Source: Ascidiella aspersa (lineage: Eukaryota). Taken from it: a stretch of 64,000 bases of DNA. Every line of letters begins with the position of its first letter. Within the stretch, counting starts at the first letter, position 1. Position numbers and translations under genes: made by a program. Below the pieces are notes generated by a model. The model was not told where the DNA came from and did not search any database. It saw only the letters and a list, made by a program, of their open reading frames with translations. Below are positions 1 through 64,000 of the stretch, one piece after another. The stretch is from contig OZ004613.1 in the NCBI GenBank assembly GCA_963924565.1, positions 13,888,001 to 13,952,000 of the forward strand. Direction: 5' to 3'.

Positions 1-1171
1 TATATTGTTATATTATTCTCCCAGTTTGCGTTTTAAATTTTGACGACTGGTTTTAGTACTGTACCTAAAAAAGGTGGTAGGACTCTACACAAGCGCCAAA
101 ACTTTTTTCACGGACGATTTTTTTGGAAATCGCTGCATGATGTGTAAATGACAATGTATTATAAAATGAATGACAAATTTCCCCTGACAATCAAAAACCC
201 AGATATTTTATATCGTAGGCTACGTAAAACACAACATAAAATAACAAAATAAAAATATAGGGTCTACAAATTAATCCTGATCATATTGCAACACAGAATA
301 CCATTCTATAATGGCAGATCATGTGGAGACAACACGGAAATTTTTGTTACATTTTCTAAAAACCTTTTAAGTTCTTTTAATAAAACTGTATAAATGATTA
401 ACTTAATCATGGCGCGATATTTAGCGGATTTCTAATTACTAAAACAACGTGATAGAAAACAAGGATCCATTTAAAAAAATAGCTGTGTCTCGTCTGCTAA
501 CCTTACGGCGACAAGCTTTAACTTTTTTTTGACAAGCTTTACATCGCCGGAAAGAGTCACCAATACACGCTGCGATACATGGCAAAAAAAAAAAGATTAT
601 CACACCTTTTGTAGTAAAATATATTTACCTCACGCACGTAATAACAAAGATCATTTAGATAAGTAAGAGGTAATCCTCTTTATTATAACGAAGGCAAATC
701 TGTATTATTACTTTTAAAACATTTCTCGCTAAGAACTTTGTGTGGGGCAACTTTGAATTGTAAAAAGTTGGGATCAAACCAAAGAATAGTCTATTTACTG
801 TACCAGCATATTCGACCCTATTAACTATCTGCATTAACAACAGGTGCAACAGGGGCCAAGCATGTCAGCATTAATACTGGAGATGTCCAATACCACGCGA
901 TTAGAACCCATACAACAAAATGTTAGTAAATTATGTTGGTCCGATACGAGGGTGGTTTTCGTGTCGATTTAATATTTGAACCTATAAGAATTTCAATCAC
1001 GGTTTGCTAACCAACGATTTGTTCAGGAAAATAGTAAAATAGGCTACTAACATAAAATGGTAACGACCAGGAACCTCGTATAGCGTTATAAATACCTTAT
1101 TTTTTAGTTACCAGAATTACTTGATCTTCAAGCATTGGTCGCCTAATCCACAATAGTTTCATTGTTATAAG

Positions 1172-1900
1172 TACGACGAATATTTTTTGACTTGTCAAAA
1201 AAAGTCAAAATTTTGTCAAAATTTACATGTTAGGTCAAAATTTGTCAAAATTATTGCAAGTCGATTAAAAATGCACAGAATTCGTTTACAAAATCAAAAA
1301 ACACTATAGTTAACTATCGTTTATCACGAAAATTTAGTTTTGAGTTGTATTTAACGACATATTAACTGTATTATGCCTTCAACAGAGCAAAATAAATACG
1401 GTATACGCGAGCTTTCAGAATTAAATATCCAGGCCTTTATCACATTGCTCAGCTAAAACCTTGATTTTACATTATAGTTGTTTATCTCTGAAAACAAATG
1501 TATAGAACAGTATTGGCTGTCTTTTCCATAACTAGATTTTTGCTAAAATTTTGAAATTATTTTTAAGTTGTGGGCTTAATTCAACTGTTTACACAACATT
1601 TTTTAAAATACTCTTTTTCAAATGACAAACATAACAATAGGCATTGTTATGAGTTGCGAATAACTCGAAAATATATCTGATTTGTGTTTGTCCGTACGTC
1701 ACTAAAACATCAAAAACGTGTGGTTGACGACGCCAGGACACTAATGCAGTACTTCAAACAAAAATATGCTGTTTAAATCAATGATTTTGTAATAGGTCAA
1801 AATTTTGTCAAAAAAATATATTTTTAGGTCAAAATTAGTCAAAATTTCATTTGTTTAGGTCAAAATTTCTCATTTTTTAGGTCAAAAAATATTCGCCATA
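1172..1900. mobile_element. MITE with ~20-bp TIRs and subterminal GTCAAAA repeats
   Basis: Left end TACGACGAATATTTTTTGAC; right end GTCAAAAAATATTCGCCATA is its near reverse complement. Clusters of (AG)GTCAAAA lie inside both ends and TA is at both termini. Confidence 0.7.
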
Positions 1901-4596
1901 AGTCATTATATATGTCATTACAAAGCCTAATCACCGAAATAAACGACTTTTTATCTAATAGATATAGGTTGTCGTTTTTTCGCGGGTAAAACTATTTACT
2001 AAAATATGTTAGGCCTTTTGTGATTTTTCTATTTATTTTGTGGTTTTACACGTTTAATTGATCAAACACAATAACTGGCAACATAGGAAAAATTTGGCTA
2101 CGCGAAACAATGCCAAACGAAGGTAATAATCTGTGCCTATCCCTCGCCCATTTAAGGCGAATAAATTCTTCACTTTGGTACAGAATAATTACCTCAAATG
2201 TCTGGCGATTGCAGGCTGCAGCCATCACCTCATCAAAGTATATCTTCCGCTTTTTCAATGGCATTTTGATGATAACCATATTAAAACTAGCAACGATTTT
2301 TTTGTGGCTAATAATATCAATAATAGTAATTATTTAATTTTCTTATACGAAATGTATAGCACATGCATTTGTTATCCCGAGGTTGTAACTAAAAGCATGA
2401 TGTACCCGCGGGCCGCATTGTAATAACATTTTTCTACAGTATAGTTATATTTAAGTAGCGGCTTTCTTGTGTTCGCGATCGATCACCTACAATTGTTGTA
2501 AATCAACCACAATTGTTATAATGATTATCGAACAACAAAGCGCATAATTTAGTCATGTGTATAATAGAAGTGACTGTAAGCGTATAATAAGTTAGTTATT
2601 GCCCAATTTATAGTGATCAAACGCCAGTTCGCGAGTCGCATTTCAAATTTAGTAGTTTTGTAAATAGTCGCATAGAGTGAATTACCGTGTGGAGAATTGG
2701 AGAATTTTTTCCACGCCAGATAAGGCATAGCATAGTCTGTTTTTAAGGGTACAACACAATGCGTTTGTAAAAACATGGTGATAAACAGGGTCGGATTTAA
2801 GGGGCGACTAGGCCGTGCGCCCAAACTATGTTTTTATTACCCTTTACTGTGTAATTACTATTTTTTTAGAACAATCCGTTTTAAAATGTTTTTTGTCCAT
2901 TTTAGGGAATTCAAAGCAAATAAAGCGCTATGCGTAGTATATAGCATGTTGTACCTTGCGACCCATAAACACTGCAGATTGAAATTTATGTTAACTCAAA
3001 TCGATTGTAAGGACACTACTTATGGGGCTAAACAATTAATATTTGCATTTTTCTAAAACATCGGTAAAACAGCAACATTGTTTTTGTGGTTGGAAAAGTA
3101 AGTTAATTGGAAAAAAAGGGGGCCTCATAATGAAATGTGCTCCAATGGCCCCATAGCTCACGAAGACCCCGTTGGAGAGATTTTACTTTTAATGCAAAGC
3201 TACACTGCTAAATCTTTATAAGGTTTAAGTTGCCAAAACCTTCAGACACACGCCACCATTGGGCTAAAACGATTTAATACTAATGCCGATTATCGCCTTT
3301 TGCGTTGGTAGCACTACGTAAAGTGGTTATATTAGGAACACTAAGTCCACTCTAGGAAGTTACCAGGAAGCGGTTCTGCGAACTTTTTGCCTTTTAGGAA
3401 GCGGTTTGCGGGACGTCTGCAAACCGGGTGAATCCCACCACTGCGTGTAACTTGATTTAATTGCAACATAAGCTAACTTAGCAATACGGCATGCAATACG
3501 ACGAACTTTATTGAACATTATGCATAAATATTTCGAAACCAATTTTACCAGTAAATTTTAAAGGTTGAAGAAGTGGTCCAAAAGAGGAGAAAAGCATGCA
3601 ATTTGACCGTTAATGTGCTATATGCACTTGATATTAATTTAATGGTGCATAGCCAGAAGCGGATCCAAAGGGAGCACGTGGCCATCTTCCTCCTCAAACT
3701 GTATTTATTGCCTATTTTAAATACCTAAATGTAAAAAACTTTATGCGCTTTGCCTGAATTTTAATCAGGTTTTTAATGTGTTGAAGCCTATTTTATAAAA
3801 TCTTGTTATACCAAACGCATGGTGAATTTTTTGTTTGCTTGAATTCAAACATCTATATGTAATGTATGTCTTTTATTTTGAAAGACACCTTTCCAACCTA
3901 AAATGTTTAAAAAGGTAAACGAACTTTGTGTTATATTTAAGGTTAATTGTTTATCCACGTTTAAACAAAAATCCTGAATCCACGCCGTGACGTGTCTATC
4001 AAGATTTAAATACTTATATAACCTAGTATACCTTTGCAGAATTTATTTCTTTATACGAGGAATTTACCTCTTCAACCAAAATGCTTATTAGAGTAGTGCA
4101 AATCTAGTTGTAGTTGTTTAACGGATAAAAGAAAAGGAATGTCAATGAAACTCAAACGATATAGGGATGCATTTAACACAAGATTTAGTACGACACTGTA
4201 TGCAAATGAAAATCTCACAATCGGAGGTAACGTTAAACGTTGTGATAAAAGTCTAAATGGGAATTGCAGGTTTGTCCCGCTCGTGGAATCTGCCACAAGT
4301 CAAACTGTTTTACGAGTAAAATGTCATTCGTTTGCAATAAGGACGGTTTGCAAAATTGGCAATACTTGATCATATTTCCAATGCCTTTGGCGCAATTTAG
4401 TGTAGCTACTTCGGAACTGAGCATACATTGCTCGATAACTCACCCGGTGCCAACCCGCGCAGTTAAGCGGCCATCAGATGGGTTTGCTGAAAGGTAAAAC
4501 GAACCATTAGGCAAATATTTGCCGCCGTGTACGCTCCGCTAAGTTTCTTGTCGATTCGAGACTTGGCAGTGGACAGCAGCTTCTAGGGAAGAAGTG

Positions 4597-4904
4597 GTAT
4601 GGTTCCCAACCTTTTTTGGCTTGCGGCACCCTACAGAAAGTATAAATAGTTCGCGGCATCCTTGCTCGGATTTTTGCTAAGTGGTTAAAGGTAACTTTAT
4701 AATAAACGATATTGAAATAGCACATGAACTGTGCAACAAGGTTTGGAAAAACTTAATTTTTGGCACTTTTAACGTATACCAAAAAATTTTATTAAGTAGC
4801 TTACCCATAGAGCAAAAATTGGAATAATTTTAAATATCTCTCGGCACCCTTGGACGTTACAATGAAACCCTAGAGTGCCGAGACACCCAGGTTAAGAACC
4901 ACTG
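4597..4904. mobile_element. hAT-type MITE (degenerate left end)
   Basis: Ends TGGTTCCCAACC ... GGTTAAGAACCACTG. Subterminal GCGGCACCC motifs are shared with the element at 13689-13946. Confidence 0.55.
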
Positions 4905-4919
4905 TGCTAGGACATCGGT

Positions 4920-5240
4920 TCGGCTTGCTTCGGCCTACGAAGCTACAAAGACGACGTCGTTTGAGGTTAAGTGTATATTGGGCGTAATTAGATTGAAATG
5001 CTGGCACCTCGCAGCGGCAGCCTGCGAAAACTGCGGGCAGCTAACCTGAAACGAACTCGCGAAAGGCGACATCCACGAAGCCGGAATAGCAGTCGCTCGC
5101 AAGCCAGCTCCAAATATGCCCAGTTGGTGTATTGTTTCCGCCCAGGCATCGCCTGCCGCCGTGGCAGTGCGCGCCACACAATGCGAGAGGGAAAGAAGGG
5201 GAAAGTGAAAACAAATCCAGACAGATCCGGGTACGGTACG
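4920..5240 (+). promoter_or_regulatory. GC/CpG-rich island, candidate promoter or first non-coding exon of the GALNT gene
   Basis: Locally GC/CpG-rich stretch in an AT-rich background, ending at a donor-like GTACGT (5236). No credible protein in any frame. Confidence 0.25.
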
Positions 5241-8200
5241 TAATAGGCCACGTATTGCATCGCCGGGGCACTTTTATTGTCAAGAGAGAGTCAGACACAC
5301 GATAATATTCGCAAGCAACGCTTTCGCCTGGCTTATAATACTGTTGTATCAACATGAAAACTATAGTGGGCAGCATCTTCAGTGTAATGCCCGCATAAGC
5401 GTTGGCTGTTTGAGGTGAACTTTTTATGCGTATTCTTAGTGTGTTCTGTACAACCACCTCATAGTTAACTTTTTTACACTTGCTGTGGTCGAAAAAGCTG
5501 AAGGCGAAAAATAGTTTCTACTGCACGAACCTAGATTAACGGTTTACGAGGTACACAATTGTTGTAAAAATATGTCTGCCTTTCACATAAAATTCCAGAC
5601 AGATTTATTATGGTCTACATAAGAGGTCATAGGAATTATTTAGCTTTACATGGCAAGGTTTTATACCTAATGTTTTGCAATGTATTTCGTGGTCAGGTTA
5701 AACGAGCATCTAAAAAGCAATGAAGCATTTGGCCACTTGAAATCCAATCTTCATTTATTTTGTGTCAATTGTGTCGATGCGTTATCGAAAAAGACGATTT
5801 AAGTCCATTGTCGGAGAATACAATGAAATCAGCTGGTGGCCGAGTAGTAACATAGTATTGCTAATTCGTAGTGAATCCCGATTAGGTTGGTTATAAATAT
5901 CTGTGGGCCTATTTACATCGCCGGAAAACGTTTAAAACAAGGCCAGAAACTTTTCCTATCGCAAATATTTTTCATAAAACTATCCTAACGTTGCGTGCCT
6001 GCTGCATAGATATAGAATAGTTTGGCGTCTGGTAGGTTTGGGCAGATTTCACTGTTGCGGCCTAAAACAGCAACTCTTTGCTCTGGCGTCGTTTTCAGCT
6101 AAGTAAACATTGTCCCGGGAGAACCCGACATTGTCGTAGCCTCCGTTACAACTGCGTAATCACGCCGAAATGTTGCCGCCCACTTGCAATGGCTCGTAAG
6201 TCGGCAACGGGTGACTGCCAGTCAGCTGGCTGAAACGTGTTAGCGATCAAGGTGTTCAGAGTGCCATCAAAAAGCATTACAGTCGATGCAGGCGCACTTT
6301 TCGGTTCGGATTTGCTAGGGCAAACAGTTTGTAAGTAATAAAGACTTTGCTATTAGTACGTAAAGTATTCGACAGTCGAATCGGGTTTGATTGTTCATTA
6401 GAAGATACCGAAAAAGGCAGGTTCTTCAAAACCATTGTGACGAATCGTGATTTGAAATGGCGAGTAGTGTAATTCGCCTCAGGCATTATCGTTCTCGCCC
6501 AGTCGGTAATGCACACCGACAACAAGTTATTGTTGGGTCGCATCTGCCCTTTATATACGCTATCGAAATAGAACTAATATTCTTAGTGTTCCAAATTGAC
6601 TAAAGAGTTAATTATCTATAGGTAACTGTATAGGCCAAAATTTAATTGAGGCTACTGGGAAAAGTTCACACAATGCTATGCACAAATCGCTCAGTAAGGC
6701 AAGGCTAATATATTGCCAAAATATTATTTCAAGAGTGCAGTATTGTATGTTTTTCGTCATGTGTTAAAGTCGACATTTTTCGGTGTTTTAATGAACGCAT
6801 TTCGAATGCTGTCAACATTGCAATAAATGTTTTAAAACCTTGCGGCCAGCTAAAATTGCTTGAGAAACCAGTCGTCTTGTGTGGCATTATTTACTTTGCA
6901 TTATGAGTATCTGTTTGAACATGCGTTGTTTTACCGCAGCTAGCTGAAAAAAAAAATCCGAACTGATGGAATGTCTAACAGTCGTGACTCCAACATTATA
7001 ATGTGTGTTTTAAAGGCGAGCTTATATGGCATCGCGAACATTATGATCGACACCAGAGCTACTGCATGGCGAATCTAGTTGCACAAGAAGAGTTTCTTAT
7101 TGTTTTCAGTGTGGTTTGTCAGGACATGGTAAAATCAAAATGCTGCACAAATGCGTGCAAATGCGTGTAACTCCAGTACTTACAACGCGCTGTGGAATTG
7201 GCTTGTTATGCTTGTGTAGGCTGTAGACTGCGTAAAGTTAAGGTGGTCGGGTAGTCATGAAACATAAATTAGCGCCTTCGTAAGTTTGACTCTATACGGT
7301 GTTTCGCATTACTCAGACAAACAAAGCGGTGTTTCTAATTAGTAGCTATCAACTTTACGACAGTAAACGTTTTGGACGTGCTGTGTAAATCTTTGAGTAA
7401 TAAAGTGAACTTCCATAACCCGTTTACCAGTTTTGGTGGTAAACGTTTGCGCCACATCAAACTGTATGTGTTCGCTGAAAGGCATTCGCCGACATTGTCG
7501 AAACTGTGCGCTACACAAGCCTCACAGTTAACTCACAATACCTTTCAAGCCAATCCGTCATCGGAAATGTCGGGAGCCTTTTCGGCTTTTCCAACTTGAA
7601 ACTCAACACTTTCTCTGACAAGAGGGCCCTTCAAGTCATACGCGCCATGTTTGAACAACCGCCATTGAAAAAAACACTTTATTATGAATCCCACGAATCG
7701 GGTTATCGCATTTTGCGCGAGTTACCGTTTTGTCGCCGAGCCTTAAGATACACACGCACTCACGCTGTCGCTGTACTGTGCTCTGCTATGCTGTCCGTTT
7801 GGGGAATTAGTGAATCGTTAACAGCCCCCTGCGCGCCGCTAGCAAACCCCTGTGGCTTTGGAATAAACATGTTGCTAAATTGGCCACTTAGTTAACTGCC
7901 GTAGAAAATTTAAGGATCGATGTGTGCTTGTGCATGATTACTTTTAATCTTGTTAGTTTGTACAGACGTTGCTCGTGAGGTGATACATTCATTATTGCCA
8001 AGAACAGTCAGTTTACGATGGATGTTTCTATCCAGCGATTTTAAAGTGTTCTCTTATGTATTTTTTCTAGTTATGTTTGATATAATTGTAATTGTGTTGT
8101 TTATGCAGTCAATGTCTTTGCTACCTATTGTAAGTTGTAAAGAAAGCTTTTCATAAACTATTGAAACTCCTTGCGCTAGGTGCCCATTGTTGTAACGAGT

Positions 8201-11200
8201 AGCCCAAGGCAAAAACCACTTTAGACATTTATATGTAGCTTAGGAGACGGTAAGTTCTGCTTACTGGCACATAGCTTGCACTAATTTCCTGGCTTTGAAT
8301 ACCAATGGAAAACTTTCTCCGCAAATTTACTCAGCGGTGGCAGCAACTTGAGAAACCTTAGAAACAGCCATTACCCCATCTACCTACTTGTGATTCGGCA
8401 GCAGGTACGGATCGAAGTAAATCCGGTTATACCGTGCTGATCAACGAGTTTGCATTGATTGGCGGCTTGGGGGGGGGGGGCTTTCGTTTGTCGGATGGCG
8501 TTTTGTTAGGTTGTCGTGTTAATCTCATTTAGCCGAGGATCACTTTCAAACACACTCGGTAACTACCGCAAGACCATCCATCGCACTTGGGTAGACGTTG
8601 TTCAGGGATTTCGTGGTTTGCGCGAAGTACACTACACGTACATCCAATGGCGAAAACTCAATGGAATAAATCTTGAAGGTTATCGTGCTTAGGCCCATGC
8701 TCAAGCACACACTTGGAAGAATTCTTAACGCGTATAGGAAGGCTTATTATAATGCCTACACTAAACAAGCTTCCTCCCATATTCTCAATTTAAATAAAAC
8801 AATAGAAATTCAGGGTAGTTGAGTCGCAAACTATAGACGGCTGAAATTCGCAAATTAATTTAGTAATGTAATGGCAGCGATACCTAAGTATACCACGAGT
8901 AACAACTACCACTTAGCATCTGTAATCGACTGTTATGCCTTGCAAGCTTGTTAACAAACATTCCTTAATGAAACCGTTGCTGTTTATTGATACGCACGCA
9001 CATGTCCAGGCGTAAAAGGCCCAAGCGGGGCATAGTTAAAAAGTAAAGACTGGTCATTGCCGACAGTGTCCTTGGTAGTCGGCAGTTGCACACTGCATTG
9101 TAGAACGATCATCGCAAATATACGCATCCGTTACGTTCCTGTCATTGTAACAAAATGTTTGTCACAACCAATGTATTGCGAGTAGCATTAGATTCTAAAC
9201 ATAATTGTTATGGTTTAGGTATGGTTGTGTGTTACGTAAAATGTGACTGGTTTAACTTGGCTCGTCACCTTGGACAGTCATAATTTGTGAGACACTCCGA
9301 CAGGCATTAGCTCGTTTAGTCAAGGCACCCGGTCGATATGGGCTGCCCTAAAATTCCAGAGAGGCGTTGCACCATTTAGTCGAAGCGCGACCTCTTACAA
9401 TAATATATTATATTCTCTAAAATTACAAGGTGACCTAGCACGCCGGTTTAGTTTGTTTCAAGCATTTGACTGATTAAACCCAAGCGACTTGATTTAACTA
9501 AACCTCTAAGCTTGTTGTAGGCCTACTCAGCTGAGAGGTTACACATGTGCTACTACTGGGCCGCCTAACAAGCGCACGAATTTAGGAAATACGTGACTAC
9601 AACATTATTACATTTTCGGTGTTCCATCATGCAGTCTATAGACTTGAAGGCACCTGTCTTTAGTTCAACGGCGAAGTGCACACGGTAGGTTCAGAGAAAC
9701 GATTGGCCATATCAACGAACCTTCTTTCATTTGTGTCACGTTGTCTAATTGGAGCGGAAAAATGTCACTGATTTCAATTCCCTACACTGAGAGTAAAGTA
9801 AGCAGAAACTATTAGAAACAAGTAATAGCTTTACAACGGCATTGGTGAACTGGATTAAAGTGGCAAACTTCTAAGAGTTTCACATAAGCTATTTAAATGT
9901 ATTCTGCTAATAGAGGAATTTCTGCTAATGGTTCTTGTTCACGTAATTATCCGACAGCGAACAAAAACACCGTCTTGTGTTTTTAATTAATTTTTCTATA
10001 ATCAGGCTTTGAATATGTATTTTATAAACAAGAGTTGAAGTTACGCATTTAAAACCATGTTACATTAAAACATTTTGTACCGGCTATTTTAATAACGATT
10101 CCTAAATTATGATTAGACATGTTGTTTAAAGTTTTGATGCGTTTTTTAAGTCATTAAAAAAGTTACCTTTTTAGAAGAACCACAGTATCTAAAATTGTAT
10201 CCAAATTGTTGCAACTCAGAGGCAATGGTAACATTTAATTAAAGCAACCGATTTGCCCACAGTTCATTACAGCATTTAAGTTAACCATATTAAATAGGAT
10301 AGGGTTTCTCAATCGTGACCCTAGAGTCTCCTTGGGGACGGAGCAGTCATCGGGGACCACGAGCATACACTGTTTTAATTATTTGCAAGTTTAACGCGAA
10401 TGATGGAGAATCAATATGAATTTCGGACCCATGTAACGTTCGGAGGATCAATTGTTAACAAGTAATTTTTAAATGAGTCCAATTTAAGTCATTTGTAAAA
10501 TAGCTCAAGTCATGGACAACTATTTTTGAATAAATAACAAGTCAAGTTCCAGTCAAGCCATATTTCGAGCAAGTCAAGTCCTTGTCATAAAAATTAAACC
10601 TGCACTTAAGTCAAGTGCACTTAAGTCAAGTCATGGAAAGGGACCACTAGTAATGAAAGGGCAAGAAGCACTGAACAACACCTTTGGTTTACTATAGATT
10701 TTGTAAACATCTGCATATGTTTTTCGGAATTGAAGGTTTAACGGCTTTACGAAGGTGTTTGCTCGAATAATAACGAATAACATTTAGAAAAACGGTAAAA
10801 CGGAAGTGCTCCTCAAGCTGCCATAGATTCAAAACAAAACTGAAACTTTGGTGGGTTGTTAATCATTATGTTGCCTGTTTACATATTATCTCCATTTTCA
10901 GTAGGTCATTACGAACATTTTTCTGCAGAAACTGTTACCAGGATAAATGCCAGTGGAAATAGAGCCTACATAATCGGAAAGGATCTCTGACATGCACTTT
11001 CACTGCGACCCGCGTTCGGCCCACGATGTAATAACATTTTTCGGTTTATTGTTTCTATTTTAAATCAATGCAGACTTGCTTGTGTAGGCCATCATACATC
11101 AGGCTGTAATGGTTGGCGAAAACAACAATGCGCTTGGTTCAATAGTTATACGAATATACGTAGCCTACATTAGTTGAAAGGACTGCAGGCGTATAATAGG

Positions 11201-12632
11201 CTATAATTGAGTGATAGACCAATCCAAGGGAGGGCAAACTTTTCAGCTCGCTTGTCGCATATTAAATCAGTAAATTAATATATATTTGCGTGGAGTGGTT
11301 TACCGAGTGATTTTTTTTCACGCTGGAGTATGTTAAGTGTCTGTTGTGGGGCCACAACATAGTGTTTACCAGGCTGAAGTACCCAAAACTCGGTAAATAC
11401 ATTGTTATGGTTTTCCTATTTTCGTTGTCGGTTATATTTTGGTTAAATTAGACTACAAATCCAAGCAATACACAAATCTGTTTTACGCGCCTATTACCTT
11501 TTTCAATTAAAAGTTTTGCCAATTTAAACCAAATTAACGCAATTTTTATAACGCGACTAGACTGGATTCCACATGCATATTTACGCACGGGTTATCTCTA
11601 GTCTAGATCATCATGTGTTCTTAGGATTAAGTAATGTATGACGTAACGTTATGGCGTAACTCAGTGGCGTCACTCATACAAATTGTCATGCAACTTCAGT
11701 AAAATTAGTTTGACTTGTTAGGGCTCTTGTACCATTTTAAGTGGTACACGCCCTATTTTTGTATAATTATTGTAATTTGTTGTATACTGCCATACATAAC
11801 TGGCTTAACACTAGACCACACATGTTCTTTCTGATTTATCTAGCACAATACAAAAAGAACAATCCACTGTGCATTTTGGCTCTGTCATTACGGGTCGCGT
11901 ATCATTTGTATTGCATCCGGGTGCATAGTTGAATGTGCGGTATAAATGCTTCAAACCGACAGCAGATACAGAGTTTGGTTTAAATCGTTGACACATGATA
12001 AGTGGCTTGCTATGAAAAGCCGGTCGCAATACAGTTTAGTTTAAGAGTTTTTAGGACTCTCTGTTTCAGTTCAATTTTGCTGAGCTTGTTTTGATTGACT
12101 TAAATACTTGGAAAAGAAAAACAATGAAGTAAAATAAGGGTCATGTAATTAGGTCAGTTTGCATGGCCACGTCAAGGCATTGGTCTGCTTTTTGACGAAT
12201 GCATATAGGTAAGCTGAAAATATGGACATTTTAAAAGCAATCAAGTTTTCTGCACACTGTGTTATGTTTGCTTTCGTGTATTTTCGTTTAAAATTGTTGT
12301 TTTTTTTAAGCCTGCCTGGTGTAAACTTTTGTGTGCTTTACTATATATAACGTTTTGTAACAGAAGTTCACGAAATTATACCTAAAACTTCCTACTCGGT
12401 CTTGCAAGCATTCGTAAACTGCCTACCAGGCGCTTCTTAAATTAAATACTGAGTTTTAACAGGAAAGTAATTTTAAAACTTTGCAGGTGTAGTTTTTACT
12501 AGAAAAAAATACCGTCGACCATAAGTAGAAATTATGTTATTTAAGAAAATTGATATTCCGTCGATTTCCTTATTTTTTACCCTTGCGATAGAAAATAATT
12601 AGCTAAGAAAATGTTCGTCTTGTGCGTTTCAG

Positions 12633-12766
12633 GATCGCTATAGGATCAAATCACACAGGTGCACTTCTAAAAGCACGCGTTGTATTTCGCACAAACTTTG
12701 TAAGGACAAACCGACTGCGTCGACCCAGCAGCCGCAGAGGTAGCCCCAAACAAACAAGTAAGCAAG
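12633..12766 (+). other. Probable 5' UTR portion of first GALNT coding exon
   Basis: Pyrimidine-rich acceptor TGCGTTTCAG ends at 12632, 134 nt before the ATG. This implies an upstream non-coding exon or a trans-splice acceptor. Confidence 0.5.
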
Positions 12767-15700
12767 ATGCAAGGCGCCACACGGTACATCCCGAGGCGCT
12801 ACCGGTCGCTGGTCATTCGCTGCGCCCTCAGCTGCCTGGCTCTCATTCTACTCTACGCGATGCTCTCGGGTGAACAGTCGTCCACTGGCGCCGGACGCAG
12901 CGACGACATGCTCTTCCAGTTCGAGCAGGAGCATCGCGTCGGCGGCGAGGCGGCGAGAGAGGCGGTCTATGATGACCCCGACGCTCTGGATCGGCAGGCG
13001 CTTGCGCCCGGACGCCATCTGGCGGACGAGGAGATGCTTGAGCGGGAACAGGTCGGCGGCAACTTCTCGGCAAAGGCCGAAGCTCTGCTAAAAGAGGGGG
13101 TAATATAGAGTTTAATTTTCTTTTACCAGTACTGCTTTTTACTGTTGAATTATTTATCTAAGTGGACATTAATTCAATCGATTAGCAATTCTTGTGTTTT
13201 AGGTTGCCTATCGGTTTCTTATAGTGTAAAGTTATTTTAGACTGCTAATAGCGCAGCCGAATAACTATAGTCTTTTTAGTGAGATTCGTGTGATAACTAT
13301 AGTTATTTTTTATATAAATTGTCAAATGAATGCTACGGAAACAACGGCGCCGTGAAATGAACAACTTTATTGTCCGATTTTGCTGTCACTCGAAAAATTA
13401 AATATAAACATTTGGTAAAAGCAGTGGTCGCCACAACGTCATGCATACGAATTACACAGTGAAAATTTTCTGTAGAATAACATAAAACACTCCACCAACA
13501 ATATGTTAGATTTGAGCAGGGTAATAATAAAAAGCTACTTGGAGTAAGACTAGTTTGCTAAATATTTTTTTAGAATGACGTGTTAGTCCCACATTCTCCA
13601 GTTTGGTCAAGAAATAATCTTCATTTTTTGATCCAAGTCGATTAGCGCAACTGATTTTACCGCGGTACACTATACTCTAAGTCTAAGGCAGTGGTTCTCA
13701 ACCGGGGTGCCGCGGCGCCCTGGTGTGCAATTTCTAATGCTCAAGGGTGTCGATAAGTATTTGAGAAATTTTAAAAATCTGATTTTTGCTCAGTTGGTAA
13801 ACTTCTTGATACAACTATTTGTGTACGATTAGAATCCATTACATCAAATGACAGTTTCCTGCATGTTTTAGGTTGATTATGTTATCTCAGTTCCATTCAT
13901 AGTGACATTTTAGTAAAATACTCTACGAAAATTCTGAGAATCACTGCTCTAAGGAGTACAGCTCTTATCACTGTCACGCAAATAAGTATAAATCCATTTC
14001 GTGTTCTCCAGGTTTACGAATACTTCACGGAGGACGAGCTAAGGCCCTGGTTCGAGAAGCCCGAACCGGAACCGAACGGACCAGGGGAGTACGGGCGTGC
14101 GGTGAGGGTGACCGACACCGACCCCGAGGTTAAGAAAGCGGTCAAGGCCGGCTGGGACAAGCACGCCTTTAACCATTACGTTTGCGACAAGATCTCGGTG
14201 CACAGAACCATCGGCGATAAAAGAGACAGAGAGTAAGGCTCAGTAGTGAAGACTTTGTTTTTTTAATCAACTCCGGGATTACTGAGCTGAGTTGAAAAGT
14301 AGGATTTTTAGCGCTGTACGATAAGAAAGCAAAGTGGTTTGCTGTAACCCAACTGTGGAAAGTTAGCATTGCAACGCATTTTGATCAGTTTAAAACAATA
14401 AACATTAAGTGCGTTCAAATTACGGTATTAACAGTAGAAAGCAGTGGTTCCAACCTTTATCGCGGCGAATCGCAAAATAGAAGACAGGTTAATAGCATAA
14501 ACAAATTCGAATTTAATTATTTTGAGTCATTTCTTCGTATTTCCCATACGTTAAGAGACACGGGCTTACACAGTGGAATAACCTTTAAATTACATTAAAA
14601 GTATAAACAATCAAATGAATAAATACTATTGTTTGCTTTACCTTAAGGCTTAAGCAGTCAACTATAGCATTTCAACGAAGTATAAAATTAACCGTTATAG
14701 AGGCAGTGTTTACTCTACTTTGTTGTTTTATTTTGTGTTCGCCATGTTAAACAAACACACGCTCAAACGGATCTTTGGCCTGAATTAAAGCCGCGAACGT
14801 TTAGATGCAAAGAGCGAAAATGGCGAAAGCCTGCCCCCGACACCTCGGTGATTATTATCTTCCACAACGAGGCGTGGTGCGCCCTCTTGAGGACCGTGCA
14901 CAGCGTGTTGGAGACCTCCCCCGAAGTTTTACTCAAGGAAATCATTCTCGTTGACGACGCAAGCACATTCGGTAATGAGATTTAGTTTACATTATATGCC
15001 AGCAGAAGAGTAAAATGTGTAATTTTTCACTAAACCGTTTGAGAATGAAGAGAAGGATTTGGACGAGGGGTTGTTAAACTGGGGTCTATCGACTCCTCCG
15101 TGAACTAGTTTTAGGGGGTCCATTAAAGCCCAAGTGAAATATGAGTGTATATTTAGGAAATAATAAATAAAAACAAATAGGTTAACTAAAATAAAACGGT
15201 TTTGCAATGAATGTATTAAGACTCCATTTCACTTTCACATTTTTGGACCGAAATCAGCAGATTTATGAAATCGTTTTGTGTTGTGACGTAAATTTGTGAC
15301 GTCATCTCCGAAAATTTATTGCCTACCGTGGTCCACGCAAGGCAAAAAAAACTTTTAGGTATCCGCGTTAAAAAAAGTTTAAGAACCTCTGATTTAGACG
15401 GCGCAATATGTATCCTAATAGCTTAATATGTTAATATTTCCAATAATAGCTGCCGTTAAACGACAATTTGAAGCCGATGATAAATAGAAATAGTAATCAA
15501 AAATCTCATTTCGAGCTTGGTGAAAAACTCAGTCTTTGTATTTTTTAATGTACATTTGTTTAATGTAAAGGTTAAACGAGGTTGTGATGTGCGTTACGTG
15601 GAGTTTATCCCAAACTAATTAAATATTTATGAAAATACTTTGGCCCGTTGGTTCTAAAAATAATCGACAATAATCGATCGCGAATAAAGTAATTTCTTTT

Positions 15701-18700
15701 AAGTGCATATATATCGACATCATAGTGGCCCAGACAGCAATGAATAATTTATTTAATAATCTTGAAGCCGTTGGCCTTTATCTGCTGCGTTAAGGTAATT
15801 ATGTCATTTGCGGTCAAATCAAAGACAGAAAACCCTCTTTTCTTTGTATATATAATTTTCAGCGGTTTATTTTTTACCTAAAAAATGGGGTTTCGTAGAG
15901 ATGTAAATAGGTAAAACAGATCACCCTCAAACTGGCAAGATCTATACTATTATTTTCACTCTAATTAATTCTTGTTGTTTTTTCCTTGTGACTGTTACGT
16001 TTCACGTACAACAATTAACATCTTTCCATACTGTTGAGTAGAAGATCTCGGCCTGCAGCTGGACGAATACGTCAAGAAGCTGAAAGTTGTCAAGATCGTG
16101 CGACTGCCGGAGAGATCTGGTTTGATCCGGGCCCGATTGGCCGGCGCCGAGGCCGCAACCGGCCAAGTGCTCACCTTCCTCGACTCGCATTGTAAGCCCC
16201 TCGAAAGCAAACGCCAGTTTAGCCTCTTATCAGTGTTGTAAACAAGTCATTTTGAAATGGTCCCAGTCAAATGATTAGTGAAATACTCAAGTCAATGTCT
16301 GGTCTTTTAAAACACAGCAAGTAAAGTCCCAGTCCAAGTCAATTTTAGAGAAACTCCATGTCAAATCACTAATATCAATGTAAAACTATAAACTATTAAA
16401 AATAGGTAAACTCGTCCAATTATGAGCAATAAATCGTCAAAAAACATCTAAAAAGCAAAATGTAGCCATCTAATTGTTTCAAGTGCAAAACTTGAGATAA
16501 ATAGCTAAATTTTAAGAAAACATTTATTTTTAACCAAAGTCCTTTGACTTAATGATTTAAGTCAAGTCATAACACTGCCTTTTATTGCTGAAGTAGTGCT
16601 CGTTTTGCGTTGAAACGAATCATTTTCCATCGGCAAGGAAAAGCCCTTTAATATCTAAATTGTTATTTTGTACACATTTCGAACAAATATAGGAATCCGC
16701 GTCAATCAGCAACCAACCCCGTTTTAGACTTGTCGTGTTAAGTTAGGAATAATCCGCCGCCAACAGAAAGTGATATACATTTATAATAATCGTGTTAGAT
16801 TATGACTATAATTGAATTGAGACCCTTTTGTATTGATCTGTATTCCACTTTTAGACACCTTTTATTTATGCACAATTTCACTAAAAGACGAATTCGTATC
16901 TGTCAGCAAAAGGATTTAGTGATTTGATATTAAAGTAACGCGCAATAGGCTGCAAAATTTTAATAGTCTCTTAATTTTTAATAGTCCTCTTTTAACTTGA
17001 AGCGAGTTCGACTCAGTAACAGAATTAGTCCAGTCTTGTGATATATTTAATGATAGGGCTCCTCGGCTAATTGAACGTGTTTTTAATTACAAATTGTGGA
17101 TAACTTGTCCTCCTCGTGTTTTTTATTAATTTACCTTGTGGCTTTGCGAAGGCGAATGCGCCCCTCACTGGCTAGAGCCCCTGCTAGAACGGATTGCTGA
17201 AGATCCGACCAGAGTTGTTTGTCCCGTCATAGAGGTTATTGACTCGACTACATTTGCGATGAGTCTCACTACTGCCAGGTATTTCATTCATTTTGAAATT
17301 ACATAAAAAGCAAACTCGATTTCAAATGCTATGTATTTGATTTGGTTTATATTATTACATTGTTTGGGTATTAAATGAAACAGTATAAGGTTTTCAGTTG
17401 ATGTTTGGTAAGGGGGTCATATGGATAATTTTATTTAGTGATGCGGTCGGTGTTGGTGCGTAAAACAGTGTAGTGCGTCAGTAAAATTCTATAGATACCA
17501 ATGTTAGTATTTGCAAAAATAACCTACCGGATATTTTTCCAAACTGTAGTGACAATCATACCTTTCCAATCGCTCTCGTATTTTTGCCTTTTTACCAATT
17601 GCTTTCGGCTAGGTAAGCAATGTTTCCGTTTTCAACATCTAATCTTCAACCTAGCAAGCCGCACATGTAAACATGTCGGTTGTAGTTTGTCGCTGATTAA
17701 CACCCCTTTTCTGCCGAAATAAGGTCTGTGCAGCGGGGCATCTTGGGGTGGAATCTGCATTTCAACTGGGGACCCCAAGTGCCCACGCTCGGGGAAAGAC
17801 CCCGCAACGACCAGGCCATACCCTCGCCCACCATGGCCGGCGGTCTCTTTGCCATGCACAAGAAGTACTTCGAATATTTGGGAACATACGACCCCGACAT
17901 GTTGGTATGGGGAGGAGAAAACATCGAGATGTCGCTGAGAGTAAGTTTTTCCATTTTTTGTCTGACATGTGGTTATTAGTCGCCAGAAATACAAAGATAA
18001 AATTCATCTGCGGATAGAGGCAGTTGCACGTAAATGAAAAACAAGGTGCCACCAAAAAGGCGAACTATTAAAATAAAAAAATATAGAAACAAAAACAAGA
18101 ATAATACTATAATAAAAGCAAGCCAATGTAACAATAAATAGCAAGTGTAATTGGCCTGTAATGTTTACATCTCTGTTAATATATCACATTAGGATTAGAC
18201 ATATGCTAAATAAATCTTGTCTGTAACCATAATAAGCAGAGTTATGTGAATTATTATTTAATAAATTTGACAAACTTAATTGATCTTTTAGCAACGCGTC
18301 CCGATTTGCAGTATCACATGTATAACCTAAATTTCAGTATTATTTAGAAATTATGCAATTCATTGAAAGTATTTTTTTTTCTTCGAACGACATAAGACCT
18401 AAATCAATTCAAATAGAAAAACTTTTGTAGATCAAAACGAATAGTGTTGCAGAGCAAAACATATCGGGCATTATTTTGCAATGATAAAAGTATATTTTTT
18501 TTCAGATTTGGACGTGTGGAGGTACTTTGGAAATTCAACCTTGCTCGCACGTGGGTCACGTGTTCCGAAGCAGGGCCCCATACAGTCACCCCGGGGGTAG
18601 CTCGGTGATTACCCGAAACAACAAGCGGGTGGCGGAGGTCTGGCTCGACGAGTACAAGGAGCAGTTTTACAAGCGAGTACCCTCCGCTAGAACGGTAAGT

Positions 18701-21161
18701 TAATTTACTTGTTGTCGCAGGAAGTAGGGGGTTTTAACAATATAAGGAAAATAAACTTTTGTAAAGATTTATCACGCTTAGATGTAGATTATTTGCACAA
18801 GTTGTTTACTGTTTACATCTATGTCCGGTAAACACTCCTTATATGAAGTAAGACCATGAGTAAAATTCAAAAGCGGATAGTGGCTTGAGATGATCATATT
18901 GCTGTTTCAGGGAATATATATAGTTGTTAATGGTAGTGGTGTGCTAAATTTTCAACTCCAGTTACATTTTCAGTTTGCTGCCTGGCCAACATCGTTTGTT
19001 TTAATCAAATAATTGAGGATCCTTTTTAAAAATCACGAAACGAAAAGGTAGTTTATAATAATTGCTTTACAGGCTCTCGCAATAAAGTAAGTATAGGATA
19101 CTTGTGCAAATTACTTACAATACAACACACAAGCCCTTAAATAATTTATGAATATTAAACATTAGTAACATGATGATGCCTTTCTGGTGGGTAAGTAGTT
19201 AAGAATTATTAAGATGTTGTGCGGACCCTTAAAACTTCCGCACTGAGTCCATGTCGCAAGCGTAACTCAAGTTTGAGAATCATAGTTTAGACTAGAGCTT
19301 TTCTCAGCCGTCTTCATTTTCGAATTAGAACAATTATTTGTCCAAACCTTTTATAACACGAATCAAAAAGAGTTGTTAATTATTTAGATTGACGCCGGTG
19401 ACACGTCGCTAAGGAAAAAGCTTAGAGTCGACCTAAAATGTCACAGTTTTAATTGGTACCTCACGAACATTTATCCGGACCTGTACGCTACTCCAAGAGA
19501 AGATATAATCTTGTCTGGCGAGGTAAGCACTGGTTTAAGCATTATAATATCCTTTGTAAAATGTGATATCTTTACTGTTTCCAGAAGAATTTATTCTTTT
19601 GTACTTCATGGTATTTTATTCGAAAAAAAAGTTATATATTTTATTAGCCAATTTTTGTGTTTTTAATCTTTAATGTTCGCAAAGGTTTATGTGGCACACG
19701 ATGTTAATAAAAAAATAAAATAAGGTGGCTCACGGTGGGCGATTAACGATTTTATCGAAAGCTAATAAGGCAGAAGAAATAAAAAAATCCAAACATCGAC
19801 AATTGTTCATTATATTTTTCAGTGGCACAATGGCGACAAAAACGGCAAATTTTGCTTGGACTCGGCTAATCCTGATGGAAAGACTGGCGTAAGGGCCAAC
19901 ATGTACGTTTGTCACGGCATGGGAGTAAACCAGGTAAGTGTGATTTAAAAACCATTGTATTGTTTTTCTGCAGCTGAAGGTCGTTATCATAATTTGTCAC
20001 AGTACCTATGTTTAACACTGTAAGCTTAACAAGCACAGTTGTGTGAATATTTGTCAATTTTGCGAATTGCAATTATCTTTTAAAATGCCTCGTGATTTGC
20101 AGTATGGTATCTAAGGCCTAAAACTATTGACAGAATATCGTCCGAGATCAAAATTGCCTAGCCAACAATACCTTTACAAGATTAAACAGCGTTACAAGTA
20201 CAGCCGAATGTATATATATGTCCTTAATATAATCCATAGAACACAAGGAACTGAGAATTTGCAGTGAGTTATTAATTGGGTTATAAACCTTAGGTCCTTG
20301 ACAATATTAGAGATATTTTTATAGCGCGTGTTGTACTCAAAGCTATACTTACCTTTTTCCGAAATAGGACTTTATATACACGCGGCAAAAGGAGATTCGG
20401 CACAACTTCGTCAACGAGCTTTGCATGGAACCCAACGGTGACTACCTGGTTGCCAACCACTGCGTCTATCCAAAAGGACCGGTTCCAGCACAACAGCAAT
20501 GGGAAATACTGCCGGTAAACATGCGGACTAGAGTAGACCTGATTGATGCAAGTGTATCTCACTTTTGTTTATGTTCTGAGGAGACAACGAATTTCCTGAA
20601 TTGCGCTTTTCATCCAAGGAGAGACTTACCGGTTTCCGAGTTGCTTGGTGGCTGGCACCTGTTTTCCATATATATTTATTTTGCGCAAATTACATTTTTA
20701 ACAGAAACTAGATTGTTACTTAAGCTTTAGCATCAGGAAATAAAATCGTGATGTCAATCTCAGCAGTCGCGTTCGTATTGTACATAATCGGTGTTGTAAT
20801 GACCTAAATGTAAAGAAAAATCCCTCTCAATTTTTAGATAAGTCACTTTTGACTTCACATATCTTTTCTGCTTATCGAACGCTAAAAATCAGACCGCAAA
20901 TTTAATGGTTTAACACTTTATTTTAATGTAAATAACCGTTTTTAAACTTGACAATACTTTAACATTTTCAAAAATTGTAAGTTTTGCTTGTTTAGAGCAC
21001 TCTAAAAAACGCATGCATTCTGACAGGACGGCCATGTGAAACACAAGCTAGCTGACAAGTGCGTGGTGGCGATCGACACCTTGGTGGCCATGCAGCCGTG
21101 CCTTGACCGGCCTTCGCATAAGTGGACCATAAAGCCGATCAACGGACAGCAACAAGCCTGA
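12767..21161 (+). CDS. GALNT: Polypeptide N-acetylgalactosaminyltransferase (GT27 + ricin-B lectin), isoform/copy A, ~643 aa, 11 coding exons
   Basis: Exons 12767-13099, 14012-14232, 14805-14971, 16042-16191, 17152-17278, 17724-17940, 18506-18694, 19388-19522, 19823-19933, 20368-20514, 21027-21161. All introns are GT-AG, phases are consistent, and the total is 1932 nt. The protein has an N-terminal TM anchor ([19 protein letters not shown]), [47 protein letters not shown] (DxH), [28 protein letters not shown], and lectin repeats ([15 protein letters not shown]). The specific orthologue cannot be assigned. Confidence 0.95.
13689..13946. mobile_element. hAT (Charlie-like) MITE in GALNT intron
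   Basis: TIRs CAGTGGTTCTCA / TGAGAATCACTG; 8-bp TSD GTCTAAGG / CTCTAAGG. Confidence 0.75.
15065..15391. mobile_element. hAT-type MITE in GALNT intron
   Basis: TIR-like GAGGGGTTGTTAAACT / AGTTTAAGAACCTCTG; TSD ATTTGGAC / ATTTAGAC. Confidence 0.65.
16231..16577. mobile_element. AAGTC-repeat MITE family member
   Basis: Ends CAGTGTT / AACACTG, TSD CCTCTTAT / CCTTTTAT, many internal (C)AAGTC(A) motifs. Related copies lie near 10480-10640, 34351-34802, 37330-37470, 39120-39456, 40490-40670 and 42190-42300. Confidence 0.7.
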
Positions 21162-22867
21162 GAGGCGGGAACAGAATCGCGCGGAGCTGTGACAATTAGA
21201 AAAAAGTTAGATGGGCCTTCGTCCCGAGGAAAACGCAAGTCTCCTACCTGCGCTGCAACGTAAAGCGTAGAGGCTTGCGGTAGAGCGTCGGAAACGCAGG
21301 CTTGCTGGCGCAGCACAACCCGATGAACGAATCTTGAGACGATTTTCGTACCTGCGCTTTCACGTACTCCTTTACTATTTATTAGCGTCTGCGATTTTTC
21401 AATATCAAGTCTCGCTTTTAGTAAAACAGTAGTTCAGTTGGGCGCTAAGATTACTAGTATCTCGCTGGCAGTATTTGTTATACCTATATAATTTAGCAGT
21501 AAATTTTATGTAATTAAATAAAATAATTTGTGTGAATGCTGCGCAGTGAGTCTGGTCATTCAAGTGTTGTTGATTCGTAATTGATTTTAGGGTTCAACTT
21601 TATGATTTTCAAAGAGATGTATTTATGTCCAAGAAGTGCTTCATGGGGGTAACAATTCTAAAAACGATAAGGGCTACTGGACTAGGTTAATAGGTATGCC
21701 CACACAAACGTTTACCCATCATTTGGTATTATCTCGAAGAAAGGTAATTAGGCCCGACGGACATACTAATTTCTAATCACATTTTTAGACCGTCTTGCAC
21801 TATTCTCACACTTCAGTAGAAAATTGCCTTTGTATTGCATTTTATTTTGCACGCAACATACATTTAGCGAAGCGAAAAACTATACACAATTCCATGTGCA
21901 GCTATAGTTTTATCGTAATACATTCGTTAATTTATAATTCAATTATGTTAATCTGAAATTCATAAATTATATCTACATTGATCGTTACATATGTTTGTCT
22001 CGCAACACTTTGCGAAATGCACCGTGTGGTGTAAAATGCTTCACTTCAATTATTATTTAAGTTATGTTCTGTGATTTATCGTTGTTTTCTCCACGAGTGT
22101 TTTTTATTGTGCTGGATTTTGTTTTTTATCAGATCTCTGTTACTGTACGCGTAATGTAGCGTTTAGTGTGCTGAAAGCAGTGAAGCTATATTTATTTTTT
22201 TTTATTCACATGACCACATTTTATGTACTGCGCCCTGCTATTAGTAGTAGTATTTTAGAGACTCCATACTACTTTTAAAATGTTTAGACATGTAAACCAG
22301 ACACTGAAAATTAACATGGTCGTAACCACAAATTTATTTCGGTTACAAAATAGACAAAGCAAAACGCAGTAAAACTCAAGTTACATTCATTCATCAAACA
22401 TCTGTTCGTCCCCTTCTACATTGTTTTACTTAAAAAAATCCATTCATAATGTTTTCGTGACCATACGTTTCGGGTGCAATATTTGGCAATTTCTTAAGCT
22501 ATTTATTGTTTTTCTTTCTTTAGATCGCTCGTTTTATTTTACTCGTTGCTAGATTTAGAAGCAAAAATAACTTTGAAAAAATATATCATTGTTTTGCTGA
22601 GTTAGACCTTACCATTTACATTTTCATGAAATTTAAGTTTTTCTTGAAAGTGCGTATTGTAGTTTACTTTAGTTACACTTTTTGAAGGTAACATTTTACA
22701 GCAATGTAAATATGTTAAGGAGGTGGAAAAACTCAGTTTAGTCGCGGTATTTGACTAATCTGAATATATCAAAGATGTTTCAGTTTGCAATTAACATTAT
22801 TTAGGTACTACTTTTGAGTGGTATTAGAATTATATGTGTCAAGTAGGACGGTTGGTTTACCTATGAG

Positions 22868-24098
22868 CATTGGCGCCCGCACGGGGGGGCAAGGGCTTGC
22901 CCCCCCTGGATTTTAAAATGCGATTATTAGTATTATTTATAACGGTAATATGTATTACTTATGAAGGTTAAAAATATTATACATTATCCATTGCCCCAGT
23001 GGCGTATCCAGGGGGGGCGGGAGTTCTTACCCCCTTTTTGTAAGTGATATTATCGTTTTTTGTTCGTTGTTTCTCATGGTTTAACAAACTGTTCGAAGCG
23101 GCCTGCTTTTTAAGGTTACACGTCCTAATCTAATGCGAAACCAAAATCGAGCGCAAAACGCCGTTTTTTGTCTTTTGTTTGGTCAACCGTAAACGCTAGA
23201 TAGTTATTCTCTTTCGTTATTTGTTTAGGTTGAATGATTAGTAAGTGTATATTCGACAATTGTCAACGCTAAGTCAAACCTTCTTTCTTTTTTTCTCTCT
23301 GAAAAACGTCGAGTTATACGCAGTATGTTCCTCGCTGTTCGGTCTCTGTGCTAATATCCGATGTTGGTCGACATTTGTTTAACTACATCGACATTTGTTT
23401 AACTGAAGCAGATTTTTAAAATGAGGTATAATGGTGACTGTCGTGCGCGTTTCAAAGTCTCCATTTCTAAGTAATGATAGTTAACGCAAAATTACGCTCT
23501 TTAAGCATACTTAAAGACCACGTGCTAAGTGTGCAATGGACAAAACTTATTTTCCCGCAAACGCAGCTTGTAATTTAGCTGACTTGGCACACAGCTCGGC
23601 GCAGATGTTGCGCTAATCGTGGCATAATAACACCCGGAAAATACGATCTTAGTTTTGTATTGCAGGTGGTGAAAGACGTGCTTGTAATTTAGCGCTCGTT
23701 CCCTTCATGGAACTTGAAAACTGCGCTGCTGATAGTCGAATTATGTGTGATTCTACTACAATTAATCACACATATTTTACGGTCTTAGTTTTTTTTTTTT
23801 GCTTAATGTTAACGATTGCACACCGTGATTTCGCAGCTGGCGCCTGCCAGGAATGTCGACGACGCAGGTGACGCTTTTGCTGGACGTATTTGGCTGTTTC
23901 TGATTAGTTTTGTTATCACGTCTTGCAATCACCATTCTACGACGTCATACTGTCACTGTTTTATGACGTGATTATTCATTAACGTCAGACGAAAAATAAG
24001 GGAATTCCCTAAGTTGAAAATTCAGGACCACCCCGTTTTGATTTTCTGGTTACGCCCCTGATTTCCCCCTCCTGGAAAATTTTCTGCGGGCGCCCCTG
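22868..24098. mobile_element. hAT-type MITE with nested second element (22997-24060)
   Basis: Outer TIRs CATTGGCGCCCGCA / TGCGGGCGCCCCTG with perfect TSD CCTATGAG. Inner TIRs CAGTGGCGTATCCAG / CTGGTTACGCCCCTG with approximate TSD ATTGCCCC / ATTTCCCC. Confidence 0.85.
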
Positions 24099-24329
24099 CC
24101 TATGAGGCAATATCGCTAATCTATTTTAATGGGACCGAAGCTAACATGAGCCTTTTGAATAACCAACAGCCTTTGAATGCAACTCGGTTTGCAGGCTTGC
24201 ATAAAGCGACTAGGTGTATTGGACTAAATTTTGTGACTTTAAACAAAATTTATATAACAAAAAATACTTCTGCCTGCTCCACGCCTGGATATGGGCGAAT
24301 GGCGTCCTGAAATTATATTTTGCATACAG

Positions 24330-27300
24330 GCACGTTCCGCAAGGCGCCTTTGGCTGGGGATTGGAATTTCACTGGGCCACGCAACCCGACAACAAAGGAA
24401 TGGCTATACAGACCAAAACGAAAGACGAACCATTCACGTAAGTTAGTGCAGTGATTGTCAACCTTTTTCGGTATGGTACACCCGTTTTACTATTCCTCAA
24501 AACTTATACACCCCAGTCTATGCAATACACCGAATCTGTAGTAATCCTAATCGGAATAAGGATAAGCAGGGCTGCAAGTATAGGAAATCTGTAGCATAGC
24601 TTTATATAAATACAAAATCATCAGTCACTTAATGCGAGCGGTGCTTTTAAACTTTTTCTGTCAGTGGTGCGAACCGAGGCAGTTTTAGCCTTAATTGTTT
24701 CCATTGCTCCTTTCATAAGCGTATAAACATCCTTAATAGAATTTCTTTTTTGGTTTTAATTTCAACAAGAGCAGAAACTCTTTGCTCGCAAAGTTATGTC
24801 GTGGGCATGCGAACAAGGATGGAAATCGCTTTTTCATTCAGAATCCGGTATTTAGGAATGTTGAGAAGCGATACCCAAATTTCCTCCCGATCTGTGTAGC
24901 AAAAAGGTCTAGGACAATTAGGGGATCCAAGGGCAGAATAGTCTGACTTTTAAACCTTGAGATCATGGCAATGCACTAATTGGACCTTTAGGTAAATTCC
25001 CGGCATATATAAATTGAAAATATTTGCTGAAAGTTCACAAAAGTTAAAAAAATGTGAAAATTAATAATACTTGACCTACCTGAACCTAAACGCTAACCCG
25101 AATCCTAACCCAAATAATGTGCGTTATTATTTGAACGCTAGAGAAAAAGCCCAAACTCTGGTGGGCATAAGATCATTTTTCGTCCGGGGTATATCGAATT
25201 GTTACTTCACACATTGATGCATTGGGACCTAAAGCGTTTATGTAATGATTAAATCAACGCACACTATTTGAGTTAGGGTGCTGGTTATCGTTTGGGTTCG
25301 GGTGGGTCAAGTATTATTGCATTGTTGAAAGACCTGAAAGTTATTGCATTGTTGAAGACCTTAAAGTCTAAAAGTCAGACTTTTGATACTTTGGATGCCC
25401 TAAATGTCGTAGACCTTTTTGCTTGAAACTGCACTAATTTCTAACGGATCGGGTGAAAATTCAGGATTAGTTATTAAACTGTTTAAACTCTGCCTTTTAA
25501 ACCAAATATGATCGTAGTTCAATAAGTTCACTGGTTAAGTAGCCCAAGTTACTCTTCAACATGCGGGCCACGGAATCAAAATATGTGATCCGCGGTGCGC
25601 TTTGTTTTTTTGCCAGCACCACAAACATTCAGTTGCAGGCTTTTGAAATTGCTTCAGGGCATCGTTGATTTGTTGTAACTATATTTTGCTCTAACTAAGT
25701 GTCACAAACGTTTAATATGGATATCATTAAGTTACTATTTTGTGCTGGCAAACCATAAACGTGTACAGCAAAATCTGCAGATGCTTACTTTACCATCGTT
25801 TACGTCGTTTATGTCGAATAGCCACAAAGTCACGTCAAAACAACAGGTTACTACAGGTCAAACTGGTCGCACGATATTATAATATAATAGGAATATTACC
25901 TCACAACGGTCAGTGAGAGGCGGCAAAGTAACGCAACTACTATCAGATAGCTATTTCTTCGGCATACGGTTGAAAAGCACTGAGTTATTGAACAAAATAT
26001 AGGTAACAACAATTATAATGTGGAAGGTCCTATGCATTTTGTTGAATGAAAAATGAATAAATACAGTTGATTTGGTAATGGGTAAAAAACGAAAAAACTT
26101 TTATAGACTGCAGTAAATACAGAGCAACTTATGATGGCCTATAGCGCAATACAACTTTGAAAAACGGTTATTTTGATGTTATAAAGCAGCGCTTCTTAAT
26201 AGGTGCGTAATGGAACATGGCCATTTGTGTGCCGCAGAAAAAAAAACTGAAATAACTAGAGCTCGCATTGGTCGCTAGGTGTGCCACCAGGTTTGTAGGT
26301 GCGCTGGGAGGAAAAATAAGAAACAATGTTTTAAAGTGACCCAAACTCCGCAGTAGACCTTATGTTTGCCCCACTTACCTTCTAGTTAGAGAATGACTAG
26401 TCGTGAGTTGAACTAAGGACGCCAGGTAAGCGATTCCGAATATTTATCGATGTAACAACACTTATTTTAGATCTAATGGAAACGTCAGACAGCCAGTTAA
26501 ACGGTGGGTTTGTAACAAAACTTATGGCCTTTTATAGAACCCCTGTGATGGCTGGACCAGTGTTTGCCATCGACCAAGAGTACTTCTTCAAGATAGGAGC
26601 CTACGACACTGAAATGGATGGAATAGGTTCGGAAAATCTCGAGCTGTCTTTTAGGGTAAGACTAACATACAAGCTAAACATAATGGAGCCCGATTAGGTC
26701 AATAAAAAATCTTACTAGAATATTGAAAAATTCACGATAATAAAAACGTATAACTAGACATTACAAAAGTAATTAAAACTAATTCCAAAAAAGGCCACTA
26801 AAAACAGCCAAGATCTAATATTCCTAAAATGCAGTTGATTATGCGCTGACAGATCTGGATGTGTGGTGGAACAATAGAGATCAATCCTTGCTCACGGGTC
26901 GGACACATTGGGAGGCGCAGGAAGCAATACACGCAGGAAAAAGAGGCAGAGGCTGTCCTCCGGAACAAGATGAGGGTAGCCTTCCTTTGGATGGACGATT
27001 ACAAGTGGATGTTCTTTAGGAGAACCCTGAAGGTTTCACAATATATGCGTATATCATTGCCATTTACGTTTGAAACAAACTTAGAAATTTTTTAACAATA
27101 ATTATTGTTAGCTGTGGTGGCCACTGATCTTCGTAATTCAAACCGAACTAGAAGAACAACTAAACCCTTATATCTATTAGAATTTAGTTATTTAGTTGGC
27201 TTATAGAGGCAAATAAATGTGGCCAGTATAACGTAAATCAATAACTGCATACGGTCAAATAAGTACATATAAAAGTTTGTGAATCTGTTTTTTACCACAT

Positions 27301-30300
27301 AAAACGTTTAGCGTTTAACATGCGTTTACACCGTTGCTGGTCACAAATATTCTGTGCTGCAATGACTTAAGATATTGGCTAGACTAGTGTACTAATTACG
27401 TTTTTATTGCTAAAACTTAGAATGTCGTCGTACAATCTCTGGTTTTAAGTTGCATCGATTAGGTCTTCCGAGCTAAATGACTTAATTTGGACTTAATTTA
27501 TGCTACAAGTTATTTTAAAATTACTCATAAAATTTAAAAAATAAAAAAGGATGGCCAATGGAAGGCCTCGTTTGTCGCTATTCCTATATAGCATGGTAAA
27601 CATCAAAGCTATTCTTTTTCCGCGGTTGTTGTTATTAAATCACAGGCGCGAGAAATGCTGGAGAGAGATGGGGAACCGGACGTGGAGAAGCGCTACCAGT
27701 TGCACGACGACCTGGAGTGCGGTAACTTTCAGTGGTACATGACGGAGGTCTACCCCGACCTGTACATCGTACCCCACGAGGATATCGTGCTTCACGGCGA
27801 GGTACAAGAGAAAGTAGTTCCTATATACTGATAAAGTCTCTCATGCAAAGTGTAAGCGACCTTCATGCTGGAAGGGATCAAGACGCCTCCCGAACGTTCA
27901 ACTTTGCAAAGAGTTTGCAAATTGTGAATCGAGGCAGCCACGCGAAATAAACAAATTATGTTGAATAAATACAAAAATGTGGGAAAACAACGTTTATTTG
28001 AAAAAAAGTGTTGGACTCTTTTATACTCCCTCTTAAGTTGACATTCACCCTAAATTAATTATATAAAGTTTTTTATTTGCCGCAAAACCTCTTTTTGGTT
28101 CTAAAAATTAAATTTACTCTGGGTTACATTTCCACAGTACAAAATGTACTGATATATCATAATTGCATCAAACGCTGACCATTGGGTTAAAGATAATCGT
28201 GTATAGAGAACTGAAGAAACGTTTTAAATCAGTACTTTGTAAGTGTGCCGTGACTCGACACCCCTGTCACAGTTTTATTTACTTCTTAATTGGCGTTCTA
28301 CTTCTTTCTTAATTTCTTGAATATTTTGTTAAATATTTTAACACGTTGGCAATCCAATCACTTTCTTGTGAAACAGGCGAGGTGTTCTAGCAACAAGGAA
28401 TGGTGTTTGGAGTCTAACAACGTGCACGGCAATCCAGGATCTGTAGTAGACGTGGCGCCATGCCATGGTTTAGGCAAGGGACAGGTACTGTACAGTATAC
28501 CTGGAGAATTTTAATAGCTGTTTATTAACAACGCATTGCCTTGGTGGGTAATTTGCTTCGCTGTATACGCTTGCCCAGAAGTAAATCAAATATGTATAAT
28601 ATAGAAAAAATATGAATAACACGGAAAGATGGATACTTATAAATATATAAACGTTTTGAAATAACTTGATTTTATTTTTGTAATTTGTGTTGCCCTAACA
28701 TTTTGATATTTTGTTCTCGTTGTCACTAATTCGGCTGCCTTATCTTGTAGTTTAAAGAGAACGTTCCAGTTTTTAAAATGGATTTAAAATATGTTCTTAC
28801 GGTGTATCCTATGTTTCAGTACTACGAGCTGACAGAACAGGGCGAAATCCGGCAAAACACAATCTCGGAGCTGTGCTTGTCGGCCAAAGGCAGCGAGGTT
28901 TGGACGATGAAGTGCAGGTATCCCTGGCACGACGTACCCGACTCGCAGAAGTGGCTCGTCATGCCGGTAAGTCACCACACGATTATAAACAGCTGGAAAC
29001 TTAACGCGATATCAGCAGTGTTAAAATATTGAGTTTTTTGTTGGGTTTTCCGTAATGACCGGATGTAAAAAAATTGGATTTGCACATGTAAAAAGGCGTT
29101 TGCTGTATCTTCCACGAAGTATTTTAACTGTCGCGCATTGTGAAACCAACCGAAATTGCATTTAAAATATTCGTAACTACACGGGAGTCGGATAATTACG
29201 AGAGGAGACGTCGCAACTACCAAAAAATCAACTCTACTATTTGGTTGCTGCAAGTTGTTCAATGTAAATCACACAGTCATTTATTACAGGACGGCCAAAT
29301 TCTCCACCCGCATACAAACCTATGCTTAACGAGCAATCTGCAGAAACGTCAGGTAACGTTGCTAAAATGCGTCAAGAAAAGCACAAGCCAAGTATGGATC
29401 ATTGGACAAAAGGATGGATACGAAGAAAGTAAGTTTTCGTTTCCAATTTGGCGCTAGGTATTCAAATGGTAAGACATTCAAATGAAAAAGTATGCCCCTA
29501 TTGAGAATACAACACAAGATGTATTTTAAAAGAATGAGATTAAAGTGCAAGCAAGGACAGACTAGAAAACACAACTATATAGCTTGCAGTAAAGTTCGAA
29601 CTCGCGACTATAACTGAGCTACACAGGTTCAGAGGGGCGCTCGTCGAGAAACAACCATAGCACCACCAACGCCTGCTGCATCTTGTTCGAACATGAAAAA
29701 TACGGGATGTTTATCTCCTTCAAACTTCTATGGAAGGAGATAAACATCCCGTATTTTCAGTCAATAAAACGTGCACAATACATAATGTGTATTGTGTTAT
29801 TAAGCCACACCCATTATAGAGTACCTACTGAAAATCCTGTGTTTTTGTACAGATGGCCTTTATTTAAGAAACTAAACTATCACTTGAACTTTGCTGCGGA
29901 AGTGTAATAAAAAATTCGGTCACCTCAGTTTTTGCCTCAATAAGTTAAACAAAGATAAGTCTGGTAAATATACGTTTGGTGAACGCATTTGTTAGTCACT
30001 GCTTACTGAAATTGATACGCGATTGCCTTGCTCGGCATAGCGCTTCAACTATCTCGAATGCATTATTCTTGATCTATAGAGCTGCAATAAGTTACTTAAT
30101 TTTTAAAGTACGCAATGAAGAACAAAATTAATTGGTTTTCATTAATTTAATATATTGTTGTAGGAGTTATTAACTGCTTATTAAACTATAACAGTGTAGT
30201 CTTTTGGGGGTCACAGGCATATTAGCCGGTTAAGTTTGTCGTTTTCATTATGACTTTAGAGATCAACATTGTCATGTTATGTAAAGCATTTATCCATTCC

Positions 30301-30690
30301 GTGAGCAATGCGAGGCACAAAGTGTTGCGCTCAACAGAGAGATAATATACAAATCAAATGTTAAGGACTACCAAACTAGACCCATAGCTATCCGTCATTG
30401 TATTGTCGAAATAAATTGTCAAAAACATAAAATACTATTCATGAAACACAAAATTCAGCCTAATAAATTGAATGCAAGTCTTTCACTTTCCTAAGTCGTT
30501 CAAATTTATCGTTCGGGAGCTGTAACATAATGGAACTTTTTGCACAGGCCCTGTTGAATATGATGCGACGCAGAACGGTACTGATACAGCTCAAGTCGAA
30601 GGTAACAAGCAGTCTGGACAGAATAAGACTGCAACCAACAAAGATTACGTCATAATGTACGAGGAAGGTGCCATTGAAAATGGAAAGTAG
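24330..30690 (+). CDS. GALNT: Second GALNT 3' half (C-terminal catalytic region + ricin lectin + extra tail); probable alternative 3' exon cassette B of the same gene (~698 aa if joined to exons 1-5)
   Basis: Exons 24330-24437, 26538-26655, 26853-27032, 27646-27801, 28377-28484, 28820-28966, 29290-29428, 30548-30690. All are GT-AG, open and in phase. Motifs: [74 protein letters not shown]. No N-terminal GALNT exons are seen in 21162-24329. If the last intron is retained, the frame stops at 29457. Confidence 0.85.
24449..25982. mobile_element. hAT-type non-autonomous element in first intron of GALNT cassette B
   Basis: TIRs CAGTGATTGTCAACC / GGTTGAAAAGCACTG; TSD AGTTAGTG / AGTTATTG. Confidence 0.7.
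24872..25467. repeat. ~600-bp foldback/palindromic element nested in the above
   Basis: Arms GCAAAAAGGTCTAGGACAATTAGGGGATCCAA..AGTCTGACTTTTA and AATAATACTTGACCTACCTGAACCTAAAC..AAATAATGTGCGTT recur as reverse complements at ~25255-25425. Confidence 0.75.
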
Positions 30691-31632
30691 GTTTGGCGGA
30701 TCTAAGGAGAAGCCAGCATAAAACTCTTTTCTACGATAATTTCAACGCGACGTGAGCTTTTATTCTGTGGCGTGTGGATGTAGTAGTATGTCACGACAGA
30801 TTTGAATACGAAGGTGCCCGCGAAAAAAAAGCATTTCAAACCTAATAAACCAAAAAGTTAATGAAGCTATTGTCGCACATTAATTTAAAACGTCAGACAT
30901 CGCCAGATTTGGCAAGCAAGAATAAAATAAGTACTGTGGACTCGATAGTGCAATACGTTGCCTAATCGTAGTTATTGGGCGCTATCTGTCGCGGCAAAAC
31001 TTCCTCGTATAGGGATTTGCCAAAGCGTTTATATTTTACTGCGTAATTTGTGGACGCTTTTTTAAGCCAAACATTACGCACACCAGACAGGCGTGTTGGG
31101 GTTCTTTGGATAAAATATAAACGCAAAATATGTACAGCTGCGATTTTAACCAGGTTTAGCTTGTGTTTATCCATTTAATCGTGGTTAACCTAAAGTAAAA
31201 CAGAAAACAGTTGCAGCACATTTTTTCACTTTAACATGAACATGTGGGTGAACAATACTGGGGTGTTAAAACATTTTTAATTCAAACTGTTTGTGCCAAA
31301 ATGATCTTTCATCAATCAAATTTAAAATGCTATATGCACGGACCTAATTCTAAAATATGTAGAAATTATTCTAGATTCTAGCATAAACCTTATCAAGACT
31401 AAAACAACATTGTCTTTTTGAGACTAAAATAGCAAGGCCAACATTTAACAAAAAAGTTACAGCAAAGGAAATATTTGAGAATAAAGGGTTGTTAATATAA
31501 AGATAGAAAAAATATTTAGTGAAAGGTAGTTTAGTTCGCTAAATTTTTTAAATAACCCAATTGACCTTGCACATAAAACAAAATCATTTTTGTGAAATAT
31601 GCAACATTAAATTATTAAATTTGTTTGTAAAT

Positions 31633-34600
31633 TTAGCCAGATTTTTTAGCTTTTGGAATGCTACATCCGTCAGCGAACTTGGTGTTCTTTGCCGTTATAC
31701 GTCCTAGGTAGGGTGCCATCTTTGAGACGAAGGGCAGTACTGTGCCGTAGTGCGGACTGCGCTGTTTCGCCTTCAGATCATCGACCAGTCCCATCCAAGA
31801 ATCGCCGCTTAAATCCAACGAGTCGAACTCGTAACCGAAAAGCTGCTTGTAGTAGAACGAGTTACGCACGGTCCACACTTTGTCGTTGAGTGTCACCTTG
31901 TTCGGGTTCATAGTCGCGTTGCAGAAAGGCGACATGGGAAAGTCGAACGACTGGTAGTAGGTGCTCGTCATTTTTTGTCCACTCTAAACAGATAGATTGG
32001 GCAGAACTCGAAAAACGCACAAAACTCTACACGACGCGCATCGCTTTTCAGTTAATTCCGAACATTCCTAAACTCATTGGTGTACGCTGGGTCGTTACAG
32101 GTTTTTTTTTAAGGTTTGGTTTGGGTGACCGCTAAGTAGTTTTAAGAGACCGCAAGTGTTTCATTTAAATACCAAAAAGTTGCAAGTCCAAAATTTGGGA
32201 AACCGCTGGAGAAATTTGGGGGACCGTTTCGGAACACCAAGACCTAAATGTTTAGATACCAAATTAAAACGTTTATCTAACTCCAACCCTACCCCTAAGT
32301 ACATCTCTAGCTTTCCTAATAATTTTTACAACCCAAATGCTAACCCCACCTCTCACCCTCCACTAATCCCAAACAGGGGAAACAATCCGGTGCCAAACAA
32401 CGGCACCCTGACGGCGCCGGTCAAACTAGGACGGCCAAACTTCGACATCAAAACGGCCGATGCCAGACCGGTGCCCCCATCGCCCTATTTCTACTACCTT
32501 CATTTTAAGGCGTTATTTGGTCCATTTAGCCTTATTCTGGTGAATTTAGGGCATATCGTGATAAATTTAGGACGTCTTTCAAAAGATTTAGATCTTATTC
32601 TATCGTGGATATTACTGCGTATTTGGCTTTATAATGTCGTTGGTCCTAACGCTATATGGTATGATGGAGTATTTTGCTTTATACATTGTTGCTTTGTGGG
32701 CTACGTCTTATTGCGTGTTCCTCATAAGGCAACGCAAAAAAAACTTCACGTTATAAAAAAGTTGGGGGTTAAATATTCAAAGAGGAAAATATAAACCCCG
32801 AAACACTAATCTTTTAACAATTTTAAACTTTGTTGTAAAAATAATTGATATTTTTTCACTTACGTTATGTATTGAGCCCATTGTTAAGTTGGTCTTCACA
32901 AGTAACTATTGTCAGTGAGACAAATTAATAAACCGGTGAAAGTATTTTAAGTCATTTGAACGAATCACTAATTTTTCCAAAAAATTCAGCTAAAAATAAG
33001 TCAGTCGAAAGCAGTCTAAAGTCACCTCAAGTCATTGGAATTTTGAACAATTACAATTCTCGAAGGGTTACGGAACACAATTGTGAAGCAAAATCAACTT
33101 ACGTCTACGTAAGAACCCACGAAGCTACTATTAGTCCAATCCTGATCCGCCGCCGCATCGTGCAACGTCTTGTACAAAGCCCACAGCCTGTCGATCTGAC
33201 TGTGGTGCAGGGCAAAAACAGGATCAAAAGCCGAATAGGAGACGCTCAGCATGCTGTACAAGCATAGTTTGTCTCCAATCGTGTCTTTCCTCGTGCACAA
33301 GCAGTTGTGGATCTGAGTTTAGGATTTCAAAGGACTTGTTGCAAATTTCTTATAATGCTCGGTTGAAGTGTTAAGGTGTTAAAATCACAAACTTACAAGT
33401 ATAGATCTTAAGACTGTTTATTTATTAAAACAGATAAAACATAAAATCATATAAAAAAAAATAGAATCTATTTGAATAAGAAACTGATGCCTTATAGGCG
33501 TAATATATATATTTCTGTAAGATTTTAAGAAATGATTTTATGTTTTATCTGTTTTAATAAATAAACAGTCTTAAGATCTTTGGATACGAAGACAAGAATC
33601 TTTCTTTTACAATTTATTGTCCTCGGGAGATCCTTACTTTCTAAAGTGTTTCAACTTACAAGTATATTAACAACAACAAAAAAACTGCACAAAATGCGAT
33701 GGTATAGGTCAGGAGTGGGCAACGTGCTGCCAGTGGGCCGCATGCGGCCCTTCACCTTCTTATAGCTATCTTTCCCTAAATAAAGCTATGAGTGTGCACC
33801 ATGTTGGGACTTATGCTCTATCAGTTTCCTGTTTGAAGTGCGATGTAACCCATAGGCTACACCGCAACACTAATGCATTTCAACTCAAATGGGAAGCATC
33901 TATTACAAAACAATCTTCATTCATAAAGTTCTACTTGTGTCACGTTGCTACGATAAAGAATTGTTTTGCAACAATTACACTTATCTAGTACGGTCAAGGT
34001 GTAACAGACTTTTGCCACGCATATTGACTGAGATGTTGTGTGTGTTTAACAGCTGGTTTTGAATTAAGGCTTTCAATTAAATTGTAGACTGAGCCGATCC
34101 CTACAAGAAAGGCGTCATTTCTATTGTAAGAAAAGTTATTTCCGAATTCACAAGTAGACAGCATTAACAAAACTGCCGTAGTTGCAGCCTTGTAGCTCAT
34201 TAGTTTTTTTTAGTAAAAGCTGAAAATATGAATTAGTGTTTATTTGATGTGCGGCCCTCCTGTAAGCATTACTTTTCCTTACTGGCCCTTGTGTTAAAAA
34301 GGTTGCCCACCCCTGGTATAGGTGAAGTAAACAAAATTTATAACTATAAACAGTGGTGTAATGACCTAATTATTGACTTGATCAAGTGCTTCTTTAGTCA
34401 CTGGTTTTAAATGGCTCGACTTGACGTTAAATATTTTTATACAAATGACTTGACTTAACTGACGTCTTTTGCACTTACAAACCTAAAGCACAATATTTTA
34501 CTTATAACTGAGTATTTCTATTAAATCATGTTTGAGTAAAGTTGGGTTATTTAGCTAAATATGTGGATTTCCCTACGTAGTTGTTTTCAATATGGTTGCT

Positions 34601-37600
34601 TATCATTTGCTTACTAATATATTGCTCAGCTTCGGACGAGTTTACCGGTTTTATTAGTTTAGCTTTTTTTGTGGTGAATGACTTACTATTTATGATAATT
34701 ACTGACTAGGTCTTTGCTACGAAAACATGATTTTTTGTCTCTATTTTTCTTGTAACTTTACTAGGTCTTAATTGTTTGTTAAATTGTCCGTTTGCAACAC
34801 TGATGCATTAAATCTAATATCGTATACCAAACCATAATCAATGAGTCAGGAACTCTTAATCCGAGTGTGAGTTTGCTAAACTTGTTATAAAAGTTTCAAC
34901 CGCCAGAATCACCTGGTTATGCGGAGACTCGAGGATGTTTTCCATTGTTTCATATGTGGGATGGTTTAGGGAATAAATGACGCTTCGAAGCAGAAGGTCA
35001 TACCAGGATAGGCCCTTCGGCGATATCCAACGGTAAGTGTGCCTAAGAACGGAAAGTTTTGCTTTATTGACTTGAGAAACAAAGACACTGAAGTGCACTT
35101 GATGCACTTGTGATTTTGTGCATAAATTGTTGTTTAAAGTGACTAAAACACAACTAAACTAAATGTGAAACGCGAACGATTGCACAATGAAATATACAAA
35201 TTGAACATCATGTGTTCGTTGTTTATTCCTACGATTTGCTGGAAAATCATACAAGATCCGATTGCAATAGTTAAAAAATAAACATAAATAGGAAAGCAAG
35301 CGTTTTTATCCACCCGCTCTTAGTGCGACTTACGCGGTTTCATTCATGATTGGCTTATGCGATGTCATAACTGTGGAGTAGAACGGGTTCTTCACGTATT
35401 GGTTTATGATGGGATCGAATACTTCCCCAAGGCGGAAAAGGTCGGGCAGATTTTTCCAGCCTTTCTCAGTCCAGTCCCAATAGGGGAATCCAAGACTTTT
35501 GTCTTTCAAGTATTTGTTCATTCCTATAATTTGAAGTAGCTTTAAATTTGTGACAAATTTTGAGCACAGGCCCGTGATCGGCCGCCGTATAAGTCTCGAA
35601 TAGCTAATGTCGTTTTGTTTTTTGTGTAGTTGGTAAAGCAAATTAAAAAATTATTTCTTTAACAAAGTCAAAACAAAGATAACTAACGATTTTTCCGCTA
35701 CAACTTATTGGTTAAGTACAATAAAGTTATCCCAAATTGTTATGTACATTTAAGTCTCGCAATGCATACAATTATCTAAATTTTAGCATGCTTGCATTCA
35801 TGCATATTTGTAATATTTCCTAAAATTACGTTTCGTGTCACACTTAAGAATTGTTTGAGGTACAGGTTTGCTGTTACATGCAGTTAGAGAACCACGATTT
35901 AAACTATATGTGGAAACCATTATGAGTCTTTCCTACTAACATTTCCGCATATTGAGCTAACAATTTTTGCCACCGTATATACCGCCTGCTTATGTGCACG
36001 TCGCCAGATCTTACCCATTTCCAATTGGACGATTATAATTCGATGCCAGGCAAGAAACATAGGGTGACCGTGCCAGCTGCAGTGCCCGTTCGAGTGGCCT
36101 GCGATGTGTTTGTACCATGGGCATTCGAAGGGCCAACCGTGCCATCTCACAATGTACTGAAATGAAGTGTAACATTATTCCCTTTTCAAAAGCTTTTTAA
36201 AGGTCGTATTTAAATTGAATAAAAACCAGGCTATACTTACTGCCAGTTATAAATTGTATCGTTTTACCCCAAAAATGATACGTTTGGAGCCATATACACC
36301 TTGTGTAAATACTATATTTTTTTATTTTTAACAGACTTGAACCCCTATTTAAACTTACAAACGGCGTCAGGTTTATTGATTTGCTTTAAGTTAATATAAG
36401 AAATAAATATACTGCCGAACTCAAACAGCGGTCTCAGAAACACTTAGGGTAAAACAGACGATTGTGCCTCCCATACCCTAAAGCTAAAATGTGTAAACGA
36501 ACTTTCTATAGTAAAGCTGAAAATTGTCGACCGTACATGTCTGGCCCGAGCTCTATAAAGGGAGTAAGGCGTTTAAGGAGTAATCTTCGTCGGTTACTGG
36601 CATATAACATCTGAATTATTCGCCGACTTGTTGTCACGTGTACTGAATGTTAACCGTTTTGGTGCTAAGAGGACGTACCGTTGAAAGTTGAAACAATCTT
36701 TAAAAATAAAAACTCAAAGTCTAGAAATATATCCAGAAACACATACCAGAAATCCATCAGACGAGTTGTCGTTTTTAAACTTGGTATAGGCTTGTATGAG
36801 ATCGTGTTTCTCAGCGTCTGTTAGAATTCTGATATTCTTTCGTATCCTATAGGCTAAAAACAACGTCAGGCTTACCAAAAACATTTTTGCAGTAAAACAT
36901 GTCAGCGTTATCAATATGCATGGCTTTGCTATGAAGATTTTACCATCAGAGATACAACTTGTTATACATACGGATAAATAATAATTTCTTGCCAAACAAA
37001 ACTTTTAATTTGCTTTTTGAGACATGTTTGCTTTATTTTTTTCTTCATGCAAACTTTAAATAAACTGAAGGACGACATTTTTATTTTAAAGATAAACTAG
37101 TTAACTACAAATACAAACTTACGTTTAGTTACGCTGCTACAGGTCCGCGATTCACTCCCCGCTCCGACGCATCGGCTGTTCTTGGTCACTCCCTCGTGCT
37201 TGCAGATTCTCTCCCTGGTCTGTAAACCTCCCCAATCAGAAGTGATGCAAGTGGACCAAGTGCCCCAAGTCGTCCAGGAAACTAGTAAGCAAGGCGGTTA
37301 CTATTACTGACCATATCGTAAATAGCTTGGAAAGTGTTGTAAGGAAGTCCCAGTCAAGTAATTTGTAAAATAACTTAAGTACGTGTTAAGTATTTCTGTA
37401 TAATTCACAAGTTAAGTTCCAGCCAAGCCATAGTTGTAGCCAGTCAATTCCAAGTCAAGTCCTCTTCTTAAAAAAAATGTTAAACACTTTTAATTGTTAA
37501 ACTCGCTCGATTAGAAGCAATAACTCAACTAAAAATAACAAAAACGCAATATTAAGCAAGAAAATTGTTTAATGTAAAAACAATAAGGTAAATAACTTAA

Positions 37601-39087
37601 TTAAAAAAAATGCGAACCATGAAGCATACATCAATGCTAGTTGGCTATAGTACCTGATGGCGATAGGCTGGTTCTGTTTTCAGTACTATAACTAAGACTG
37701 CTTAGAGCGCTCAAACGTTAAACGCAAAACTAGCTTCTTGCGATACTTTAAGTTTTAAATCAAACCGCAGCGACGCTAAAACGCTTAAAGTCACCTACCG
37801 GATAGACAGCCCTTCCTGTTGGCGGCCAGGGCATGCCCGCGCGCGCATGTACACAGGCAGCAGCCGGAACTCTTCTTCAGCAGCTTGCCGTGAGCGCAGC
37901 TGACGTTGCAGTAGACCTGCTTATCGTGGCATGGCTTGCCGCTAACAATGCGTCCGAGCGCGTGAGCCAGGGACCCTGAAGAGGCGTCCTCGAAACGGAT
38001 TTCATCGCTGCTTCTTTGTCTTGTCTCTTGCCGGAATTTGTCATAGAATAGCAAATTTTCCTCCTGGCCATCTGAAACAATCGGCTCATATATATATTTA
38101 CTTTTATATATATATTTACTGGCCTGGCAGGTTCGGGTATCTGCTTTGCAAATGTTGAAAGTTGTTTGTTCAACGGGATGTATTTGGTGGAAAAAATGCG
38201 GGGGTGGACATCAGGCCATATCTCCCACCACGAGACTTGTCAACCCTTTAGCTTCGCGTTAACAGTTATCCAATTTAACTTCGCTGGAGTCTGTTTTAAG
38301 GAAATTTATTCAGTCCAAATAACCCATGCATACTATGGCAGGTTGGCGGTTCGTCGATTGCAATTTTTAAATTAAACTATAAATGCTGCTATATCGAGCA
38401 ATATACAAATCTCGAATCAATAGTAGAAAAAGATAAAAAAATAGCTTCTCAGTCACATTAACTGAAAATAATACAAGTTCGTATCGAAAGGTCTTAATCA
38501 ACTTTCAGTCGATCTACTCGACCTTTTTGGCTTTGCAATTTATTATCAAGATACATAACAGATCCGTGCATAGTGTACTCAAATAAAAAAATATTGTATA
38601 AAAAAATATTTAGATAGCATGGATTCGCGATTAGACTGGATTTAGCTGCAATTTGCAAACCATTTCTTTCTAAAACAACAAATGTTTTTAAGAATTATTG
38701 TTCTATAATGAAACGTCATGACGAAATTTTGTTGCGTCACCCGTAAAAGTTGTCCAACAAAAATCTATTGTAAAAAATTCTCTAGGTTAGAATTTGTTTA
38801 ACTGAGAACAAATTGTCTGGTGTGCTAGCAATTGGCATGGACAAATGTTATATTTTGGTATCTCGGGAATTTCACGCAGGTTTTATTTTGACACAAACGC
38901 TGGGGTGAAACAGCCTAAAAATATATTGTATGTAAACGGTTAACCGTTAACGTCACATAGGAATAAAAGGTCCAACTTTACCCACAAAGAACTTCTTGTT
39001 ACCTTTGTGTTCGATTTCGGAAGTTGTTTCACCAAGCACTGCTGCAAAAACGCACAGAAAAATTAAGGAGGACAGTGATTTTAACAT
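31633..39087 (-). CDS. Tuphoxin-like secreted type-3 copper protein (signal peptide, EGF-like, TSP1, haemocyanin-like tyrosinase domain), paralogue 1, ~548 aa
   Basis: Exons (minus strand) 39087-39003, 38071-37799, 37281-37123, 36853-36747, 36156-36015, 35523-35334, 35042-34913, 33312-33103, 31983-31633. Signal peptide MLKSLSSLIFLCVFAAVLG; TSP1 WTTWGTWSTC..RERIC; CuA WHGWP..CSWHG..WHR; PYWDWT; CuB ESPHNQIHN..AFDPVFALHHSQIDRLW; FGYEFDSL. Confidence 0.92.
33710..34315. mobile_element. hAT MITE in intron of paralogue 1
   Basis: TIRs CAGGAGTGGGCAAC / GTTGCCCACCCCTG, perfect TSD GTATAGGT, subterminal GCGGCCC motifs. Confidence 0.85.
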
Positions 39088-41526
39088 GCTGTATTTGCAC
39101 CAATAACCTGTTAAATGAATTGTTGTTAGGTCATTTGAGAAAATGACTTGACTTGAATATAAGTCATGCAAATGACTTAATTATTCCTAATTATTTTTTA
39201 TTACAAGCATGTTTATTTAAAATGTGCTATTTTCACAATTTTTAGACTTGAAAAATTTACTTGCTATATGTTTAGGTTTTGGTTTTTACTTTGCGAAAAT
39301 TTATTATTTTTAATAGTGTAACATTTCGTTTGTTTGTGTCTGCGACTTGACTTGGCGTTGACTTGCTAAGCGATGACGGACTTCTAATTGACTTGGATCA
39401 CTAATAACTTGGACTGGGTCTTGAGCTTTTTTTTAAATGACCTTTGCACAATACTGTCATTACTTCGACAATACGTCAGCGCTGTAGGCTTCTGTGTTGG
39501 CAATGTGCTTGCACAATAGTTTTGCACACTTGCCATACGGAATCAATAATTCTGTAGTTTTTTTACACTGACCTGAAATAACGACCTATGCTTTTACTCT
39601 TTGAGCACCTTATGTTACGCTAAAATCGATCCGGATGTGGGATGCTTGATGTCTTGTTTACCAGGATTTGAGCATTATTTTACAAATTGTGCTCCAACAC
39701 TTTTGTCAATGCTGAGAAAAAACAAAAGGCTAGCGTCTTGGCAGCTCGAAATTTTACCTATTCAATAATTCGGTCGTTAATCTCAGCGCTGGACTTAAAA
39801 AGATGGCTCACGTTTCGCAATGCTCCCAATTAATGGTTTGTTGCTGTTTGGGGCCAAATAGAAACGCCGCTCTATGCTCGCGTCCTTCCCATTCGCCCGA
39901 CCGACTTGCAATTTCGAGGAAAACGAGAATGGTCTATTGGTGCGTTTGCCGGCCCAATACAATGGCGGCTCACTTGAACACCAACGACAGTGATCGGCGA
40001 CCGGGGAAGAGGAATTGCCCTCAGAAAAAAATGAAATGCTGTTGACGACTTGTTAATAGTTTAGGATTGTCGTTTACATCATGCGGGAAAAAATTAAATT
40101 CCTGTTTTCGTAAAACAATTGGCAATTTACACGTTGATAAAATAGGTTAACCGTTATACAGTATCGTAATAACAACGGTTTAATACAACTGCGCAAATGG
40201 AAGACCTCTGAATTCGTTATGATGCTGTTAAACAGGCCTGAATGGTGTTTGTTTAGATTTTTAAATTTATATTTTTCAAAGCATTTCGGCTCTACTAAAT
40301 CAGGGATAAACAACCTGAGAATAAAACCAACGTATAACATGTTTTAGAATATTGAGGTGTTTTAAAGTAGGTTTAGAATAGTTTCGCAAACAGTGTAAAG
40401 AGCAGTAGAGCTCAGGAGATAAACGGCGGTAAGATGCCAATTAGACAACCAATGAAACATAACACTGTTGTCGTTATTAGTTGTTTTTTAGTTAGGACCC
40501 AGTTAAGTCATTTGTAAAATAAGTTTTACAGAAAAAGAAAAAACTATTAAAATATGGTAAACACATATCAAAGTAATTGTTTTCCTTGCATAAATCGATA
40601 TAAATAACCCCATTTAAAACAATGCTAAATAAAAACACTTAACTCAATGATTCAAGTTTAAGTCAAGTCATTTTCCTCAAAGGGCTAAACACTTTGAAAC
40701 GTAATTTGCCCATCAATAAAGTCACCTCACTTTCTGGTTTAAGCCTGCGAAACACTACAAACGCTTGGTTGGCTGTACAAGGTTTTTTCCTAATAAAATG
40801 CTTTGTAAACGACATGACACATTTGGACAAGCTTACCAGGGCTGTTAACTTATTATGGCCAGAGTTACATTTCGTAACACGCATTTGTTTACCATTTGCG
40901 AGACACAAAGTTAGTATAGTCTAACTCACGTACATATATGGACTCAGTGTCAAGGTTCAACCACGCACACCGGTAAAACCTCTTTTGTTGTTAAAGTTAA
41001 ACGGCCTGAGAAGAAATGCCAACATCAGCCTTTTTTGCAAACTCTTACATCTCTTTTACCTATTATGTACATTTCACGGTAATTTAACACACTGAAGCAA
41101 TATGCCATTGAGCAGTGCTTTAATTGCCAAACTGGGGTCGGCCACGGCGTTTGACGCTCAATTTTACACACATGTTACACATATATACACACATAAACTT
41201 TAATTATCTTGACTTTCGCAACAAAAGTTTCAAAACTAATGCTTAAAGTAACTCACTACATTTCTCCAACTAATGCGTATAGAATCAAACAACGGGAAAC
41301 GTTATGTTTACGGTAAGCGTTATGTTTACTACTACTGGTTCGCGAAAAGTTTAAATAAATTTAAGAGTTCACAGATAAAAAAGTTTAGTAGGTCCTGCCA
41401 TATAGCAAGCATGGTCCATCGCAAGAATAACATTAATATGTATCGAATAAGCCGATGTAATCTTGTCTAACGGAAAAGTGCTCTTTGCGTAACAAGCGAC
41501 AATCGGCAGCATTTTAAATCGTTCAA

Positions 41527-44500
41527 CTAATTCTCACCCGGAATAGTACAACCGGAGTTCTTAAAGTAAGTGTTATCCACAGTTAGAGGTCCAAGATAGG
41601 GGGCGGATAGAGAACGAAACGGTGTCGTGTAGCCGTAGTGGCTGCTCTTCTGTCTATTCTTCCAGTCTTCAACCAAGCCATACCACGGGTCGCCGCTCAG
41701 ATCCAGCGAGTCGTAGTCGTAGCCAAAGAGCTGCTTGGCGTAGAACGAGTTACGCACGGTCCACACTTTGTCGTTGAGGGTAACCGAGTTGGGGTTCATC
41801 GTTTTGTTGCAGAAGGGAGACAGCGGCCAGTCGAACGATTCCAAGTGATCCGGCGAAGTTTGGCCTGCCTGGATAGCGAAACGAGACAATTAAATCCCGA
41901 AAGCAAACCACACATTTTGAAAGGGTAAAAAGTCGCCAAGCGACAAAATCGTATACCTTTATATATGGGGCGACGAAACTGCTCGCAGTCCAATCCTGAT
42001 CACCGACCTCCTCGTGTAGACTCTTGTACAGCACCAGAAGGCGATCGATCTGGCTGTGATGAAGCATGAAGAGTGGATCGAAGGCGGCGTAGGTGACCGT
42101 GGGCATTCCGTACGTGCAGAGAAATTCGAGTTCGTCGTGCCGCGAGCACATGCAATTGTGGATCTGCGGTGTGGAACAAGGACGGTGATTTGACTTGTGA
42201 CTCAAAGTTTTTCCTTATTTTCAAATGCAGGATATGACATGACTTAAGGCATTTATACTGTTGACTTGACCTGAGGTAAACAAAAGTAACTCTTGCTGAG
42301 TTTGACGATAGAAACTGTTCTTTTATTGTTTAAAGTTGTAAATCGACCACGTGGCATATTGACTACATAAAATCAATTTAAGACTTTTTGCCGAAAGCTT
42401 CAGGTCAATTTCAGTTTTAATTTAAGCTGTTTACTATAACCGTACAATTAGGCACCATAAATAAAGTACTGTGACCTGGTTATGCGGAGATTCCATGCGA
42501 AATTCCCAGGCCGCGTATGTGGGAAGGTTATAGGCTCGAATCATGCCTCGTTGCAACTGATCATTCCACAGTAGACCCCTGAGATCAGGATACCTCATGG
42601 AATGCCTAAATAAACAGCATAATATTTATTGCCTCAGGAATAATAACCGAGAGTTTAGTTGCTTTATACTTTTTTTCCGGATGTGTTTTGAAAAAGTAGC
42701 AATATGATAAGTAATAACCTGTAGAAAAGTAGGGATGCCGGGATCGGGACTCAGGATTTGGCTGGCGTCGGACTCGGAACCCGAGATTTAAGTAAGACTT
42801 CATGTCCCGAGTCTAACGTGCGGTTGCCCAGTAGCAAGGTAAAACCTAAGGCCGTAAATCGTATAGATAAAATAGCGTAGGATGTAATATTTTGCACTCA
42901 CGTTTTGATAGTGAGCGAGTTTTATGACATTATTATGAGCGTAATACTATCTATTCAAATCGCTTTGGTTAGATAGATGTGTCGAATACATTGCTGTGAG
43001 CCCAAGACGGACTCAGTACTGTTCTTAGTGGGTTTATTGGGCTTAAGTTGGACTTTGTTCCGACAGAATCGGGCTCGACATTATGTTCCAGGTGGGAGTC
43101 TGACGTGAGTTGTTCTAAACCGACTCAGAAGCAAACAGTTTTTTGGGAGCATAATGCATTAAAATACAGCACCTACAGTTTAGTGTTTTATCGAACCCCC
43201 AATTGGATGCTGGTTGAGCTTGACAAACTCTAGGTGAAACGTACTTGCTTAGTTGTTTTGACACAACAAACTTACGCTGTCTGGTTCAAGATTGGCTTGT
43301 GCGTTGTCATGATCGTGGTGTAAAATGGATTATTTACGTATTTGTTTATGATGGGATCAAACACTTCCGGATCGCGAAATAGCCTCGGAATATTTATCCA
43401 ACCTCTTTCCGTCCAGTCCCAATACGGGAATCCCAGGGTTTTATTGTTTAGATATTTGCTCAGGCCTGAAACGTACAAACAACAAAATCAAAACAAAATC
43501 TTATTGACATAAATATAACGTAAGTCGTGTTTGTGCCGTTTGTGCAATTATTAATGTTGAGATTTTTGAATAAAGCAATGAAACCTGCAGTAGCCTATAG
43601 ACCCCGATATAAAGTCTACAAAATTCGCATTTTTGCATTATAATCTGACAAATTTTAAAGCAACATAAAATATACTTAATAGTTTTTAACCGGGAAAATA
43701 CAAATTGCATGGATACATGGTATAACCCTATTATACAGTTGAAAAAAAGTGTAGGCGACTGACCCATTTCTAAGTTGACCATGATCAGTCGATGCCAAAA
43801 TGGAAATAAAGGATGACCATGCCAACTGCAGTGTCCGTGCGAATGTGTTTCTATGTGTTTGTACCAGGGACAGCGGTATGGCCATCCATGCCATTTCACA
43901 ACATTCTAAAAAAGATTACGCATCATTGGAGAGTTTTTCATAGGTCTATGTATTTAATTGGACTTGAGAAATTTGCCGCATGCCACTCGATGTATTGTTA
44001 CACAGATAGTGAAACATACTGTGTAAAGTACAACATTTGCAAACCCTTACACTTTGGGACACCAAACTATTTCATCTTTACAAAAAATGCACCATAAAAT
44101 CCTCAAATATTTTAACAATACCAACGTTGCATTTTTTCGACTAATCCACTGTTTTTTTACCATGGGACGATTACTCTAGCTTTGTACAGACGTACTTATT
44201 GTTTTTATTTCATGATTATACACATCTTTGATTTTAGCGTCACTATAGTAACCATAATACAAGTGAACTACTTAAAAGCCTTACCATATAGCCGGCCGTT
44301 GAGTTGTCGGCTTTATATTTTGTGAAGGCTTGAATAAGGTCATGAACTTCTTCGTACGTAAGTGAGCGAATGTTTTTTCGTAACCTGTACGCTGTGCATA
44401 AAAACGACTGCTCCGTAAAATGACGTTGTAAAAAACGCTAATATAAGAAGCTTTGGGAGTAAAGGATTTCAACATGCTCAAATGTTGAGGTTTTTCCAAA

Positions 44501-46402
44501 TACATATCCCCAATTTCGCGTCGATTTCTTGTTGAAATAGCTGAGGAGATATGCTATAAAACTCCAATCACTATTTTTGCCAATAGTTTGTATTTTAAAT
44601 TGAATCGTGATATATAAGCATTAGAATAATCTTCGGTAAACAACCTTCGTTTCTCAGACATAGGACTTCGAAAGTTGCTTCCATTTTTAGGTATGTTGCG
44701 ATACTTTAAATTTATTTTCAAACAACTGCGATTATCTACTTTTCTTAAACAAAGAATTGTTAAAACAAACCAAGCGCACGTACGTTTAATTACGCTGTCA
44801 CAAGTTCTCGATTCACTCCCTGCACCGACGCACCGGCCGTTCTTGGTCACCTCCCCAAGCTTGCAGATTCTTTCCCTTCGTTGCAAACCACCCCAGTCGG
44901 AACGTATGCACGTCGACCAGCCGATCCAATCGCTCCAGGAAACTGGAAGAACAAAATTGTTTCACATTTTATCACCGGGAAAACTGCATATTCCATATGG
45001 TCTTATGTTTGATTTAACAAACATTTTTATATGGTCTATAAGTGAACCTGATGTATTCTTAAAAAGAACCTGTTCTATTCTTAGATCTATTTCTCATGGG
45101 CGTCGAAGTCAAGTTGTACACAGAAACAAAAAAGGTCTAACCCCATGACAGAACCCATTTACAAAAAAACATTACTTCTATTAGTATAAGAAAATCTATA
45201 TTTATAGCAAACTGTTCAATTGGTCGTTAGCGTAAAAAATGTCCATAGGACTATAACGTTTTCTTTGTTAGTTTTGCAGTTCAATAAAGTAATCCTGTTC
45301 TGGTACTTAATCAAATTAACCCGGTGTGACATCAGTAATACGCATTTACATCGCCCCAATTTTCAATCAAAATAATTTGACAGCAGACACGTCAAAACAG
45401 GAAAATAGTTTACAGTTATTGTCATGCTGCAACTCCGTAACACGCACACGCACACACACTGACCTTGTAAGCAGTCCCCTCCGTTTGTACCAAGAGCGTA
45501 TCCTCGCTTGCAAGTGCACACGCAACAACCGGGACCGGGCAACAGCAACACGCCTTGATTGCACTTTTTCGTGCAGCTCAGTCGCTCGGATTCGCAAGTG
45601 ACGTCGCTTATCGTCGGCCGGCCGGTGGCGCTAAAGAATGACGTCGAATCGCCTGCTCGGAGCGGAATTGCTCGATCGAATAATTCTTGCGTATAAGCGC
45701 TCTGCCTGCTTTGATTTTCGTTCTGAAAGGTGCCGTAATACTGGACGTCCTGAGCCTTCACCTCGGCAACTTGATAAATTAAAGAAGGTTTATGTGATCG
45801 ATAATATTTATTTTATAGGGTACAACCTCCATACGTGAGCAATCGAATTTCGCTATATACTACAATTCAATATTTTTTTTAAGTTCTTACTGTATATAAG
45901 CATGTTAAATTAGGAACTTTCTGAAGCAGCAACTTTCCTATTTCACACTATCATATTATTGGAGTCAGAGTACGAATTTATCCAAAATAAAGGTAACCAA
46001 TTACTAACAATTTAGCCGCCTTATTCTTTATTAACGATGCCCAAGGATTAAAAGCATTGTGTGGTTATTGATTTATTTACGCAACAATGCAGCCTTTGCA
46101 CCAATCATAATACGAGAAGGCTTATGTTTGTAAAGTTCAATGTTTATCGCACGCTGAAGTTTACGTTTATCGCACCCGGTTTATCTTCTACTTTATTTTA
46201 ACTTGAATACTGTAGGTTTAATGCGATATGAGCGGTTTAAAATGCTTTGTAAGTCATTCGAAGTAACGTTGCAGCTACTCCTGCTATAGAACAACCAACA
46301 AGTGTTAATATACTTACTTTCTCTTTCTATATCCTTATTCAATTCGCCAAAAGCTGCGAAGAACATGATTGTAAAAAATAGGCATCCAGTCAGTTTTAAC
46401 AT
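41527..46402 (-). CDS. Tuphoxin-like secreted type-3 copper protein, paralogue 2, ~555 aa (C-terminus uncertain)
   Basis: Exons (minus strand) 46402-46318, 45769-45464, 44942-44784, 44391-44285, 43905-43764, 43465-43276, 42605-42476, 42163-41957, 41868-41527. Core exon lengths match paralogue 1 (85/159/107/142/190/130) and all six Cu-binding His are present. A GTGAG donor after 41538 may splice to a small terminal exon at 41005-40950. Confidence 0.9.
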
Positions 46403-47575
46403 TATGGCAAAGCCGGTTTAGCAAAAAGTTGACAGCTGCATATGATGCCGAAACAAACTTAAAAATAAAAAATACACTAATAGCAACTTTAGAAATTCGC
46501 CAGGAATCATAATCCAGGAAATATGGGATAACTTGAATTTTGGCTATATCTTAATACATCTCGAAATAACTTTTTATCAGAACAACTAAACTTTGCTTAA
46601 GGCTTAGATTAACATACCCCTGTTTCTGGGTTGGCAAAGCATTTTGGCGACACAGCGAGCAATCATAAGCACTCATTTATGCTACTATACTTAAACCTAC
46701 GAAACATACGCGTATGGTAATTGAACCGACAAGTTTACTTCCTATTTGCCAAGTAAACGTAGAATTTCGTTGAAAAAAAGCAAGGATTGCACCTAAACGT
46801 TAGGCATTCGTTGCGGATGCACATCGTTTACTAAACTAACCAAATCAAAAAGGTAAAACGTGAAACGGACAATTCCGACACTATGTTGTTTCGCTTGAGC
46901 CACATTTCTCCAGTAATTCTGGTGTATTGAAAGACACAAGTTGTCCAGCCATTTTAGCCTTTGATTTATTATCCAACGTTTTATCTCATAATATTGGGAC
47001 CCGCAGGCCACTAATGCCCTATGTGCATTGTTAAACTAACATGCTCGATACAAAAGTTTAATTGGCGTGGGTTAGTATCACCGTAAATGCAAACGCGGAT
47101 TCGGTTGGTTGGTGATGGAATGTCATTCCACATTACATGTGTGATTTGTCTTATTGTTGTGGACTAAAGATTTTACCTTTTCTTTCCCTTTATTGATATA
47201 TAAGTCTCGGTTGCTTACTAAGTCTTAATATTTGTTTGCGTAGCTGCGTTTTTTCGTGCCAGAGTTCTTTCTATTTAATTCAAAATCACAGAAGAATGTA
47301 ATATTTTCGGTTCTTAGACGTAAAAAACGTTTTATTGGACAATGCGGGCAGTTTAACTGAGTATTAAACATATTGCATTATACGGAAGCTAACAGCTGAT
47401 TCTTGAGTGACGACTTTCTCAAGGGACGTTAGTCTGCTTCTCCAACTCTGGAGAAACTCAATAAACCAGCAAACCACTTGAGTATCAGGCTGCTGTATCA
47501 GGAGTTGTCATTGATGGCGGGAGATCAATAACAACCTAGATAATTATTTTAAAAATGTTCCTAAATGTTCTAGGC

Positions 47576-47937
47576 GAGCGGTGCTCAACCTGTGGGCCAT
47601 GGCTCACTGGTGGGCCATGGAAGCTTTTTAGGTGGGCCACAGACAAATTTAAAAAAGCTAGATTTATTGAAGAATTTAGTTTCATTTGTGTAACTATACC
47701 TAGTGTTTACAGGGATTTGTGGTTTGGAATGTAAATGAAACGTAAATTTATTGTTCAGAAGCAAGTACCTCACTAATGCACAGTTGAATAAATAAAATAA
47801 TCTGTTTTGATATATGTTCCGCTATTTTTTGTTCTAAACTTTTTTTATAGTTTGTTTTTTCATAAAAAAATTATTGGGCCACAAAATTTATGTGCAATGA
47901 AAATGGGTCACGAAAGAAAAAAGGTTGAGAACCACTG
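47576..47937. mobile_element. hAT MITE
   Basis: TIRs GAGCGGTGCTCAACC / GGTTGAGAACCACTG; perfect TSD TTCTAGGC. Confidence 0.8.
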
Positions 47938-50900
47938 TTCTAGGCATACATCATAGATTTCCATCCAATCATTTTAAAACAATAGGGAATCCACGACACT
48001 ATAGTAACGTATTACATTTGTTACTTGGCGCCATTATGGGCTCTACCCTTACAGACTTACACACATTAAAGTTGAGCATGTATAACAAAGATTTTTGGCT
48101 TTTCAGGGCGGTCCTGATGAACAGAATTTGTCCGAAATGAAATGCATATTGCTCCAATTACTCAAAAGACGATGTGAATATATCGCATTCTCCGTAAAGG
48201 TCAAAGCTGGCCTTCCTTTCTTTTCACTAAAATTAGTTATATGGACCCAAAGACACATTAAAAAAATAGTATTAGAAACGTTTTTAAACCTTTTTCCATA
48301 AATCTTAGATCCGTGTGACCAATAACGCCGTGCCTATCATATGTTGCTTTCCACTTTCTATGCTTTAATTGGCTATTATATTTTTCTTATTACACATATT
48401 TTCAACCCATTTCAACTGTTACAATCTTACCATAAATGCAGTTTGTTGTTTTTACTGATTGCCGTCGGATTATTTTCCGTTTATCATAAACAAACTTATT
48501 ATATGCGTTATTATGATTTGCAGAGGTTGTCATTCATTTTTAGATCAATCCCGAGCGTTTTCTCTATTATATTTTATTAAAGTTAAACTGGTACACCAAA
48601 ACGATTTTCCGAGAAATCTATCGGTTTTACCGTTGTTTCAATGCAAGCAGAAATTAACGTAAACACATTAATTGTGGCAGATTCGCATATAAAAAGGCGC
48701 TATGGCAATAAACGATGTATCGCGTTGTCTGGGGGTTCGCCGTAAACTATTTGACGAAGACAAACTTCATCAGAAATAAGCAATATGAACTAAACGTTTA
48801 GCAGTATAAAACGAGAAAAGTCAACCGCCAGTCTAACTTTTATGTTTATGTGGCTTTTGCTGCAGTAAACCAGTCGTGTTTAAAACGTCACCGTTACACT
48901 TTTTAATTGATAATAATAATTTAAGCATAGTTTCAGTCAAACTATGTCTAATAAAAAAGAATGGACGCCTAAACGGTAACTCTAGCATTTGAATTATTTA
49001 GTTAAAGCAATTTGTTGCGCTTGTGCGAATCTATAACACCTTTTTAATATATAGCTATTATATTGTAAGTATCACCAACAGAAAGTTTAACTAGATAAAT
49101 GCAAACTACAATGCTTTATTTTTAGGCATTGTGTAAACTTTTTACATGGTTTAATTGCCGGAAGAGAGATGTTGGTTCTACTCTCTAAATCTGAACAACT
49201 TGTAAGCCATCTTGAAGAATTTTTTTTTTATCAAAAATTCAAACATTCATACACAAGTGGATGAAGCAGGCAATGGAGCTAAAGTTGTTTCTCGATTGCT
49301 TCCTTTTATAGGTCATTTGGTAGAGCGAGAGTCCCGATAAAATGGAGGAAGTGAGCAACCATCTCATAAAACTTTTATTGCCCATCTGAAATAAAAACAT
49401 GATCATTTTCACCACCTATTAAAGCTTTACTATTAACAATTTTCTGGAAACGGCCAGGGCTACATATATTCAGTATTAATTGATATTGTCTTGCAGCAAC
49501 CAGGCGAAGGTTAGCTACAAGAAGTGTATTTTCTCGTAGCTACTCAGAAGGGCTAATTTTATTAAACTATCTCTACCACAAAAGGTTTAAACAGTAATAA
49601 CATTTGTTGTTTTTATACAAAACCGACAATAACACGCAGGACCGGCATTTTATGGCTGCCCAATAGTGGTCTATCCTGATTTTGAAGTTATATGGGCTTC
49701 TACACGTGACTTTGAGTGTTCGCATTTGCCACATTCTGTCGCTTTAAATGATTGAAACAATACTAGAAAGTATGGTGCCCGTGAAATCAGAAAATAACAT
49801 CCTTCTTTCCATGTTGCAACAAATCGCATTTCTGTAGGGGTTCGCTGTAGTTCACCGTTACATGCAAAAAGGGCGTAGAAAAGTCTGTTACAGGTTGACG
49901 CGCCAGGTGGAGAAGAGCGTTATTTTCTTAGCAGAACTCGCACGGACCTTTGCGGAAGTTTACTTTCACGTGCGCAATCAGTAGGTTGCTGTTTGGTTAG
50001 GAAACAGCGTTGGTGGGATCCGGGTCAAACCACAACGCGGTGCGTATACAATGTTGTTTTTGTTTAGGTATATGCCAAGCAACTCCGCTGTGCAGCCGCG
50101 TCGTTCTCAAAACCGTGTTTAACAAAAAACGCAACAGCGCTGTGAAAACAGTTTAGTTAAAGGGAAAAGTTTTTCCTGGCAATTAAACAAAACGCGGTTT
50201 TTGGGTGGAAACAACTTTAAAATCTGTTTCCGCGACTGACATCACGTCACAATTTTTTTCAAGCAACTATATAGTGTCTGCTAAATCATTTCTCACGACC
50301 ACTAAATTTCATGCGAACGACAATCGTCAGCGGGACTACAAAGTAAAACCTATTCAATCCAATATTGTCTACTCTATATACCCTGTTTTGTAACGTGGGA
50401 TATCTTTTGAAAGCAGACTAATAAAAACACAGTTTACGTATTGTGCAATCGATTTTTGCAATTAAATTATGTTGTCTGGTCACTTTAATATAAGAATATT
50501 CTCGAAAATCAATGAAAGATGCCCTATGCTTGCAAAGCACAGGTCTTTTGAGTTTATTTGTTTATAAAGCTTCCAGGTGCCTTATCAAAATTAACACTAA
50601 GAAGGCTTTCTTAAAACTCGGAAACTGAATGGCCTACGTGTGCAGAAGTTTCGAACGAGCGGATCTACCACATCCGGGTATAAACGAAAAATAAACGTAA
50701 GAGGAAAATATGTCCCGCGGAAACTCGTCGAAACCACTTCACTACGGTTTGTACAACAAGGAAGCGCTGATTTCATTTTACTATTATTGCTTTCTACACA
50801 GCACCAACCCTCAGAGCGAACCGATCGCAGCAAACTTGACGTTTGCCATTCCAATTTCTATCAAAACGTCTATGGTTAGTTCCTTTGTATCCCCTCAGTA

Positions 50901-52855
50901 TAACGAATACGCACTGGATCAATGGGCAAGATTCCAAGAAAAATCAAGCTGTTTCCGAATATGCGGTATAAACGATCAAAACCCCGCCACACTGGCACCC
51001 ATTTACGTGATCAAGTTTTTCCAGAGCATCTAAACTTGTTCTACGAATAGCGATTATGGAGTGTTTATCGTGAACCCTACAAGTTAAAACCGGTCGACAG
51101 CAAAACTTCAATGCAGTAGCAATTCAAACATGACCTAGTCAAATGTACCCGCATAAAGTAATGCATGTACAATTATATTTTTAGATATATGTTAAGAAAA
51201 AACACCTTTCTTTGAACAGCAGACTTTCAAGAGTTTAAGGAAGTAGAAGGTAGGACTATGCCTGTGTAGGTTAAAAGTAACGTAAACAATTTTAACTATT
51301 TATGCTGCTTAGCGTAGGCAATGTGTTCCGCAGGAATGTTATTTTATTCCTATTTGGTACGCTATTTTATAGTTAAGCTACGTTTATTGGAAACCCAAGC
51401 TGTTTTAATCTATCTATGCTAATGCGCCGGCGACGTGCCATGGTATTCTATAAAACATTTTTTTTGTTTTTGTTTTTGTCAGATCCGATTACAGAGGCCC
51501 ATCGGTATTTTTGTATTCGTGTTATGCTAGGTATAATGGATAATGCCTTATCAGCAAGGGTTTTCGACTCGGCAGAGCGTTTTTCTACAACCAAAAATAC
51601 AGAAGCCTACATTTTAACTTAGCTAAAATCAGTGGTTCCCAACCAGGGTACGTGAGAAGTTCCCAGGGGGGTCGCGAGTGCACTGAAAATTAATACAAGG
51701 TTTTAAATCTGTGACAATAACATGTTCTAATTGAAACATATACGTTTCTGTTAAAAAGCACTAATTGAATATACAATGTAAATTTTTACTTTTTTGCTGA
51801 TTGCCACTGTTACTAAACGAAATTTAAATTTGTTCACCCGTGTAGTAGTAGTCTTTATTGTGCAGTCACAATGCGTCCCTTTGAATGCGACGCATACGCA
51901 ACAGATCAACCAATGGAGGGTTGTTAGTTTATCAACACAGCAAACACCTAAGTGGGTTAATTGCCATAAGCCTATAATCTCAAAGTTCTTATTATCATTA
52001 GAAATTTATTACGAATTGTTAAATAGGTTTAGGTTAGCGATTTAAAAAAAATGTTTTTGCATTTCGAATTTGCTTTCAAACAATATTAATATTCTGCATA
52101 TGTGTACATTAATCGGGTTTGTTGTCATGATGTATTTTTTTTATTGTTAGTACTGCTAAGCAATGGCGATTTCTGTCAAGACAGTGTTTCCGCGCATTAT
52201 GTCAAAACAGAGTTAGGTGGAGTGGAGAGTTTAGAGAAGTAATCGTTCGCGTGCTGGCTTCGCGGGTTTGTGCGTGGTGAAAACATGTTGATTTTAGGGC
52301 GGCTATAAATTGAGCATAATATGATTTTGAAAACGCCAGTTTTGATTCGTGAATATTGCAGTAACACATTATGGTTTGATAAAATATTTTAGGTAGATTT
52401 GTATAATGCCGATATTAATAATATTTATTAATAAAATAGAACTCACAGTGACTTTAGTTATATGTTACTTATTAAACGAATATGTTATTAAAACAGGTGA
52501 CCGAAACATAACTAAAAAGCCGTTACAAGGGTATAAAAACGAAAATATAATAAATGATACATATTAAAGGATTTTGCTGTTGCATTGAGTCACAATAGTA
52601 GCAAGAAAAACCCGCGTTTCCTCTATGGAAACTTACTGACTAATAATGCCATTAATTCGGTAAAACTAAAGGAAGACCTAGGTCCTAGAGTCTGAGACAC
52701 TAATTGCCCAGAAACCATCTCCTTTTGATAAGGGCCAGAAAAACTGTGACATTTTAATTTGCATTCCAAACGAATTTATTTATATGAGATATCCAATAGT
52801 CCTCTTTAGGATTAATTTGGTAGCTTTTAACGTTAAGACAAAAAATCGTCTAGAC

Positions 52856-53763
52856 CAGTGGTTCTCAAAGGGGGCCACTTGGCTCACTTTGGGGGGAATT
52901 TTAAATTTTGGGAAGGAAATTTGTTCCAGGGAGGTATTGGAGAGGAAATGTGGATGGAAATGGCTCACTTTTTTATTTGAGATTTAAAGCATATAACTAA
53001 CTACACAATGTTTAAATGGGAACGTTACTTACTATACTTAGAGTAGCCTATATACGTGAAGACAATTATGCTGCTTTAACTGCGTTAACTTACGTCATAT
53101 TAGACGCTTGGTTTACAATATATATTGTTTCATCACAGTAAGTAAGTTCACTAGCACCAGGTGTCTGTTTTATCCTGTCTGTTTGTTTGTTTTAGCATTG
53201 TTGTAAATACGTAAAAGGAAAGAGAGGGTTGAAAAACATAAGGTTATCCAGGTCCGGTATATCTTTTAAATTCTGCAAAATTCCGAAGCAAATGCTCAAA
53301 AGCGGCTTTTACCAATTTATTCATTTAAAAAATATCAAATGTGATTGGATCCACAATTTTGGGCTAAGTATGACAAATTAGCGGTTGCAGAGCAAACACT
53401 TCTTCCATTTCCGACTACATATTTAGTTGAATGTGGTTTTAGTGCCATTACAGATATTTTAACCAAAAACAGGAACACTTGACATTTACAAACGCGGTGA
53501 TCTTCGTGCAAAACTGACATGCTTTGTGAATACCTTCTGTATATTTGGTTCGGTAAAATTGTTCTTTGCATTTTTGTATTGTTTTTTTTTAATTATACTT
53601 TACTTTTGTAATGTTCACTGTTATCCCTGAGATAAGTCATAAAAACGCTCCTTGCACATCATATCCAGTTTTGGCAATATTCCTTTTTTAGATTTTTTGG
53701 GTAGGAATTAACATTGTTCAAGTCTGTAAGGGAGGAATACAAAAAAAACTTTGAGAACCACTG
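52856..53763 (+). mobile_element. Internally deleted hAT (Buster/Charlie-like) transposon with transposase C-terminal remnant
   Basis: Perfect TIRs CAGTGGTTCTCAAAG / CTTTGAGAACCACTG and perfect TSD GTCTAGAC. 53402-53520 translates LPFPTTYLVECGFSAITDILTKNRN..(frameshift)..RGDLRAKLT. Confidence 0.88.
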
Positions 53764-56700
53764 GTCTAGACCTTTACAAAAATATTCGTGTAGCTTATAG
53801 AAAACCCGACAATAGTCCCGTGGTTTGGTCTGATTAGTTTTAACTTAGGGATCCGTAAGCTTGTTATCTTTTAAAGGGGGCCCTTGACTGAAAAAGGTAT
53901 CGAACCACTGGTCTAGAACGAAAAGCATTTCCCGTTGAATCAAAAAGGTTGTGGTATTTTTATTTGCTTGAAAAACAACTTTCTTCATATGCGATATATC
54001 ACAGTCCTCTTTTCATTTATTTTTGTTGGTTAAGTATTTTAATTGTGATAGTTTTAAGCGTGAAGTATTGATTCAAAATTACTTTCTAATTGACTTTAAC
54101 CGTGATAAAATGTCCGCTTAAAGGTTACCTTATTGATTTAACTTTTACACATTGAATTGAATTTAAAAGTTCAACGACATAAATCGTCTGGGCGTTAAAC
54201 ATGATATTCGTGTAGCTTTATATCGAAACCCTGAACACGGATTCATGACTTGGTATGGTTAGTTTTAGGTTGGGGCTCCGTAAGCTTTACATATTTTTAA
54301 AAGGGGTCCGTGACTATAAAAGGTTGGGAACCTCGGGCTTTAACAAAAGTTCTTAAATATTCCTGGTAAAAGCCTTCTGCGTCGTAAGTCCCAAACGTTT
54401 ACCGTTTTGACAATCGCAATGACGTACTCGAATATCCTTAGGCCTATCCTTTGTTCCCATCACTTGTTTTGGACAGGTGACCGCACGTTTGTTAAGCGAT
54501 TGTCAGTTAACAATGTTAGCGCGCAAATGGGGATTTTGTTCGTTACGCAAACGCGTTAAGTGTGCTTTGGTCACATGTAAATTTGGAAAACGTATCTTTA
54601 CATCGCGGCATAGAGCTGCGGGTTTTGCGATTTTTAAGAGAATTTGAAGACCCATGTGTAAATCCTATGGTAATCGATTTTGTTGCTAACTTATGTAAGG
54701 GTAGCGAGAGCACCTTTAGCTTCCCAAGGTTTTATCGATAAGTTAGGCGTACAATTGACATCTGAATAAACTAAGAATGGCACTAACCGTCGCCTTTCGA
54801 ATAATATTAGGTATATAAAGGTAATCTGTTTTGACCGGGCGAGCCGCACTGTTTTATTTTGAACCGTGAGATAAGTTACAACAACTTCCTCTAAAAATGA
54901 TCGACAATCACAGCAATCTACCCACAGCCAAGCCTTTATACTCGGTATGATAGAAGTTTAAACCAGCGATTCAAAGGTTGTTTCCAGGTATTTAATTATT
55001 TCGTGGGAACCTTTAGGTTTCACAATAACCGGAATTACCCAGCGAGCAAATCAGTGCTACTCAAAACCGTGGTGTACGCGCAGACAAAGCGTTGTTGCAA
55101 TCAACAAGCTTATTGGAAGTTTTTTTTATTTAAAATCAAGTTTTCAAATTAAAATATCGCAATAGGAGTGATGGTTTGTAAATTTATTTAGTGTAAAGTC
55201 GTTTATAATTGTGGTTTAATGTCTAAAACAATGATGTATATATGTTACGAAAAACACATGTGGTATGTTTTAAAATATCATTTCATGTTTAAGCCATAAT
55301 TCGAATTACAGGTTAGTTTTAGTGAGTTTAGTTTTAAACCTTAGTAAAAGTGGTATAGTTGCTGTCAACTCACAACAAGGCAATAATTATGTTGGAACGT
55401 TAGGTTAATATCAATCGCAATTATTTACATTAACAAATTGAAATTAGCTCAGAGCGTTGCTTGGCAGGCACCAATGCGTGCCGATTTGAAAAGTAAAATT
55501 TTTACAAAATGTAACACGACACGCTTGTTGGAGTACGATTTTAGCTTTGAGTTTGACCAAACAATTTATCATCATAGGACGATATGACGACACGGTATGA
55601 AATTTGTGCTTACATTAAAGCTTATTCATCCAGTTAGCGGTTTGCCTCTGTATTTATAGTATGTGTTAGCCTGAGCAATTAAACAGTAAACCGTGCATTT
55701 GATTGGGAATAAGGCAAAGTTGTAGAACTGAATGTTAATAGTAGGCGTGTTTTGGCTGCATTGACAAGCAGAATCCGGTTGCACGACGGCTTTAACGAGG
55801 CGTGCCATAGCAATGCGGGCCGCTATTAGTTTGCCTATTCATTTTAAGCAGTCAATTGCTGGAAATGGCGCTGATAGATGTGCGCGAATTGGTGCTTTAG
55901 ACAAAATATTTTTAAGTGCTTTTATTGTAGCCGAAACTTTCGGTAGGGGCGAATTTGGTTTTTTTCTTGCGGAGAAGGTCGGAAAAAACTTCGCTTCATA
56001 CGTCTCACGTTACGGCATATTGTGTTGTCATAGTGCAGCAATCTAAAATAGAATGCTGTTCTAAAACGAAGATATAACGGTTATATTGCGAAGTTGCCCT
56101 GTTTTGCGCAAAGCAATCTAACTAGACAAGGTAGCATTAGTTGTATTTGGTATAGATATAGAGAGTTAAATATATATACAGAGTTAAGCTGTGGAAACAT
56201 AGACAATATATAAAAGATAAAAAGACTGCCTTGAATTGGGTAAAACATGGTACAAAGTCTGAAAAGATACATACGAAGCTAAAAAAAGACTTCGCTCCAA
56301 TGCCCCTTACTATTAAGCGGGTTTACGTTGTTATTGCTGGTGCTGGTGTCTAAATGGCAGTATGTTCGACGTCGTATTTTATTCCGAAAACTGGGTAAAG
56401 CGTACGGCCGTACCATGCGATACATTGGCGTCATTACTATGGTCCAACAAACCAAACTCACATAATCCAAACATACAATGTAATGATTTTTTCGTTGTTG
56501 TGCCAAAATTTTCTGTCAGGTAGGCTATCTTAGTTAGGTGGGTTAGGAAATCACTCTTTTTGTGATTTTGATATGCCTCATTTAATAGATAGACAACTAA
56601 TATACTATTACATCGATAACTGCCTTAAAATAAGTAAAACCGCCGAATTTCACTACCAACATATAGATTTAATATAACCTAAAATTTCGCATTTTTACCC

Positions 56701-57048
56701 AAATTTACAAGTTTTGACAAAATACCAAAGGGATTTCGTTACCCGCCCTATTAGTTACGCTTGCCTGTTTCTATTTTTTGTTTAAAAACATTGAAGCTGG
56801 AAAATATTGCTTTTGATCTTCATTCATCTCAAAGCTTAAAAGTTTAAATTACCTAGGTATTGGATCGGGACCATGTTTACTCTTTTACGAGTATACAAAA
56901 AACTAATCGACCGATAAATTTCGTTTTGAAGTTGTGTATAATAAAAGAAGTCTCGTTATTTAGTAACAGCAGTTTATACATTTTTTCCGAAGTGTGGTAT
57001 AGCGTTTTTTTCGTTTTTCTGTTATTTAACTTTGGTTTAAATGTAGCA

Positions 57049-60000
57049 ATGTATAAGGCCACATTATGGTTGATATTCAACTTCACATTTGTCATCGCTG
57101 CAAGCGAAAAAGGTAAGATGTGTTTTAGAAGAGTGTGATGTATGGTACTGAGTGACAGTTCGTAAAACTATAAACAACAGCGCTTCTCAGGAATCTTGTA
57201 ACTTGCGATTCTTGGGCGGTTGCACAAGGTTACTACAAATGCGAATGGATTTTTAAAGGTCTTAAATAACACCAGCACAAGAAATTGATTTTATTTACTT
57301 TGTTCGAAAAAACACACATTTCCCCTAAACGTCAGAAACGCCTGTTTTATTTAGAAAATAAAGCAATAACAAGTAAAAGTGTTTTTGAAAATGAGCGTTT
57401 TAAATAAATTGCTAAGGGCTTAAAAGAAACTTACTACAACCTCAAACGAAATATTGTCGTATTGCGTTACGGCATGATGTGTCTTATAAGCGATAATAAG
57501 CGAATATTGTCACCATTAAAAACATTGCGCTTCTTTATTTAGTGAATTTGCAACCATCTAAATTAGGGTATAAGCACCTAAATTATCAATCCGCTAAAAA
57601 ATATTTGCGAATATACTTAGCATGTAGTTTGGTCATTTTGTATTACCGGACCAAAGTGGCCCTGGTAATGTTTGGCGTTTTCGACAAAGCTTACAGGGTG
57701 CTGCCTAAGGATGCCACTTTTTAATAGTTACTCCTTTTTTATCTAGAACCAAACGCAAAGGGATCCGAAGATCACTTAAAAAAACGTTTTAATTTTGTAT
57801 TCAAGTTTGGTAAAGAGAAAGGGTATGCAAAAACTGCTTGTAAAACTTCATTGAAAACCTGTAGAAAATATACTCTTTCCAGTCTCAACCAAAGTCAAAA
57901 TTATATCTAGTCTTGCAAGCCTGTACGAACCGGTAAAATACAATGCAAAATTAAACCGTTAAACAATTCGGGTTCAGATGATGGGGAGCCACTGTTGGTA
58001 TACGGCAACTTCAGGCGGCATGCATTCCGCGATGAGCCGGACGACCACGCAGTTCCCTTGCAGGAAGGCTCATCAGCGTCGCTTGCGCGCGCCATCATGC
58101 GGATAGCGCGACGCAAGAAATGCCCGGGTGACCAGTTCGCTTACTGCAACGTTAAATGCGGCCAGGGCCATCTGTTAATGAAGGATAGTGGCTGCTGCCG
58201 GTGCACCTGCAGAAGAGGTTACGTCTTGGGTGCGAATGCGAAAAGCTGTCATCCAGGTAAGCATTGCATTTTGCTGCAGACGGGTTTTACTAGCTCGCAC
58301 AGCTAGCTTCTGTTGCACCATTTCGACGTATTAGTTAAATAGTTTTTCCTCCGAAAATTCCGACTGAATTAAAAAAGAATTGTTCAAGTCTTGCAACGCT
58401 AAAAATATATTTAAAGATTTACTTTATACAATCTTACATAACTTATAGTGTGCTTTGTTAGATTACCTAATATAGCGAAACATCACAAGAATGCCTTAGA
58501 TTTCTTTCTATGGTTTCTAACCTTCCATAGTTTCGCCCCTTTACCAAAGTTTTTTAGAATCTAAAGACAGTTAATTCCTTAACAAAATTTAATGCTTATA
58601 AATCAATGGTATATATAGCAGCGCATAAAACATTATTTTACAATCCTGAAAAGGTTATTAATATAGATAGTCCAAGATACTGCTCATTCGATATACGTTT
58701 TGCCACTAGTGGTCAATAATACAAACGGTTTTGTTGTGTAGTTTCCTGGACGACATGGGGCACTTGGTCCACTTGCATCACCTCGAATTGGGGAGGTTTG
58801 CAGACCAGGGAGAGGATCTGCAAGCACGAGGGAGTGACCAAGAACAGCCGATGCGTCGGTGCGGGGAGTGAATCGCGGACTTGTAGCAGCGTAACTCAAC
58901 GTGAGTTGAGACAAAATAATTTTAGGCTATAGAATGTGTTTCCTTAACTTAATCTGTTTTTCCAAATGTACAATTAAAGGCGCCGACAAAGCTCGATCAA
59001 GTTGTGTTCGCTTATAGCTTACAGAATACGCAAGAACGTGAGATACCTGACAGATGCCGACAAGCACGACTTAATTCAGGCGTACACCAAGTTCAAAAAC
59101 GACAAATCGTCTGACGGATTTATGGTAAATGGCTTATTGCATCACAAAGTTGTTTAATCTGTTTATTATAATGAATAGAAATATTTCGTCACTGCTTTAA
59201 CTCTTTTCAACTAGTGGTTCGATACAGAAAATACAAAATAATATTTCGGACCTCTTACCAGGATTTATGCAACAGCGGTACACTATAATGCAACAAAAAA
59301 CGAAATTGAAACCACAACACACCACTTGTGCACCATGTCGATTTTTTCGATTCATAATAAAAACTATACACAAACAATTTCTTCACGAAGTTTACTAGTA
59401 AAACCAAAACCCTAAAAAAACTTTCGGCAGCCTTGAGCATTAAACCACACCCCAGTGTGCCGCGGCAACCCCTTAGGAACCAATGGATTATATTCTTAAA
59501 TGCTCTTTTTAATGCTAGACGTAAACAAAGGCATTTGTTTCATAGATTTAATTATTTTTTGTGAGATTGATATAAAGAGTCATAGAAGTAATATTTGCAG
59601 AACTTAAACACAAAAGTATTTTGGCCATACCCGATAAATGTATTGTATGAACATAACTATAGGCTACCTAAGCGTACAAACCAGGGGTGTCCAACTTAAA
59701 TGCCGACGTGCGAGTCTTTATTTTATACAATGGAAATTGGCTATATAACAAGCTGAGTATTTTTTTAACAATTAGCTGAATAACAAATTTAGTATTTTTT
59801 TTTTTTTGGGGGGGGGGGCTTGTGTGCCATTTTCTATTAGGTCGCGCACGCGTGTTTGGACACCCGTGGTATAAATTACTGACGCACGAATAATATTTTG
59901 TGTGAATTTAGTACACAGCAGGGTGGCACGGCTGGCCGTATGAATGTCCTTGGTACAAGCGCCCAGGCGGACACCACAACGGGCATTGCAGCTGGCACGG

Positions 60001-63000
60001 ACATCCGTTGTTCCCAGCTTGGCATCGGCTATTTACTTTACAACTGGAGTTGGGTACGATACGCTATTTCTTGAACCTGAGTGGATTGCGCAAACGTTTT
60101 GCAACAAAACTGTTTATGCACAATAACTTCGGGAGTTAGTCCGTGGTTTACAGTAGGTTGTGTGCTTGAAGTGTTCACCAAACTACCTAAAATATCCAAA
60201 TTGCCTAATTGTTTTGATCGGTTTTCTAACAGGAAATTAAAAATAATTTTGAAAATAGGTATATTTCAAAAGACAACGTGAATCGACTAAAAGCTTGTGC
60301 AAAAATAGATATAAAGAAACCGAGTTAAAAGAAAATTATTTATCCCAACCAGTTAGCCCTGGGAAAAAAAGACAAAATGATTGTTAAGAAACTAATTTCT
60401 ATAAAGGGTTTGATTCACAGGGACCGTCTAGATTTAAAAAACATTAGAAGCCCAAAACACACCATTCGTATTATAGATCCTAATCGGAATTTTTCGGTTA
60501 ATATTGCGGCCTGTTCTATTAAAAAATAGCTCCTCTGGTATGAGCTATAATTGGTCTGGTCGTGGCGGCCTATTTAAATCTACGTATTTAGGTCAGTTTG
60601 TGACTAATTTGTTAACAGGGCTTACTGCTAAATATGTCTTAGCTGATTTCTATTGAGAAGTATATAAGGTAGTAGTAATACCTTTAGGCTCGTACAAATC
60701 AAAGTAAAATAAATATATGTTCGTTATTGTCATATTGTTGATATTGTATCGTAGCCATGATTGAAAAACACATAAAAAAATTAAGTTAATGCTAGAAACA
60801 AACGAAAAAAAAATGCTAGAAAACAAACGTTGTTCTTCAGGGGCACACAAACACCTGAAGAACAAAACACTCGGATTGCCCTACTGGGACTGGACTGAGA
60901 AAGGTTGGAAGCATCTTCCGGACTTGATTCGTCACCCTGAAATATTTGATCCCGTTATCAACAAATACGTGAAGAACCCATTCTATTCGACGCTAATACC
61001 GCAACACAAAAAAGTCTACAACGAAACAGTGTAAGTTCAATCAGAGTATATGTTGACTGACAACGCAACAATCGGTGAAAATACAACCGATGCTCGAGTG
61101 AACCAAAGCTTTTGGTCTCGAGTGAGCATTAAAATCGCGTTCTTGCAAATACGCCATCTCCTTTTTAACGGTAAGTCAGATCCTAGCCTTGAACGTGGGC
61201 TGAATAACTTTTTAAGGGGTGAAAATGCCTCTAAAAAGTTATTTTATTTTTATTGGGTTTTTTAAGACCGGTTGCTGCGTTGTCGGGCGATCTGTACTAA
61301 AATTTCATGTTTTCATCAATAATAAAGTAAGTATAAATAACATTAAAAGAGACCTTAATAGACAAGCTGAAAAAATTCACTAGATTGTAACAAGTTTCCT
61401 TGATTTTTTTCTTTGATCTTCAGTCCTAAATCAGTCATGCATACAAGGATTTTCAATTCTGTTTCCCAGTGAGCTAACATGCTGGGACCGAGAGAAAACT
61501 ATGTTTAATTTTATTAACCTCAGTTTCTATTTTTGTCATTAGGCGGACGATACGCGTGCCGAATTGGAATGCCTTATCTTGGAATAAGATTCTACTTCGT
61601 GGTGTGATTCGCGCACTAAACCTCCCAAACTACCAAACTATGGAAGATATGTTGGAAGGGCCTCATGACCAGGTATTCAATCATATTCAAGGTACACTTT
61701 GTTAAATTATTAGTGACTTACTCGTGCTTATTTATCCAACGACAGCTCGGAACATTAAGCTTAATATTGATTCAATTCAAGTGTAATACGGTCATCCTAA
61801 AATACCTTAAGCCGCTCAAAGTTGTGAAAAATTTATTTCTTGTTATAGCGATTCAGAGAGCAGTGAGTACTTTTAAACAGTGTTCAAAAAAGCAACTATG
61901 GAGTAAAATGCCGATGATGGAACAATGATATTTCGTATAGGCTTAGAGCGTATGGATAGTCTCCCTTTCCACCTTAATTTAATTATTCCAAACTTTTGTT
62001 GTATAAATCGTCTGGTAGACGAAATATAATTTTCGACCTAAACGTAACATAGATTTAAAAAAGTTTTAAATATCAAAGAACATTACTAATTGTATATTTC
62101 AAACGCCTGATTGTGTGCACAACTGATGATGATACAAGAAGGTATCATAACTTCTTTATCTAGATCAGGGGTTCCCAACCTGTGGTACGCGTACCACTAT
62201 AGTGGTACGCGAAGGTCTTTCAGGTGGTACGCCAGTAGCTTCCGTTTTTCACAAAAACCTGGATTCACAACTTTTATATTTTGTTTATCTGTTTTTTTTT
62301 TACGAAGCCTATTCTAGTTACGTAACTATCCCTGTTCTTTCGTATCATTACGATTTTCAAAATACAGGTCATGTCGATTGTCAATAGGGGGCGCCAAGCA
62401 ATTCTTAAGTGGGCGCAAGCTCTATCTTTAAATACATAAATTTTTATATTGATTTTATCAGTTTCATGTTGCGTTAGTTATTAAATCTGCGTATGCCACC
62501 TTATGCATAACATCAAAATTACACATGTTTAGAAAATAAACTGAAGAAAAATGATTCATAATTCGAACCTTGAGGCTACTTGTGTTTTAATATAATTTCT
62601 CGAATTTTGGGACAATATTTGCTACTTATTGCGACCTATTGGGGCTGTGTTTAGTCACAACAGTATGATATGTTGTAGAAGATTTAAGTTGTGCACCATG
62701 CCACCCTCTTCATAAACTGTGTTTTGTCAATTTTAACAACAAAACTACAAAAACATTTTGCGCTTCGCGCAAAACTAGGAAATACTTTTTTTACTCATAA
62801 CTAATTGGGGGGAAATCAGACTTTTTGCGACAATTGTAATGTTATTTGCAGTTAATAGCCTATTGTATGTCACCACACTTGTTAAAACACGATTACCGCA
62901 ATGTTTTAATTGTTTTACAACATGTCTGTCAAAATCAGCTCGATGTAAACCAGTATACCGAGCACGAGCAACTTTTGTGTGTCTCCCAAATTAAAGTTTA

Positions 63001-63813
63001 GCCAATACAAACCAAAAAACGCAATTTTTATCGCGCTTCGCGCCACGAGGAGTTAACTTTTCTATTTTTATGCTGTCTGAATGGTATTGTATTTGAAAAA
63101 TACCGAATCTCTTTAATACTGTTGTTTAATATCTAAGTGTGGCACAAGGCACAGGACAATTACCGAAGGGGCGCAGTAAAAAAAAGGTTAAGAACCAATC
63201 TTCTAAAAGAAGTGGTACGCGTGGCAGTACAGAGCGTCCAAGTGGTACGAGATCGTAAAAAGGTTAAGAACCAATCTTCTAAAAGAAGTGGTACGCGTGG
63301 CAGTACAGAGCGTCCAAGTGGTACGAGATCGTAAAAAGGTTGGGAACCCCTGATCTAGATTCTAGACTAAGCCGATTTACCCGACCTTTTTGGCTTCGAG
63401 ATTCATTATGAAACTATATTAAAGTTCACCTTTAAAACAACACAAGTATGAAAACCTCCGAGAACGACGCGTCACACCAAGGGTGGTCTTGTAGCCAAGA
63501 GTACTGGATTAGACGCAAGCTCAAAACAAATTGTTGAGCGAAATCCGGATGTACACGACCCGAAGACATGAAGCATATAAAAATGATTTTTGATCTCCCG
63601 TAGATCCACAACTGTTTGTGCGTCACTAAAGATCAAAAAGTCAAAGAGTTGTGTGAGTTCAGCATGTTGACGGTCAGCTTCTCGGCCTTCGACCCGATGT
63701 TCGCCTTGCACCACACCCAGATCGATCGCATTTTCTCGCTCTACAAGCGCTTGCACGAGGCGGTGGGCGACCCGGACTGGACCAAGACAAGTCTCCTTGG
63801 TTCCTACAGAGAC
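57049..63813 (+). CDS. Tuphoxin-like secreted type-3 copper protein, paralogue 3 (partial; last exon beyond window end)
   Basis: Exons 57049-57112, 57978-58256, 58742-58900, 59018-59124, 59912-60053, 60841-61030, 61543-61672, 63604-63813. Signal peptide MYKATLWLIFNFTFVIAAS; EGF-like CNVKC..GCCRCTCRRGYVLGANAKSC; TSP1; WHGWPYEC..CSWHGHP..WHR; PYWDWT; EGPHDQIHN..AFDPMFALHHTQIDR. Confidence 0.9.
59682..59868. mobile_element. Short hAT-type MITE in intron of paralogue 3
   Basis: TIRs CAGGGGTGTCCAA / TTGGACACCCGTG; TSD GTACAAAC / GTATAAAT. Confidence 0.65.
62166..63352. mobile_element. hAT MITE with nested truncated element and 76-bp tandem duplication
   Basis: Perfect TIRs CAGGGGTTCCCAACC / GGTTGGGAACCCCTG and perfect TSD ATCTAGAT. 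Subterminal GTGGTACG motifs; a second internal TIR-like end GGTTAAGAACCA at ~63186. Confidence 0.88.
63181..63341 (+). repeat. Exact 76-bp tandem duplication
   Basis: AAAAAGGTT recurs at 63181, 63257 and 63333, and the two intervening units are identical. Confidence 0.9.
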
Positions 63814-64000
63814 GTAAGTTCGCACAGTGAGGAGTGGGTACACGATTTTATATGCGCAATTTCAGGCTAGCCGATGTGAGGGAGTCACTGATATAGCCGA
63901 AATCTGCGTTTTACCTCCAATAATATTGCGTCTCTTTTTTTGCTGGGCACTTTAACTATAAATGTTTTAATGGTAATGTCATAGATTCGACGAACAATCG

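Follow-up and report, generated by a model that had tools for sequence, protein, structure and literature searches.

A single GALNT4-like gene of the ascidian Ascidiella aspersa probably encodes two different proteins, its exon 5 being spliced either to a first 3' half that makes a canonical GalNAc-transferase (cassette A) or to a second, conserved half predicted to be retuned towards a different specificity (cassette B). The gene lies within a window of 64,000 nucleotides (GenBank assembly GCA_963924565.1, contig OZ004613.1, positions 13,888,001 to 13,952,000 of the forward strand), and window coordinates are used throughout. It is a GT27 polypeptide GalNAc-transferase gene of the T3/T4/T6/T12-like type. 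The shared-exon architecture itself, with five common exons (N) followed by either cassette, can be held with high confidence, and the two-cassette anatomy in Ascidiella, matched by annotated isoform pairs in Clavelina and Ciona, is confirmed. The cassette layout and the automated isoform models were known already. The switch of half an active site together with the lectin, and the altered site of B, are new in that they were not found in the literature searched.

Organization of the gene

The exons rebuilt from the sequence fall into three groups (Table 1): five common exons at 12767-17278, the six exons of cassette A at 17724-21161, and the eight of cassette B at 24330-30690. AG acceptors are found on all 19 exons, and GT donors on all except the two last exons, which contain the stops. 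The spliced readings are free of internal stops and amount to 643 aa for N+A and 698 aa for N+B. The exon-5 donor at 17278 and the acceptors at 17724 and 24330 are all in phase 2 with an identical register: A and B both enter within one arginine codon, and the alignment over the junction is ungapped. The rebuilt exons agree here with an earlier sequence-only reading of the window, which had proposed that B is entered in the same phase and register as A, with no indel. Cassette B is headless, i.e., devoid of an N half of its own, and is located 3.2 kb downstream of cassette A. The locus has the features of a tandem 3' cassette gene, with homologous cassettes behind common exons, the same entry phase, and a stop and a poly(A) signal for each cassette; for B, AATAAA is present at 30844 and 30921, behind exon B8.

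By translation, isoform A comprises a type II membrane anchor, a stem, a GT-A domain and a ricin-type lectin. The C-terminal halves of A and B share 120 identities across 310 A residues (39%). Four intron positions after the entry are common to both. B has in addition a specific intron at 24438-26537, inside the equivalent of exon A1, one intron about three codons earlier than its A counterpart, and an extra tail exon. GC3 reaches 0.62 in the B exons, and the GC content of the B introns is 0.36. The description of B as an intact exon copy of A stands as far as splice sites and the stop-free frame are concerned, but its introns are not exactly those of A and its last exon is inferred. This candidate exon B8 (30548-30690), with 3-6 of 47 residues matching orthologues, is the least certain part of B; read-through of B7 instead of splicing to B8 would yield 660 aa.

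Table 1. Features of the GALNT locus (window coordinates; residue numbers of human T2).
Feature	Position	Strand	Basis
N1: start codon, cytosolic tail, transmembrane helix, stem	12767..13099	+	44/111 identical to Clavelina, 38/111 to Ciona
N2: stem, beginning of the catalytic domain	14012..14232	+	spliced translation, orthologue alignment
N3: GT-A core	14805..14971	+	50/56 identical to Clavelina, also to Ciona
N4: DxH metal motif at its end	16042..16191	+	spliced translation, motif alignment
N5: phase-2 donor, switch point	17152..17278	+	single genomic copy, next best match 46-57% (genome search)
A exon 1: AGGL and WGGEN, canonical	17724..17940	+	spliced translation, human T2 numbering
A exon 2: H359, F361, flexible loop	18506..18694	+	spliced translation, alignment
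A exon 3: linker	19388..19522	+	spliced translation
A exon 4: lectin alpha repeat, D/H/N/Q canonical	19823..19933	+	spliced translation, alignment
A exon 5: lectin beta repeat	20368..20514	+	spliced translation
A exon 6, coding part: lectin gamma repeat, stop	21027..21161	+	spliced translation
Likely 3' UTR of A, putative end	21162..22463	+	poly(A) signals, sparse stranded reads
Nested non-autonomous transposons, 8-bp target duplications	22868..24098	.	contig depth 10^4-10^5, very high-copy
B exon 1: phase 2, register of A exon 1; F280, W282 kept	24330..24437	+	identical 27/36 to Clavelina B, 26/36 to Ciona B, 11/36 to Clavelina A
B exon 2: G309->P, L310->V, W331->I, G333->S; E334, N335 kept	26538..26655	+	ungapped alignment, human T2 303-341
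B exon 3: F361->G; H359, R362, Y367 kept	26853..27032	+	alignment
B exon 4: linker	27646..27801	+	translation, orthologue alignment
B exon 5: lectin alpha repeat, D->E, N->G	28377..28484	+	translation, alignment
B exon 6: lectin beta repeat	28820..28966	+	38/49 to Clavelina B; closest match elsewhere in the genome, A exon 5
B exon 7: lectin gamma repeat, start of acidic tail	29290..29428	+	translation, orthologue alignment
B exon 8 (inferred): acidic tail, two N-glycan sequons, stop	30548..30690	+	orthologue-like tail composition, 3-6/47 identical

The spacer between the cassettes (21162-24329) was described in the sequence-only reading as free of transmembrane, stem and DxH exons and occupied by nested repeats, and this description is confirmed. 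Similarity to the N half is absent from it by tblastn with eight N-half queries (best E 0.97), whereas a distant shark query is sensitive enough to pick up four genuine N exons, each with an E value no higher than 1e-10. The outer repeat element has a perfect 8-bp target duplication and the inner one a duplication matching at 7/8 positions; by the target-duplication rule, these nested elements are presumably hAT-like. The transposon block ends 231 nt upstream of the B acceptor. In the likely 3' UTR of A, overlapping ATTAAA/AATAAA signals occupy 21513-21522 and are followed by a GT-rich tract. Stranded RNA reads are thin (depth 0.9-1.5) in 21156-22463, and they indicate that this UTR may run beyond the signal.

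Orthologous isoform pairs

The same two proteins are annotated in RefSeq as 'GALNT4(-like) isoform X1/X2' in Clavelina lepadiformis (XP_076818442.1 / XP_076818443.1) and Ciona intestinalis (XP_078485798.1 / XP_078485799.1), X isoforms being automated models under one generic name. In both species X1 corresponds to N+B and X2 to N+A. The two isoforms are identical over 333 N-terminal residues in Clavelina and 320 in Ciona, and diverge at the switch arginine of the window. They are direct orthologues, with the same N half, switch residue, and A and B halves. These isoform pairs, switching at the identical residue, support the proposal that one N-terminus can be followed by either of two multi-exon 3' halves. 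Window A is 72% identical to X2 of Clavelina and 64% to that of Ciona, window B is 68% and 64% identical to the respective X1, and cross-identities amount to 39-42%. B is thereby as conserved as A, against 39% identity to A itself, in line with the long-term selection claimed for it at the outset. N+B is also carried by a second Clavelina annotation, CAK8686099.1.

Further N+B proteins are distributed over four 90% clusters; seven of them, 666-730 aa long, are encoded by contigs that measure 2353-2723 bases. Such contigs leave no room for introns, which implies spliced RNA; this intron-free reading rests on protein and contig sizes, not on DNA. Among such further proteins, A and B forms of one species were not found together. 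The UniRef Ciona model F6TXS7 runs from A exons 1-5 into the terminal exons of B, implying that A precedes B in that species as well. Exon A1 has its best full-coverage matches in other ascidians, at 73% in Clavelina, 67% in Ciona and 64% in Styela. Only A was found in Styela; the profile search merges B forms in one 50% cluster, and a Styela B form may have escaped it. No other B-like family appears among the best 150 of 18,751 profile matches. The 80 loci obtained in a metagenome scan do not exceed 54% identity and all lie outside the present orthologue group. B exon 3, used by itself as a word-search query, gave no match.

Copy number and origin of the headless cassette

Exons B3 and B6 have one genomic copy each, with A exons as their nearest matches, and the only two GT2-family matches on the contig are both within the present gene. 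In DNA run X1, the unique contigs that cover the N, A and B pieces show a single-copy depth of 47-60. Another GALNT pair, at C1:24.37-24.39 Mb, was considered as a second cassette case and rejected, each copy having its own N half.

A collapse of the assembly that removed the 5' exons of B had been named beforehand as a refutation of the two-cassette gene. B would then be a separate full gene, or else a decaying partial duplicate. The 1.2 kb repeat of the spacer is bridged by no short-read contig among those listed, so that continuity of the spacer is supported by the assembly and the orthologues, and ordinary whole-gene GALNT tandem pairs such as the one just mentioned do occur in this genome. 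However, the depth over the N exons is not doubled, N5 is single, and two further genera, with independent assemblies, have this headless join in their annotation. B is moreover stop-free and conserved as strongly as A, which makes lost exons or decay extremely improbable. Ascidians trans-splice many mRNAs, and B could also be expressed headless, from its own promoter or with a spliced leader at 24330, as a soluble lectin-like protein starting at the Met of exon B1, the joined models being artefacts. Such a Met is present in five of the seven B rows aligned. Yet the residues upstream of it are strongly conserved (27/36 and 26/36), complete N+B frames lie on the mRNA-sized contigs of the four 90% clusters, and B, which lacks a signal peptide, nonetheless retains disulfide cysteines and sequons. 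Headless expression appears very unlikely as the main route; headless B could be a minor extra product.

Choice between the cassettes

Under the shared-exon architecture, the anatomy of the locus and the known clusters suggest how both isoforms would arise. Use of the proximal A acceptor with cleavage behind A, at the 21513-21522 signal, would give N+A. Read-through, with exon 5 joined to 24330 and all six A exons skipped, would give N+B. A weak AAG acceptor of A had been set against a canonical acceptor of B; this acceptor-strength argument was rejected, since the acceptor of the constitutive exon 5 also ends in AAG and the feature is not specific.

About 6% (7.8 million reads) of an RNA run of the same species label was read. 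Exon 1 and the UTR of A are thinly covered, and depth is zero on 16578-20501, 26388-27041, 27696-29003 and 30312-30965, in A and B coding exons alike. Cassette junctions are absent among the 15 RNA splice joints listed of 367, the coding exons of both cassettes being nearly uncovered. As A is uncovered as well, this run says nothing about B. Among the RNA records listed, none covers 24200-31200.

The rebuilt active site of B

The sequence-only reading had overlooked that the active site of B is rebuilt. Seven B rows were aligned with 31 non-B rows, in human T2 numbering. Window A retains the full set of determinants: DxH and H359, AGGL, WGGEN, F280/W282/F361, and D-H-N-Q of the lectin alpha site. 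Judged on these residues it is a canonical GT27 member, with GalNAc transfer predicted. In isoform B, D224/H226 (encoded by the common exon), F280, W282, G308, E334, E337 and H359 are unchanged in 7/7 rows, and the metal ligands DxH and H359 are present with E334. The canonical Gal/GalNAc-T motif (W331, G309), F361 of the loop and the lectin alpha sugar site are altered. G309 is replaced by A/S/P, L310 by A/C/V, W331 by I, G333 by S and F361 by G/A/M, each in all seven B rows; G330 and I331 are fixed in all seven, the changes being fixed and not scattered. W331, G309 and F361 are retained in 31/31 non-B rows. A wider survey finds W331 in 300 of the 318 proteins parsed (of 399, by pattern), and 14 of the 18 exceptions, not mutually independent, are B-type. 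One B subgroup additionally alters A307, N335, R362 and Y367. At the lectin alpha site, N is replaced by G in 7/7 B rows, D is kept in 5/7 and becomes E in 2/7, and H is kept in 3/7.

The Pfam profiles PF00535, PF02709 and PF00652 match the Clavelina and Ciona A orthologues. PF02709 (Glyco_transf_7C) is kept in both A proteins and lost in 4/4 B proteins scanned. All B forms have an acidic C-terminal tail, with 10-19 D/E per 30-52 residues. In agreement with Pfam, a predicted model of N+B has the GT-A and ricin-lectin fold (pLDDT 80.2; TM 0.90 to 6s24 and 0.91 to 6h0b); it is that of the Clavelina protein, not of the window's, and was built on an alignment rich in canonical GALNTs, which favours the canonical fold. 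With this fold and its metal ligands but a failed canonical motif, B should not be filed as an ordinary GalNAc-transferase. The phrase 'two Golgi enzymes', used of this locus in the sequence-only reading, suits A, canonical by sequence, and is doubtful for B, where W331, G309 and F361 are lost though kept by almost all other GALNTs retrieved.

Several papers describe these residues. W331 acts as a key catalytic gate-keeper and is coupled to the flexible loop; the N-acetyl group is contacted by G309, and the hydroxyls of the sugar by E334 (PMC6994419). The +1 pocket consists of F280/W282/F361, and W331 is part of the -1 pocket (bioRxiv 2020.06.25.171371). In human T2, I253A/L310A reprograms the donor (PMC7276986).

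Enzyme or pseudo-enzyme

N+A and N+B would have Golgi targeting and two of the three Mn ligands in common. Through the kept H359 and E334, B would still bind Mn and the UDP-sugar, and it would be reshaped in the N-acyl pocket (G309, L310), the acceptor pocket (W331, F361) and the lectin alpha site. We give about an even chance to an active but retuned B, the reading favoured because B retains E334 and, with H359, the third metal ligand, and because most of its substitutions are fixed. The chance that N+B, made by the same splicing, is a pseudo-enzyme falls somewhat short of even. It would then be a Golgi or ER binder of Mn/UDP-GalNAc or of glycoproteins, acting as a regulator, chaperone or scaffold. 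The replacement of W331, G309 and F361 confined to B rows, the concentration of W331 exceptions in B-type proteins, the loss of the Glyco_transf_7C match and the further drift of one subgroup all point that way. The gate-keeper role of W331 (PMC6994419) means that its loss fits inactivity as well, and human T18, a Y-subfamily GALNT of very narrow activity (PMC8472655), provides a precedent for a divergent motif. Against inactivity, H359, E334, E337, F280 and W282 are kept in every B row, and replacements that are mostly fixed suggest a new constraint on the site itself. A more specific form of activity is unlikely: B as a second glycosyltransferase that retains the front half binding metal and uridine but has a naturally enlarged N-acyl pocket, as in engineered bump-and-hole GalNAc-Ts, and a new acceptor site, using another donor or making a tunicate-specific O-glycan.

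Origin and constraint of cassette B

In the C-half tree, sequences cluster by cassette (B 100/100, A 100/98, A+B 96/90), and the A+B clade is separate from three paralogues of the same genome and from vertebrate T3/T4/T6/T12. N-halves cluster by lineage and not by cassette, one A-type grouping with two B-types (100/99). A and B have their entry intron at one common position, which none of three paralogues examined has. Derivation of B from A by an ancient internal duplication of the 3' half is favoured by these tree and intron data; the grouping of B with the C3:34.24 Mb paralogue instead is not rejected (p-AU 0.10). The B stem amounts to 0.93-1.19 changes per site, with A-like terminal branches thereafter, and over four matched lineages 152 columns are invariant in B and 138 in A. 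Together, the clades, the long B stem, the A-like tips and the invariant columns suggest an ancient duplication followed by a burst of change and purifying selection. The duplication may predate the Styela lineage if the tree position is right, a dating that is unsure and weakened by the long B stem.

Relation to known systems

Pip is a Golgi sulfotransferase-like protein. Its Drosophila gene is known for tandem multi-exon 3' cassettes, ten of them with 2-4 exons each (PMC6191721). In Drosophila Pip, PGRP-LC and CG42235, the cassettes are mutually exclusive and coupled to polyadenylation (PMC6191721; PMC9013439). The GALNT locus resembles these genes in its common 5' exons and duplicated multi-exon 3' cassettes, and differs from Pip in having two cassettes, of 6 and 8 exons. 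PGRP-LC and Pip are controlled by competing RNA pairing between a docking site and selectors; here, the best intron-5 duplexes with four regions of the window are within the range of 15 shuffles and not above it. Unlike in all three genes, the cut passes through one GT-A active site, between the metal ligands DxH and H359.

Within the GALNT family, splice variants occur in C. elegans gly-5/gly-6, and T18 has a Tyr in place of the Trp at the W331 position and a chaperone role. T18 is a separate vertebrate gene, and B has Ile at 331 plus changed G309, L310 and F361. The closest likeness in a splice choice altering GALNT specificity is PGANT9A/B, in which the exchange is confined to some 30 residues within the lectin alpha repeat (PMC6115407), in line with the earlier statement that known GALNT switches are smaller. 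The tunicate gene swaps 310-365 residues and, unlike PGANT9, includes the Gal/GalNAc-T motif, flexible loop, linker and whole lectin. The PGANT9 paper (PMC6115407) leaves the splicing of other members to new specificities for future investigation. UGT1A likewise makes several enzymes from one glycosyltransferase locus with a variable and a constant half (PMC9013439); it is a mirror image, with variable first exons, separate promoters and a common C-terminal half.

The full-text literature searched, with most subscription journals and supplements outside its scope, contained no description of the tunicate switch or of a B-type site, and no switch exchanging half a GALNT active site and the whole lectin. 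The claim of uniqueness made for the locus can be kept for a half-GALNT switch and not for tandem 3' cassettes, which are known from Pip (PMC6191721), nor for the isoforms, already in automated RefSeq.

Significance

The locus is a natural domain swap: anchor, stem and half of the active site are identical in the two forms, and the acceptor pocket, catalytic loop and lectin differ. Both forms have been maintained side by side across ascidian orders. The roles of W331, G309/L310 and F361 become directly testable, and Ciona, where both forms are annotated, is a tractable model. Two further questions become testable: can a GALNT scaffold naturally accept a different donor, and do pseudo-GALNTs have a regulatory role in O-glycosylation? 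Splice control of glycosyltransferase specificity, described for the 30-residue loop of PGANT9, would here involve half an enzyme, and in a lineage that is sister to the vertebrates.

Predicted products of the B cassette

The B forms, which probably join the shared exons N1–N5 of the GALNT gene to cassette B, end in an acidic tail (Table). In one B subgroup, this tail is also rich in tyrosines, with 7–11 of them amid acidic residues, and resembles tyrosine-sulfation sites. An in-frame methionine is found in exon B1, the first of the cassette, in five of the seven aligned B forms, and could serve as the start of a headless product, were B ever trans-spliced. Since the later exons of cassettes A and B are both in phase 0, A exons could be joined to B exons into a mixed product without breaking the reading frame. 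Such a join, of A exons 1–5 to B exons 7–8, is seen in the Ciona gene model UniRef F6TXS7, where it is probably a prediction artefact.

Repeats and neighbouring genes

The first B intron contains a nested inverted-repeat element whose two arms are 67 and 63 nt long. A perfect 25-nt hairpin lies in the last B intron; the high contig depth suggests that both are repeats. Immediately 3′ of the GALNT gene, on the opposite strand, lie tyrosinase-like genes in tandem, in which Cys-rich modules are repeated.

Table. Features in the window
Feature	Position	Strand	E-value
B1 methionine	24399-24404		
Inverted-repeat element	24898-25423		
Acidic tail	29400-30690		
Hairpin	29697-29757		
Tyrosinase-like tandem	31633-45812	-	
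Pfam Tyrosinase match	35330-35650		2e-4
Pfam Tyrosinase match	41750-42214		4e-8
Exons similar to tyrosinase-like genes	near 57911-58306	+	
Exons similar to tyrosinase-like genes	near 63472-63861	-	

GALNT paralogues elsewhere in the genome

Two complete T4-like GALNT genes, each with an N half of its own, stand in tandem at C1:24371000-24393000 of this genome (C1 and C3 being contigs). A further divergent GALNT paralogue is located at C3:34235000-34244100. Its lectin alpha repeat is non-canonical and, in human T2 numbering, it carries Phe at the position of the catalytic gate-keeper W331, Ser at A307 and Val at L310. This paralogue is a further candidate for altered activity.

Follow-up and report, generated by a model that had tools for sequence, protein, structure and literature searches.

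Layout of the gene and its two back halves

The window, meaning the whole 64,000-nucleotide stretch of DNA that was analyzed (GC content 37.7%), contains a tunicate GALNT4/12-like polypeptide GalNAc-transferase gene that begins at position 12767 on the plus strand. GalNAc-transferases start mucin-type O-glycosylation. Five shared exons are followed by two alternative 3′ blocks, cassettes A and B, and the elements of the gene are given below, with residues numbered by alignment of residue ranges to full-length human GalNAc-T2 (4d0t).

12767..13099, + strand: shared exon 1; start codon, cytoplasmic tail, transmembrane helix and stem; N-termini orthologous in relatives
14012..14232, + strand: shared exon 2; stem and beginning of the catalytic domain
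14805..14971, + strand: shared exon 3; has ...DD; the sole such exon found on the contig
16042..16191, + strand: shared exon 4; R208 equivalent, and DSH at 16182 (D224/H226, Mn ligands)
17152..17278, + strand: shared exon 5; splicing branches to A or B from its phase-2 donor
17724..21161, + strand: cassette A, six exons; canonical AGGLF, WGGEN and GHVFR, canonical lectin alpha site, stop
17724–17940, 18506–18694, 19388–19522, 19823–19933, 20368–20514 and 21027–21161, + strand: the exons of cassette A
21513..21522, + strand: candidate poly(A) signal for A, in which ATTAAA and AATAAA overlap
24330..24437, + strand: B exon 6a; counterpart of A exon 6 over its first half; F280 and W282 kept; repeat-rich flanks
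26538..26655, + strand: B exon 6b; AGPVF (G309P, L310V) and GIGSEN (V330G, W331I, G333S); E334 and N335 kept
26853..27032, + strand: B exon 7; W343, H359, R362 and Y367 kept; F361G; basic flexible loop RRRKQY
27646..27801, + strand: B exon 8; last part of the catalytic domain, then linker
28377..28484, + strand: B exon 9; lectin alpha repeat; D458 to E (28410), Y471 to A, H474 kept (28464), N479 to G (28479)
28820..28966, + strand: B exon 10; lectin beta repeat
29290..29428, + strand: B exon 11; lectin gamma repeat
30548..30690, + strand: B exon 12 (predicted); codes for an acidic tail at the C-terminus and ends with the stop; AATAAA lies downstream at 30844 and 30921

The shared exons and those of cassette A, eleven GT-AG exons in all (5 + 6), encode a canonical product of 643 residues. 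When the eight B exons (24330–30690, all GT-AG) are joined to exons 1–5, the result is an open frame of 698 residues, and the first B exon has the same phase (2) and the same start residue as A exon 6. An intron at T|TPVMAG (24438–26537) divides B exons 6a and 6b (108 + 118 bases) and is absent from A exon 6 (217 bases). B exon 12 aligns poorly and is the least certain of the B exons. The initial annotation had placed the altered cassette at 26538..27032; this interval does hold two GT-AG exons (26538–26655 and 26853–27032), but cassette B is much larger, extending from 24330 to 30690.

The splice switch that had been proposed between A and B is borne out by the single set of exons 1–5 near B, by the matching phase and start residue, and by RefSeq isoform pairs from other species that switch at the same Arg (see below). 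Searches of the genome (308.6 Mb, 75 contigs) with shared exon 3 gave 12 matches, one of which lies on this contig and is the gene's own copy. No homologue of exons 1–5 was found between A and B (21161–24330; tblastn, E 50), and the genome search found no second B-like copy of B exon 10. We conclude that the gene almost certainly has one front half and two alternative back halves. A weak acceptor was considered as the cause of A exon 6 skipping, a proposal that found no support, the pyrimidine count being ordinary.

Repeat-rich DNA with short inverted-repeat-like ends occupies roughly 22860–24100 and 24450–25500, on both sides of B exon 6a. Homology gives no support to two short hydrophobic frames that start with Met, one at 22064 and one at 23707. 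In one raw RNA run, of which about 6% was read, depth was confined to repeats, mostly at 90–95% identity, and the A and B exons were uncovered. Elsewhere in the window, two stop-free frames on the minus strand, at 35333–35650 and 41753–42214, match the tyrosinase domain PF00264 (E 2e-4 and 4e-8) and may be exons of one or two tyrosinase-like genes. Weak Pfam matches below the curated cut-off fall at 57911–58303 on the plus strand (cEGF, E 0.003) and at 34859–35158 on the minus strand (Cas2, E 0.004, probably chance).

Conservation of cassette B in other sea squirts

A search with B exon 7 returned two matching proteins at 63–65% identity. One record, P0005, is a 687-residue protein from a 2,723-base contig in which an orthologue of exons 1–5 is joined directly to a B-type half, and it very likely represents a spliced transcript. 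The RefSeq X-isoforms are computed models that are usually guided by RNA-seq. A search with P0005 led to such pairs in two species, Ciona intestinalis GALNT4 X1/X2 (XP_078485798.1, XP_078485799.1) and Clavelina lepadiformis GALNT4-like X1/X2 (XP_076818442.1, XP_076818443.1), and in both X1 is of the B type (GIGSEN, GHIGR) and X2 of the A type. The two isoforms are identical over their first 320 residues in Ciona and 333 in Clavelina, and they split at the Arg that corresponds to the end of exon 5 in the window. These pairs are direct orthologues of the gene described here, with the same N-half and the same switch residue; they carry generic names, and residue 309 is Ala in them and Pro here.

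Ciona and Clavelina represent two orders, Phlebobranchia and Aplousobranchia. Among the database matches Styela clava (Stolidobranchia) has only the A type, and no B form appears in the stolidobranch records examined. No B-like protein from outside the clade is present among the best 120 matches, which comprise seven clusters at 55% identity or above and then fall to 40% or less in the next rows, nor among the best 150 matches in a 50%-cluster database, which include two B rows; the next best proteins in these searches reach at most 42%. Orthologous B cassettes with an ordinary WGGEN, which the initial annotation had named as evidence against its claim, did not appear. In a profile alignment of 523 sequences, a set biased toward matches of the queries used, residue 331 is Ile in all 18 B rows (many of them near-duplicates, with eight distinct ones in the trees) and in none of the 504 other domain rows, where it is Trp in 454, Tyr in 29 and Gln in 12. 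Ser333 is found in 16 of the 18.

Between the window, Ciona and Clavelina, B sequences are 65–66% identical in the catalytic half (A: 74–78%) and 69–76% in the lectin domain (A: 53–64%), and A compared with B gives 44–46% and 32–38%, respectively. The window's own B lectin is 69–73% identical to those of Ciona and Clavelina. In the same three species, invariant columns number 98 of 175 for B versus 121 of 175 for A in the catalytic half, and 78 of 120 versus 56 of 120 in the lectin domain, where the columns are not independent. Because the eight-exon frame is uninterrupted and both halves are conserved to this degree, B is not a product of chance or decay. A comparison of six A with eight B rows finds 6 of 173 gap-free catalytic columns fixed but different, and three of them are V330, W331 and G333. 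This enrichment has a hypergeometric p of 0.002, which is not an independent value, the motif having been chosen after B had been seen.

In trees of the 3′ half, A and B form sister clades with support of 100/97 (37 rows) and 99/97 (23 rows, after omission of 14 outgroup rows that include the four long ones). The stem leading to B is long, at 0.85–0.97 versus 0.26 for A, and the crown branches are then A-sized, a pattern of change followed by stasis that suggests a new function and not decay. B nested within the A rows from outside Stolidobranchia, the topology of an origin after the stolidobranch split, did not survive an AU test (p 0.0007), although the long stem may bias this result. This outcome suggests an early duplication, which would have been followed by loss or non-annotation in Styela. 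A further database model from Ciona (P0247, UniRef F6TXS7) joins the A catalytic exons and alpha/beta lectin exons to the last B exons; it implies an A-then-B order in Ciona and may be a prediction artefact. Every later junction is in phase 0, so that mixed A/B forms of this kind are possible in frame.

Active site and lectin domain of the B product

A remodelled active site in cassette B, with WGGEN changed to IGSEN and GHVFR to GHIGR, was the central claim of the initial annotation, and all six A and B motifs are in place: MAGGLF, WGGEN and GHVFR at 17836, 17908 and 18554 in A, and MAGPVF, IGSEN and GHIGR at 26551, 26623 and 26901 in B. Alignment to GalNAc-T2 likewise confirms that B keeps the Mn-binding His (H359) and the Glu (E334). 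The codons concerned are as follows for this species.

Changed in B, + strand: G309 to P at 26557; L310 to V at 26560; V330 to G at 26620; W331 to I at 26623; G333 to S at 26629; F361 to G at 26910
Retained in B, + strand: E334 at 26632; H359 at 26904; R362 at 26913; Y367 at 26928

The B form of this species also carries H365K and keeps A307, G308, G332, N335 and W343, while D224, H226 and R208 of its product come from shared exon 4. Across the B rows, position 309 is P, A or S, position 310 is V, A or C, and position 361 is G, A or M, with H359, E334 and W343 kept. The proline of this species is the exception at 309; the other seven of the eight rows have Ala or Ser, which keep a backbone NH. 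Within B's own exons, H359 and E334 are present in 8/8 rows, R362 in 6/8 and Y367 in 5/8. The proline pocket keeps F280 and W282 in all eight rows, and all eight have replaced F361. One sub-lineage (P0124 and P0125) goes further, with DGSCF, GHIMH or GHIAH, and loss of A307, R362 and Y367; its flexible loop is acidic, whereas that of the other six rows is basic.

Published work on these residues indicates what the changes may mean. In GalNAc-T2 numbering, the N-acetyl carbonyl is held by the NH of G309, the phosphate is bound by W331, which also stacks on C6, and R208 and E334 read O4 of GalNAc, with E334 serving as an O4/O6 reader (PMC4388629); the G309 equivalent of a snail enzyme likewise lies at the N-acetyl group in a second study (PMC6994419). 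F280, W282 and F361 form the Pro-x-Pro pocket (PMC4432651; bioRxiv 2020.06.25.171371), and F361A alone nearly abolishes T2 activity (PMC4432651). An I253A/L310A double mutant reprograms T2 toward bulkier donors (PMC7276986). The role that the initial annotation assigned to Trp331 agrees with this literature, as does the placing of the Phe in the PxP pocket; however, this Phe stands two residues after the His (H359-V360-F361) and not directly after it. By these comparisons, B is altered where the donor pocket faces the N-acetyl group and C6 and at one wall of the acceptor pocket, and its metal and O4/O6 contacts are kept.

By descent B belongs to the polypeptide GalNAc-transferases (GT27). The B product has a type II membrane anchor and stem from shared exon 1 (helix 10–34 in the Ciona B model), the GT-A fold with DxH and the distal His (D224, H226, H359), and a C-terminal ricin-type beta-trefoil (PF00652, E 5e-18 for Ciona B). 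The canonical Gal/GalNAc-T motif (AGGLF, WGGEN) is absent, being replaced by AGPVF and GIGSEN, and PF02709 is matched by Ciona A but, at E 0.01, not by Ciona B. The fold is intact in an AlphaFold model of Ciona B, with a mean pLDDT of 84.1 and a TM-score of 0.93 by target length against human T4; built from an alignment dominated by canonical enzymes, the model speaks to fold and not to activity.

The lectin domain has changed as well. Its alpha site in GalNAc-T2 consists of D458, Y471, H474 and N479, positions that we located in B by motif spacing and alignment to T4. These residues are kept in A. All eight B rows are without Y471 and N479, four have H474, and position 458 is Asp in six and Glu in two, one of them this species. 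The B lectin probably no longer binds GalNAc. An acidic tail closes the protein in all eight B rows and is absent from A.

Human GalNAc-T4, T12 and T3 are the best matches in sequence and fold, sharing the type II anchor, GT-A fold, DxH, H359 and ricin-type lectin, but unlike B they keep AGGLF, WGGEN, F361 and the His and Asn of the lectin alpha site. No whole-half splice swap is known for these three human genes. For the changed motifs, GALNT15 is a closer parallel to B than the Y subfamily is, as far as the sequences tell: mammalian GALNT15 has parallel changes at 309, 310, 331, 333 and 361 (hamster VPGEVV...QGSEN...GHIYQ). Residue 331 of GALNT15 varies between species (W, Q or R, with Q and R often accompanied by S333), unlike the fixed Ile of B. 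It is a separate gene and lineage, and the single T15 row in the tree falls outside the A + B clade, which makes the resemblance a parallel one. The vertebrate Y subfamily (GALNT8/9/17/18), to which the initial annotation had likened B, shares an altered WGGEN Trp, and low classical activity and a proposed chaperone role are described for it. The analogy is nevertheless loose: Tyr is aromatic whereas B has Ile together with changes at 309, 310, 330, 333 and 361, the YGGENxE motif is absent from B, and a T8 row does not group with it.

Possible functions of the B product

We favor, at a probability of about 45%, the reading that B yields an active Golgi glycosyltransferase whose substrate preference has shifted and for which ordinary mucin peptides would be poor substrates. 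In such a scheme an old duplication of the 3′ exons would have given rise to the A/B pair. The shared exons 1–5 code for the membrane anchor, the stem and the DxH half of the catalytic fold, and the A and B blocks each provide the other half of that fold together with a lectin domain. The exon 5 donor would choose A exon 6, with the transcript ending at the A polyadenylation site (~21513), or would skip 7 kb to B exon 6a, the latter choice presumably coupled to the B polyadenylation signal near 30844. In the B product the residues around the donor N-acetyl group and C6 (309, 310, 330, 331 and 333) and one wall of the proline pocket (361) are replaced, and with H359, a metal ligand, and E334, which reads O4/O6, retained, Mn and a UDP-sugar would still be held. 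The outcome would be a re-cut donor pocket with a dedicated acceptor, recognized through the basic flexible loop and through a lectin that is predicted to bind protein and not GalNAc.

We lean toward altered specificity because fixed replacements beside an invariant H359 and E334 resemble a re-cut site. The donor reprogramming of T2 by L310A with I253A and the natural loss of the Trp in mammalian GALNT15, whose human form is reported active in vitro (PMC8472655), speak for it as well; that residue 331 varies within GALNT15 speaks against it. The conservation of two of the three Mn ligands cannot be counted here, as D224 and H226 are coded in shared exons and their retention is forced by A. Other points also weigh against this reading: F361 and W331 are both gone from B when in T2 F361A by itself is nearly enough to abolish activity, the sub-lineage P0124/P0125 has lost further residues, and the catalytic half of B is less constrained than that of A (98 vs 121 of 175 invariant columns).

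A strong competitor, though one that we hold at less than an even chance, is that B is a conserved pseudo-enzyme which binds a protein partner or a glycan, for example tuning or chaperoning other GalNAc-Ts as is reported for GALNT18, with the splice diverting transcripts from A. The joint loss of W331 and F361 and the missing PF02709 match, present in A, are in keeping with this, as is the sub-lineage P0124/P0125, in which A307, R362 and Y367 and the phosphate contacts are lost while the rest of the sequence stays conserved, a pattern that fits a role without catalysis. The B lectin, which lacks Y471 and N479 and yet is more conserved than that of A, looks as a protein interface would be expected to. 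There are precedents: the Y subfamily is described as failing on classical substrates, with GALNT17 weakly active and GALNT18 chaperone-like (PMC5288242, PMC12428995), and a GalNAc-binding role is described for GALNTL5. Fixation of 330, 331 and 333 and invariance of H359 and E334 go beyond the demands of a dead site, though they might be required for binding, and a pure pseudo-enzyme is weakened because the cluster of changes in B is matched better by that of mammalian GALNT15, whose human form is reported active in vitro (PMC8472655).

B is unlikely to be just an ordinary peptide GalNAc-transferase that works more slowly and favors other sequences, like GALNT15 or the fly PGANT5 and PGANT9 splice forms, while using the same donor. 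The O4 readers R208 (shared) and E334 are retained, seven of eight B rows keep a backbone NH at 309, and the Drosophila PGANT9 and PGANT5 splice forms are reported to change acceptor preference only (PMC6115407; bioRxiv 10.64898/2025.12.22.695686). Against this, five donor-pocket positions have changed together, Ile331 is found in none of the 504 other rows, and the Pro309 of this species offers no backbone NH to the N-acetyl group.

A further, improbable reading is that B is a tunicate peptide glycosyltransferase using a donor other than UDP-GalNAc, such as UDP-galactose, whose missing N-acetyl group would account for the changes at 309 and 310. Were it so, a splice choice in a single gene would decide which of two chemically distinct O-glycan types is begun. 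O-linked egg-coat glycans with reducing-end galactose or xylose are reported in a review for the ascidian Halocynthia (PMC3528131), which may serve as a lead only, no B having been seen in the stolidobranch records examined. We give almost no weight to B being what is left, at the 3′ end, of a duplicate gene that is separate or in decay: the repeats that flank exon 6a, the want of an exon 5–B junction read in an RNA run that covered neither A nor B exons, and transcript-like records that cannot tell if, in their species, a single locus holds both A and B would all allow it, but the frame is intact with GT-AG sites in 8/8 B exons, 21161–24330 holds no 5′ exon homologues, the N-halves are identical in two other species, and B is 65–76% conserved among three.

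Several elements of this picture were already known, namely the fly PGANT9 and PGANT5 splice switches, the non-classical family members (the Y subfamily and GALNTL5) and, under a generic name, B itself in RefSeq. We found no paper on the B form in the literature searched, most subscription journals lying outside its scope. The Drosophila PGANT9A/B and PGANT5A/B pairs likewise come from one GalNAc-T gene each whose splicing alters substrate specificity, but what they exchange is a charged loop or a small number of residues, whereas B swaps about half the protein, with only 44% identity to A in its half of the catalytic fold and 32% in the lectin, and changes core donor contacts. What appears to be new is the exchange of half a catalytic fold and a whole lectin domain, with donor-pocket changes fixed across at least two tunicate orders. 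Also new, and beyond the initial annotation, are a B lectin that lacks two sugar-binding residues and is more conserved than that of A, and the acidic tail.

With their identical front half, A and B form a natural controlled pair for the roles of W331, G309/L310 and F361, and the pair is available from Ciona, a standard laboratory animal. It bears on whether non-classical members such as GALNT15, GALNT18 and GALNTL5 act as regulators or as enzymes on substrates still to be found, and B naturally has a small residue at L310, which chemists target when they want another donor to be used. Further GalNAc-T paralogues of this genome also deviate: one has FGGEN (L003, G000:C3), and two have GHVSR and GHISR, in which F361 is replaced by Ser (L007 on C1 and L008 on C3).
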